Positions 1 through 64,000 are shown, counted from the first letter of the stretch. The stretch is DNA of 64,000 nt from Rhodosorus marinus CCMP1338 (GCA_029953675.1 JAMWBK010000009.1:124001-188000); one strand, 5' to 3'. Program-made: numbers and translations. The notes: generated from the letters alone by a model not told the origin.

Positions 1-589
1 ATCGTGTACCCTGAGCCAATCACGAAGGAGTGAGAGAGCAGAATCCTTGGACTCTGGTACGTATTAAAGCAGGCGAACGAGTTCCGGATCAGTTACTTGG
101 GATTAAGAAGGGCGTCTGAAAACACTTGGCAACGTACCGTCAACGAAGTACAGGGCTTCACAAAACCAGAGGATCTTGTGACCTTCCGTGACGACGTCCA
201 ACAACTGCAGATTCTGGGCAGACGGGTTATGCTCCTTCGCCAGTGCTTCAATGCACTCTTGGATCACTGCGCGATAGCTTTTGCTCTTTTCCGCGACGCT
301 CATGTCTGATGTGAAAATCAAATGTGCCTAGACATCATTCAACATGAATTCCAGAGAAGCGCTCCTCCGTCGTCAATAGGCAGCAAGTGCTACATCCTCT
401 TAGATAGACAGTCAATCTGGGTTTGGAACAAAAACCAACCTGATACTTCATGGACAGGATCGCCGATACATTCTGAGCTCGTGGGTCTAATATCCGAAAC
501 GGAACACCGTCTTCCGTATTCGAAGCTCCCACCGAAGATACCGCAATACTGCCGCCGGGAGCCCATGATATTGATCGCTGCGCTCCCAT
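1..589 (-). CDS. NUP85: Nucleoporin Nup85-like, N-terminal part; spliced, runs off the left edge
   Basis: ATG at 589 (MGAQRSISWAPGGS). Later exons give YRAVIQECIEAL...HKILWFCEALY and, after an intron, LSLLRDWLRVH, resembling the Nup85 LLDWVRLH region. An upstream exon is not excluded. Confidence 0.7.
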
Positions 590-1521
590 TTTTTAATATT
601 AATGACCATTTACTCTGCTCGGAATAACCAGTACAGAAGCTCAACCGGTTCCAAACTGCCCAATCCCGCCTGAACGCATACTCCAAACAACCTCGTCAAA
701 ACCGAATAGATCCTCACAGCCGAAAACCCATTAGTACACGAATATCTGGTACTATTCTTCACTCGCCCTTGAGCCAGTTCGCATTAGGGCTTCGGGTGCT
801 CACAGGTGCTTGGGAGCGTTGCCGTGACCGCCCTGATGCTCTTTCTGGACTGCATGCTTCTTTGAGTCTGAATCTCTGGTGCTGTAGCGCTGCTTTAGCT
901 CTGCAAGGCACGCTCTCTGCGCGCTTCCGAGCGTACCCCATTTGGGGACCTTAGCCTCCGACTAAAACGATCTGCATGAAGTTTCAAAGCCGGAGATGCG
1001 TTCAATTTGGGATTGGGTTCCCTCCAATGATAGGCTGTGGGGCAGCGTTCGACTTGCTATGCTGTTTTCGGTTGCCTTATTCTCCCTGACTGCTTGAGCA
1101 TCTGCTAGTCATGGACATCGCTCGTTTTTGAGTCGTCGGTGAGGTTGGAAGTCGAGTCGCTGAGCACAATGAGAATCCGCACTCGAGACGCGACGGTGGA
1201 TAATCGGAATGGTCAACTCTTGAAGACGGGCTCTGGCTGACTGAAAGTGGCATTTGGACGCTTGAGGAGAACATCGGCCAGGCTGAAGAAGGGGTGAGCA
1301 TCATTTGCTAAAGAACTGTGTCGTATCTTTCCCTATCGTTTTTGCAAATCTGGCCGATTTCTCGGACAAGGAATACGGTGGTTCACGCAGGAATGAGCCT
1401 TCAAAATCTTGCTCCGCTCATAGTTGATGACGTTCGATTCTTTTTAAAACGGGAGCGCGCTCTGCTTTGCCCCCTCGATAAACAATAGTATCTGGTTAAG
1501 CGCAAAGTATGGTCTCGCGCC

Positions 1522-2364
1522 TTAGCTAGCCTCCACCACCTCATATGGTTCAATTGTCAGCTCCCCAGAATTGATCTGTCCAATAATATCCTGCGGGGCC
1601 ATGCCGTTAACGGTGCATCCAACACTCCGGGCTGTTCCGAGCACTTCCTTCATTGTACCGGACATTTCCCTAGCCTGATCACCACAGAAAAATTCAAGAA
1701 AATGAATTGTGAGTTCCCAGGTTCCTTACTAAACGAAAACAAATGGGCAAAAGCCTACCCCCGATTTTGTTCGCAGCGCCTTCGCAATGTCAGTGATCTG
1801 ATCCAAAGTGAGATTGCCATCATGTGCGATGTCCTTGACCTTCTTTCGATCTCTCTCCGGCTCCTTCAAGGCTTTAATGATCATAGATGCGGCAGAGGGC
1901 TCCACAGTCACCTATGACGACAAAAGTTCAACATGAGTTTCATGCTCTCACCGGTCTCCAGACGCTTTACGGAGAAAAACTTCATCGAAGTAAAACAATG
2001 TAGCAGGTGGCCTTACCGTAGCCACACGGTTCTGAATCGACAGCTTGCACATCACCCTCAGACCCTTCCAGTCCTTGGTGGCCTTTGACAGTTGGTCACC
2101 AATCTTCTTTGGGGACTAGGGAAGCAAAATCATAACCAGAGCATGCAAGCAAACCGGTTAGCCGTGCATATACTGGACAACGAGAAGCGCACTGCCTCGC
2201 CCCTTAGCTAACTACACAAGGGATTTCCTGCTCTGTTTTTTTTTTAAGCTTACCAAACCAAGCGGACCAATCTTCGGCGCAAGCGAGGAGACCGCTCCTA
2301 CTTCGCCACCAACCGTTCGCACATACACAACGGTAACCGCTGTGGGATCAAACTTGGGACCCAT
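1522..2364 (-). CDS. RPL12: 60S ribosomal protein uL11 (L12), 4 exons
   Basis: Spliced product MGPKFDP...[19 protein letters not shown]|SPKKIG...WKGLRV...QNR|...[20 protein letters not shown]...|...LGTARSVGC; three GT-AG introns; TAA at 1522-1524. Confidence 0.97.
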
Positions 2365-2556
2365 ACTTAACTCCCTAATTCAGTTCTTACAACCACCTTT
2401 CCTCTCCCTCCGTTCTTCCAACCGGGTTACAAATCCCAACACGACTCGCTTCCTCACACACACACATTAAGCCTCTGCCCTCCTCTCACACACACAGAAG
2501 AGCTTAGCAAAATCCGGCCAAAACAATCATGCAACGACCGTTTCCAAATTTTCATC

Positions 2557-2582
2557 TTTTTTCGGTCATTTTCACGTCGACG
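2557..2582. promoter_or_regulatory. Putative cis element TTTTTTCGG-N8-ACGTCGACG upstream of RPL12
   Basis: Same two-part motif as upstream of RPS3A; function inferred only. Confidence 0.35.
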
Positions 2583-3404
2583 ACGACGGCTTTCTTAACC
2601 AAGATGTTAACCCACTGACTTAGCTATTTTGTCCAATTGTACGATAGCATGATATGTATTAAGATAATACAATTTTTTAACATATTACAGTATAAATAAG
2701 CCAATTATTTCTGTCTAAAGATGTTACACAGAAGCTGCACGAATAGTTTTCTTTAGTGACCTTAATATTTCTAGATTTGCTTTACATTTTAACGTGGTTT
2801 TTCATTGTCTCCGGTCAACAGAGGTTGGACATGAGAACTGTTCTTAGCTCTTGAGAGCATGTACTGCGCTCGTGCATGTATGAGAGGAGATCCAGGTTTG
2901 AATGATGAACGCATCGCCCTGCAGTGGTGCTCGTCGAGTCCACAAGACCTTGACTCCTGGAAAACTGCCTCCGTTTGCTCAGAGCCCATCTTGTCGACAC
3001 CGGAGAGACGTCAAAAAAAAACTAAAGCACTCGGAAGGTGTTCGATTCTGAAGCATCTGCGGACCAATTCCCATATGCTTCAAAACGATGAAAATTCAAT
3101 ATATCAATCAATATAGAATTTGCTCATAGCCCAATTGGAGTACGCCAAGAATTGACTGCATCGCGGTTTTTTTGAGAATACAATAAAACACATAGAGGAC
3201 AGCTGTGCACTGGCGCCGTCGGCGAGAAAAATGGGACTGAAAACCGGGCAATCGAAATTTATCCACTTCTAAATCAACAAGTGTCAGTATAAACCAATTA
3301 AAAAGGATAAGACTTGGTCATTGCTAAGAAAATTTCAGTTTTCAAGATCAAAAAGAAATTTCTAGTTTAAATCTATATTCGAAAGATTTCTCCGTAAAGT
3401 CGGC

Positions 3405-3425
3405 TTTTTTCGGCGACGTCGACGT
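3405..3425. promoter_or_regulatory. Putative cis element TTTTTTCGG-N2-ACGTCGACGT upstream of RPS3A
   Basis: Perfect 10-bp palindrome about 130 bp before the ATG; function inferred only. Confidence 0.35.
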
Positions 3426-3554
3426 GCGGGAAAATACCGCAGGTAGAGGACGATGGAGATGGAGGAGAGCCGTGAGGGCTGGGAAGGATTGGTCAGCAGG
3501 TGAAGACTTTCGGATAGTGGAGAACGAGCGTTGTTGGCGATAGTTAAGACCAAC

Positions 3555-4737
3555 ATGGTGAGTAGAGAGCATGAATGAATACAGTTTTGTAATTTGTTTT
3601 TGGTTTTGTTGTCATGATCGTTGGCTCAGGTGCTCTCTGCAAGGGGAGGGGTTGCCTTTGTTGGGGGACGGGTTTGCTGAGTTGGTCCTTATTTCTCGTT
3701 TGGTTCGTATAGGCTGTTGGAAAGAATAAGAGGCTTTCTAAGAAGGGAAAGGGAGCGAAGAAGAGGATTACGGATCCTTTCTTGAGAAAGGATTGGTATG
3801 ACGTGAAAGCACCTTCGAACTTTGTGAACCGCAATGTCGGCAAGACGCTTGTCTCGAAAACCCAGGGAACGAAGGTCGCTTCTGATGGTTTGAAGGGAAG
3901 AGTGTTCGAGTGTTCCCTAGCCGATCTTAACAAGGGTGAAGACTATGCATCTAGGAAGATCAAGTTGAAGTGCGAGGATATTCAGGGTACTTCGTGCCTG
4001 ACAGTCTTCCACGGAATGGATTTCTCCCGCCATCGCCATTGTGCGCTGATCAGGAAGCGTCAGACTCTTATTGAGGCTCACGTGGATGTGAAGACGTCAG
4101 ATGAGTAAGTGAATCTAAGAAACCACTGATGCGAGGGGTGAGAGCGCTACGACTTGACGGAAATTTGTTAACCCTGACCTTTACTTTGTTCTGTTCAGCT
4201 ATGCTTTGAGAATTTTCGTGATGGCTTTCACGAAGAAAGAGAAGCCACAGAGGCAGGACAAGCCCATGGGAACTGCGTACGCAAAGTCGTCCCAGGTGCA
4301 TCAAATTCGTAAGGAGATGGTGAACATTGTCAAGCAGGAGTCTACAGGCTGTGATATTAAGGAGCTCGTTAACAAGTTTATTCATCATGATTCGATCGCA
4401 AAGGAGATCGAGAAAACCTGTTCGAAGATCTATCGTCTGCATGAGGTTCACCTCCGCAAGGTAATGATCAACCCTGGAATCCTTCAAGGAGTTTTGTCTT
4501 GTTAAACCTATCCCTGAAAAATGCTTTTGACATGTTCTTGTTTCGTAGGTTAAGATTTTGAGGACACCGAAGATTGACATCACCAAGTTGATGGACTTGC
4601 ATGGAGGACCGGAGGGGCCAGTGGAAGTTGCTCCAGCAGGTGGAGAATGGGAGGATGTCGGTGAGAGCGTAGAAAGACCTGCTCAAGTTATTCCCGGAAT
4701 GGAGGAAGAGGCGCAGACTACTGCAGCTACAAATTAA
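3555..4737 (+). CDS. RPS3A: 40S ribosomal protein eS1 (S3a), divergent; 4 exons
   Basis: ATG 3555, intron 3558-3712, then [10 protein letters not shown]...KDWYDVKAP...[10 protein letters not shown]...[10 protein letters not shown]; intron 4105-4198 and a third intron after HLRK; TAA 4735-4737. Confidence 0.96.
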
Positions 4738-5070
4738 CTGTAGTTGCTTTGTTATCTTTGAACCCTAACATAAATGAACATGAGTTGATACACAATCGCC
4801 CGACTCAATATCTTTAGTTGCAGAGTATCCTACGAACTAGTTCCCAGGTGGAGCTTCTTCGGGTGGCAAATTGCTATAAACAAGAACATACATGAGCGTT
4901 GCCGAGCGAAGCTCCAAAATCGAGGATGTCAGACGACGAGAAAGGCGGTGGGGCACCTCAGTATCGTCCTGGCACAAGCTTGCGATCGAACAGAGAGTTG
5001 CCGGGGACAAAATTGAACTAAGTGGCCGCAGGTACTGGACAGATATTGCGACAGTATCCAGTTGCCCGAT

Positions 5071-5816
5071 CTACTCGAGGTTTCGAACCAGAGTATCAAC
5101 GTGGCTTTCGAATCGCCTCGATCGAACTGGTAACTCGAGGTCCAGGAAAGGATTCATCATGGCCTCCACCAACGAAGTCTGGATCCGGGACAAGACCTGT
5201 TCAATTTCATGAGCAACAGCGCACATCAATCAGGGGCAAAGCTTATGCGAGTGACGACTCCAGAGCAAAGCAGCTTACTAGCTTTACACGCGCGTATAAT
5301 GCTCCGGTGGGCATCATCAAAACGACTTTCAGGTCAGTTCGAGAGACTGCAGCAAACATGTCGACCTCATCAGTTGAATAGAAACAGCCCAAATAACCGG
5401 AACCATCGTTCGTCACGTCACGGTGCTTATTCACAGAATCTGATCACCGCAAAAGAGCGAAAGGGTGGCCTACCATCAGCCAAATCAAGCCCCCAATGCA
5501 TTGCCAAAAAAATGCAGCTTACTACTCACCCAACATATTCATGTAATCCAAAGAATCGAAGAGCAATCCCTCCACGTACTTCGAGAGGCCATCATCTTTA
5601 CATCCGCTCAAGTACGCACTTGCGTTTTCTTCGTAAATCTTCATGTACTTTGGGACATTCTACAAAACGCAGAAACAAAACATTGTGCAGAGACAGAAGT
5701 CAGCGGTTGTCCGTAAGGCTCACAATTCAAAATGAGAATACTCATACTTGACGAGAAATCACACAGACGCTTATAACTTTATGACCCTTTCTAGTGGGTT
5801 CTTTCTGTTCTTCCAT
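5071..5816 (-). CDS. TRAPPC2L: TRAPPC2L / Sedlin-family longin subunit of TRAPP, 4 exons
   Basis: Manual splicing gives MEEQ...VISVCVISRQ|NVPKYMKI...LLFDSLDYMNML|...GYLGCFYSTDEVDMFAAVSRTDLKVVLMM...|VLSRIQTSLVEAMMNPFLD...RRFESHVDTLVRNLE*, collinear with the TRAPPC2L pattern (YLGLLY, NPFY). Mostly invisible in the ORF track. Confidence 0.8.
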
Positions 5817-6849
5817 TTCTACTCTTACATCAGCAGGAGTCCCTCGGCATCCTCCTCATCAAGCACAATCGCCCCTCCAGCAGTGCCAAACAATCTTATG
5901 CAACCGCCTGCTTCAGCCAATGGATCAGTCCCTGGCCCGGGACGTTGGGAATGAAGTTAAAACTCTCAGGCTGACACTGCTAAGCATGCTTGCTAGAGAT
6001 TCTTTTTGCCGTTTTCAGGTTGAATTCAAATTGCTGGATTCAACGGCCGGATTGCCATTTTCAGCATCCCCTCGCCGTAGCAGAAGTAGCTGAAAAAAGT
6101 GAGCCGCGATGGCTTCTCGCCTAAAGAGGACACAGAAAAACAGGGAACGAAGGGTGCTTCGAGATAGTTGGATTGCGTTCTCTTGTTTTCTGAGACCCCT
6201 GAAGGCTTCGTATGTACACAACGTAAGGTTTCGAGTCGCGACTTGAGCTCAAGGGGGATCCAAATAGCTTGGCAAGTTTTTGCCTTTCTGCCATTTCTTG
6301 CAACGCAGTCTCCACAACAAATCTGATTGAGATTACGAAACTCTGGAACTAGTAGTTCATGAACTTTCATGAGCAAGAGTCACGCTCATAGCCCCTGGAT
6401 CTTCGTCATTCCCATCAGCTTCCCGGAAACAGACGCTTTGTAGATGCTTATGAATCGAACTTCGACAGATCGTGGACAGTTGCGGTGACAAAGAAAAGTT
6501 TCACAATATTTTTAAGTTCAAACGTCGCAAACCTTGCATGATACTGAGGACAATGAACTTGTCCTACAGATACGAACGAGTTTTCCACACCCACAATTCT
6601 TGGCATTTTAGTTCGCGCAAATCTGTGCTCAGTTTGAAGCCGACTGTACAAGCGCACCGCGTTGTCAACCTCGACAGAGCGTTTGCAGGAGTAGTAGTAA
6701 GTTCGTGGGAAAACGATGGCCACGGAAACTGGGGTACTCATATTCGAAGCTTGCTAAGCAAGCAAAGAACTTTGAAAGTAGATTCTGATGATCTTGAATT
6801 TCAACTCCAAACTTGAGATTGGGTTGTTGTTCGCGTGTTAGCGAGGACG

Positions 6850-8715
6850 ATGGAGGATGATCCTCCAAGCTTGCTGATCCTTGTCGTTGATCTGGACCCA
6901 CTGGCATGGGCTGTGGTTGATCACAGCCGGGTAATTTCTTTCCCAGGTCTCGTCTGCGGTGAAATGATGCCTCCCGGTGATTGTTCTGACTTTGCTTGTT
7001 TGCTGCATTTATCTTCAGGGAAAGCAATCTGGAGACTCTCTTACTACGTACTTGGAATCCGTTCTCATCTTCGTCGATTCGCATCTCCTTTTCAATGAAA
7101 GGAACCGGGTTGTGGTGTGTACTGCTGGCAAGGGCTCGATTTCCGGTTTTGTCTTACTATCCTCTCCGATTGGCTCACACTCTGGTTAAGTTGAACGGAC
7201 CCGTTCTTGTTCCCTAATCGCTGTTGAACTAGGTTATCGCGAGAGGCGTTGACTCTTGTAAGGTCCTTTACCCTTCCGAGGACGCATCGGAGGAGTTTCT
7301 AGTAAACATCGATGACAAGCCAGCATCGAAACCGCACGCAGTTGGACAACTGTTCAGAGAGCATGTTGTTAAAGAAGCCAAGTACTTCTTTAAAGACAAC
7401 GTCTCAAAGCTAATGGAGAAAGGTCAGTCCTCATTTTATAGGGCTTCCCTGTCGGACGTCAATCAATGTCTCTCAGTCTATCCAACCCACCGCCTTCCTT
7501 TTCCCCTTCTAGATCCCTTGGTAGGTCCTAGCAGTCTTGTGATCTCCTCTTGCATCAGCTTAGCTCTGTGCATCATCAACAGAATGCTGAAGAGATATTC
7601 TGAAACAGCAGCTGAAGGAGATGGTACAATGAGAAGCGGACCTTCGGTCGTACGTTGCTTAACTGTCCTCACGCAATTTTGTTTGCAGTAGCATGGAATC
7701 GATGTTTAAGCTATCTGATCCGATGAGACTAACATCATCCCAAGTGATAAATTTTTTTGGCGTTCGCTTCTGGAATTGCAGAGAGCTGGAGCACCTGAGA
7801 CAAGAATCCTGTGTACTGTCGCTGCCAAGGACTCGCCTAGTGACTACGTGCAGGTCATGAACTGCGCTTTTTCTGCTCAACGACTAGGTGTCGTCATCGA
7901 TGCTTTTATCTTTTCGGATATGGACTCTACCTTCCTTCAACAGGCTACCCATATTGCTGGAGGCCTCTACCTGAGGCCAGAGCTGTCGATCGTCGAGCAG
8001 CCTTCGGCGATGGTTAACTATCTTATCTATTCATTTCTTCCGGTGAGGAAAGCCTTTAAATAGCTTGGGAATCATTAGGGTACTTGTGCTATGCGCCACT
8101 TTCTGAATGAACTGCTTGTATAAAACCTTAGGCAAACTCAATGCGAGGTATTCTCCGTTTGCCGGCACGGCGGGAAGTTGACTTTCGGGCGTGTTGTTTC
8201 GCAACCAGAAAAGTTATCTCCCAGGGCTACACTTGCTCTGTTTGCCTCTCGACATTTAGTCATCCCCATAAAGTGTATGAACTCGAATATGCAAAAACTG
8301 GCAGAAAGAGAAACCGCAAACTTCTTTCCTTATGCCTCTTCAGTATCTGACATGTTGTGATTTGTGACACTACAGGTGCGATACTTGCGGTACTGAGTTC
8401 ATATCTCCCACTGAGAGCCGCTCTCGTGAAGGTTCTACGAATGCCGGATCAGAGGACGACCAGAACTCGGGCAGCGGCCCTCAGCTCAACAACCCGCGAG
8501 CCAAGACACGACCTCCCGGAATGGCGAGGCCGCCGGGAATGGCGAGGCCGCCGGGATTGGCGAGGCCACCGGGATTGGCGAGGCCACCGGGATTGGCGAA
8601 GCCGCCCGGACTGGCACGACCACCTGGACTAGCGAAACCACCCGGACTAGCAAAACCACCGCAGGCCCAGCGACCCGGTGGGAGGAAACCGGACGGATCC
8701 GGTTCCTCGAAATAG
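6850..8715 (+). CDS. GTF2H3: TFIIH subunit p34/Tfb4 (vWA + C4 zinc finger) with a C-terminal repeat tail
   Basis: MEDDPPSLLILVVDLDPLAW; YLESVLIFVDSHLLFNERNRVVV; ISLALCIINR; YVQVMNCAFSAQRLGVVID; FLQQATHIAGGLY; VDFRACCF...GYTCSVCLSTF..HK|VCDTCG, spliced in frame into the repeat exon that ends at TAG 8713-8715. Confidence 0.93.
8521..8664 (+). repeat. 8 x 18-bp coding tandem repeat, (M/L)A(R/K)PPG
   Basis: Units begin at 8521, 8539, 8557, 8575, 8593, 8611, 8629 and 8647 (e.g. atggcgaggccgccggga); variation is largely synonymous. Confidence 0.97.
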
Positions 8716-9749
8716 CTCTGGGTATGCACGAAGAGCCTGCGCAGTTCTCTCCTGACTCCTTTGTCGCCCTGAACATGATCAGGTGCGGCTAGAAGTACGA
8801 AGCTTGAACCTGTTCACCGATCGACGCCTGAGCAGTTGATCTAGTCGCATTCTTCTCCTGGCGACTATGTAAATTACATGCTCTATGTTCATACTCTCTT
8901 ACGTTGACTTATAAAACGTCCTCAACAAATCTGTCTCTAAGAGCTCGGAAGTTCCTCATTCAAGGTATTCAAGGTAGTAGGATTTCTAGTACAACCCATG
9001 GACCAAGCGAGAAGAATGTTGCTCGATCGTAACCAAAGCAGTTTTCTTGTGTCGTCCTCCAGGTTCACTCCAGCCCAAGGAGCCCAGTAGATTTGTTAGG
9101 ATTTGAGAGGTATCTCTGACCTGGCCTCCGCTGGTACAGACCTCTGTCCGATGCCTCAGAATCGAAGCCGGGTCTAGGGCTTCAACGTACACTCCAAACA
9201 TGAGAAAACCAAATCTCCACGAAATACAGTGTGGGCATATCCATTCAGGCAACGGATCACTCAGTCACGCTTCAAGTAACTCAGCGGCTCTGCACCATGC
9301 CAAAGTCCCGTCTCAGTAACCCGAGCTCGAATGCCGGGAAGTAGGGGTTTCAAAGATGTATACACTAATTTCATGCTGGAACTCATCTTTTCAACGTCCA
9401 TTTGATGAGCTCTGAATTAGAACCATGCACTAATTCTAGAAATATTATTCTAATTTTAGTCCGATTTTGAGAAGATTTTTTTCACAAATGTAAATTTCAA
9501 AATTCGAATGTATAGCCTCGATATTTCTCAGCATTTCTTGATAGGGTATTTCTAGCCGTTAAAAAAAATGCTCAGCGTCCACTGTGACAAGCTTGGGGGT
9601 TAGTGAAAGAAGAGCTGTCCTCAAGGCAGTAAACCAGAGGAACGTGGGATGGGCGTGTGAGCATGAATGTCAAACTTTGAGAAGTGACAGACGCGTTGAG
9701 AGAGGAAACATACACGACTCGTAAAAGGGCTGGCATCGATCACGGGAAG

Positions 9750-12588
9750 ATGGCTCAGGTTCTCAACCCGGTCTCACCGGGACGTGTAAGAATGAGCCTG
9801 GCAGGCAGAAGCGAGCGAAACTTGCCTCTAAACGATGACCATGCGGAGAGAGAAAAAAATCGTGAACGGAGAAGGTCATCGATACACGGGCGGGTATCTC
9901 TTGGACAGGGCAGACGGGACTTGAGTGGGCAGGAAAGTCAAAAGTTGAGGTATTAGCCAGTTTCCCCATGGGCGTTGTATAGCCAGCGCATATTATTTCT
10001 ACAATCTGAAGCTGTGGTTATACCTTCTATCCTTGCAACAGCAACGAGTCACTTTCAGCTCTGTACTCTTCGACTGTCAAAATGCTTCAGGACAACAAAA
10101 TCAACGCCAAGAATTCATGGACATTGAACCTGCTGGATCACATTGACGATATCGTCCAGATAAATGATGAAAAGATGAAAGCAAGCGGCATAAAGACGAA
10201 CTTCCAAATGGCAGGGTGCACGCTTGATGCCGGCGCTCGAATCTACTCCCACCGCGTGGACTCTGTGCACAACAACGTCTTCAGAGTAAGAAACAATGTC
10301 TTCATTGCTGAACGTTACGCTTGAACTTCGTAAGCAACAGTTCACTCTTCTAATCTGCGTATTTTCTCCTCTTCGTCCCAGGTGCGAGGTGGACTGCTGC
10401 TCGGCAGGGATGACGATGAAGCTGAAAAACAGGCAGACGAGAGAAAGGATGGTGAAGGGAAGAAAACTACTAGAAGCGCTGTTGTGGGGTCAACCTTGGA
10501 GACTAACATTGCCAACATCACAACTACGAAGGTGGGTTCTCAGCATGGAAACTACTCTGTGTGATTTAACTTTCCTCGAGTGACCAAACATTTCTGTACG
10601 GCTCGACCGCAAACTTCCGCAGGTTGATATTGACTATGGTGTAGATCCACTTTTTCAAAAAATGTCTGCCGCTTTTGACGAAGGCGGAGCTCGAGGAATG
10701 CTTTTGAATACGTTGAGCATTGGCGCTGGGTGCGAAATCATCTTTGATTCCAATACGATCTACGACGACGTAAGTTTTCGGTGTTGTCAGTAACAGGAGG
10801 AACTGGACTGCTTCTCATGCAGACCATTTACAAGAGATTTGAAAACGTCTCTTTCTTTGGTTTACCAGGCCATGGCTGTTCGCTCAGACTCAATTGTGAA
10901 CAGCGAGAAATTCTACGATTTAGGAGATGTCGCAGATATGCTTATCAAAGACCTTGAAGATGATCACAAGTTTGTTGAAGGGTTATGCCCCGTTTTCACG
11001 TCCTACCGTGAGTCGAGATTGAAGGGTATAGGTATGCAGTGCTTCTACAGTATTCGAAATTCTCCTTCTTAGCACCGGTCAAGAAGTTATTTATAACCCC
11101 ATAACCTTCTCCGTGGACCATTTCAACAAGTAGCTCTGGATCCGGTAAACTACGAAGACTCAGTTGTCGATAACGTGGACCTCGGTTTCGAGTATGGAGA
11201 AGGAGAGTTTGATACCGCTATGGATGCTGAAATGGATCCTGAAGTATTGCTGAAGGAAAAGATGTTGATTGCCTCTCTTCGGGAAGATGCTGAGCTCAGC
11301 GGTGAGCTTGTTGCCCAGAAGGAAGATGGCGGTAAGACCGATTTGCATCAGTAGAACAGCCACAAATACGTGAAACGCCACTGCCCTTTACCATTACCTT
11401 GATCTGACAAAGTGTCCCGCCACGTATATCTACAATGTTTACCAATTCTGCAGAGCCAGAAATTGAAACAGCTCAAGTTGAGGAGTCTGCAGTTCCCGCC
11501 GATTCCCTTCTTTTCAGTATCGACAACTTCCGTGGATGGGCTGGACCTTCTCACTGGCGATTCCGTGGCGGTCTAGGTCCAGCCCCGGATGCGAAGTCGA
11601 AGCATGCTCAGAAGGAAAAAAGACCGAGGGTGAGCCCCGTATATTGCCTTCGCCTTGCTTCGAAAGCCCAGTCAATGGAGAACTCAACCGCGCTCTGCAT
11701 ACAACGTTTCAGGGAAAGACGGCTAAACTTCTAGATTTCGAATCTGAGGTTGTAGATGTCGACTTTGCCGCCGAATTCAAGCCCATGAAGAATGGAGGAG
11801 AACTATCCGAAGGCGTTCTCCAGAAAATGAAGGAGAAGAAGAACACTTTGCCCGATGATCTTCACTACACAACGCTCAACCTGACGAAGCTGTATACAAG
11901 ACCAGAAATTTCAATCATTGCTCGGAAGAAGGATCGCCTCGCGGATACCAACGATGTTGACGTTGGTGGGTAGAGACGCATAGCGCTATCCAAACTGACC
12001 TGAGCTTTAAAAGCTCATGATCGACATTGTTCCTTTGGTTCCCTGTTGTTCCGCAGGCATCGATGGCGTCTATGACTACTACAACGACTGCGACAATGAA
12101 AACTTCTGTCCGGCGGTTAATGGTGTTGATGATGGGGATGCTCGTGAGGATAACCCTTACGGAGATACGCAGCTGAACCTTGTAGATGAACCAGAGATGG
12201 TTTCCAAAGTCGATATTAAGTACGCAACAGTTGCGAAGAAACTCGATGTCCGAATTCTCAAAAATTCGATCTGGGACGATCTGTGCGACAGCGAGGAAGT
12301 TACGGAGAAGAACGTACAGGAAGAAGGGGTTCAAAGATCGCTGCAAGAAGTCGTAAGTGAGAAACCGCCTTTGCCCTTGAATCGAACAGAGCATACTATA
12401 CTCCTGGCCTAAAGTGTTTACTGTTCTTCGCACAGGTCCAAGACCTACCGAGGCATGTTCCCAAGACGGAAATGCCAGATGTATCTATTTCTTACGTCTT
12501 CATTTGCCTGCTGCATCTAGCGAATGAGAAAAATCTCAAGGTTACCGGATCTGAGGATCTATCAGATCTCACCATTGCTGCAGAATGA
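9750..12588 (+). CDS. NCAPH: Condensin I kleisin subunit CAP-H/Barren, multi-exon
   Basis: NDDHAERE; LQDNKINAKNSW; NFQMAGCTLDAGARIYSHRVDSVH; DPLFQKMSAAFDEGGARGMLLN; WAGPSHW; IKYATVAKKLDVRILK; SISYVFICLLHLANEKNL; TGA 12586-12588. Start codon approximate. Confidence 0.95.
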
Positions 12589-13090
12589 TTGATTTTATCC
12601 GGTTGCTAGTGTAGCTAGTGGCTAGTTGTTTTCGTGAACTACTCTACTAATAAGCAGACATTTGGAACTCGAAAACTTGCCTCCATGCGAACCCGAGCTG
12701 AGGACCACGGAGTCAATGTACCGAATCTCAGTGCGGTCTCCGTACCAACCCATTCTATAATTAGTATGGGGTAACTTTAGTCCTAGGTTGCTGCCTAGTC
12801 AACCACTCTATGATTCGATCCTGGCAAAAAGTTTGCATGAACGTGTCCTGGTCCAGCCACAGACTGACGCTCATGCCTTTCAAAATTCAAGGATCATCCG
12901 CCATATGGGGACGAACCACAAACTGGGCTGCTCTGGAATATTTGGGCAACACGTGCTCGGGAGTACATGGACGATTTAGGAATGAAGGAGGGGGAGCCTA
13001 ATGGACGAGGCTTGTCGCGGATTCTTTCCGAAGCTCTCGCCGTCATTAAGAGTCCCAGCAGTAATGAACAATGCGTTTCGGCCCGAATTT

Positions 13091-13800
13091 CTATTTCAGC
13101 TGCTCCTCAAGATACCAGTAGTCCAAACCCCGTCCTTTCTCGGTCCTCATCGCTGGATTTATGGAGCTCTGCGCTGCCAATGTGGAATCGATCTGGTTCT
13201 ATAAGGTGCGTAAGGGTTCTATCCATAGGTGCATCAAGTCTCAGCACTAGTTGATACTTTTGGGGGACTGCTGTGGCCTATAGCGTTCCGGGTCCGCGGG
13301 AGGACTATACCCAACAGAGGATCCAATCCGTAGCCGTCCAAGTACTAAGGAGCATTCATGAATGACTTGAAGGACATGAATGATTTCATTGTCGTAATGA
13401 AGGATAACTGCACAAGGCCACACGATTGCATTGTAACGAGCAACGATTCTCAGAGGAACCGTTCGTAGTGTGGTGGGTCTCCGCAAGGCTTGTTTCCGCG
13501 ACTTTAAAGAATTCAGGAGAGTTACTCTGCAGCTCCTCCCGCCTGATTTTCCATTGCTCGCTCATGCACGGAAAGCACAAAGCAGTTTCCTACATATTCG
13601 ATTGAAATATTAGTTCCGTGGCAGATCCCCGATTTTCGTTTCAGAACCTCCTCCTGCTTAGCATACCCGACCGTAATAGCTCCAAACAGCAGGTGAGCGT
13701 AGTGCTTCTTCCCCACCTCGCCCTTCCAGCAGCATGGAGCTACATTGGCCCTATTACAAATCAGAGAAAAAATCAATGGCGTGCAACCTCGCACTTATAC
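13091..13800 (-). CDS. Hypothetical spliced protein
   Basis: Plausible terminal exons YLDGYGLDPLLGIVLPRTRNAIGHSSPPK|NQIDSTLAAQSSINPAMRTEKGRGLDYWYLEEQLK* joined by a GT-AG intron; 5' end unresolved; no family recognised. Confidence 0.3.
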
Positions 13801-15061
13801 TTCCTGACTGCTGAACAAATTCTCGATAAACCATTGGTCCCGATTCAGGAATACAAGATCTCTATTGGCTTCTCCATGCCGACGACGACGAACATGAATT
13901 TCAGAACTAACTAGAATGCCCTAAACAGCAATGGCACAGCATTCCCAGATTCTGAATATTGAAATCTACCCGAAATCTTCATTGGCTCCACAAACCCCTG
14001 CGCTTACGCTTTGAACGGCAAAATGTGATCCCTTCAAAATATATTTTTGAAATTGATACTCTGTCATGAAGGAAAAAAAGCTGACATTACGCAAGATACA
14101 CGGCCAACCCCTTATGCTTCCATGCACAGGCTCCGCCAATGGCCTGTCAAAGCTCACACATACATAAGAAACAAACCTCATTAGGGAAATGAAAATTTGG
14201 AAGGACAAGGAAAGGGGGCCCGACTGCGGATTAAGACTCGCTGGGTGCATTCCGAAACCGTATGAAATATATAAAGAAATAGAAAGGGCTGGCCAACAGT
14301 TTTGTTGATATTGTTAGGGGGTCTGTTTAAAGAGAAATCTCACTTCTGCTAAATTGTATGATAGATGATCATTGGCCAAAGGTGCAATTTTTTTCACCAA
14401 TACAGTGCATTATTTGCTCTCGGCCGGCTGGAAACTACCAATCCCGATCGCGAGGTGCAATCCTGCATGATCTCGCTTCACCGGACTACGATAACTGAAT
14501 GAAATTTTGGATTCAAAAATCAATTTCCTGGACATCCAGGAAGGAGATAATTGTCCCTAAAAATTGAAATTTTTGCAAGGATTGATTCGTCACGCCGTAC
14601 GAATTCTTTTTTCCGTCATAATTCAAATCAAATCAAAATCGAAATATCTCTTTTTATTTCTAAAATTAGTTAGTATGCTTCCAATCAGAATATAAAACGT
14701 TCAAGGGACGACTTTTATAAGCATCGGCGCGGATTTGCAAGGGAAAAACCTATTTTGTAGATTGGCAAGCTGGGCTTTATACTGGAAGTACAGTTTCACT
14801 TAAGTTTTCTACGGTGTAATTGTGTCTCTCGTTCGTCATGCCTTGAAAACGCACCTCTTGCTCTGTGCAGAGCAGCGCCGCAAACCGAGATACCTACCGC
14901 ATATATATATAAAGGCAACGCAGAGATAGGGTAATCCCATTTTTCCAAGGAGGAGGCCAAGGACCAAGTGTTTCTGGGTGTTCCCAGTTAGGAGAACGAG
15001 AGACAAGTTTTGTGTGTTTTGTTTTGTAGTATTGCTGAGTTGAGTAGAGAACCAGAGCAAA

Positions 15062-16887
15062 ATGCGGATGTTCAGAATTTTTTGTGTTGTGAGTGTGATG
15101 ACAGCTGTGCTCATGTCGCATCGAGTCATAGCACTGGAGAAGGGGTGTATGGGTAGCACACCGCAGGAGAAGAAACTGCTCTCAGGCGCGAGGAAGGTCC
15201 TGAACATGAACTGGATGTCTGAAATGAACTCCACCCTGCCGTCTGCCAACCTATACCCTCATCAGTGGTCGTGGGATTCGGCGTTCATCACCTTTGGATA
15301 TGCCCACTATGACATTGTAAGGGCGAAGGAGGAGATGAGGTAAGCGCCCATTCGTAGTCTGTCGTGCCATGTCTCGAGTCGTGACTTGCCCTAACCTGCT
15401 ACTTGATGTGTCGTGAATGTAGGTCTCTTTTCCGAGCGCAATGGAGGAACGGTCTCGTTCCGCACATAGTTTTCAACCCTCAAACTTCCGGATCCTACTT
15501 CCCTGGACCGAAGTACTGGAAGACCAACACTAGCCCGCACGCAGTCCACGACCCGGAGACTACCGGAATCGTACAGCCCGCTGTCCACGCAATTGCGGTT
15601 CTGAAGACATACGAAGCCAGCGGTGACATCGAATACTTGAAAGAAATGTTCCCTCTGCTGAAGAAATGGCACGACTACCTTTATCGGGAGCGCGATGTTC
15701 ATGGAGAGCATCTAGTGTTTGTCAGACACCCCTGGGAGACGGGGATGGACAACGCACCTTCGTGGGATGATGCTTTCAACAGAATCGAACTGAAGGATGG
15801 AGACGTTCCACCGTACAAAAGAGCAGACAACAAGCACAGTGACGTCGACGCTTCGGATCGACCTACTGATTTCTACTACGATCGATACGTTTATCTGATG
15901 AAGATTTTCTACGACAATAACTATGATGAGGCTGAAATCGCTGCCAAGTGCCCGTACCTGATTCAGGATGTACTGTTCAACACAATCCTCAGCAAGGCCG
16001 AGGATACACTGGCGGATATTGCTGTCTTGGTCGGCAAGCCATCTAGGGAATTCAGAACCCGCGCAGGAAAAACTCGAGCAGCCATACTTAAGAAGATGTG
16101 GAATGCTGAGGACGCCGCTTTCTATGATTATGATCTGTATTCTAACGAAGTGGTAATTTTTTTCGGAAGCACTACGCATATGCCCTTAGTTGTCCTTAAT
16201 GCACACCAGCTAATCCATTCTCATTTGCACTTCGTCAAACAGATTAAGAAGAGAATTGGCGGAGCGATGGCAGGAATCTACGGAGTCACTCTCCCGAGGA
16301 ATGACATGAAAAATTTCTTGGCTGTGCTCGACAGCGAGGAGGCAATGGGGCGGCTAGGAAATCAGACCGGTTTCCCGCTGCCCACGATGCTAACCAACGA
16401 GGAGACATATATGCCTAACAATTACTGGCGAGGTAAGTTCGAGCGGCACCTAGTTAACGAAACCAGAGGAATCTGAAGGTTGAGGTTTGTCTGTGCAGGG
16501 CCAGTGTGGATAAATATTAACTACATGGTGATCGAAGGACTCTTGAGCTACGGCACGGAAGAGGCGCTGGAGACAGCACAATACCTTTTCAAGAAAACCC
16601 TAGACTTGGTACAAATTGGTGGCTTCTTTGAATATTTTTCGGCTTTGGATGCATCCCCACATGGGGGCGGGGACTTTTCTTGGACAGCGTCCCTGGTCGT
16701 TGATATGATCTGCGACCCCGACAAGCACGAAAGGTTGACGGCAGCTAATGCCGCCAGCAAGGGATCTGAAGTACTATACTTTTCCGGAATCACAATCTCA
16801 GTTTTGATCGGAGGTCTAACCGTAGCAGTCATTCGAAAGCGATCAAGAGGTGGACAAGTGAGCACATATGACCAAAAACAAGCTTAG
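15062..16887 (+). CDS. GH63 mannosylglycerate/glucosylglycerate hydrolase-like, with signal peptide and C-terminal TM anchor
   Basis: LYPHQWSWDSAF; AQWRNGLVPHIVF; YFPGP; TGIVQPAVHA; HPWETGMDN; YWRG|PVWININY; GFFEYF; GGGDFSWTA. Hydrophobic N-terminus; YFSGITISVLIGGLTVAVIRKR near the C-terminus. First intron 15340-15422, two further introns. Confidence 0.9.
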
Positions 16888-17927
16888 TGGCTGAGGGTGC
16901 TCTGGACGGATCTTAGCCGGCTCTGAGCTAATTATTGGCGTCCACTCGTCTTTTAACTGGTCCTGTTAACCCAGAGAGTAGCCCCGTCAGACGCCGCTGA
17001 GAGCATGGACAGCATGCTGCAAAGTAGCGACTCTTAATAATGACGTGATCTGCGGAAAGAGGACCGCGACAAAGCTTCAGCTGTTAGTTGCGAAATCCAA
17101 CTCTTCAAGTTGACAAACTATTTTGGTTCTTACTTCAAATGCGTTACATTCAAGAAACAATACAACAACTGTTCAAAGAACGTGATTTGATTTCTGCACT
17201 TACCTACATACACAGACGTCGTTGAACAGCACACAGCCTGAAGCTCGAGCAAATCTGGGTGGGATATCATTCGGGTCTCTGAAGCAGCCAGTCCCCTCGG
17301 GATAGGCACCACCAATTTTAGCAACTAGAACGCAAAATGTAACGAGCTGGCCTTTACAGCCACATTTCCGCCATTTCCGCCATCAAGGGAGGTTTCGTAA
17401 CAGACTGGCTGTGCTGTCCAACGACAACGCGCTGAATGCCACCTCTGTCTACCCTGTCTCGAGTTTGTGTGTGTCAATGGCTGAAGGTTATCAAAGGAGT
17501 GAAGCCGAGGCGGATGCAAGGACTGAAACAGGGTGTTCAATAGCGGCACTGAGGCAGTCTGTTCACAGGAAACGCTTCATGTACATACTGCACGACGTGA
17601 ATCCAAAACCCATGGTCCAAGCGAACGTAGACAGGCAGATAACGATTCACAGGAACACATCAGCTTCCTTTCGAAGGGCACAGTTGAGTTTCTCTTCGCT
17701 CCGAGTGGGGTTATCCGCTCTCATACACTGCTCAATAGGGCATTGGTGGTGGTGTCAACATCGGTGGGTAGATTCCAGTCTTGTTCTTTCTGTGGAAGTG
17801 CTACTCCCCTCGCACACGTCGATGACTGTCAAGCTTCAGATCAGAAATTCAAGCGGGTTCTGAGTTTGTGAAAGTTCGCGAATGAACGTTTTATTCTTGT
17901 ACGATTGATCCGCGTCACAGAAAAAAA

Positions 17928-18309
17928 GTGGAGTGGGTAATCGTGTTCCGCGTACTACAGACTGTGTTCATCCATCCAGGGCAAATCGCGGCTTCCTGGA
18001 ATCCGTTTCTCTCGCAATCTCGACGTTGGGACAAGCTTCATGAGGCAATCGCAAACCAAACCCTCACAAGCCATCTGGGGTCGATCTTCATTCGCACCCA
18101 AAACTTGAATTCCTTTTTTGTCTTTGGGCTGGTCATCCTACTCGGGATTGGGTTCATGGTTGGCGCTGGGTAAGATTCATCATCGACTACCATCGTGGAC
18201 TTGCTTTACAAATCGGAGCTTTCGTTTTATTCGAGCAGGTCATGGGGATTTCGATCCGATGATTCTTGATCGTGTTGAAAGAAGTATTGCATTGGAGCTT
18301 GGCGCTTGA
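17928..18309 (+). CDS. Possible small membrane protein (spliced), unassigned
   Basis: FFVFGLVILLGIGFMVGAG followed by a gtaag...gcag intron and GHGDFDPMILDRVERSIALELGA*; start unclear. Confidence 0.3.
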
Positions 18310-18395
18310 GGCGGGTTCTGTTGAAGATGTGTTTGAACTGGACGGGTTGAACCGGGGCCTTTGGACCTGAGAGTAATGGTTGGAGTGAATAGGTG

Positions 18396-20190
18396 ATGAC
18401 GAGCAGCTCACTGCCTGTCAGCAATGAGGAGTTTGGAAGGCTTGTTAGCCGGTGGAGTGGGTTGTTTCGTTCTGGAGGGAGGGTAGGTGGAACTTCAAGG
18501 GTGACAGTATGGGTGAACGGCTCGGCATCGTCGATTGCTCTTGCGGTTCTTGCTGCGAGGCACTTCAAGGAGCATGAGGAAGCGAAGGTGTCAGCAGTGA
18601 TTACGCCGATCGCTGAGAAAGTCGATGAGCTCGATGCTCTTGCAGACGGCCTCCGGAAGCTTGGGGTTGACGCGTTTCTAGCCAGTTACAACTCGGAGAG
18701 CGCTGTTCATAAGCTCTCCAATTTTGGATCTCCTTCTCAGTTCTGCTTCTTCTTACGGGAGTCTGCGAGACTAAACGCTCACTCAGTGCTCACATGGCAT
18801 TCCAGGGATCACCAAATGTACATCCATGCTCAGAATCTGAAGAAGGCGGCTCGTACCGTTAATTTTACCCTGCCTAAGGCCGTTTCAGAGGTCGATACCG
18901 CTCCTAGAGTCCACAAGGGTAAGGATATCTGGCACTGATCTCAGGTTTTGGGAATACCGACGACTCTAATGACCTGAATGCTTTGTTTCGTCGCGCAAAT
19001 ACCTACATGTAGGCGGCCGTTTGCAGAACGGCTCGTTCAATGTGCTTCGACCGTTTTTGTCGGTCTCTAGCAGCAGGCTAGAGGCAACCTGTAAAGAGCT
19101 TGGATTGAACCCAATCGCATCGGATCAGCAGCTGTGCTGGGAAGTTGCCAAAGGAATGGCGATCTGTGAGAGGTTAACGGAGGAAGAGAAAAGAGGTCTC
19201 GATATCTCTAGACGCACAGCCGATGAGCTTGAAAGGCGGAGCGAGGCTCTGTGCCAAGACTTTCTCCAGGATGTCATATTCGAGTGCGACGATCAAGGTA
19301 TGATAGTCATACATCGGCAGAGAGTCAGAGATCATATTGCGCAGGCTCCGTCGATTATAAGAACCGCGAGGAACTCCTTGGTCAAAGCTATCACAGCTGC
19401 GTCCGGGAAGCAATTACAATCGCTGCGGCGATCCAAAGTAGATGCGCTATTCAAGTCGATCTTCCTGTCGAAGGTTCCCAAGGGGAAAACTTTAGGGAGG
19501 GTCCAAATCCAACCCCAGACGAAGTCTTGCAGGTATGTTCAGAGACATAACTCGGAACTGATCATCAACAGCCCAGGTCCGGCCTCTAACCGTGCGGGTC
19601 GACAAGAGTCCATGTTCGAGAGCGGAGACCTGGTTGCGATGTTCCGGGAGAGGGGATTTTTTCGGACGGCTGGACGGTTGCCAGGCTATGCCGTTCCTCT
19701 CGGGGACAACGAGATGAGAATATGGGACTGGCGATTTGTCGTGGGAGCATTCACCAAACCCCCAGCAAAGCTTATGTGGCCTTCCAGGGCGGACGGCGGA
19801 ATGTATGCGAAGGAGCTCTACGACGATTCACAGGCCCGCCGTTTGGTGCCTCGGGATGTACTGATGACCCTACTCGACGAAATATGTGAGGATCGTAGTC
19901 TCTCTCCCGGTCCCGAGGGGAGAAAGCCTTTCATCGTACGCGCCGTCAACGAAAACGACATTGAGGACCTTCTACGCCGACACCCGCCGCTTCGCTATCA
20001 ACTTGAGATATTTCCGCCCGAGCTCTTGAAAACCATACCCTGCGTTCAACGCCATGGCGAACTTCTTGCCATTCCTACTCTGGGAATAAACTATGAGCCA
20101 CAAATGACGTTCGCAGCTCGACTGATCCATTATCCCAGTCAGCTGCCCGCGCGCATGCACCCTGCCTTCGATCTTGTACATTGGACATGA
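18396..20190 (+). CDS. TilS/MesJ (tRNA-Ile lysidine synthase)-like protein with degenerate PP-loop, 2 exons
   Basis: VTVWVNGSASSIALAVL at the PP-loop position; VLTWHSRDHQ; VLRPFLSVSSSRL; C-terminal IWDWRFVV and LKTIPCV...GELLAIP as in TilS/RSY3-type C-termini. The stop at 18938 lies within an intron (gtaagg...tgtag). Confidence 0.7.
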
Positions 20191-22310
20191 GAGCATCGAG
20201 TAAATGCATATCTTTGTACAGGGGCGTATGCCCAATTGACCAACATTAAAGATGAATCTACGCCATGCATTGCGTACCGGCGGCTGCACACGAACACCAG
20301 CAATTTTCAGGAGGCGGAGGTCCTTCTCCTGATGTGAAGCCTCGCCATCACTCCCAACAAAAATGATCACTCTTGCCGGGTGCATTCCTCAACTGACCGC
20401 GACTCACCCGTTCACAGCCGGCGGACCCATACGTGCCACAAGCCGCAGCAACGACTAGAATGCTGAACTCCAGAAGGACTGTCAACTTATGGAGGGACTA
20501 GTGCCACACATACGGGTTCCCTTACTAACCCCCCATGCTATGTCATTGCAATTGAAATCTTCTCGCGTAAGTCATAAGCCAGACTCTCCAATCACCAGGC
20601 GCCGCTTCCATTTTCCGTTATTTGCCACTTGACGCAGAAGAGCTTTGGTGCCCTCAATTCGATGCATTCCAACCATCAAAATTCCCCCCATTTTTTTTTT
20701 GAGCCTGACTCAAATCAATCAACATCGGAGAGAACTCCAATATTGATTGAGTTCAATCGGCTTCGCCAGATAATTAGATTGTAATTCTGTAATTCTTTGG
20801 AATCCACTTAGGCGGTGTCTCGGAAAAAATGATCCTCCGCAGAGGACTTATTGTTAGGGCTTCATAACAAATTATTCTTCCGGTGTACAAAGAGACACGT
20901 GGGGAGGGTTGATACGGTAGTTCGTCATTGTATTCAGGTAGTTATTGGCAGAAATCTGGAGTGCTTGATGTCCGCATGGAATAAGAAATTAGGGGGGGTA
21001 CGGTTGAAGCGCAGAGATAAATTGTTTCAAATTTTCAGGAGCAAGGAAAGGAAGACAATCACTAGGGGGGTCACGAAGAACACACCTGTATTTCGGTACC
21101 GTGTTTTTTTTTTACCTCAACCGATCTCGGAGAGCATATTGCGTAAGTTCATTGGTTATGATTGAACAGCTTGAACGAATAGATAACCAGAAAGCATGGT
21201 TTGGTACTCAGGCATCAGAGAAATTTTGAAACGAGGTAATGTTTTCAAGCGGCTTATCCGGTGGTAGGATTTTGTCTTTTTGAGGTTTCAAGGGTTAAAA
21301 TTCTCAGCTATTGAACGGGGGTTGTGGGGGGGGCGCCGGGGATTGAAACGGATAAAGAGGTATCCCAATCCGTTTTGCTTTTCTGTTTTTCTTCTGTTTT
21401 TCTGGAATTTTAATGTTGAATTGCTGAATATTGAGGCCAGCCGGTTCTCAGCTGTGGTCCTTTTAGATCAGCTCAAGCACCCCGGTAATGAAAACTCAGA
21501 ATTTGCACGTTGGATCTAACTGGATCTCTTGTTAAGGGGTAGGCGAGAGTCTTACTGTGCTAAAAGAATCTGGTATACAGGAAAACTGATAAATTTGTTA
21601 CGTGAAAGTGTTTTAGTGCCTGCATTAAGTTGATTGGTAGGTTGCAAGCTGGTGAACCCCTAAGGTCCCGACGCTAAGCAAAATCGGCCATGAGCGATAA
21701 GGGATACCCATTTCTTGTGGAAAATGCAAAGGCCCATAATTTGTTGGATGGCCTAGTGGTTCTCCTTGGGCCCGCTACAATTGAGGTGGGAAGAAATACT
21801 AGAACGACTTATAGGAAAAAAAAACAAAAAAACAGAGGGGAGCCGTTCTCGAGTGTGTATTGTATTGTACAGCCTCCGAGAGTCCCAGTGGAAACGGGTT
21901 AGGGGGTTGGTGGGCAGATCCCTTCTATCTTGTTTGGACCAAAACCGCTTCTTCTGAACTCAACAGTGGTTTTCAAAGGAGTGGGTTTACGGGGAGGGGT
22001 TAGAGAGGGGGGGGTTGGGGGTTATCGGATTCTAGATGCCCTTGTTGATGTGAATTAGTTTTGGTTCGGTTGACGTCTGGCGATCTGCAAGCTGGTTTTC
22101 AGTGTGCAAGGAGCGATTTGCTGAAAAATAAGCTGGTGTCCGGTGGTGAGAACGAAGTGAGGATTTGCAAGGTTCGACCCAATGTGCAGCTGGGGGCTGG
22201 GGAATCGATAAGGATTGGTGGGTCAGTTGCGGCGGAAAGGGCAAAGCTAAAGCTTTTTTTTTTTTCGTGTGGGGAGGTAGAAAAGTGAGACGGTTTCTCC
22301 CCTCTTAAGC

Positions 22311-24293
22311 ATGGGTACAGACAACGCCGGTGGGGCAATGCAAAACTTCCAATCAGCAGTCGCTGATACTGCGGGAGCCTCTATGAACGCAGTCGGCGGG
22401 GCAATGCAGAACTTCGGATCCGCGGTCGCCGGCACTGCAGGGGCTGCCGGTGGGGCTGTGCAGAACTTCGGATCTGCGGTCGCTGGCACTACAGGGGCCG
22501 GCTTCAACAAAATCGGTGAGGCGGTTCAGGGCTTCCCATCCGCGGTCGCCGGCACTGCAGGGGCAGTCGGTGGTGCTGTGCAGAACTTCGGATCTGCTGT
22601 TTCCGGTGCGGCTGGATCGGTCGGGAACACACTTGGTGGGGCAATGCAGGGCATACAATCTGGTGGCACTAAAGCGCATACGGAAACAAAGAAAAAGGCC
22701 TTGGTACCAAAGAAGAAGCCTGCAGAAGCAAAGAAAAGGGGCGTGGAAGCCGAATCAGAGGCAGTTGGAGGGCCACTGCAGGGCTTGGGGTCTGCGCTTG
22801 CTGGTTCCGCAGGGGCCATAACAAACGCAGTTGGTGGAACAATTGTGGCCATACCGTCAGCGGTTGGTGGGACGATTGGGGCCATACCGTCAGCAGTTGG
22901 TGGGACGATTGGGGCCATACCGTCAGCAGTAGGTGGGGCGTTCGAGGCTCTTCCGCGTCTACCCGCAGTTTTTATCGGTGAGACGATTACTGGTATGCGG
23001 TCAGCAGTGGGTGGGTCTATCCAACACGTGCACACAGCAGCTTCTGATACTTTTGTGGCCGTGAAAGATGCCCGAAAGACCCTACTAGCTGGTGCAATAG
23101 CAGGAACGGTGTCTCTCGTTGTAGCCATACCTTTGGATGTTCGAAAGACCATTGTGCAGAACTCCTCAGCAACGAGCATCAAGGCGTTATCGCAAGTCGT
23201 GAATTCGCAAACGAACCCCTTCGCCGGACTGCAACCCTCATTTGTGGCGCAGATTCCTGCAGCTGTAGTTGCCTTTGCTGTTTATGAATTCACCCGCGGT
23301 ATGATTAAGGGAGCGGAAGGAAACGAGGCTCTGCGCAAGGCGAAGCTGATTTTCGCTGCTTGTACCAGTGACGTCGTGGGAGCTCTGTGGGTCACCCCCT
23401 TTGAGCGGGCGAAACAGAGAGTAAGTCTCACTTGAAGGTCTTGAACTGTCTATCTTTTCTGTTGTTTAACACGGCGGCTCTTGTCCCCTTTGGTCTCGTT
23501 TCACCTGCAAAGATTCAAGCCCCGGCAGGCTCGAAGTATAGCTCTCCGGCGAAGACCACCAGCCTCAGTTTCCAACAGAGATACAAAGGGTTCTGGGGCC
23601 TGGCCATGCGTGATGTGGGTTATCGCTTTTTGTTCTTGATGGCACTCGATGAGGCGAGAAAGTTCGCGGAGAAGAAGCTCAAGCGCTCCCTGACTTCTGT
23701 CGAGAGCTACGGGGTTGGAACCTCAGTGGTAATGGCAATTCGCCAGCTCAGCTAACTCCCTTTCAGCTTTCGGCAATTGAGTCTCACATGCTAGATTATT
23801 GTTCCTACTTCCCACCCCTCGTGTAGGCCGTCGTCTCTGCTCTGCTGACTAATCCGCTGGACGTCGCCAAAACCCGAATTATGTGTGAGCGCGAAGGTAT
23901 TGCAAGCACGTATTCCACGTTTGGTAGCGCGTTCTCTGGGACTCTTGAAAGAGAGGGGTTGAAGGGTCTTTTCCGGGGGGCGCTTCCCAGAGTAAGTGGT
24001 TTCCCTTCCTTTAAATTGCTTGGGGAATTTTGAATGAAAGCGAAACGCAAGTCGCTCAGCAAGAGCTTAGATCCTGAGTAAACCGTTCCTGTCTGTGATT
24101 TCGTTCCATGACTTAGGTTGGATATGTCGCGGTTACATCGGTTGTCTTCATGACTGTCTTCGACCAGGTCATGAAGAGGATGGACGCTCCCACAACCACT
24201 ACGGCAGCTAGTTCAACGAAACCCTGGTCATCCAAAACGCCAGCCTACGTGAATTCCGCTACTATTTCGAGAAATCGAAGAACAACAAACTAA
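22311..24293 (+). CDS. Mitochondrial carrier family (SLC25) protein, SAM-carrier-like, with long repetitive N-terminal extension
   Basis: Three carrier signatures PLDVRKT, PFERAKQR, PLDVAKTRIM; GLKGLFRGALPR|VGY; three introns; TAA 24291-24293. Confidence 0.9.
22329..22650 (+). repeat. Coding repeats GGA(M/V)Q(N/G)F(G/P)SAVAGTAG spaced 22/18/22/18/22 aa
   Basis: Near-identical blocks such as gcagaacttcggatc(c/t)gcggtcgc(c/t)ggcact recur. Confidence 0.9.
22827..22958 (+). repeat. 4 x 33-bp coding repeat AVGGTI(G/V)AIPS
   Basis: Units at 22827, 22860, 22893 and 22926 (last degenerate). Confidence 0.95.
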
Positions 24294-24635
24294 TTTTATA
24301 AAAGTCATACTATTGGCTCCGGTAGAACCGCGAACAACTCAGCGGGGGCTCGACGGTGCGGCATAGGTCGATACACGATTTTCTGTGAAGGTCCCCAAGG
24401 CAGGCGCTTCCACCCTAGGTTGCGATGCCTGGTTCGATGTTATCGCTAGAAGGCCAAGCTAGAAGTGCCGGAGGATTCTTCCTGGGGATAAGAACGAAAC
24501 CTCAACCTAAGCTCTAAAAAAAATATGAGCTTTATGTGCAAGACCCATCTGGGAAACATTCCCTTAGCTGGCTCCTTGTTTGACGGTTGCAGGCCACCGA
24601 CTACAGCTGGGAGGGGCTACGTTGGTATATGAGCA

Positions 24636-26336
24636 TTAAGGTAAAACTGGAGTTGGATATCTCATAACAAAGGACCTCACGCGCTGAGAATCGATTTCCT
24701 CGTCCAATGCGTAAAGGGCGCAGGTGAGATTATGTCTCGACGTCAAGAGCTCGTCACACTTGACCTTGAGCTTCTGCGCCGCGTCGAAGTCGTCGTACAG
24801 GTTTGTAGGCTGCATACCTAGTAATCTCGTCGCGTCTTCTCCGGCGAGAATAGCGGACAGGGCGAGAGACCTGTCGTCCATAACTCGTACTACCATGAAG
24901 AAATCGTACAGCATTTGGCGGGTCCCACATAATTGGCAGAAGAACTGCTCAACCGTCTGCGGGTCATCTTCCGGGTTCTCTTCGGGGGACATTTCCCTCC
25001 GAGAATAGTACACTACGCACTGAGGACATTTAGGCCTGCAGAACTCCATGACGCTGTATGGGTACACAAAGTCAACCAGTTCAACCTGGAGGTGGAAGAG
25101 AGAGGGGTAAATAATCTCAGTCCCTCGCGGCAAAATGATCACGTCCTAGTGCGAGGTCCTAAGTCTTCGCTGGCCATACCTGTACGCAAAAAGGTGCTCT
25201 CGTCTGCAGAGAATGAATTGGCTCACGTAGGGAGCGGCTTGGCTCTTGTCCAATTGTGTCCACGTCTGCACTTCTTATTGGCCTCGAGATATGTTCGCTT
25301 GCTTGATTTCCATGTGGAATGTGGACGGACTCGACAATCGGAAAGACCTCAGCTGAGGGCTCGAGCCCTGGCTTTAAGAAGCGTGCCTTGTGTTGCGCCC
25401 TCGTCGCTGCAACGTTGTTCAATGGGAAGAAGACGACAGTGGAAGTTAACCTTTCCTTCTTATCGGCGATGAAGCACGCCTCCGGCATGTTTGTGATGGT
25501 ATTCCAGCCCTTGAAGAGAATATCCCGCAAAACCACAACGCATGGTGGATCTGGGCTCATCTCAAGAGATCGCATATGTTTCACAGTCTGACTATCGCCC
25601 ACAATATCAAAAACTAGATCATTGTCCCATGTCTGGACTGTCATTGCGAACACGGAATCTTCCGAATTCATCAGAGCGCGCACCTTGATCAAGGTGCATG
25701 GAAAAGTCCGCAGTTCTCCAAAAGGTCGGGTAAGGGAAAACTCCCGAAAGTAATGCGGATGAAACCTAAATCAGCAAGCAAATTCCGCAATGCATGAGCA
25801 GTTGAGAAATTCGATATGACGTGTGAGAAGTCAGTCTTTCTAGCATTTGCGTACCGTCCAAGGTGGGTCTTGGACCATTCCCGTAGCAAACCTATCCGCG
25901 CCTGCTCGAAAGGTTCCAGGACAACTGGTTTCGGATTCCGAGTCGAAAGACTTGGTTCAAAGCTGTCAGTGTCGAACACGCGGAATAAGCATACCTCTGA
26001 ACCCGGTGCAGAGCAAATCCCGCTTAATTTTCCCTTGTTCATGTTGACAGTCAAGTTCTTTATCCAGAGAATATCTCCGACACATCCCAATGGCAGGGCA
26101 CGTTCTAAATCGTCAAAAAACTGGTTCACAATCAGATGCTTCTCCGACTCATGCGTTGGGACTGTGTGATCCGTGAGATTGATCTCGATTTTCATGTCCG
26201 CTCCTCTTGTCGCGTACGGGTTGCGGTATGACATAATCACACCAAGAAAACCACAGCGATGTCTGGCTTTCCCATGGGAGTCAACCGCTTCCCATATCGT
26301 GCTCAGAGTTAGGGCATTTTCCAATTCACCGCTCAT
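24636..26336 (-). CDS. POT1: POT1/TEBP-alpha-like telomeric ssDNA-binding OB-fold protein
   Basis: OB1 pattern GFLGVIMSYRNPYATRGADMKIEINLTD...VNQFFDDLERALPLGCVGDILWI; C-terminal OB with CPQC/CQLC and LYDFFMVVRVMDD...AILAGEDATRLLG. Intron phases checked for the first junction. Confidence 0.8.
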
Positions 26337-26489
26337 GGCGTTCGTCCCGGGTAGCTATGCCTCGGCCCTTCCGCAGTGATAACTTTCCCAATTTGCTACT
26401 GGTCTCAGGTTTCAACAGTTTTCAAACCAGGATCGCCCGCCCTCCGATCCCACCCTCCGATGTGGACAAGATAGGTTCAAAGCTAACAA

Positions 26490-28600
26490 GAAGAATGTCC
26501 ACATAGGCGCCAAGTTCGCTCTTCATACAGCTTCAGCAGACGAACTCATCTGGATTCTAGAGCTGAAGCAAGTAGACGAAGGAAGCACCGCGCTCTTCAC
26601 GTATGTTAGGCCTTGTTGGACCCAGTAGTCGAGACTCCTGTAGATGATATGGTCATCGACGATCTCCTCTTCAAACTCTATTTGAACGTGGGGGTTTCCA
26701 AAAGATAGCGTTCAGCCGAGAGCTCTAGCCTGTTTTTGAAGCACACTGAAAGTATTGATTGGGCAACAAAGAGTTCCCCCTTTCTCTTACCGCTCACTGA
26801 TACACATCAGCTCCTTCCGGACAAGCCTCGCTAAACAAATTCCCGTTTCCATTTAGTGCTTCAGGGTATGTTGGTCAATCAATACAGAAGGGTTTTTGTA
26901 AACATGGGCTCTGTCAAGAGGCCAGCACAGAACTCCATTCAATTCCAGGCCAAGCAAATGCCAAATGTTCCCTAACTGCACTTGATTGAGGCCATGCTTA
27001 GGTGAATGTTCCTCGCAACGGGCCATTTGGAGGCAATATTCCTTTTGGGAACAACAATATGGTGATAAATGGTTCTTTTCAAGGCCTTGAATATTGGATG
27101 AGGGTCTCCGAAGGGGGGGGGAGAAAACGTGAATTAGGTGAGGCGCGCGTACATGTGTACAACAGCTGTCTTTTTAACAGGATGGAAGATAGGATAAGTG
27201 TTAGCGAGTCAGTAGCCTTCCTAAGAAGTATAACTCTAGCAGTTTTTGGTGGAGCTCTGCACCTTTTCCAAGTGTTTCCTATTCCGGACTTTCACAGTTT
27301 TCCTTTCAGCGAGGTTGCCGATGTCGTCTGGTTGAGGGAGAACGGAGCAGCTCAGAGCTCGGCACTTCAGTGGTTTGAGCGGAGCGTCTTGGACGAGATT
27401 GTGTTCGGTAATTTGATCTCGCTAACGTTTAGCACTTGGAGTCCAATGGGATTCCAGTATACGGGAGAGAGAGGTTTCCAATTCGAAGAAGGGGATCGTA
27501 TTGAACAGTTGCAGCTCCAAGTCCAAACTAAGCAAGAGCCATTGCAGTCACGACACTCGCTTATAGGCTGCACGGAAAACTTTCTTTTACATCTCTCAGA
27601 ACTTGCGAGCAAATTTCGCACCCACCCAAGCGAGTACTTCATTCTAATTGACGCTGACCTCAAGGTAGAGTCGAACAACTCGCTGCTCCTGCTGTTTAAG
27701 GGCGTTGAAGGTGTTAACGGTATGCACTTGTGTTCATGCTTGTGGGGAGTGACATCCAATCGAGAAGAATCTGACAATGTTCGCACGGCCCGCCGCAGCC
27801 GAAAGTATCATCTCTCTGCCCCGCGATAAACTCATCGTGCAAGCATATAGCGCTCTAGAGATGTATACTGCTCAGGAAGCCACCATCGGGGCACTCACAG
27901 TACCGGAATTAGGAGATATTTTGATTTCTCACAAGTCACGCGAAAACTTCGTTCTTGAGGTGAGATTGACGACACTGTGACTAAGGCCCGATGCCAGTCA
28001 CGCTTCTTAAACTCTCGTGCGGGGACAGATGTCAAGCGCCACTCAGACCGAACCGCGAAAACAGAGCGTCGGAACGCAGACACCAACTTTGAATGCTGAA
28101 CTGTGGTGGGCTCCCAACAAACAAATCCCCGCCCTAAAGAAAGCACAAAGGGGAGGTTTGCCTAACCGGAAAAAAGTAGAAAACAAGCAACAGGCTTTAA
28201 AATCAGGCTCAGAGGTTCGGGCCGCAAACATGGATTGGCATGGCTAGACCTACAACTGCCTTGTGGGCTCTTAGTGAGCTCTGAGAACGCCCTATCTTAA
28301 TTTTCCGAGTCTGGCACTTACAGGAAGCGCGTGAATCCCTACACTCTCCTCTTTCGCCCAAAAAGATTGTCAAGAGTGCATCAATCGGGGTCAGGACTTT
28401 CGATGTAGAGAAGCATGCGCCTGTGTCTCTGGAAGCATTAGCAGTTCTCAATAGTGCAATAACGCTCTGCGCAGGAAACTCGCAAGTCCGAAGAGCCGTC
28501 TCCTCAGCGAAAGACGAGGCACGTTGCCCGTTCGAAAAGAACGAGGCGCTCAGGAGAAGAAGTCCTCTACCTTGTGTAACGAGAACAGCTTAGCGATTTC
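26490..28600 (+). CDS. Orphan multi-exon hypothetical protein, head-to-head with POT1
   Basis: 275-codon ORF 27002-27829 plus neighbouring open segments (DKLIVQAYSALEMYTAQE; MSSATQTEPRKQ); no family recognised; boundaries approximate. Confidence 0.45.
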
Positions 28601-30136
28601 AGAACCAAGAGAAAGGTACCGGCTATCCAAGCGCATGAAACAACCAGAAGAAGGTAACGATAGCATGAATGCAAGTCCCATCAAAGGCTCCGTGCGTACA
28701 CAAAGGATTGAGCGAGATGAAGGGCTAGTGTCCAGACAGGGGTAGGGAACTAAACCGTTCCCCCGGACTACTCGCATCCGAAAATGCCAGCGAGTTCTTA
28801 GCAACTCCTTCGAAATGGAGCGTTTAAGGCAGCCCCCTCTTTTTTGCAAACGAGATCAATGCAGAAGTGATTGAATTCTGACCAAAACACAAGTATCTTC
28901 CTCACGACAAAGGTTGAGATGCCCATGACAGGAAAAACCCATACTTGAGGTCGCCTCTCGCGGCTCGTTGGGTTTTAACACCAACGTACCACGTAAGAGG
29001 TGAGTCTCGTACCCCTGTGTCCAGGCCCTGTCACCTTAGACAAGGATTTACTGGTGCATTCCAATATACGACGAAGTCCCACGATGACCTATGCAACCTG
29101 TCGGTGCGAGAATTCATGGAACAAAGCATTTGTCTCGATATCTCGTTCTAGACAATCTCCTTCATCAGCAAGTACAAACAGCTCATAAGCATCACTACCG
29201 TAGAGAGCGCCTTCGTAGCTGAGCTGGTGACTCTAGTGCGTAGTCATCTGGTTAAGTTCGAAAGACCTCAAAAAGTCGAGTCAAGACGTGATCCAAGATC
29301 CATCCCCTGTTCTACGGAGACCGCAGTCGAATCACATACGCAACTCCATCGAGCTTTGATTACATGAAAAATCGACCAACGTCGACAACAGTTGCAAAAT
29401 AAGACTGAAACTGCTTAGCCCAAATACTCTATCACTACCCTGAACCCTTTCTTCGGCCAGTCCACAATTTTCTCAGAACATTTGAGGTTTCTTCCTTTCT
29501 TATGCAAAAAATCCTCTAAAAGCGCTCGTCGTTGATGTTCATCAATACGCCAACTAGACACATCACATTATATAGTAAAAACAAACTGATCCACTGATCA
29601 ATCAATAAAACTGAAGGAAAGCAAAAACAAAAGCCTCCCTGACTTCTTCCACCCCTTTTCGCGGTACAGTGAAAACCACGTATATATACAAAAAAGCAGC
29701 TTGAACAAACCCAATCCAAGTCCTACATGGAAAAATGCAATATCACTCCCACCCCCTATTTTTCTAGAAATAAACTTGATGATATCTTAAAAATTCATTA
29801 TAAAAAAGATAACTTAATTTGAAATACAAAGAATAATAATCGTATATCAAAATATATGAAAAATAGGCAAAGAATCTAACCACTGACGTTGAAGGAACTG
29901 TCTTGGCGTTGAACAAGTTTTTGAAATTAATATTTTTGGAACATTGGTCAACTGATTCATGGAGTGGCCTTGGTTTCGCATTACAATTTTCTCCGGCTGT
30001 GGAAGAGAAAGGGAAAATTACGCTTTTGCTAGACTTGGAGAGGGTTTTTGTGGTCTTGAATAGTTGCGGGGGAGGAGGGGGAACTGGGAGATTGGGGGGA
30101 TTTTTGTTTGTTTTTGCAGGAGGAGACTGAGTGAAA

Positions 30137-32876
30137 ATGTTGCGCATTGCTGCTTTAGCGAAAGGCAGGTGGTCATGGACCAACCACGTTTCGGTGAGTT
30201 GATAGTAGCAAGACATTAGATTTCTCTTTGCTGCTTGGCAGAGGAAGAACCTGGGATTGAGTCTGAAAATTTTTGTTGCCTAGACTTTTGGGAGCAGGTC
30301 CATGTCACAAACGTCGCCGGACGTGAGAGCTGGTTCCTCTATGCCTTTAGAATCTGCTGTGATCGGTGCGTCGAAAGCGCAGGAGGCGGAGGCTCTGCCT
30401 GCGAACGGAGAGCAAGTGGAGCTTCCAGAGCCTCCCTTGAGTGTTAGTCTAAGCGTACCTGGAGGTGAATGCAACCAATTTGAAGGGGAATTAAGGGATG
30501 CTACCCGATTTGCGTCTTTGCAGCTTATACAGACCTTGTATTTTTCGTTCCCATTAGGTAACCATGGACAACTCGAAAGGAATTCTCAAATGGAGCGAAT
30601 ACGGAGCACGATCAAACGACTACGACTGCCAGCTTATGCCAAGGTTCGTGCTATCGCAAGAGATCTCCGTGGTGGCGGGTGTCTGAAAAAGCTCTCTCTC
30701 TTTGATACGGATGTATAGTTAGATGCTGATGACGTAGTTTGGGTCAACCAGAGCCTGGCTCTGGTGGGAACCGGGACACGGTCGAATATAAATGGTGTGC
30801 GAGTAGCTCTTGAGCACGGAATCTTCCGGACAGAAAGGGTCGTTACAGTGAGGTGGGGGAAGATTCCTGTTTCGTCCTTTGTTCAGGCGCGCATTGGAAA
30901 AAGCTTTGCGTTTCCTGACTGCTTGCATTTGTCTCATTTCGATGAAAACTTCAGAGATGTTTTTGAAAGAAGTCCTGACCTTCCGACGCTGAATAAGTCT
31001 TTCAAGCTGCTCTCGGACGATGTGACATGTATTCTGTCCGGTATTCAGGTACGACACGCCCGGCGTTTGTGCTGATAAGAACATGCCGAATGCACTTAGT
31101 GGCAGAGCCGTTGACCATAGCAGTTTCACTTGAACACTTGCAGAAAGGATCAAGGAGACGGATTTGTAACGAGTACGCCATCGGCGGGGTCGGTGTGGTA
31201 GGAGGGGTGGGAGGTTCTAACTTCAAGCTAGTGCGCCATGACATGGACTTTCTGCAATTTCTTCATGAGGGTGGTTTCCGGATAGTACCAGTGGAATCAA
31301 AAGTGAGTGAAGCCTCAGGAGGGAATTCTCAAGGAAGATCAAGGCCCGTCAACTGCTAAGAGTATCCCATTCTCCGACACCGCAGGAGAAGCTACTAGCC
31401 ACAGAGATCGATCAAATACCCCCGCAGCAAAGTACAAATCACGTTTTCATGGTGGCACCTACCGCCTTCCAATCCAACCCTGATGCTGCTGAGGACAATC
31501 ACTTCATGTCCTCTGAAAGTATCAGGGATCCACATATCCTTCAACGAAAGGTTTGCTAAGGCACTCTTTGTTGTGTTTGGATCGTGTAGCTTTATCTCAC
31601 CAGGTGTGCTCTACCGCAGGTTGTGGCGGAGTTTGAAGCCTTACACTCAAAGCTGACGGACATGGTCAATGGGGCAGGACTGTCTGTCCATTTGTTCACT
31701 CATGAAGAACACCATGATACTCCGGATGCCGTCTTTCCGAACAACTGGTTCTCTACCCACACGGATCTTGAGGTCGGAGAATGCACCTTGTGTTTGTATC
31801 CGATGAAGGCACCAAACAGGCGAAAGGAGAGACGTCCAGATTTCATTGACCGTCTGCATAGTTTCAGCAGGTACCGAACCTGCAAGAGCAGAATCAATGA
31901 TGGAGTATATACAGGCTCGCATACTAAGCTTTGCTCCGCTCTGGACAGGTACACAAACGTCTACGACATGACGAGACAGGAGAACGCAGCGCGGCCTAAG
32001 TTCTTGGAGGGTACGGGTAGTCTCGTCCTGGATCGAGTGAACAGGTACCACGAATTGAAGACAGTCATCGTGGTTTCACCACACTCCTGTTCTTATCTAA
32101 CACTTTTGCTTCACTTACTTGACTCTGCCTTGGCAAGGGTTGCTTACGCCTCGATCTCCGAGCGCACTGACCTGAGCCTCACCAACGTCTGGGGTAGAGT
32201 CATGAACTACGAGGTTGTTCCATTCATATCTGTCGATGGAGCGAGAAGGTACGACGCGCAAAGAGACCCCGTGGCCATATCATGAAGCGTTCTAACTCCT
32301 TTATTTGGCTCCTCAGGCCTATCTATCACACAAATGTGATGATGTCCGTCGGCACATCGGTGGCAGTAGTGTGCGCAGAATCCATACCGGACGCGCGAGA
32401 GAGGGCCACTGTGCTGGATACCCTGAGAAACACCGGCCATGAGGTAGTCGAGATCTCTATGGACCAGGTCGACAGATTTTGTGGAAACATACTTGAGGTT
32501 GAGAACTACTATGGCAAGCCCGTACTCGCGATGAGTACCAGTGCAGTAAGTTTCGGTTCTCATCAAAGAGCGTGCGCATCCTCCAGCTGAGCTCGGGGAA
32601 TCTCATTATCCACTTCAAATCCCTCTCATCGCTTATGAATAGTACAAAGCATTTACACCAGATCAACGTGCAGCTCTTCGAGAACATGAAGAGGTAATTA
32701 TGGACCTTGCCGCGTAAATATTCTTGATCCAGCATTCGAGGATGATGCGAAATGACTCTGAAAAACGATTGTGCATTCCTTCCCGGCTTTGAAAGGATCT
32801 TGTTCACGCCGACATTTCCACGCTTGAGAACATCGGGGGAGGAGGAGTACGATGTTCCATTGGAGAACTTTTCTAA
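30137..32876 (+). CDS. Amidinotransferase (pentein) protein: likely mitochondrial presequence, degenerate pentein-like segment, then intact CtlX-like domain
   Basis: MLRIAALAKGRWSWTNHVS| presequence; LDADDVVWV..LALVGTGTRSN; QSTNHVFMVAPTAF; TPDAVFPNNWFS; LYPMKAPNRRKE; FLEGTGSLVLDR; IYHTNVMM; FCGNILE; LENIGGGGVRC; TAA 32874-32876. Confidence 0.88.
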
Positions 32877-33548
32877 CGCAACGAAAGCTACTCGCTTCCT
32901 CATTCTCAGTCGTGTATATAGCTTAAGCCACCAATGACCCTCTCCTCGTGCGAAACGTCCGAACGCTTGCTTCTGCACAGAAAATGGCGAGCAATAAAAA
33001 TTCGTACCTCCATATCTTCCGATGAGGGAATCCAATCTAAAATCCCTACTCAATCGCTACTACTTCGTACTGCTAGCATTGTCATCCAAAGTTTCTCCAC
33101 TCACCGCCTCAGTCACACTCACCATCCCATACGCGCCTCCCCAAACCCAAAAGCATTTACAAAACTAAGCCAACGGCCAAACCCAGGGCAGTCAATATCC
33201 ATCAAAATGATTGTAGAACTGATTGATAGAGCTCCTTCAATCTCACGGTCGGCGGAAACCTTAGACCCAGACATGTGACACTTAAATTGATTTATTTGGA
33301 CGGTATATTCATATTTTTGAAATAAAATAAGTTTGAAAAGGTGCGGGCGCAATACTTTTGTTGTTAAGTGTCATCTTTTGTGAAAATAGCCGGCTCTTTT
33401 TTGGATCGATTGGGTTGCGGGAGAGCTGGGGATGGTGGTGGAGGATGGTTGCATGCATGGAGATGTGGTTATGGTTTTAGTGAGGACTAGCTGTTGAAGG
33501 AGAGGATCACTTTTTAGAATTTGTTTGTAAGATATCTCTGAGGGAAAT

Positions 33549-34579
33549 ATGGAGGCTTTTGTGGCAGGTGTTGCTGGTCGTCAGGGTTGTCGACGGGGTG
33601 GGTTGATGAGAAACTTCTTTCGACAGACCGATTGATGGCTTTTTAGAGTGCTTTTTTTTTTTGTTTGCGTTTGGGAGGCTCACGCTATGATTTGTTTGGT
33701 TTTGTTTTGTTTTGAGCAGGTTCCCGTCAGGTATCCTTGCGAGTTGGGATGGTGAGCACGAATGGAGAGTCTGTTTCAATCGCTTAGCGCCGGTGCACAT
33801 TGCCAACAAGTGTTTTCTATTGTTTCTGTGATCTGCTTTCTAGGTTGAAGCTGAGAGACATTTTATAGATGAAGTAGAAGTATTCGGAATGCCAAAGGCG
33901 GTAAGAAACAACGTTCTTGTTGAATGCGCGGAAGCGGAAGAAGTCACCAGCGGTGGTCTCATTCTCGCGACGACAACGGTTGAAAAGCCCAACTACGGAG
34001 TAGTAAAGAGTGTGGGAACGGGATATCGATACCCGACGACGGGTGTTCAAGTGCCCATGGTAATCAAGCCTGGAGACTGCGTAATTTATGGAAGTTATGG
34101 CGTGGATGAAGTATTAATCGACGACGAAGACCACGTATTCGTTTCCCAAGACGCTGTACTGGCCAAGGTCAGCGGAGACTACAAAGCTGCAAATGTTGAA
34201 CCTATTTACGACACAATGCTCGTAAGGCGTGACTCATCTGCTGAGGAGCTTGGGTCTGGCCTCATGCTTTCCGCAAAGGCGCAGTCCAAACCGAACACTG
34301 GAACCGTAAGTTTAGCACAGAAGAAGGCTAACAAATCATCTCGAAGCCAGGGGATTGCTTTCGTTGCCCGTATCAGTTTTCTGATTCCACATACCTTGGC
34401 ACCTTTAGATTCTTTCCGTGGGGAACGGCAGACTCATGGAAGGCGGAGAGTTTGAGCCAATACCTTATGCTGTTGGCGATCGTGTGATCTTCGCATCTAC
34501 GGCGGGAACACCCGTTAAGTTCGAGGGAGCTGAGCATGTCTTGGTGCGAGTTGTAGAGGTGCTTGCCAAGGTTGAGTAG
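33549..34579 (+). CDS. CPN20: Plastid co-chaperonin Cpn20/21 (tandem GroES domains)
   Basis: Spliced transit peptide MEAFVAGVAG...; PKAVRNNVLVE...TSGGLIL...KPNYGVVKSVG; second domain EPIYDTMLVRR...GSGLML..KPNTGT; TAG 34577-34579. Confidence 0.92.
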
Positions 34580-34895
34580 CGAATGTCCATGAGGCTCTTT
34601 ATTTTTTGGGGCCATCAACGTTATGGTCGTTATGAACAGGAAGGTCTTTTCCACGCAAACATGAATAAAAACAATGTGATGGATGCTACGGCGGCTATGC
34701 CAGTTCGGTTCGAGCCGGCGCGTGGTAGCGGCTGGCCGTGCAGTACGTTGGAAGATTGATCTCCTGTCCAAGTGCACGAGCACCTTTTATACACAGCACT
34801 CACGATCTGCTACGAGGAACTCTAGCGAACTTCAGGCCTCAGAGCGGAATCGCTTCCCCGCGCAAATGGGGTCGATCTTACGTAAGGCTTTCTTC

Positions 34896-37869
34896 CTACT
34901 CCGGAGGCTCTGCCTCTTCTTCATCGGGCATCGCGGCAAGGTCCTTTAGATTGAAACGCGAATACGTTCTGGGTACGTGCAAGTTCACCATTGATGGACT
35001 CTCCTTGATGGGGTCTAGCTTCTGGAACGTTTGTGCCCGTTTAAGGATTCCAAGGCCAGTGCCAAATGCCCCAGAAGAACTCGCCGTTGCAGCAGAGGGC
35101 ATGAAGGTATTCCTGAACGACTTGACTCTCTTGAGACTGTCCGCCTCCATGGAAGGAAGAGCTTTCATCACCAAGCACGAGTACGGAGCCATTTGATAGT
35201 TCCCAGAAATCTGATAATTGCCATCCCCCTGTAAAATAACGGTGGTCACAAAAGACCAAAAACCTATGAGAGCGTGAAGCATTTTGCGGTGGATGGAAAC
35301 CCTCCGCACTAGCGCCGTGGCCACCTACCGTCGCGAAGTCTTTGGGGCTGGCCAAATTTGTGTCTATTATCCTGTACCAGGAGCGTCCGTCCTGCCGATT
35401 GGGAAGCGTAAGCCCGTAGTGGTGATGGCCAGCGTTGAAAGCTACGTACAGATCGTCAGATTTTTGATGATCTACGAACGTAAAGGCCAAAAAGTTGTAA
35501 CCCGAATCCCACTCTGGTTCGAAAGGCTTGGAACCATGCCATCGGATGTCCTTCGAATTTAGAAACTTGTCCCTGCAGAGGATTTTGTGGCGCTTTCTGA
35601 AATCGATGAGCTTTTCCATGAAACGCCGCATTTCGTGGCCAGCTTTTGAGGTGTTCCAGTGGAAATAGTTTTTCTGCTGATCCTGACACCAGGCGTTGTT
35701 GTTTCCGCCCTTAGAATGGCAGTACTCATCTCCCATAAGTATCATAGGAGTGCCAGCTGACAACATTAACGCCACCTAAGAAATACGAAAATACAAATTT
35801 CAACCATCGGCGAGGTGGGCGAATACTACTGGAGGGAAGGTCTACGAACGGGGAGTAGAAGACATGCCGGACACATGTGAAGTGCTTACCATGAAATTTT
35901 TACACTGCCGATGACGAAGGGTGTTGATTTCGTTCTGACCAGTTTCTCCTTCCAAGCCGCAGTTCCACGAGTCGTTGTGCTTTTCGCCGTCGTTATTGTT
36001 CTCCCCGTTTTCCTGGTTGTGCTTCTCATTGTAGCTCACCAAGTCGAACAGAGAGAATCCGTCGTGAGCAACGATAAAGTTTATCGAATGAAACGGCTGT
36101 CTCCCATTTTGATAGAGGTCTGCAGAGCCACATATCCTCGTCGCAAATTCCTAGTTTTCAATGAGCACGCAAAAATATGTGTTAAACAAGGACACCATAC
36201 CGGATACTTCTAGACGCCGTGCCAACATACTCCGATCGTCCCTTGGTCCCCTTTGATAAACTTGCGGACGCAGTCTCTATACTTTCCATTCCATTCTCCC
36301 CAGTGTCCAAAATGAGGAAACTTTCCAACCTGAGTTCCGACATCAAGCATGGAAGTGAGGATCCTGGGGTTCTTCTAGCTTGAATACACCGGTGCTGTTC
36401 CGCATACCTGGTAGAGACCAACTGCATCCCAAGGCTCCGCAATGAACTTAATATCCCGAAGAGTTGGATCTTTCGTGATTCTCTCGATCGCTGGAGGCGA
36501 GTCTAAAGGCGTACCATCCTGGCTGCGCGTCATCTCCGACGCGAGGTCAAACCGAAACCCATCAATTCCCATCTCATGAACCCAGTACCGTATGCAGATA
36601 TGGAACCACTCCGCCACGATGGGGTTGTTCAAGCTGACAGAATTGCCACATCCAGTATAGTCGTGGAACTTGCCCCGCTTGGTGATGTAGTATGTCTCGG
36701 TGGCAAGCCCTTTGAAAGAAAAGAATCCAGGTCCAAGAAAGGATTCGCCGAATTCCGCTGTGTGGTTGAAGACAACGTCTAAAAAGACCTCTATCCCTGC
36801 ACGGTGCAGCTCCCTGACCATGGTCTTGAACTCATCCAGTGCAGACCACGGATCGGAACCCACCGCATAGCGGTTCATGGGAGAGAAGAAATTTACCGTG
36901 CTGTATCCCCAGTACTGACATAGGGGTTTGCCTGCAGGCGAAAGCAAGTCACTGTCGGGCTTAGCGCGAAACACGCGATATCATCGACGAGCATTTTGAG
37001 ATTGCCTACCTGTAAAAGGATTCTTTTTATCCCATTCGGTCTCATTGAACTCCATAACCGGCAGCAGCTCCACACAGTTCACTCCCAGTGACTTCAGGTA
37101 CGGAATCTTTTCCACAACACCGCAATAACTCCCGGGGTTACTGCACCCAGAGTCTGCGCTCATGGTGAATCCTCGAACATGCATCTCGTAAATAACGAGG
37201 TCCTAGAGGTACCAAAGAGGGCCCCATGTGAAACGCGTGAGTCATTGGGAACATTCTCGCCGAATACAGAGACATCGCTGACGAACCTTCATTGGGATAC
37301 GGGGAGGAAGGACTCCTTTCCAGTCGAAGTCGAATACTTTCTTTGGTAATATTACGCTGCGCGGACTGTAGCCTCCGGCAATGTTGTTGAAATGCTGCGG
37401 ACCACGTGGGGAGTCCAAGCAATAAGATATGGGATCCATCACGAGATCTTTTTTCCAGCGACTCTTCTCAGCTATTCCAACCCTAAACATGTAGGAGTAC
37501 CCCTCGCAGTACGGAGAAACCATAACTGAACGTAATGGTCGATGTAAGCGGATAGTCAATACCACCAATTGCTTCGCTGATATACATACCATGCCAAACC
37601 TGGCCAGTCCTGTTCAATTTCTTGCTCAGCTTGATCTCTATTCGCTTCGAGTCCTTTGCGGTCTCTGGCGGATAAAGCACAAGGGAGAAATCTTCGCTCT
37701 CCCTTGCGTAAACAGCGAAGTTTGCACTTTCTCCTCTTGGCGAGAGCCCTAACGGTAGAGGATATCCTCTCGCTACAAGCAAATGACTGTTCAAGTCCCC
37801 ACCCCCAATCTCAGTAACGCTTGGGTTTCCAGCAATCGGCTGCGGAGGCCCAAACGAAACCCTCGCCAT
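34896..37869 (-). CDS. Isoamylase / GlgX-type debranching enzyme (GH13), multi-exon
   Basis: GYPLPLG..NFAVYA; VELLPVMEF; [12 protein letters not shown]; [12 protein letters not shown]; DGFRFDLAS; IAEPWD; [24 protein letters not shown]; [10 protein letters not shown]. Confidence 0.95.
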
Positions 37870-39019
37870 TCTGTCCCACCCAAACTTCTCAACAGACCTC
37901 TTCTCTTAAACTACATATATGTGTCTAGAGACCAAGTAAACAAAAACACAACTCCAGATCTAGGTACAAATGAAACCTTCCCTAGTCAAAGATCTGTCCA
38001 TCGCAAACGTCCCCAACCCCTTCCCCTCTACCACATCCCACCCCCCGCCTCCAACCCCCATTCAATACCGTTCCCCCTCATAAATAGATCCTCTTCTAAA
38101 ACTAAAAATTTGGACTTCCAATGATTCAATACGCTCATGTTTTCTCTATCTTTTTACCCGGCCAATCTATGATCCAGATTCCCAAACAGAAAAACCAGTC
38201 TCTGCCTGTGCCATTGTCATCAATCTGACAGGAAACAACAAAATGACCCCCCCCCCAAAACAACCCTATTCAATTATCAGATTCTTAATGAAAAAAAACA
38301 CACCAAAAACATTTCGTATTTATATCCATTCGCATAACCCCCTTCTATGTATATATCCAATAACCGATTTTATTCTTTTTTAATTTATATAGATCACATT
38401 CTAGTTTTCTACATGGAAACTCTTTACCCCCTTTTGAATCCGTACACTCTGTACGGGCAACCCCCCCAAGGCAGTTGGAAAATCCATAATCGCAAAGCTG
38501 TGCGTGCGCACCAGATGTTCTTCTTCATTCTTGAGCAAATCAATATATATATTAAGAGGAGAACCTTCATAATTGGTATTCTTTTTTCCGTTAAATTTAT
38601 GCACTGGATATTTAAACTGTTTTTTGTTGTCGTTTTCTGATTTTTCTGCATTAATATTTTTTGACAATACACTTTAATTGCTGGCTGTCTGTTTTGTCTA
38701 AAATAGTTGCCATCGACGGATTGCAGTGGAGATTGTAAGAGGATTCTGAGTCCCACGTGCGGCTGGTTGGAGGGACCCCATTTCTTCTTTGGACTGGTGT
38801 TAGAGGTATTATCTACTGATCGTCGTCCTCTGGGCACCAGTGCCCTATGGTTAAGGCTAGTTACACCTTGCGCAGCTAGGCGGTTGGTTTCGCAACTGAG
38901 CAAGGCCTCGGGGGTACAGGCGCTTTAGCTGTCGCTTTTTTCTCATATTAATCGTATGCTACAAGATTTTTTAATATTTATTACGTCAAGGCAGACCTCA
39001 GCAGGCAAGTTTGGACCTC

Positions 39020-40249
39020 TCACAAGGAGCGCAGGGCTGCTCTTACCGAACCCTTCTCAGTGAGAACATTTACATCGTCACCTTTGATTTCCAGCACCTC
39101 AGGCTTCCCGCTATAAGAAAAAGACATTCCTGTGTCGATTCTCCATATCTGGTTTCCGCAAGCACAGTTTGCTCCGAATTCGTGCGGCGTATGGCTACGT
39201 AGAAGATTGCAGAGAAAAATGGCAGAACACAATTTAGCGAAGAATAACACAGTTGGTCTCTGCACGGATTGTTGAAGCCTTACCCGACCACCATTCTGTC
39301 AGCTTCCATCATGTTCAACGTTTTCTCCAGTTCCTTGCATGTGTTGGACGCCGAGAAGAGCCGCTGGTACGTAGAGTAGTCTCTCATCCAGACAGGAGAC
39401 TCACTCGCTCTCAAGATCCATCTTGGCTCGGGCATCTTACCAAGCAACCACCCGCGAACCCTTTCGTTAATGGCTTCAATTGAGCCGAATGCGCGGACAT
39501 GTTTAGTCGTCAGGCCGCCGTGAACAAATACATTCCGGCCAATCTGAAGGCATGTCCCCAGTCAACGTGTGAAGTATGTCACAATGAGCCTCTACGAATT
39601 CAATCCCTAAGCACGCTTATTGGCCAAAAAGCCTTGGTGATCCTACCTGAAGGACTAGGTTGCAGTCTGCCAACCTTACAGCAATATCTCCTCCTGGCCT
39701 TAACGCTACCGCCCGCTGCTTTGCATTTTCGGGAAGACTCTCAAACTTACTCCTTACTTCATCTGACATGGGCGTGGAATCGTCAAACACGGCGTCTTGA
39801 AAATCGCTGAACCCTCCCTCGCTGACGAACTTGAAGTCCAAAGCAACATTCAACAGTTCGTGATTGCCAAGCGTCATGTGTACATCTCCACCCTGCGCTT
39901 GCGCCTCTTCCTTCAAGGACCACAAAAGCTCGAGAATCGCAATCTCCTGATTGCCCCTGTCCAGAACGTCTCCAACCTGAACCAAGTTCGTGTTCCCTCC
40001 AATCCAGTTACCATCAGGCGTGATCAAGTTAGCCGCTCGGAGAGCCCTCATGGTAGCATACAAATCACCATGCAGATCACCAATTGCCACAATCCTTTCC
40101 ACTTCCGGAAACCTGCATTGGATCTTCCCCTCAACAGTGCTTCCTTCAGCCTTGCACCAAACAGCCCCTCGTCTCCTTCCCTCTACCCTACGCAAATCTC
40201 TCCCAGAAGTGCTCAGTGGAACACTTGAAACAAAACTTGTTCCCATCAT
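39020..40249 (-). CDS. Shewanella-like protein phosphatase (SLP1-type), probably plastid-targeted
   Basis: Metallophosphatase motifs GDLHGD, GDVLDRG, LGNHE, MVVGHT, and the SLP motif IWRIDTGMS; transit-like N-terminus. Confidence 0.92.
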
Positions 40250-41438
40250 CGTTAGCCCTATTTTCAGTTAGAAAAGGATTCTGAAGTGTTTTGAAGAGCC
40301 CCTCTCATCCAAAAACAAGCTCAGCTTAACCATCAATTCAAAGCTGACCAGACACCTACTCCTCCATTCCCAGTTTTCAACCTGCTCCTCTAAAACGACT
40401 TGCAGCTACCAACGACCTGCTTACCAACGACTTCCAACCAATCGGCCATTTCACGAAAGCCACAGAAGCCAAATAGCCAATGATAATCTGTAATTAATCT
40501 ATTCTATCCAATGGAGTGAGAAGAAACAGTTCCGTTGGAGAATATTTGATTCCTGGTTAAATATTCTCGATTTCTCCTCTTCCTAATTTGTGCGTTGCTT
40601 GTGTGCAATAAGCACAAATTGCTGCGAAAATTGCGTCCAAAAGGTATGATGGCAGGAACTAAGCCGGGGAGGGAAAGCTGTTCGTTTCTGGAAGAAGTTA
40701 CACGATGATATTGACTATCGTTTGCTATTTTGGACTCGATCACGCGATAAATGATGCTTAGGGAATTACGCTCTTCATATTATGTTGATTTTCCGTATGT
40801 ATGTCTGTATAGAATGAAGACCAAGCGCTTCATATCAAGGAACTTCGGCACCCTTGTACATGCTTCGCACTGGCAGGGTCTTATAGCGGAGCTGGGCGGC
40901 CCCGTAATGGAGCATTGGCGACGCCGTGCTAATAGTCGGTCCCGAGAACCCCTACACTCGCCCTTGGTCAGTGGGCACTGCTTCTATGTTCAGAACGGCG
41001 CGTCCCTCAAAGCCAAACAACTCCTCGATCTCAGGGACAATGGGAAACTAGTCCCTCGAGATGCAAGAGTGAAACACCCTGGTACCTTTGCTATAAGATG
41101 TTCGAGAGGCGGTACGTACTCGAGGCACTGAGATCAACGTTTGTGGCATAGGAGGGGCTATGAGGAGGTCGTTCCCCCAAGTTATACACTTCTCATATGC
41201 TTTAGGCATCATCTATTGCATCGTTGTCGAGTATGAATCGCATCGCAATGAAAACCCTTCTAATTCTCAACAGCGATCCTGCGTTGCCTTCTGACGACAA
41301 AATTATCAAAAATCAATGGAAAAGGAAGTACCATAACCAGTCCAGAAAGCCGGAGGCACATCTGGTCACTATACAGAGCCATACTCTTCACGGAGGATAA
41401 ACAGGAGTGCGCAGATTGTACTGAGCTAGAAGTAGCAA

Positions 41439-42674
41439 CTACAGTTGCAACACGGATACTTGCGAAGCTGGGGCTCGAATGAAATCTCGCCCGCCCCTCG
41501 TATATCCAAGCTTATCGTAGTCTGCTGTGTACAGTGATGCCAAAATATCTATCGCCTCCTGATTAATTTTGTCTCCGATGCCGTTTGTTTCCGTCTTGAA
41601 TTCCGTAATGTCAAACACCGCTTGTGGAATCCTGGACATCCCTAGCCCGTTCAGAAGCTTTGTCGTGTCGGCCACATAAGATTCTGAGTGCAGGATGAAG
41701 TCGTACTGAACCTTGTCCATCCCGCAGATGACGTTGATCGAATCCCAGACCTCATCACCATCGAACCCGTTCTCCTGTACCTGCTTCAGAAATTCCACGA
41801 ATGTCAATCTCGGGAGTTTCGATACGTCGTTGTTCCGGACGAAATCAACCCCCTTCAGGTGTTGCATGAACTGTTTGTATCCTTCCGAACCCGCGTCTTT
41901 CTTCACGAACTTGTCAACATACACAGCATGAAGCCTTGTTGAAGGATTTCTCACAAAGGCAATTCGCTTGTATCCGCTGGCAGTGAAAACGCTGTCCTTC
42001 TCCTGGGGGCTCAGATCCGTGAACCGCTTCAGCTTCGCAATCTTCGTCAGGGCGCTCTGCAAGGGGAATAAAGTAGCCCGCGGGGCTAGGCAGACCAAAA
42101 CCTTTTTGCTGGGATCGGCATATACTGTGTATAGAACCTGCTCTCTCTTCTGGGGATCCGGAATAGTACCAGCAGGATTCCCTGCGGCGGCCGCTGGTTT
42201 TGGCGGCAGTGGCTTCGCGATTTGTGGCTTAGCACCGGCACCTGCCGCTATTCCAGTGCTCGGATTGGATCCAGGCACGGAACCCACCCCAGACGCTCCA
42301 GAAGGATTACTGCCCGTTGGAGCTTGAGGCTGGGGCGGTGGTGCAAAACCAGCGTCTCCCTGAACGGTTGCACTCTTTTGTGCCGGAAAGAGATCATCTG
42401 GAGAGATAATTACAAACACGGACGAGCTACTTCAGAACCAGATCTAAATTTCAGCCCCTTCATCAAACCCCCAAAAACAAGAAGCAAAGTCTGCTGAATG
42501 ACCAATTTTACCAGATTGCAGAGGTGCGGTATTCAAAAGAATCGCCGGAACCACAAACCAGATGAAGATGAACACAGTTTGTAACTTTCCTGCCTTCCCG
42601 GCAAAGGTTGATGTCAACGAAAACAACCCAGTGTCCTGTCGCTTCTTGTAAGGGAGTTTTCTCCCCAAATCCAT
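41439..42674 (-). CDS. Type II membrane sulfotransferase-2 (CHST8-14/HNK1-like) family protein, degenerate motifs
   Basis: N-terminal TM (VFIFIWFVVPAILL); P/A/G-rich stem; VLVCLAPR; RIAFVRNPSTRLHAVYVDKF; YDFILHSE; LYTADYDKLGY. Confidence 0.8.
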
Positions 42675-43404
42675 ATTTGCAACAACGCACCGAGCTGCAA
42701 AAAAAACACACACACACACAAAAAAAGCCTCTTCAAATCTTCCACGCACTTTCCCTTGCAAAGCACTATTCAAACTATAAGATCAGAAAGTGCTCATTCA
42801 TCTCATGCTCATCATCATCCACCCGCCCTGTCCCCTCCCTTCCCTCAATCCCTTCCCCCGCCAGAAGAGCTTTCACCCATCGCATTCTGACCCATGACAA
42901 TCAGTACCTTCAAACGTCTTGACGTGTTACGACACATCCAACCCAATCAACAAACACTCCTATTTTTCAAGGGGCTCCTTAAATAATACAAAAATAAATA
43001 ACAAATTCACATTTATAGAAAGATTTACCAAAGCTTTATTCATAATTATTGGAAACTTTATTCAATAATCACCAATCAAAAGTAAATAAAACCGGAGCGT
43101 ACGCAGCGAACAGCCACGTGTCTCAATCTCATGGTTTATTATTCTTCACAAAACAATTTTATTGATTGATGTTCTCTTTTTTAAGAAATATGATTAGTTA
43201 ATATTTTCGTTGTAGATTGATGCTTAACCCTTGCGATGATATTGTTGGCTATAATTTTAGGTATAAAGTTTTATATTTTGCCTAATTCAATCATTTCGAG
43301 AGTGACTGACCTCGGATGAGATCGGGGCTTAGGCAAGCACTTGGGCTGGTGCACCGTTGAATGCGGTGGGTGGACGGCTGCTTTCCTAACTAAGATTCTG
43401 AAAC

Positions 43405-44232
43405 ATGGACAATACAGAGGCCTTCGCTTGCTTTGTACCATCTGCAAGATGGGGCCGCAGCGGAATCGTCCGGAGCAGGACGTGTGTGGTGAGGTGTTCT
43501 GGAGATTTGATTCCGCAGTCGCACGCGGAGGTTCTCTCCGGGATTGAGAAGAGTATCAAGGTCGCTATGAGCGACGGAATGAAATTGTTAGAGGTTCAAT
43601 TTCCGCCAACAGCCACAGCTGCGGCTTCCGCTGCACTGAACGAAACCATGGATGCAAATCGTCGTCATACTCGAGAGCTCATCAGAGGCTTTACGATGGA
43701 GTATTCTGGGCGTCTTTCGGTGGCTTTTCCAGATAAAGGGGAAGCTGTTCTCGCACAGAGATCCTGGAGAGTTGATGAGGGAGAAGACAGGTTTTATATC
43801 TCGACTATTGAGGCTGCTCCGCGAGATCCAAATGCTGAACTTTTCTTCGTTCTCAACCCTGGATTCAACGTCGATGAGTACATCAACCTAGAGAACTTTG
43901 ACGACGAGAAAAGAACCGTTGTCGTGATCAACGGCGAACTGGATCGCATCAGAGGAGGGTATTATCCTCGAATATTCTATCCGAAACTGCACAAAGTAGC
44001 AGAGCGGTCTCTGAGAAAGTTTGTGCCCATATACTTCTTCAAATCCTATCCCAACCGTGGCACGCTGCTGCGTTCCTATCCGGGCCCCTGGAGATTGTTT
44101 TATACCAGCGGGCAGGGAGAAATAACGTGCCTGATAGAGTCCGAAGAACGGCCATCTTATCAAGAGATGGAAAGGATTCTTCGGAAAGCTGCGGATGACG
44201 AAAGGCTTAGCTCTTACGACGACGAAATGTGA
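43405..44232 (+). CDS. DUF1995 / LPA3-like plastid protein, intronless
   Basis: Transit peptide; LLEVQFPP; FNVDE; VINGELDRIRGGYYP; LLRSYPGPW. Confidence 0.85.
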   Translation: MDNTEAFACFVPSARWGRSGIVRSRTCVVRCSGDLIPQSHAEVLSGIEKSIKVAMSDGMKLLEVQFPPTATAAASAALNETMDANRRHTRELIRGFTMEYSGRLSVAFPDKGEAVLAQRSWRVDEGEDRFYISTIEAAPRDPNAELFFVLNPGFNVDEYINLENFDDEKRTVVVINGELDRIRGGYYPRIFYPKLHKVAERSLRKFVPIYFFKSYPNRGTLLRSYPGPWRLFYTSGQGEITCLIESEERPSYQEMERILRKAADDERLSSYDDEM

Positions 44233-44499
44233 AAAGGACTGCAGGACGTCCTTGGGAAGTTCTTGTGCGTTTGCTGACGTGCTCTGCTTCCTTCAATTTC
44301 AAGGTCTTCAACGCCGCTATGGGAAGACAGCATGCATCTCATCCTGTCTCGACTATTGCAAAGGATCGGGCAGGAACTCCGAAGTTGCCCACGGAATGGG
44401 TTGTGGGGAGCTAATTACATTGAATAACTAAAATTTTGTTTATGCGATACTCTATATATATGTCGTTCACGAAAACGAAAAACCAAAGTTCCTCGAGAG

Positions 44500-45840
44500 C
44501 TACTCCTGGTCGAGCAACGACCCGACGACTTCCTCGAATTTGTTCATCGCCATTGTTACTTCCTCTTCGCTGACGATCAACGGCGGGAGAAATCTGACTA
44601 CCGAGGGCCCAGCGGGTACCAGAAGCAGTCCATTTGCAGTGCTTTCCTTGATTACATCAACAGACGTGAAACCAGAGTCTGGCTTAAACTCGACTCCTGA
44701 TATCAGACCCCATCCTCTGATGTCAGCAACAAGCTCGGGGTGTTGTTCCTTCAGCTTCTCAAGTCGATCCCTAATCTGATCGCCTCTCTCTTGAACGTTC
44801 TGAAGAAAGTCAGGATCAGTCACAGTTTGCATAACAGCTATCCCAGCTGCGCAGCTAAGGGCGTTCCCACCGAACGTAGACGCGTGTTCACCAGGTCCGA
44901 AAACATTTGCCTTCTCTGTGCAGAGTAAGGCCCCGATGGGTACTCCACCACCGAGGCCCTTAGCAAGCGTGAACGCGTCAGGGACAACGCCCAGGTTTTC
45001 GAAGCCCCAAAGCTTGCCGGTTCTCCCCACGCCAACTTGTACTTCATCCATTACGAGGAGCGCGTCAATACTATCACAGAACTCCCGTACAGCCATGAAG
45101 AACTCTTTCTCGCCAGGGACCACTCCCCCTTCCCCTTGACAAGCTTCTAGAATAATGCCAATGATCTTGTTGCCGTACTTCTCAAAGGCAGCTTGAAGGG
45201 AGTCGATGTTGTTGTACTCCACGTAGTCGAAGCCGGGCACCATCGGAGAGAAGTGCTTTTGATATTTGGTTTGTCCAGTGGCCGTGACTGTGGCCAATGT
45301 CCGACCGTGGAAACTTTGTTTTGCAGTGAGGATTACACCGTTTTCATTCCCGTGCTTTTCGCTTGCGTACTTCCTGAGAAGCTTGATGGCTGCCTCGTTT
45401 GCTTCGGCACCAGAGTTGCAGAAGAATACTTTATCGGCGACTGAATTTTCCACCAAAATCTTCGCCAGCTCCCCTTGCTGCGGAATATAAAAGAGATTTG
45501 AAACGTGATGAAGTTTGCTCATCTGCTCCACGACAGCGTTGTTCAGAATCGGACTTGCGTGACCCAAGGCACAAGTCGCGATTCCCGACACAAAGTCGAG
45601 GTACTCCTTGCCAGTGTCATCATACAACAAACAACCTTTGCCCTCAGCGATGGTGATGTCATACCTCCCATAAGTATTCATCACATACTGCTGCGTATCA
45701 GCCTTTCCCTGCGAAACAGAAGCCACCGCTAGGGAATCAACAGACGCGACCATTCTAACTGAAGAACATTTCTTCACCTCACGCCTACCCCTCCTCAGTT
45801 CAATTCTACCCGCACCAGCAACAAACCCCAGTCCCTCCAT
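44500..45840 (-). CDS. argD: Acetylornithine aminotransferase (class III PLP), plastid-targeted, intronless
   Basis: YVMNTYGR; YLDFVSGIA; FFCNSGAEANEAA; SFHGRT; DEVQVGVGRTG; TLAKGLGGG; HASTFGGN. First ATG at 45840. Confidence 0.97.
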   Translation of the reverse strand: MEGLGFVAGAGRIELRRGRREVKKCSSVRMVASVDSLAVASVSQGKADTQQYVMNTYGRYDITIAEGKGCLLYDDTGKEYLDFVSGIATCALGHASPILNNAVVEQMSKLHHVSNLFYIPQQGELAKILVENSVADKVFFCNSGAEANEAAIKLLRKYASEKHGNENGVILTAKQSFHGRTLATVTATGQTKYQKHFSPMVPGFDYVEYNNIDSLQAAFEKYGNKIIGIILEACQGEGGVVPGEKEFFMAVREFCDSIDALLVMDEVQVGVGRTGKLWGFENLGVVPDAFTLAKGLGGGVPIGALLCTEKANVFGPGEHASTFGGNALSCAAGIAVMQTVTDPDFLQNVQERGDQIRDRLEKLKEQHPELVADIRGWGLISGVEFKPDSGFTSVDVIKESTANGLLLVPAGPSVVRFLPPLIVSEEEVTMAMNKFEEVVGSLLDQE

Positions 45841-46142
45841 CCTCGCCAAACAAAATCACCCCCACCTTCCCCACCAACCAACCAAACAACAGACCCTCCC
45901 CAACGCCCTTTCCCACAGCTCCAAAATCACCTCAATCCTAAAGGATCTCTACCAGAATGTCCACCCACCCCAACCCCTCCCAATCATCCCTTCCCCTTAA
46001 CCCCCCCCCCTCCATCCCAGATCTCTCTACCAAACAAAGATCCCCTTAATATAGTATTAAGATAGGCTCCTAGGCACCAGGATACCCCCTCTCCCCTCCT
46101 ATCATCCAAATCCCATTCCCCCCATTTTTCCGTATTTTTCCC

Positions 46143-46225
46143 TTTTCCCCAGTTTCCAACATTTTCCCAATTTTCCCCGTTTTCCCCATTTTCCCCATTT
46201 TCCCCGTTTTCACCATTTTTCGCCG
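46143..46225. repeat. Degenerate 9-bp tandem repeat (TTTTCCCC[A/G])n upstream of argD
   Basis: About 8-9 units, e.g. ttttccccg ttttcccca ttttcccca ttttccccg. Confidence 0.85.
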
Positions 46226-47217
46226 TTTCTCCGTCCCATTATCCAACACGGAGTCTTCCGTCAATAGGTTGGTTCAGATTACGCGTCTCAAAATTAGATT
46301 GGTGTTCATAAGAAAAGAAAATTAATTTTTCAATATTTGTTTTCTGAATCTAATTATATTAATAATAAAAATCCGCCGACATATCCATTTGTTTTACAAA
46401 ATAAACCGATTCTTAAGTACAAGTTATAGTATTTCAAAAACAATTCTTTTAACCAATAGACGTGCTGATCTTTTCGTCGATTATCCAATTATTAATTCAT
46501 ACTAACAGTTTAGTTGATGTTAATTGGACTATTATGGTGTGGGAGACGAAAAAACTTCCACAAGATCTAATATTTTTTTAGCGAATAATAGCGCGTGAAG
46601 GAGGCTTTGTTCTTTCTCGAGTTGTTATTTTTAGTATGTTTTGGTTGATATTTTTTTGGATTTATTGGAGCAGGATGGATTTAGAGCTCCAAATAGTGGA
46701 ATCTGGTATTGTACTGTAAGGAATACGATATTGGCGATAGTCGATGCTCGACAGAACCTGTTGTGACCGCTTCCATCGTCTGAGCTGACCAAGGCAGACG
46801 ACTGGAAGGACGGGAGTAGTACCCATCTTAATCAGGCCCACTCTTACCTTTTTTTTAAACAAAAAAATCGCGGCCTGCTTTTCACAGGCTCTTGGAGTTT
46901 TTGCAGATATCTCCATTCCATTGCTTGTGCGTTGGGGCAATAGCTCTTGTATCCAACCTTTAACACGGAGTTTATGTCAGCAGGACTCTGCCTGCACGCA
47001 ACAGGCGAAGGGTGTTCCTCCCTACTATCGGCGGTTCTCAATCTAGATTTTGAGGTTGTCAGTGCTCGTTGGTGAGGCTCCATGTGGAGATTTAGTTCAA
47101 AGTACAATGTTAGGTCTAGGCTTTCGCTGTTGCCGTGATGCAACAACCATATGGAGTTAAATAAACGCGCTCATTTCTTCTAGCGTGCTTGAAACGAGCA
47201 ACTGATGAAGAGACCTG

Positions 47218-48520
47218 CTACTTGGGTCGTGCTCCGCGCTCGATATTGAGCTTCGCGACATAATCGAGGAGCTCTTCCTTCTCGGTTTCTTCTCTGGCAA
47301 GTTCTTCTTCGTCTTGATCCTCTTCGTCCTCTGTGAATCACAATAATGAAACAATCAGAAGATGTCGGAGCTCAAATCCAATCCTATCCAGCAAGAGGTT
47401 CAACACTATTCCATAACTTTGGGGTGAGAACTTTAGCAGGTGTGGTCGATTCTTACCCCGTTCTCTTTCGTCCTCTTCAGGGGCCCACATTGTGTTTCTT
47501 GCAGATGAGCGATTCTCGTTCTTATCTCGATCCTGTTGAAACGCTTCGTATGCTTCTTCTGCATGTCGCTGCTCTTCCTCCGCTCTTTTTCTTGTTCGAG
47601 CTTCCAGATCGGGCCGATAGCTTTCATCGTACTCTTTCGCCGCAGTCTGGATCACGGCGAACAGGTCGTCCATACCCTCTCCGGTAATGGCTGACACCCC
47701 TACTGAGTGAATATTCTTATAGAATTCTTCTAACGCTATCGCCATCGACCTAGCGAGGGAATCTGCAAAAGTAGATTCTTCTCGAAGAACCTCATCAAAG
47801 ACCGCGTAATCTTCCATCCATGAAACTGCAAAGTCGTGCTTCTCAGCGTCGATCTTGTTAAACACGACGACCAGGGGCAGTCTCGTCTTGTACAAGATAC
47901 TGCACGCATACCTGAACATTGAAAGAAAGTTAGTCGAAATCATTAGCTACAGCGTGGGCACTTCCTACTGGGGTTACTACTGGGATCTGCTGATCTTACA
48001 TCATGTTGCTAACAAAGGTCATCGGGCTCTTACAACGGACTGTGTCAACGACGAATAGGACACACGTTGGGAAGGTAGTTGCCAGGGATTCCGTAATAAT
48101 CGACCCAGAAGCTGACCACGTGAACACTTCGATTTGACCTGGAGTATCAACGAACATGTACTTGAACTGGTTTCTTCTCTTCTCCGCAAGTTCCAAGACA
48201 GTCTGAAACTGCGCCGCAAACAGGTTCAAACACGTAAGTATTCCTCCGTTCGGTCCTAATCTGTACTGTTCCATCACGTTCTTATACTTGATCGAGTCAC
48301 GAATATCGATGTTCGCCCTGTACGGTACATTCAACACCGCAGGATCCAAGTTCAAAAGATACGCAGGCGTTCTCGACGAACTCAAATTCGCAGCAATCTG
48401 CTGCATGAGCGTCGTCTTTCCAGACCCGGCCATCCCGATAATAATACATGCCGGAGGACCGGGGCTTCTCCCAGGTCCAGATCCCTCATCTCCACTCCTC
48501 GCTCCTACCGTCTCACTCAT
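47218..48520 (-). CDS. GPN1: GPN-loop GTPase 1 (Npa3/XAB1), 3 exons
   Basis: GMAGSGKT; NLDPAV; LGPNGGI; [15 protein letters not shown]; VVFNKID; acidic last exon ending TAG at 47218-47220. Confidence 0.96.
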
Positions 48521-48748
48521 TCTACTCCCTCATCCAAAGCATCATCCTCCTACCGTAGCCTACTTTTCAAAGGCACACAGTAACGAGTTCCTATGCCACC
48601 GTCACTCGCACTGCTCGCCTCTCACTAACAATCGCCGTCACGTCCGCTACGCAAACAAAGCAGGCCTGTTTTTTTTTGCTTGCTTCCAATCGTGTTTTAA
48701 ATGTTCAGTAGAACTTGGAACACACAGGGATTTGAAAGCCTCTATAAG

Positions 48749-49600
48749 ATGGAGTTCAGCTTTCCTCAATCATCCATGGAAACCAAGCAGGCAGAAAAAG
48801 CAGAAGGTCTGTCCACTAGGTTAATCTAGCCCCTTCGATCTGAGAGTCTGTAAGTGACTTAAGTAATGAAATAGTCGGTTGCCAGAGAGAACCCTGGAAC
48901 TCCTCTCGCTGGTGGGCTCTTTGTACTCCGACAATCGTGAATAATAATGTAGATCCTTCTATTGAAGTTCTCAATGAAGAAACCTTCTAGATCAGCTTGA
49001 CGACTGCCCCGCCCGGTTCCCTACGCCCCGCGCGGATCGGAGGATTTTCTGTGACCGTGACTCATTGTGGATAGAACCGTGCCTGAGACAGGAGGCTCGG
49101 GTATTGTAAAAGAGCTCGGTCCACCTCGATGAACCCATGGTGCTCTACATTGCTTCCAAGGCCATGAAAGTAAAGTTTGGCAACGCGTGCTCGGACACGG
49201 TTGACTTAGACAGTCCTAGAACCTCGAAGCCAACACGGTTGTTGGTTCCTTCCTGCCCTTCGGGGAAACTACATCAGTACAGAGATCAACTCATGTTTTT
49301 GTGAAGTAGTAGAGCAGCAGGAACAAGCAATCTAGCAACTAGCGTAGCGAGCTCAGACTTGTCGCTGATACAGGAAGTTTCAGACTTGACGGCGCTGATA
49401 CAGGAAATACACCGGTTCCTGGAGGGCTATGATCCAACTGAACCACTGCAAGTCCTTCATTGTAATGTGAATCTACAAAACTTTCTGCAAAACAAAAGGT
49501 TTGCCACTGGGAGAAAGGTTTCCACTAGTGCCGTCTACAATCCAAGGACCGAGAGTTATACGCAGCGGCGTATCCTTCAGAGTCATCACAGCCAGGACTA
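48749..49600 (+). CDS. Possible hypothetical protein (fragmentary)
   Basis: ATG 48749; open segments MVLYIASKAMKVKFGNAC and SDLSLIQEVSDLTALIQEIHRFLEG (33-bp duplication); structure unresolved. Confidence 0.25.
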
Positions 49601-52600
49601 GTGAGTTCTCAGCGTCACTCTTGACAACGCCTTCCATAACATAGAAATCATTCTGCGGTCCAAAGTCGTACAAATATCTGCCAATGAAAAGATCGTTCAC
49701 CCAAGCACATACAACGACGCTGTCCCTCGCCTCAAACTTGAGGCATAGTGGAAAGCGGTAAGACTGTTCAGGTCCTTGGAAACTGGTCCGGAGCCACTGG
49801 ATTCCATCTTCAGTCTTGAGGTCCAACCCCATGGGTGATTCTCCGGGAATTGAATCCCAGCTTGGGTTGTCCGAATCGAAACTTTCCGCGACAGCTTCGT
49901 CTTCCAGAGGAAGCCCGGTTGTGTTGAATGGGTCGTTCAGCGAGGAGACCGGCACTCCGTAGACGTCCCACCGTTGGTTCCGAGCGGGGCCAGACAACGA
50001 TGCAGAGATCAATCCACGACGGTTGCGAGCGTCATTGAGAAGGAACGGTTGCCTGCTTTGTCCCAGACTCATAACTGCGATAACAACTTGGTGCGATGCT
50101 TTTGCGGGGTCCAGGTATTTCGTCAAGTTGACCCTGCAAGGAGCAACCCAAACAAGAACATAAAATTCAGGGCAGGCTCATTAGTGCGCCACGCGATGGG
50201 CAGGCAGGAAATCCGATGCACTCTGACAGTGTAGTGCTTGTGCACGTACCTCTTCTTCCCCGCCCAGGTCAAATCTACTGCGTGCATTGCTCCAGCAGAG
50301 ATTCCGTTGTGGCTGTAACAAAACTGGCCTTCAACAGCATGGCCGTCGCAATACACCATAGCAATGTGCCTTATGTTCAGCTTGAGTGACACCTAGACAA
50401 CGTTGGGTAGCGATAATCGAACCAAAATCAGGTGACTTTTCCAGCCGGAAGTGTGTGTTTCCGGGTCGGACTTGAGAACCACATGGAGCGATGTGGGCGT
50501 ACCTTTGCACCTCCAGAAGCTTCGAAAGTGCAGCGATATGTTGTGTAGCCAGAAGTAAAGTGGTGATCAAGAGGATCCCTTTCGGTAGCATAGTCAATCT
50601 TCTTCCATTCGACATCCGTAGACCAGTTAATCCTCCGTCGTTTCCAGCTTTTCAGAGGGAGGTAATGTCCGTCGGCCGCAGGAAGAACTGAATCAATACT
50701 CGGCGAAAGTGAGAGTTTGAAGGCACCAGGTAGGACGTCCTGAACGACAGACGCAACAGGAATGAAAGAAGGGTCCGGAGGGCTGGTACTGCTTCCGACA
50801 TAGTAAACTGTCCTATCATCCCGGCCGGCTTCGATGGAGACCTCGCCGCTTGGTAAAATGCAGATCTCCTCTGCACCCCACGCGCAGGCAAATTCCGCTT
50901 TCGCCGAGGGTGCGTACGAATCGCTGGAGGAATCCAGAAGGGCAGTGAAAGTTTTCGAATCCTGTTCACTGATAGCCAGCATTCTCATCAAAACAGCTCC
51001 GTTCTGATCGAGCAGAGTAGTGGCACAGGGACCATGGAAAGCCAGTGAAACGCATTTCCCAATGTTTGCTTCCGTGGACGCCGACACGTCGACTGGTAAC
51101 GACCCGTTCTCACCACCTTCGAGATCAGCTTGCGAGAGCTCCTCTAGGGGTGCCTTCCATTGAGATTCGCCCGCGGTTTTATCCGAGGAGGACACCTTCG
51201 ATGACCCTGTTATGGTACCATCAATGGTGGTCCACTGCACTTGAACAGACGTCAAATCCCCTCTCACCCTAAACAATACCCTACCGAAAGGATGGTCGGA
51301 GAGGCTGAGAACCCACAGTTCCGCTCCGGCGACCACGCCTCGCGTAACGACGGGTATTGTACTCAAGTGCATGGTGATTCCATCAGTAAGCTGAACATTT
51401 GCGGGCAGAATCAGCGAGTCTTTGAACGCCAACTCGCAGGGGAAAGCGACATCATTGTACGCAAGGGTAAATCGAGATCTTTCTAGTTTTCCAGTGCTTG
51501 AGAAGTTGCGGAGAAAAAGGAAACGCGACTTCGTCGAGTCTCCACCATCGCCTCTCGCTGCACGACGAACTTTCACAAGCAGATTGGGCAAGCTGCAGGA
51601 AATCAAGCTCGAGTCCGCAACCGATTCCGCGATGCCATATTTAGCGAACGATCTATGAAAAAGTGCCTTCAACCGCAACCGCCTCCCTCGCTCTGAGACC
51701 TTCCCAAACTCCCGAATGTAGGCTGAATAGTCATAAGATGTATACACTTCAGAGTCTCCAGAGGCGCCGTAGTTGGTGCCGCCATACGCAGTGTAATAGT
51801 TTATAACCGTGAGTCCCTGCGCCGCTAGGGAGCTGTGCAAAGTCGCTGAAAATGAATCGCCAAAATAATTGTACAAATCGTCGTAGTCTCGTTTCCTCGC
51901 CCACTGGTTGATCCACCCTACTTGCGTCTCTGCACACACCACGGGAGCTCCTTCCGCAGCTCCTCCTATGGCGTCAAACCTTTTCTCCAGAGTGTCAATG
52001 TACCCAGCTAGACTCTTCGTGTTCCAGCCATTAGGTGGCGGAGTTGTTCTGCGCAGAAATCGAATCCGAAAAAAACCAGAAAGGAAATTCAGAGAACGCC
52101 TGACAAAATTGGAAAGCAGGACAACGTCCCAGGACTTGATTCTACTCTGGTTGGATCCCTTATGCGGGTGCTCACCTCTCACCAACAGCTGAGGTACTCT
52201 TGTAAAGACAATGAATACAACCGAGATCGTCTCCACCAATACCCAAGCCGCCAATGCAGAAGAATTCCAGAAACGCTGCACACCCCGCGATCTGAAAAGG
52301 CCCAACCGCGAGTGAGGATCGATCGGCACGATCATCACGAGGTGCGAAAACGAAGTAAAGGTCGACACCGTAAATGTCCGTCCTGTACTGCGGGGTAGAT
52401 GGAAGCCAGCAATTTTTGAGATAGTGGTTTTTCTTTCCCGTTGCCCAAGATCCATGGGGCATGTCGTCGTTGTGAAAGAAGGGAACCGTAGATCCGCTTT
52501 CTCTTGCACACGAAGCGAGGGATCTCATCTCTTCGTCATCAGCGAAAGTAATTCCGGGCACCTTATGGAGCAGTTCATTTTCGATCTGCAACAAAATCAC

Positions 52601-53146
52601 ACAGCCCGTCGGGTTGGTCGTCCTTTCGTGGTTTTTGATAATGGCAAGAATGTTCCGGTAATAGATGTTCTGGTATTCTGCTAACTTGGCATCAAACTTT
52701 TTCATGAAGTGTCTCTTCAGATGGCGGATGCGTACATTCCGCTTCGCAAGGAGCCAGGTTGGGAATCCTCCGCCCTGGGTCTCAGCGCATATGTAAGGTC
52801 CAGGCGCTGCAATTACGAAGAGTTGCAATTCTTCGCAAAGATTGAACAGTTCCTCGATATCTCTAGAGCCATCACTGATGAAAGCATCCTCAGACGGGCT
52901 GTGGTAACCCCAGTGGAAGTAAAACCGGACCGTATTGAGACCCAGAGACTTCATCTGCAACAAGATTCGCTTCCATCTGGATCTATCAGGAATTCTCCAA
53001 TACTGAAACTCCCCAGATACAATGACAGTCGGCTTTCCGTCGATGAACATACATTGACGAGACCAATTCACCCTCGATCCATATTTCTCAGCATTGTACT
53101 TCGTTGGTTCAGCGCTGGGATTAGCAGCGACGAGCACATCCTTCAT
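49473..53146 (-). CDS. GH35 beta-galactosidase with C-terminal beta-sandwich domains, no signal peptide
   Basis: SGEFQYWRIP; GLNTVRFYFHW; PGPYICAE..GGFPTWL; LLQIENE (acid/base); AETQVGW (nucleophile); NYYTAYGGTNYG; YTSYDYSA; FIGRY..DFGPQNDF. Confidence 0.93.
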
Positions 53147-55445
53147 GGCTTCCTTCCTGAAAAACAGGAAATAGGTACTCTATTCTTCCCACGAAAAGGG
53201 ACAGAACTTCAATCAGTCCAGTCACACGCTTCCGCTTCAAAACAGTATGGGTAAAGAAGGTCTCGTGATCACCTTCCCCGACCAAGGCCTTGCTCTCCCT
53301 CAAAAGTTTTTGTGACCAACAGCGGACAGTTTCCCAGCATATGAACCCCGTTCGGGTGCTCAGCGCCCAGCCTCACAAGTTGAAAGCGGCTTGGGAACCA
53401 TTTTGCACGGGAAATTTGATGTTAGCTTGTTGCCGTGCAACACTTTCTTCCGGGATGTTCGATCTCGTTCTCCCAGGTGCTGGAATGACATAGTTTTGGG
53501 CTATCATGCGCGCAGACTTTGTTATGTGTCATTGATGCAGGAGCGATGTTTGGTATTGACTTCAGGGCATGTTGACCTGTTGAGTGTGCTCCTCAAGGAT
53601 AAAGCTTGCACCTGACTTCGGTTGGATTTAGCAAGTTCTGTCGACGTCAGCTAAAGATTTGCCGTGAAAATCGACAACGGGTTTTCTTCTAGCCCTAGGT
53701 TCAGCAGTATCCCAGGTAACGGAGAGAGACAGGAGCTTATCAGACGGAGTCTTGAAGATAGTACCCGCGATCCGTCATGGGACATTGCTAGGGACAACAA
53801 AAGTTGATACGGGGCAGTGAAACGATCTGTTCTTTTCGGAAGGGACGATCGCGAGAACAATAATTTCATTGTCAACCGACAGAATGTCGCAAAATTTCTC
53901 CTCTCATAAAGCTGAGTCCATCGTCATTGAGACTGCAACCCCGTTCAGTGAAAGCCTCAAATTGAATAAGCCCTCCGTCATAGTTGTGTGATCTAACATT
54001 ATCCATATTTTTGTTGAAGCCATCAAGACAAGAATTTGAAGCTCTGTCATGCGCACAAATGAACTGCAGGCCGCGGATTTGGTCGTAGATCGGAGTGCTA
54101 GTGAGTTGGATCCTAACGAAACCAACTCGTGATTCACACGTTTCACAACTCTCTGAAAAAAAAAAAATAGGCCAGAGCTTGAGACTTGCCCTCTCTTATG
54201 CGTACAAGAGTGTTTTTCATCAGGGGACCACACTGTATGCACGATTGTATGAGCACGTACATGCCAACGTCGTGCCCCACAGGGTCGCGTACAATCGCAT
54301 ACTAATAATCTCCCATCGACAATCAATAACGCTTTCCCATCGATATTGTCATCCTCCAAATACAACCAGTTTCAGTAATCCAATCAAAACAAGTGGAAAA
54401 TATTAAATATTATTGGCATCATGTCATGGAAACGACTGAAATTCTTATGACACTTAGACTCTCATTGGAGTACCGGGAGTTCAAATTTATTTCATTTTTT
54501 CAAAAAGCAATACCTTCAAAGACCCAACCCATGTATTTCTACTAATATTCAACCCCGGATGGATGGCCACAAGTCGATGTGAACTTCTTTTTTGAGGTTT
54601 TCTTTTTTACCTTGTAGCAGTATTTTCGAAATAAGTTTACTCATTATTGAGGTTCGTAGAGTCAAGGAAGCAATTCCCTCCATAAGACCTGGGACCAAGA
54701 TGGATCATAATAGGTTTTAAACCTATTAATATCTTACTATCCTTAAAAGAAATCCTCTAAAATAACAATTTAAGAACACAATTGTGTTGATCAGAGACCA
54801 GGCGCTCCAAATTTGAGCGAACTACTACCATATAGTTCTAAATATTATATAAAAAAGCACGAATCATAATCTGAGATTTTAGATGGAATAAATATTTTAA
54901 AGTAAGTACATATTGTATATGAATTCCTGGACTTCATAAACTCACTCGGCTCAATTGATTGTCCAATCAGTTCACCGCTGATTTCTAGCCAAGGCTTCCC
55001 AGCCAATAATCATGCAGACTCTATATCCCAACCCCACCCCACCTTTTTCCTTGTTTCTTCAAAGCTACACAGATTTTTCCTTAATAGTTGAAGAAAAATC
55101 GAACAAGTCGTTTTTAGAATTTCGATGGTTCCGGACCGGTGCGATCCGGTGCGATCTACTTTTTCACCCGTCCTGAGGAATTGTTGATATTTGTTCAGCG
55201 ACAAAATGGTAAGGGATAGGTATAAATACTGTTTCAGTTGATCGTATTGAGTTTTACTTGATTTAGTTCAGTATTTAATATTCTCATGACATTTTGTAGG
55301 GGGTTGGGTTGTGTACAAGTACAGGATTTGATCTCGATCACTGGTGGGGGCTGGGCAGATGCACGGTGTGTGAGTTTGGGAGTATGGAGGTTTTGTGGGG
55401 TATATATGGAAAGGGTGCAACCAAGTTGATGAACGCTTTGCTGGG

Positions 55446-56648
55446 ATGAGATCGGAGGCGATGGCCGACTGGGGTAGAAGATTATTGAAGAGAATATTTG
55501 CTGAAGTTTCAAGTGGAGGTGGATTGCGCAGATCAAATTCTGAAGGGTTGAAGGTGCGTGGTTTTGCTGAAACTGCGAACATGGCAAAGGCACCAACAGT
55601 TAAGCTGGCCAATGGGGCGGAGATGCCGGTGATCGGTCTTGGGACGTGGAAATCTCCTCGTGGCAAGACCGGGGACGCGGTTCGAGCTGCAATTAAGGCA
55701 GGATATCGGATGATTGACACCGCGAACGATTACGGAAATGAGGACGAGGTCGGAGATGCCATTAAGGATATGATCGACGAGGGGGTTGTCAAAAGAGAGG
55801 AGCTGTTTATCCAGTGCAAACTGTGGAACACCAACCATCGCAAGGATCACGTGAAACCAGACCTCATGGCGACACTGAAGGATCTGAAGCTCGACTACGT
55901 GGATTCCTTCGCTGTCCATTGGCCGCAGGCATGCCCGGCGACTGGGGAGGCGCCAGCTCTTGGAGCGGACGGAATCGACCCAAAGCCCAGGGACCAGCCC
56001 ACGATGTTCCCGCTTGAGGCTGATGGCATGTACGCATGTGATTATGACTGTCACTTCATGGAAGCATACCACGCCATTGAGGATCTGGTTGACGAAGGCC
56101 TGGTCCGTGGAGCTGCAATCTCCAACTTCAACGCCAGGCAGGTGCACGAGGTCCTGGAGAACTTCAAGAAGCATCCCCCAGTCGTCCTCCAGAACGAGTG
56201 CCACCCTTACTTTCAGCAAAAGGACATCGTTGATGTGTGCAATAACAACGGAATTGTGTTCCAAAGCTACTCTCCCCTTGGATCGGGAGATAGGCCGTGG
56301 GCCAGGAAGCCTGGAGAAGTCGAGCTCCTGGACGATCCACGACTGCAGGAAATCGCGACCGCCAAAGGCAAGTCAGTCGCCCAGGTGGTGCTACGGTGGC
56401 ACATGGACCGGGGAATTACCGCGGTGCCGAAGAGCATTACCCCATCTCGAATTGCCACGAATATAGACGTTTTTGACTTCACCTTGAGCCTTGAGGAGAT
56501 GAAGTTGTTTGACAAGCTCAACCAGGCAAGGAGGTTCCTGATGTGGGATCCGACCTCGCTGCATCCGGATTACCCCTTCAGGGACGACCTTCCGTTCGGA
56601 TACAAGACCGCACAACCACTCAAGGTTGCTGCTCGCGCATCGAAGTAA
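55446..56648 (+). CDS. Aldo-keto reductase, intronless; possible N-terminal targeting peptide (core starts at ATG 55581)
   Basis: MPVIGLGTW; GYRMIDTANDYGNE; REELFIQCKLWN; HWPQ; ISNFN; LQNECHPYFQQ; YSPLGS; QVVLRW; VPKSITPSRI..N..VFDF. Confidence 0.95.
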   Translation: MRSEAMADWGRRLLKRIFAEVSSGGGLRRSNSEGLKVRGFAETANMAKAPTVKLANGAEMPVIGLGTWKSPRGKTGDAVRAAIKAGYRMIDTANDYGNEDEVGDAIKDMIDEGVVKREELFIQCKLWNTNHRKDHVKPDLMATLKDLKLDYVDSFAVHWPQACPATGEAPALGADGIDPKPRDQPTMFPLEADGMYACDYDCHFMEAYHAIEDLVDEGLVRGAAISNFNARQVHEVLENFKKHPPVVLQNECHPYFQQKDIVDVCNNNGIVFQSYSPLGSGDRPWARKPGEVELLDDPRLQEIATAKGKSVAQVVLRWHMDRGITAVPKSITPSRIATNIDVFDFTLSLEEMKLFDKLNQARRFLMWDPTSLHPDYPFRDDLPFGYKTAQPLKVAARASK

Positions 56649-57048
56649 CCAGAGGAGTATCGCCCGTGTGCGCCATCGCCCAAGCCGTGGATGATCAACA
56701 CATTTAGAGCTAATCGTCCGCGCTAGGACGAGACCTTGAAATAAAAGATAACTCTTTTTTTTAACGAACCCAACTTTCCTCCAGACTATTTCGACAATGA
56801 CGCCCACATAGACCTTTGGCATGCCCTTCGAAAAGCGAAGACTTTCCAAATCTACTCTACCCTTCAAGTTCATGTTCCTTTCACAGTGACCTTCATTTCA
56901 GGGACAGACCACTACGGGCGCAATACAACGACAACCTCGGAGAGAAGCTCGACCGGAAAGCAAACTCATCCCACCGCGCTCCCTTCCCCGCCTCTCGCCG
57001 GTAGGACGAGAGATGAAAAGGGCGTGAACTGTCACCTAACCGTCCGAA

Positions 57049-57869
57049 CTAATACTGAACGAGTTTCTCCGTAAACTGAAAATAGTCAATCATGCCGTCC
57101 CGATCGACGTTAGCTTCCTTAATCATTTCATCAGCCTGCAGGAGGGGTATTCAGTGGGTGAGGAGGCGTGCAAAAATCGATTCAATGTTTCAAGCACGAG
57201 CGTTCCATACCTCTGCATTTGTCAGTTTCTCAACTCCTCCTATCGTGGTCATAACGTGACGCAGTTCCGTTGCAGCGATTTTTCCCACACCCTCCTAATT
57301 AAAACAAGTATGCGCAATAGCCAGAGTCAACGATCTGGAACAGCACTCCATAAAACCATCCAAAGACCGAATTCGGAGCATCGCAGCAGACCTTATCAAA
57401 TACTCTGAAAGCTTCACAAACTTCTTCTGCAGTGAGTCCAGTTCCTTTGTTCTTTTTCATTACCGACTCAAAAACTGCCAAAAGAAAGATCATCAAAAAT
57501 ATCAGCTTTCCAGCATCAAGCAAACAACGACGGTAATGAGCGGGTGTTTCATTCATACCCGAATAATCAACAAGCCCAGTGCTTTGAGGATCAATCTCAG
57601 TAATGATCTGCTTCACCTGAGCCTGAGTAGGGCAAGCTCCGAGAGACCTCATCACAGTACCAAGCTCATCCGTTGTAATCTTACCTAAACCACACAAACA
57701 TCACCAGGGAAGGCAAAAAGAACTCCTTTCAAAACGCTAGAACAAACAACTGCTAAATCAAGCTCCACAGCTGCCACTCCAAATCAAACTTACCGTCCCC
57801 ATCGCGATCAAACAAGTTAAACGCTTCCTTGATCTCTTCCTCCTCCTCCTTACTCAGCTCACCCGCCAT
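57049..57869 (-). CDS. Calmodulin-like / myosin-light-chain-like 4 EF-hand protein, 5 exons
   Basis: MAGELSKEEEEEIKEAFNLFDRDGD|GKITTDELGTVMRSLGACPT...|...EAFRVFDK|EGVGKIAATELRHVMTTIG...|ADEMIKEANVDRDGMIDY. Confidence 0.93.
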
Positions 57870-58842
57870 CTCTACACACACCACTCAAAATCTGCGAACT
57901 TGACGAACTCTAAACTCTGCAACAGATCCAAACAATAAATCAATGCCTTCACAACCTCACATTTCCCACCTGCAACCGACCCCAATCCTCATCCCCCGCC
58001 TCTCCCGTCCCACCACATCACCATCCTTAATATCCTCCCCCGCTCAAAACCCAAAACCCTCTCTGAAATCCCACAAGAAAATATATTTCCGAACAAACAA
58101 AAGCAGTCCCCCTCTGAAAAACTTGCCTACAAAATCTGGAACACAATATATCTATACAAATCATCACCATATTTCTCCCAATATCTCCAAGTCACCTCCC
58201 CCACTTTTGCAGAATTAACTCCCAATATTTACGGTCGATATTTAAATTATTCTCATTTTGAAATGCGCTTTTCTCCTTGAGCTGCGCAGGGGATAAGGAA
58301 AAAATCCATAATGATAATAAAAAAGCGGGAAATTCACGGTTTGGAGAATTATTGCTCTTTAAAAAGGTATATACCTTTTATTTAGAATTTATCGTCGAAA
58401 TAGATCAGAAATGCACATAACTCTAGAACCCATGGAGTTTAGATTTGTTCCCAAAATCAAGCATATTTTAAAATGGTGGATCTTTTTATTTGTTCTTCGA
58501 TAGGCTAATAATCTTTTATTTGGGATGGAACTTCGTTCTGGATCATTTTCGAAGGTATTTTAATGCCCAATCTGGTTTGCGTTGTTTGAAGTTGTCCTAT
58601 TTACTCCATTTTCAACAAAAATAGTTGTGCGAGTAGGATTAGAGGCATTGTTCAGGGTTGGTTTGAGGAGTAGGAGAGAAGAATGAGGTGTGAAGCCATC
58701 TTCATCGCAAATGTCCCTACTCCTAGACGTGGGGCTTCAACATCAAGAGTTTCTCAAAGCTGTTTACTGTTTACCACCTTGTACTTGTACGGTGACTGAT
58801 TTGTCGAAAGCCTGGAGAGCATTGGATTGCTGTTGCTAGGCT

Positions 58843-59813
58843 TCAACGCCTAGCAACAGCGCCACGATACCACTTGTTCAGCGTCTGTGCTGGAACTCCC
58901 AAGTAGAAGCCGGCGACAATGATCTGATTCAAAACTGTGGTTCGGAAGACCCCAAACTCTTCCCACCTCCGTCCACTAGTGACCTGTTGAAATATAGATA
59001 CGTCAGTCTGGGTCAATCTTCCCTTCTCTCTGCGTTGCATAGACAGCAATTGTCTGGAGTTGAGGGACTCACTGCACTTTCGTTCGCAGTGATCACTCGG
59101 CCAAGCCGTTTTGCATTCCTGGCCATTTGAAAATCTTCCATGAGTGGTATGTCGGGAAAACCACCCAGTTGGTTGAAAGTCGTTCGTCGCATGAAGAAGC
59201 CCTGGTCACCGTACGGCATGCCGAAGAACCGACTTCTCAGGTTTGCTACGGCTTCGATGAGCCTAATCCCCCGAACATTGGAATCGATCTTAAGACGGAA
59301 AGCGCCTAGGCTAACGGTTTCATCTTGCAGGGTTGACCTTGAATATAAACCAACCCGATCTGTTAGCGCTCTAGAGGAGAACGTAAGTATTGAAGGTTGA
59401 TGTATGGAACAATTAATCTGCACCCATACCGAACAACTTTGTCGAATCCAAAGGGCAATCTGGTGTCGGCGTGCAAGAAAATCAAAAAGCTTCCCTCCGC
59501 GCTTGGCACTGCGTTGTTCAGCTGAGTTCCTCTACCTCTTCCTGCTTGTATCAACCTGTGAAGAGGTGTAACCGTTTGCGGCGTCTAGTAAGAGGCTTCA
59601 ACAGAAAACGTCCGGACGAGAGGACCATGCATACCTCGCTTTTGCTGTTTTCACCAACCGCTTCGTGCCGTCTACAGAGCCGCCGTCAGCAACGACGATA
59701 TCCAGACGAGTGTCCTTTTCCACAACACCCTCACGCAGTGCCCTGATCGTCGACGCTATCGATCCCTCTTCATTCAATGTTGGGATAATGACCGAAACTA
59801 CTTCATCTCTCAT
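58843..59813 (-). CDS. GT2 glycosyltransferase of the TIGR04283 (rSAM/selenodomain-associated) type
   Basis: VSVIIPTLNEE; ADGGSVDGT; GRGTQLN; LIFLHADTRLP; GAFRL; YGDQGFF; GGFPDIPLMED; TSGRRW...RTTVLN. Upstream exons (to ATG 60240) possible. Confidence 0.9.
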
Positions 59814-60182
59814 TAGTAGACGAACAGATCCTCAAGCACGGAAGACCTCGAGTCAAAGATCAACCGCCCAACTCCACTATTTCCTCAGGTGAAAGACTCC
59901 AATCGAGTTCGGTTGACACGGAACTCACTTGCAAGCTCATGTCATGGTAGAACACAGGATGATCCGCACATGCAGCAACCAACGAGAAAGTGCTTGTGGA
60001 CGTGCAGATCTCTTACCAGCCCTCTTGGGGTTGGATTAGTCTGCGGTTACGCTCTCGCGGCATGGCACGTCCCAACGGGTGGGGGTGGGGGAGACCCGCG
60101 AGGCAGAGCGGGACGAATCCTTTTTCTTTGCTATTTGCCACAGCAAGCAACAGTTTCCCGAGCTTCCCGGGTGCCCTCCGTG

Positions 60183-60236
60183 ATCCGTGCTCTCTCGGGT
60201 ACGGCTGCTCTCTCGGGCATCCGTGCTCTCCCGAGG
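60183..60236. repeat. 3 x 18-bp imperfect repeat
   Basis: atccgtgctctctcgggt / acggctgctctctcgggc / atccgtgctctcccgagg. Confidence 0.75.
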
Positions 60237-60358
60237 CCATAAGATCGGAGACGCATCTCAGTTGGGCGGGAAGGGAGCTGAGTGGAATTAGGTATTTGTG
60301 AAGCTTGCTCGGCAGATCACGACGGAAGCTAAAACACTGGTTTCTCGTCATTTTACGA

Positions 60359-61550
60359 TTAGCGGAAGCTGTAGAACAGAATTCTTGACCACATTTTAGA
60401 AACGAACCCTAGCAAACGGCAGAATGAATACCATTCGTCGTCACGAAGCTTCGGCTTTTTAACCCTCACAAGACAAAAAACTAAGGGATGCGATCTAAAA
60501 GGTCTGCTTTCGGGCATTGAGAATGCTCGATAGACTCCTCGCTTCGAACGCAAGTTTGAATGCGAATCGATCAACTTGTCCCTCGGAGTGCATACGGAAT
60601 TCAGAGGAAGTACGGAAAAATTGTAGACTTTGGGGCGGCTTTGAAAATGAAACTTTACCCCACTGCCGCGCAGCTCAAGGCTAAGCAGTAAATAGCCGGA
60701 GCCCTGCAGCGTTGTGTTCTATCGAACCACGTAAATAACTTCGACATTACCCTGTTTGTTCAACTCTTGCAAAGTTCGTTTTAAGCCCATTTTATACTAT
60801 TTGGAACCGCCCAACGAAACGGGTTCTGCAGTGTTTGGGCTCGTTGAAAGGAAGTTCGCCCGCCTATGCAAGGGCGACCACTCCCTTGGTGGACTCGTGA
60901 TACTGCAAATCGGATGCCAGAGTTGCGCATGGTGAGACGAGTGAAACTAGATTGCTCTTTTCGCTTTCCGTTGCTTCCCACAAGCATCTGACCCAATCAA
61001 CTTCTCGCTATTCGAGTACTTTGCAGCCACAATGTAGAGACTCCAGCACACGTGGAGATAGCTCAAGCAGCAAAGGAAATCAAGCACTTTCAAGGCGCGT
61101 AGCTCCGCATCAGAACGCAGCAAGATCGATCTCAGCTTCCCCTACTCAAAATGACGTACGTGAAGGAAGTGCCCAAACCTCGATATGACCGTCGCGATAA
61201 AGCCCGCGAATTCACCGCAGGAGAGCTCGGACCTTTAATCGACTGCAATCCAAAAAACCCCGCAGCAATATAAGAGAGTCCAGACTCTTCATCTAACCTA
61301 TTCTACAATCCTTCACAAGTGTTCTGGCACGTAGCTTCCAGACACATTTCCGCAGACGAAACAACGCTGGCAACTTCGCAATAAGCGGAGAACCTTTAAG
61401 AAGGTCCTCCGAGCATGGCACAGGTCAGTAAGCGTTGTACCAAGCAAGCTCATCGACCGCCGCCATGGCGTATTCTCGCGTCTGCCACCCATGCGCTGTC
61501 TAGTTCCTTCGGGCATCCTCCATTCCAGGCCCCACCAACACCCGCTAGCC
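60359..61550 (-). CDS. Possible spliced hypothetical protein
   Basis: Several open segments bounded by GT/AG (e.g. YKMGLKRTLQELNKQ; LELRGSGVKFHFQSRPKVYNF); no family recognised. Confidence 0.25.
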
Positions 61551-62718
61551 AAAATACTAAACCCGCACTATCAATCCATTGAAGTACTAATATTTACAAT
61601 AAACAAGGACAAAAAGAAACGATAGTACAATAAGATTCTCATACACTAATTTATTGAGAAATTCATTTCATCCAACGCGCTGGAACGCGCGGACGTCGAC
61701 GAAAAAGTATCTGCAAAACAGTAGGGGACCGAAACTGTCTAATTATTCAACAGAAAATCTTTACAAAAATTAATACTTCACTTTCATTGGATAATTTATC
61801 CGGAAGTAACCAATGAACAGTCAGAAGAATCTCATACGAACATGGATCGGGATGGGCAATCTTAATTTTTTTTCAATGAAACTAAGTCTTAGGCAATAGT
61901 GCCTCATGCTGAAGAAAAATTCAAGGTATCAGTTCAAACCCATTGGAAGACAAAAAAAACGAAAAAAAAGGAATACCCCTGGAAGATTCAGTCGCACCTT
62001 ACATTCAGATTCGAACCAATCATTCGATTCAGAGTCACCAAGGGATGGCCGTACAAAGACACGATTGGTCCTATTCTTCCAACACCCGATAATATCTACT
62101 AAAAACAATAAAATATAAATCCCCAAAGAATGAATTTAGATACTATATGACAATATTCACAAACCCGTTGGACCGAAAATTAATTATTGATTGACTAATA
62201 TATGAATTCATAATATTTAACCATTATTCAGTCAATATTCGCCCATCCGGTGTATAAAAATAATTAAAAACGAATTGCGGTACATTAAAACTAAACGGTC
62301 TTGTATTATATGTGGAAAATTCGATATCAATAAGAACAAAACAAAAGGAGCCGCCTGGGGGGGAGGAAGAGGAGGCAGGAGGAAGCTACTATTCCCTTAT
62401 TTTTGTATCAAGTTTCTTTTTTCGTTTACCCTTTTCAAGAGTTGGGACAGGAGCCTTGTGTTTTTAGACATTTTGAGAGGTTTATGGGAGTGAAGGGGAA
62501 GGGGGGTTCGGGGGAGCATTTCGCAAAGGAAGTTTGGAGGATGTTAAAAGGGAGTAAAAAAATTGATCATCTTAAAGGAAGTTTTGGGGTTGAATGGGAG
62601 GCAAGTTGAGATTCGGATAGGAGGATGGGGTGGCGGTGGTCGCTGTGTGTGGATGGGTGATTAATAGGATGGGTTATAAAGAGGGGAGGATGTCAGTGGA
62701 GTGTTTGAGTGACGACGG

Positions 62719-64000
62719 ATGTATAGTTTGAAAGGATGGAGAGGAATAGAGCCTGGCTTTGGTGTTTGGGTCAGGTCTGGAGTTGACGGGAGCGGTGTGA
62801 GAGGAAGAAGAGCGGTTTGCGAGATGGGGATGATGAAGGAGTCTTCTCTGCCTGGGCACGCGTGGCCATTGAGGCCCAGGACTGAGGTGAAGTATCCATT
62901 ACAAAAGAGCATCGTTCGGTTTGTCATGGGACACCCTCGGAAGAATGTGCCCTGCGTGCAGCTGAGAGATTCAGATGAGTCGGAGTTTGCAATCGTAGTC
63001 GAGGCCGGTGCGATGCGCGAATGCCTAACTATCAGGAACGGCTTTTGTGAGGAGTGGATTGACGTGGAGTATGAGGATATTGAGCAATTGGAGATCATGT
63101 TCAGAGTTCAGAAAGGTGGTGTCGAGATTGGCAGACTGGCGATTCTGGGTACAGATTTGCGGGAACGACAAGGGTCTCTTCGAAAGCCGCTCATGGAGAA
63201 CAGCGTTATTGGATACTTGACGATTGACTATCTCGTAGTTACCAACTTGCCAGCAGCTGAAATGGCCACCGTAGAGGATGGCATCAGCAACGTTCGGGCT
63301 CCAAGATTTGTAGGTCACCGGGGCTCTGGTGCGAAAGGTACCTCTCCATATATGGAGAACACTGTGCTAAGTTTCGTAAACGCCACGAGGACATCTGATG
63401 TGACACATGTGGAGCTGGACGTGCAGCTAACAAGGGATGGTGTACCAGTCATCTTTCACGATTTTCACGTTCCATTGAAGACGAACGACGAGAAAGCTTC
63501 ATGCATGGTTCCTATTTGCTCCATGACAAGCCAACAGTTTGTCGATTTGGATCCAGCGGTCTTGTGCGACGACGACACTCACCTGTCCGACGATGATTCT
63601 ACGTTGAGGTCCCGAACTAGCGTTAGGGCGCCGTTCAAAAAGCCAAGGGCGCGAGTCGAGCTGGGAGGGCCGGTGAAGGATTTAATGCCGAAGCTTGCAG
63701 ATATTTGCAATGAGGTAAGTGCATTGACTTTTTGTGCTCGAATAAGCCACTTTGGAAACGGACACTCAATAGCCTGTTCGCACCTTCCTACCATGTTTGT
63801 GTACATAGTGCCCCGTTGAAATCGGACTAATGATCGAGCTCAAGTACCCGACGCTAGAGTACCTCGAGGAGTACAAGATTCATTTTCCAAGCCGAAACCT
63901 CTTCGCCGACAGAGTCTTGGAGACAGTCCTGGAGACGGAGGGAAACTCAAGGAGGTCGATTATTTTCCTCACTTTCGATGCCGACTTGGCCATGATTTTC
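62719..64000 (+). CDS. Glycerophosphodiester phosphodiesterase (GDPD/GPCPD1-like), partial, runs off the right edge
   Basis: FVGHRGSG; ENTVLSF; VELDVQLTRDGVPVIFHD; after an intron IELKYP and IIFLTFDAD. Confidence 0.93.

Follow-up and report, generated by a model that had tools for sequence, protein, structure and literature searches.

We found that the red alga Rhodosorus marinus has an expressed, spliced nuclear gene for a glycosyltransferase which is almost certainly a member of the TIGR04283 family, named in NCBIfam the 'arsenosugar biosynthesis glycosyltransferase' (its earlier name was 'transferase 2, rSAM/selenodomain-associated'). The gene lies on the minus strand at 58843..59813 of the window, by which we mean the whole 64,000-nucleotide stretch that was analysed. 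The family itself is already known and named; what is new is a eukaryotic, horizontally acquired member. Taken together, the data are best explained by a transferred and expressed TIGR04283 enzyme of arsenosugar synthesis, a reading to which we would give a probability of about one half.

The coding span runs from an ATG at 59813 to a TGA ending at 58843. Its product of 236 amino acids is identical to P0001, the NCBI 'hypothetical protein NDN08_006492' [Rhodosorus marinus], and the only public labels it bears are 'hypothetical protein' or 'GT2-like domain-containing protein'. Exon 1 (59635..59813) encodes residues 1-59 plus 2 nt, including the IIPTLNE strand (residues 9-15) and the ADGGSVDGT nucleotide-binding motif (D43, S46, D48). 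It is followed by intron 1 (59556..59634; 79 nt, GTATGC...CACAG, phase 2), the junction of which is confirmed by the transcript-derived proteins P0002/P0243, and by exon 2 (59430..59555), which contributes GRGxGxQxN (Q71, N73) and FLHAD (F86-D90), the DxD-like metal/diphosphate motif. Intron 2 (59338..59429; 92 nt, GTATGG...TTCAAG, phase 2) ends at an acceptor located 33 nt downstream of the first frame-keeping AG. Exon 3 (59073..59337) carries GAF (113-115), R136, PYGDQ (143-147) and MED (E169, D170), and intron 3 (58984..59072; 89 nt, GTGAGT...AACAG, phase 0), whose position is common to two strains of the species, separates it from exon 4 (58843..58983), with TSGRRW (192-197), two C-terminal helices and the stop codon. 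An alternative exon model of 247 amino acids, in which the intron 2 acceptor was placed 33 nt upstream (59371/59370), was rejected: the resulting 'ALTDRVGLYSR' is absent from the annotated and the transcript-derived proteins, and the TIGR04283 score of this model was 220.8 bits, as against 234.9 bits with the downstream acceptor.

The splicing pattern could be compared with a second R. marinus strain (MMETSP0011), whose transcript-derived protein of 240 amino acids is continuous across all three junctions and is 83% identical to that of the first strain (86% over aligned columns). The second-strain cluster consists of three MMETSP0011 transcripts and one JGI contig and includes a full-length spliced form; the JGI contig (1687 bp) is intron-less and bears the same ORF. 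The earlier note on this DNA had described a gene that gained spliceosomal introns, and this is indeed what we observe, as all three introns are of the GT..AG type and their junctions are confirmed by the second-strain transcripts. One of these transcripts, P0242 (MMETSP0011 Transcript_25661), represents an isoform which keeps intron 3 and reads into it after '...SAV', so that its product would be truncated, without the C-terminal helices and the TSGRRW motif. Between the upstream in-frame stop and the ATG at 59813 there is no other start codon, and the transcript-derived protein begins at the same methionine; the protein thus has no targeting extension, and it is presumably cytosolic.

One could suppose that the gene entered the assembly through bacterial contamination, or that it is a relic of a transfer, decaying as a pseudogene, as the closest source-named relatives outside Rhodosorus are all bacterial among the best 120 matches. 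We regard this as barely credible, since the introns, the transcripts and the conservation of residues between the strains refute it. Moreover, the host contig (JAMWBK010000009.1 of GCA_029953675.1), to which positions 48843-64000 of the window are identical at every base, is 1.83 Mb long, the glycosyltransferase gene lies between eukaryotic genes, intron-bearing ones among them, its coding GC (0.515) and GC3 (0.536) are inside the range of the neighbouring genes, and the spliced copy of the second strain, despite its divergence, has kept every invariant residue.

Membership in TIGR04283 is evident from the profile comparison. The corrected protein aligns with the model from end to end (positions 1-221 of 221) and, at 234.9 bits, clearly exceeds the curated cut-off of 182 bits; the second-strain protein scores 233.6 bits. 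Pfam PF00535 (Glycos_transf_2), which is also the precomputed domain for P0001, was matched at 52.3 bits against a gathering threshold of 23.3, as scored on the 247-residue model. In an alignment of 91 unfused family members, all 28 invariant columns are kept in both Rhodosorus proteins, namely P11, D43, S46, D48, Q71, N73, F86, L87, H88, D90, G113, F115, R136, P143, Y144, G145, D146, Q147, F150, F156, E169, D170, G181, T192, S193, R195, R196 and W197, so that the hallmark motifs read from the DNA in the earlier note are fully present. Nearly invariant columns are kept in 34 of 37 cases, and the three exceptions (E38D, A54V and A76V) are conservative and identical in both strains. Such retention is far beyond what chance would be expected to leave in an alignment of this kind.

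It was plausible to ask if the protein belongs to some other GT2 clade, such as DPM1/GtrB/AglJ-like enzymes, glucosyl-3-phosphoglycerate synthases or carotenoid glycosyltransferases, and only resembles TIGR04283. Weak N-terminal matches to AglJ, GpgS, CruG and a dolichyl-phosphate hexose transferase do exist, one cyanobacterial family member is called a diaponeurosporenoate glycosyltransferase in UniRef, and the structural matches include GpgS and GtrB. However, AglJ, the next-best family, scores 45 bits where its cut-off is 325, and GpgS 41 bits where it is 262; MftF (TIGR03965, after which the 'glyco_like_mftF' model is named) at 22 bits and the dolichyl-phosphate hexose transferase profile at 16 bits are likewise below their cut-offs (280 and 375, respectively). 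These scores reflect the shared nucleotide-binding half only, the polyprenyl/dolichyl-phosphate glycosyltransferase profiles being matched by just the N-terminal ~90 residues, while TIGR04283 is matched over its whole length and above its cut-off. The best match is therefore not another GT2 clade, and an origin of the resemblance in such a clade seems very improbable to us.

The AlphaFold2 model built from the family alignment (pLDDT 94.3, pTM 0.91) is a single alpha/beta domain, for which a GT-A fold of the GT2 type can be predicted with confidence. A Foldseek search against the PDB returned only GT2/GT-A proteins as top matches (WrtF, PcManGT, K4CP, SpsA, GpgS, BcsA and TarS), and these were generic, with TM-scores of 0.55-0.69 and 13-23% identity. 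By sequence, the best solved structure was found at E = 6e-5, and neither sequence nor Foldseek searches of the PDB found a solved structure of a TIGR04283 member. GT2 enzymes share a layout composed of a nucleotide-binding Asp, a DxD-like metal site, an acidic base and a QxxRW-like motif; as far as can be judged from sequence, the succession of DGGSxDxT, xAD, ED and SxRRW in the Rhodosorus protein matches it. The best explanation of these features is a soluble TIGR04283 enzyme that is probably catalytically intact.

We next consider the origin of the gene. A single-sequence query was compared with a collection of 5.8 billion proteins, and the best 120 matches were considered. Two Rhodosorus entries were the only ones eukaryotic by label; every other source-named protein among these 120 was bacterial, most matches being unnamed metagenome proteins. 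The bacterial matches among them, at 40-50% identity, come from cyanobacteria, Desulfobacterota, Planctomycetota and Kiritimatiellota. When 134 sequences were analysed by neighbour-joining, the two Rhodosorus proteins formed a clade in 60 of 60 bootstraps. The comparison with bacterial sequences thus united the two algal proteins, but gave them no supported sister group: the sister varied by replicate, the best being an unnamed metagenome protein in 20 of the 60, and the bootstraps neither support nor exclude a cyanobacterial or plastid source. A bacterial origin of the gene is nonetheless highly probable. Because the source-named proteins among the best 120 matches are bacterial apart from Rhodosorus, the simplest reading is a single horizontal transfer from a bacterium to Rhodosorus, and an old one, since three introns, a host-like composition and divergence of the strains to 83% identity all needed time. 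The gene seems to be particular to this lineage and not to encode an enzyme of algae in general; this is a provisional view, as independent transfers into other algae could rank below the best 120 matches.

The evidence pointing to an arsenosugar role for TIGR04283 is entirely that of gene neighbourhood. The bacterial neighbourhoods were taken from 18 loci, in which 124 neighbouring ORFs were scanned against NCBIfam and 17 TIGR04283 ORFs were found. The association with TIGR04282 and ArsS named in the earlier note is reproduced: TIGR04282 is adjacent to, or fused with, TIGR04283 in 15 of the 17 scored cases, ArsS (TIGR04167, up to 440 bits) lies within 3.6 kb in six of the 17 loci, and six ORFs match arsenite methyltransferase, with clustering placing ArsM beside ArsS in four loci (at least four loci within 3.6 kb). 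A Pirellulales contig (L004) carries arsM, arsS, a PHO4-family transporter and a TIGR04282/TIGR04283 fusion, in that order, and the Nitrosomonas, Methylomagnum and Micavibrio loci have the same genes in different orders. TIGR04282 also matches Pfam CofC, a guanylyltransferase, and because of this match we suggest that it may be a nucleotidyltransferase. In three Desulfobulbaceae loci, the gene for a kinase of the APH/choline-kinase family (L002 6302-7342, L006 6308-7348 and L007 6272-7348) follows that for an ABC substrate-binding protein and immediately precedes TIGR04282 and TIGR04283. Kinase, nucleotidyltransferase and glycosyltransferase in this order resemble a cassette for the activation of salvaged sugars; the Pfam family of the APH/choline-kinase-like proteins also includes 5-methylthioribose kinase.

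Several other genes recur in these loci. VTT/DedA, DUF547 and FAD pyridine-nucleotide-disulfide oxidoreductase genes are found beside ArsS, TIGR04282 and TIGR04283, sometimes fused to each other (L004, L011, L013, L016-L019, L026), and in L004 and L013 a PHO4-family transporter gene is placed between arsS and the transferases. All of these may be additional components, as yet uncharacterised.

On the other hand, the same loci can be read as evidence that the TIGR04282/TIGR04283 pair is not specific to arsenic, with ArsS being an occasional neighbour and the stand-alone Rhodosorus enzyme, although active, serving some non-arsenic pathway. Such a pathway may build some other small glycoside or glycolipid; its starting material could, for instance, be a 5-deoxy- or 5-thio-ribose released as a by-product of radical-SAM/SAM metabolism, and a head group of membrane lipids is another conceivable product. 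ArsS is, after all, near in only those six of 17 loci; neither ArsS nor ArsM was found within 10 kb in three cyanobacterial loci, which do have DUF2064, nor ArsS within 8-10 kb at two of the closest relatives of the Rhodosorus protein. Membrane and redox proteins are what recurs beside the pair, stand-alone glycosyltransferase genes are found in bacteria too, and the Rhodosorus copy is without a partner gene in the ~70 kb around it. Against this, where arsM and arsS are present they share an operon-like run with the transferases (L004, L013, L017, L018), and all three families are labelled as arsenosugar genes by the NCBI curators. The VTT and oxidoreductase partners occur in ArsS-containing loci as well, and hence define no separate system. 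This is the main rival to the arsenosugar reading, and we consider it a real possibility, though one we would not favour.

The surroundings of the gene in Rhodosorus itself have a different content. In the ~70 kb around it (the 64-kb window plus 6 kb), no ArsS, ArsM or TIGR04282 was found, and when the 124 bacterial neighbour ORFs were compared with this region by tblastn, only the glycosyltransferase itself gave E<0.01. The adjacency to, or fusion with, TIGR04282 that accompanies the family in bacteria is thus missing at this locus; it is a feature of context and lies outside the HMM definition. Two weak tblastn matches (E ~0.05) to ORFs of 347-359 amino acids, located upstream of TIGR04282 in L002 and L007, were dismissed as chance ones, as they fall inside a degenerate gypsy-type retroelement; the ORFs in question are APH/choline-kinase-like and not ArsS. 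When the TIGR04282 domain of the closest fusions served as query in a profile search, the best 120 matches were all bacterial, each at 250 bits or more, and a Rhodosorus copy at ~45% identity would rank lower than these.

Downstream of the glycosyltransferase gene lie an EF-hand/calmodulin-like gene with introns (57049-57869, minus strand), a single-exon aldo-keto reductase gene of 400 codons (55446-56648, plus strand), whose product is DkgA/DkgB-like with scores below the cut-offs of these families and differs from the ~275-residue bacterial enzymes by an insertion and an extended N-terminus, and a GH35 beta-galactosidase gene (49473-53146, minus strand). On the other side, a gene for a GDPD-domain protein (glycerophosphodiester phosphodiesterase, 565 amino acids) starts 2.9 kb away and is transcribed divergently, on the plus strand, from 62719 to 64000 and past the window end (L001 5304-7095). 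Oxo-PO4, a major arsenosugar, is a glycerophosphodiester, and for this reason the pairing of the two genes is suggestive. Homologues of the Rhodosorus aldo-keto reductase and GDPD proteins were absent from the bacterial loci.

As regards repeats, the retroelement mentioned above is of the Ty3/gypsy type, occupies L001 1100-3800 (~66000-68700 in window numbering), contains integrase and reverse-transcriptase ORF fragments and is missing from the assembly gene calls. A strongly C/T-rich low-complexity stretch at 57900-58230 separates the EF-hand gene from the 3' end of the glycosyltransferase gene, near which neither a tRNA gene nor a notable repeat was found. Farther off, there is a (CCCATTTTC)n microsatellite at 46112-46234, and the long ORFs at 22281-23432 (plus strand) and 8430-8790 encode Gly/Ala-rich tandem repeats, with periods of 54/120 bp at 22393-22652, 33 bp at 22827-22937 and 18/36/54 bp at 8507-8661; their products resemble structural proteins of a repetitive kind, or low-complexity ones.

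Arsenic in edible seaweeds is present mainly as arsenosugars, which are also a major node in the marine cycle of the element. To our knowledge, ArsM and ArsS, the first two enzymes of their synthesis, are the only ones with experimental support, and the genetics of the ArsM/ArsS pathway were reportedly worked out in Synechocystis by Xue et al. in 2019. In vitro, DDMAA is formed when ArsS adenosylates DMAs(III) (PMC13598754), and for the steps after ArsS no enzyme is named (bioRxiv 10.64898/2026.04.29.721666). The literature we searched likewise names no enzyme for adenine removal or for attachment of the ribose to glycerol, in agreement with the view that this step has no characterised algal enzyme; this literature also contained no functional study of TIGR04283, TIGR04282 or DUF2064 and no report on arsenic speciation in Rhodosorus.

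The pathway we propose would rely on a gene of bacterial origin that Rhodosorus acquired long ago and that subsequently gained three spliceosomal introns. ArsM would provide DMAs(III), to which ArsS would add a 5'-deoxyadenosyl group, giving DDMAA. Adenine might then be lost either by phosphorolysis or through the action of a nucleosidase and an MTR-kinase-like kinase of the APH family, yielding alpha-5-deoxy-5-dimethylarsinoyl-ribose-1-phosphate, which the CofC-like TIGR04282 would nucleotidylate to an NDP-sugar. The glycosyltransferase would bind this nucleotide-activated sugar, 5-deoxy-5-dimethylarsinoyl-ribose, through D43/S46/D48 and the H88-A-D90 metal site and, with D146 or E169/D170 as the base, would transfer it with inversion to glycerol or a glycerol head group, producing beta-ribosides. 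Arsenosugars are beta-ribofuranosides and GT2 enzymes invert, which fits a route from an alpha-phosphate through an NDP-sugar to the glycosyltransferase. The same route would account for the kinase, nucleotidyltransferase, glycosyltransferase gene order and for the fusions. We infer the donor and the acceptor from the fold, the stereochemistry and the neighbours.

How far can this be applied to the alga? The proposal in the earlier note, that the gene may encode an algal enzyme of arsenosugar glycosylation, holds in so far as the protein is a genuine TIGR04283 member and the family is linked to arsenic genes in bacteria; the linkage itself does not extend to the Rhodosorus locus, with ArsS, ArsM and TIGR04282 all missing from its ~70 kb. 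Carrying the role over from the bacterial neighbourhoods is a reasonable hypothesis rather than a finding, and for an arsenosugar role in Rhodosorus we would put the chances at slightly under even. A bolder and rather unlikely version is that Rhodosorus captured the missing 'glycosidation' enzyme, which would place nucleotide-activated dimethylarsinoyl-ribose (derived from DDMAA via salvage of the MTA-phosphorylase type) on the free glycerol of phosphatidylglycerol or on glycerol, to give an arsenosugar phospholipid or Oxo-Gly, while the GDPD encoded 2.9 kb away could trim the deacylated Oxo-PO4 to Oxo-Gly. If true, a step beyond ArsS would thereby have its first algal enzyme, and the two genes would be a rare case of a functional pair in a eukaryote.

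As to what this means, TIGR04283 is the obvious bioinformatic candidate for attachment of the ribose to glycerol, and an intron-bearing, expressed eukaryotic copy indicates that the alga has kept the gene under selection since the transfer. Its value is limited by the fact that Rhodosorus is the only eukaryote among the labelled matches listed, that the partner genes are absent within ~70 kb and that the chemistry of the family is putative. Still, a soluble protein of 236 amino acids without a targeting extension is tractable for expression and assay.

Compared with known systems, the Rhodosorus protein is distant from the solved GT2 enzymes, namely the WrtF fucosyltransferase (9omh-9omn), PcManGT (6yv7), K4CP, SpsA and GpgS. 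The GT-A fold is common to them and the DGGSxDxT and xAD motifs align, but identity is limited to 13-23%, TM-scores to 0.55-0.69 and E-values are no better than 6e-5. With bacterial TIGR04283 proteins (for instance Coleofasciculus P0005 or the Pirellulales fusion of L004), it shares the full-length HMM match, the length, the predicted GT-A fold and the invariant residues, among them D43, S46, D48, Q71, N73, FLHAD, PYGDQ, ED and TSxRRW. The Rhodosorus gene differs in that it is a nuclear gene of a eukaryote, is monocistronic and has three introns, and its product is at most ~50% identical to the bacterial members among the matches listed.

The TIGR04282-TIGR04283 fusions, which join DUF2064 to GT2 (P0004, P0039 and the triple-domain P0246), contain in their GT2 half the closest relative outside Rhodosorus, at ~50-52% identity among the matches listed. 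The alga, by contrast, encodes the GT2 half only, and its product begins five residues ahead of the first strand. P0246 (L026 7796-9739) is a protein of 647 amino acids with the order GT2 - DUF2064 - GT2; the protein cluster to which it belongs includes one of the bacterial sequences closest to the Rhodosorus enzyme, and its gene adjoins one for a GT87/MptA-like membrane glycosyltransferase. As for the cyanobacterial ArsM/ArsS pathway, the glycosyltransferase represents an enzyme class different from ArsM and from ArsS, the latter being a radical SAM protein. The step it would fill, the transfer of arsenoribose onto glycerol, is the one that has no named enzyme in that pathway, and in some genomes its bacterial orthologues are linked to arsM and arsS.
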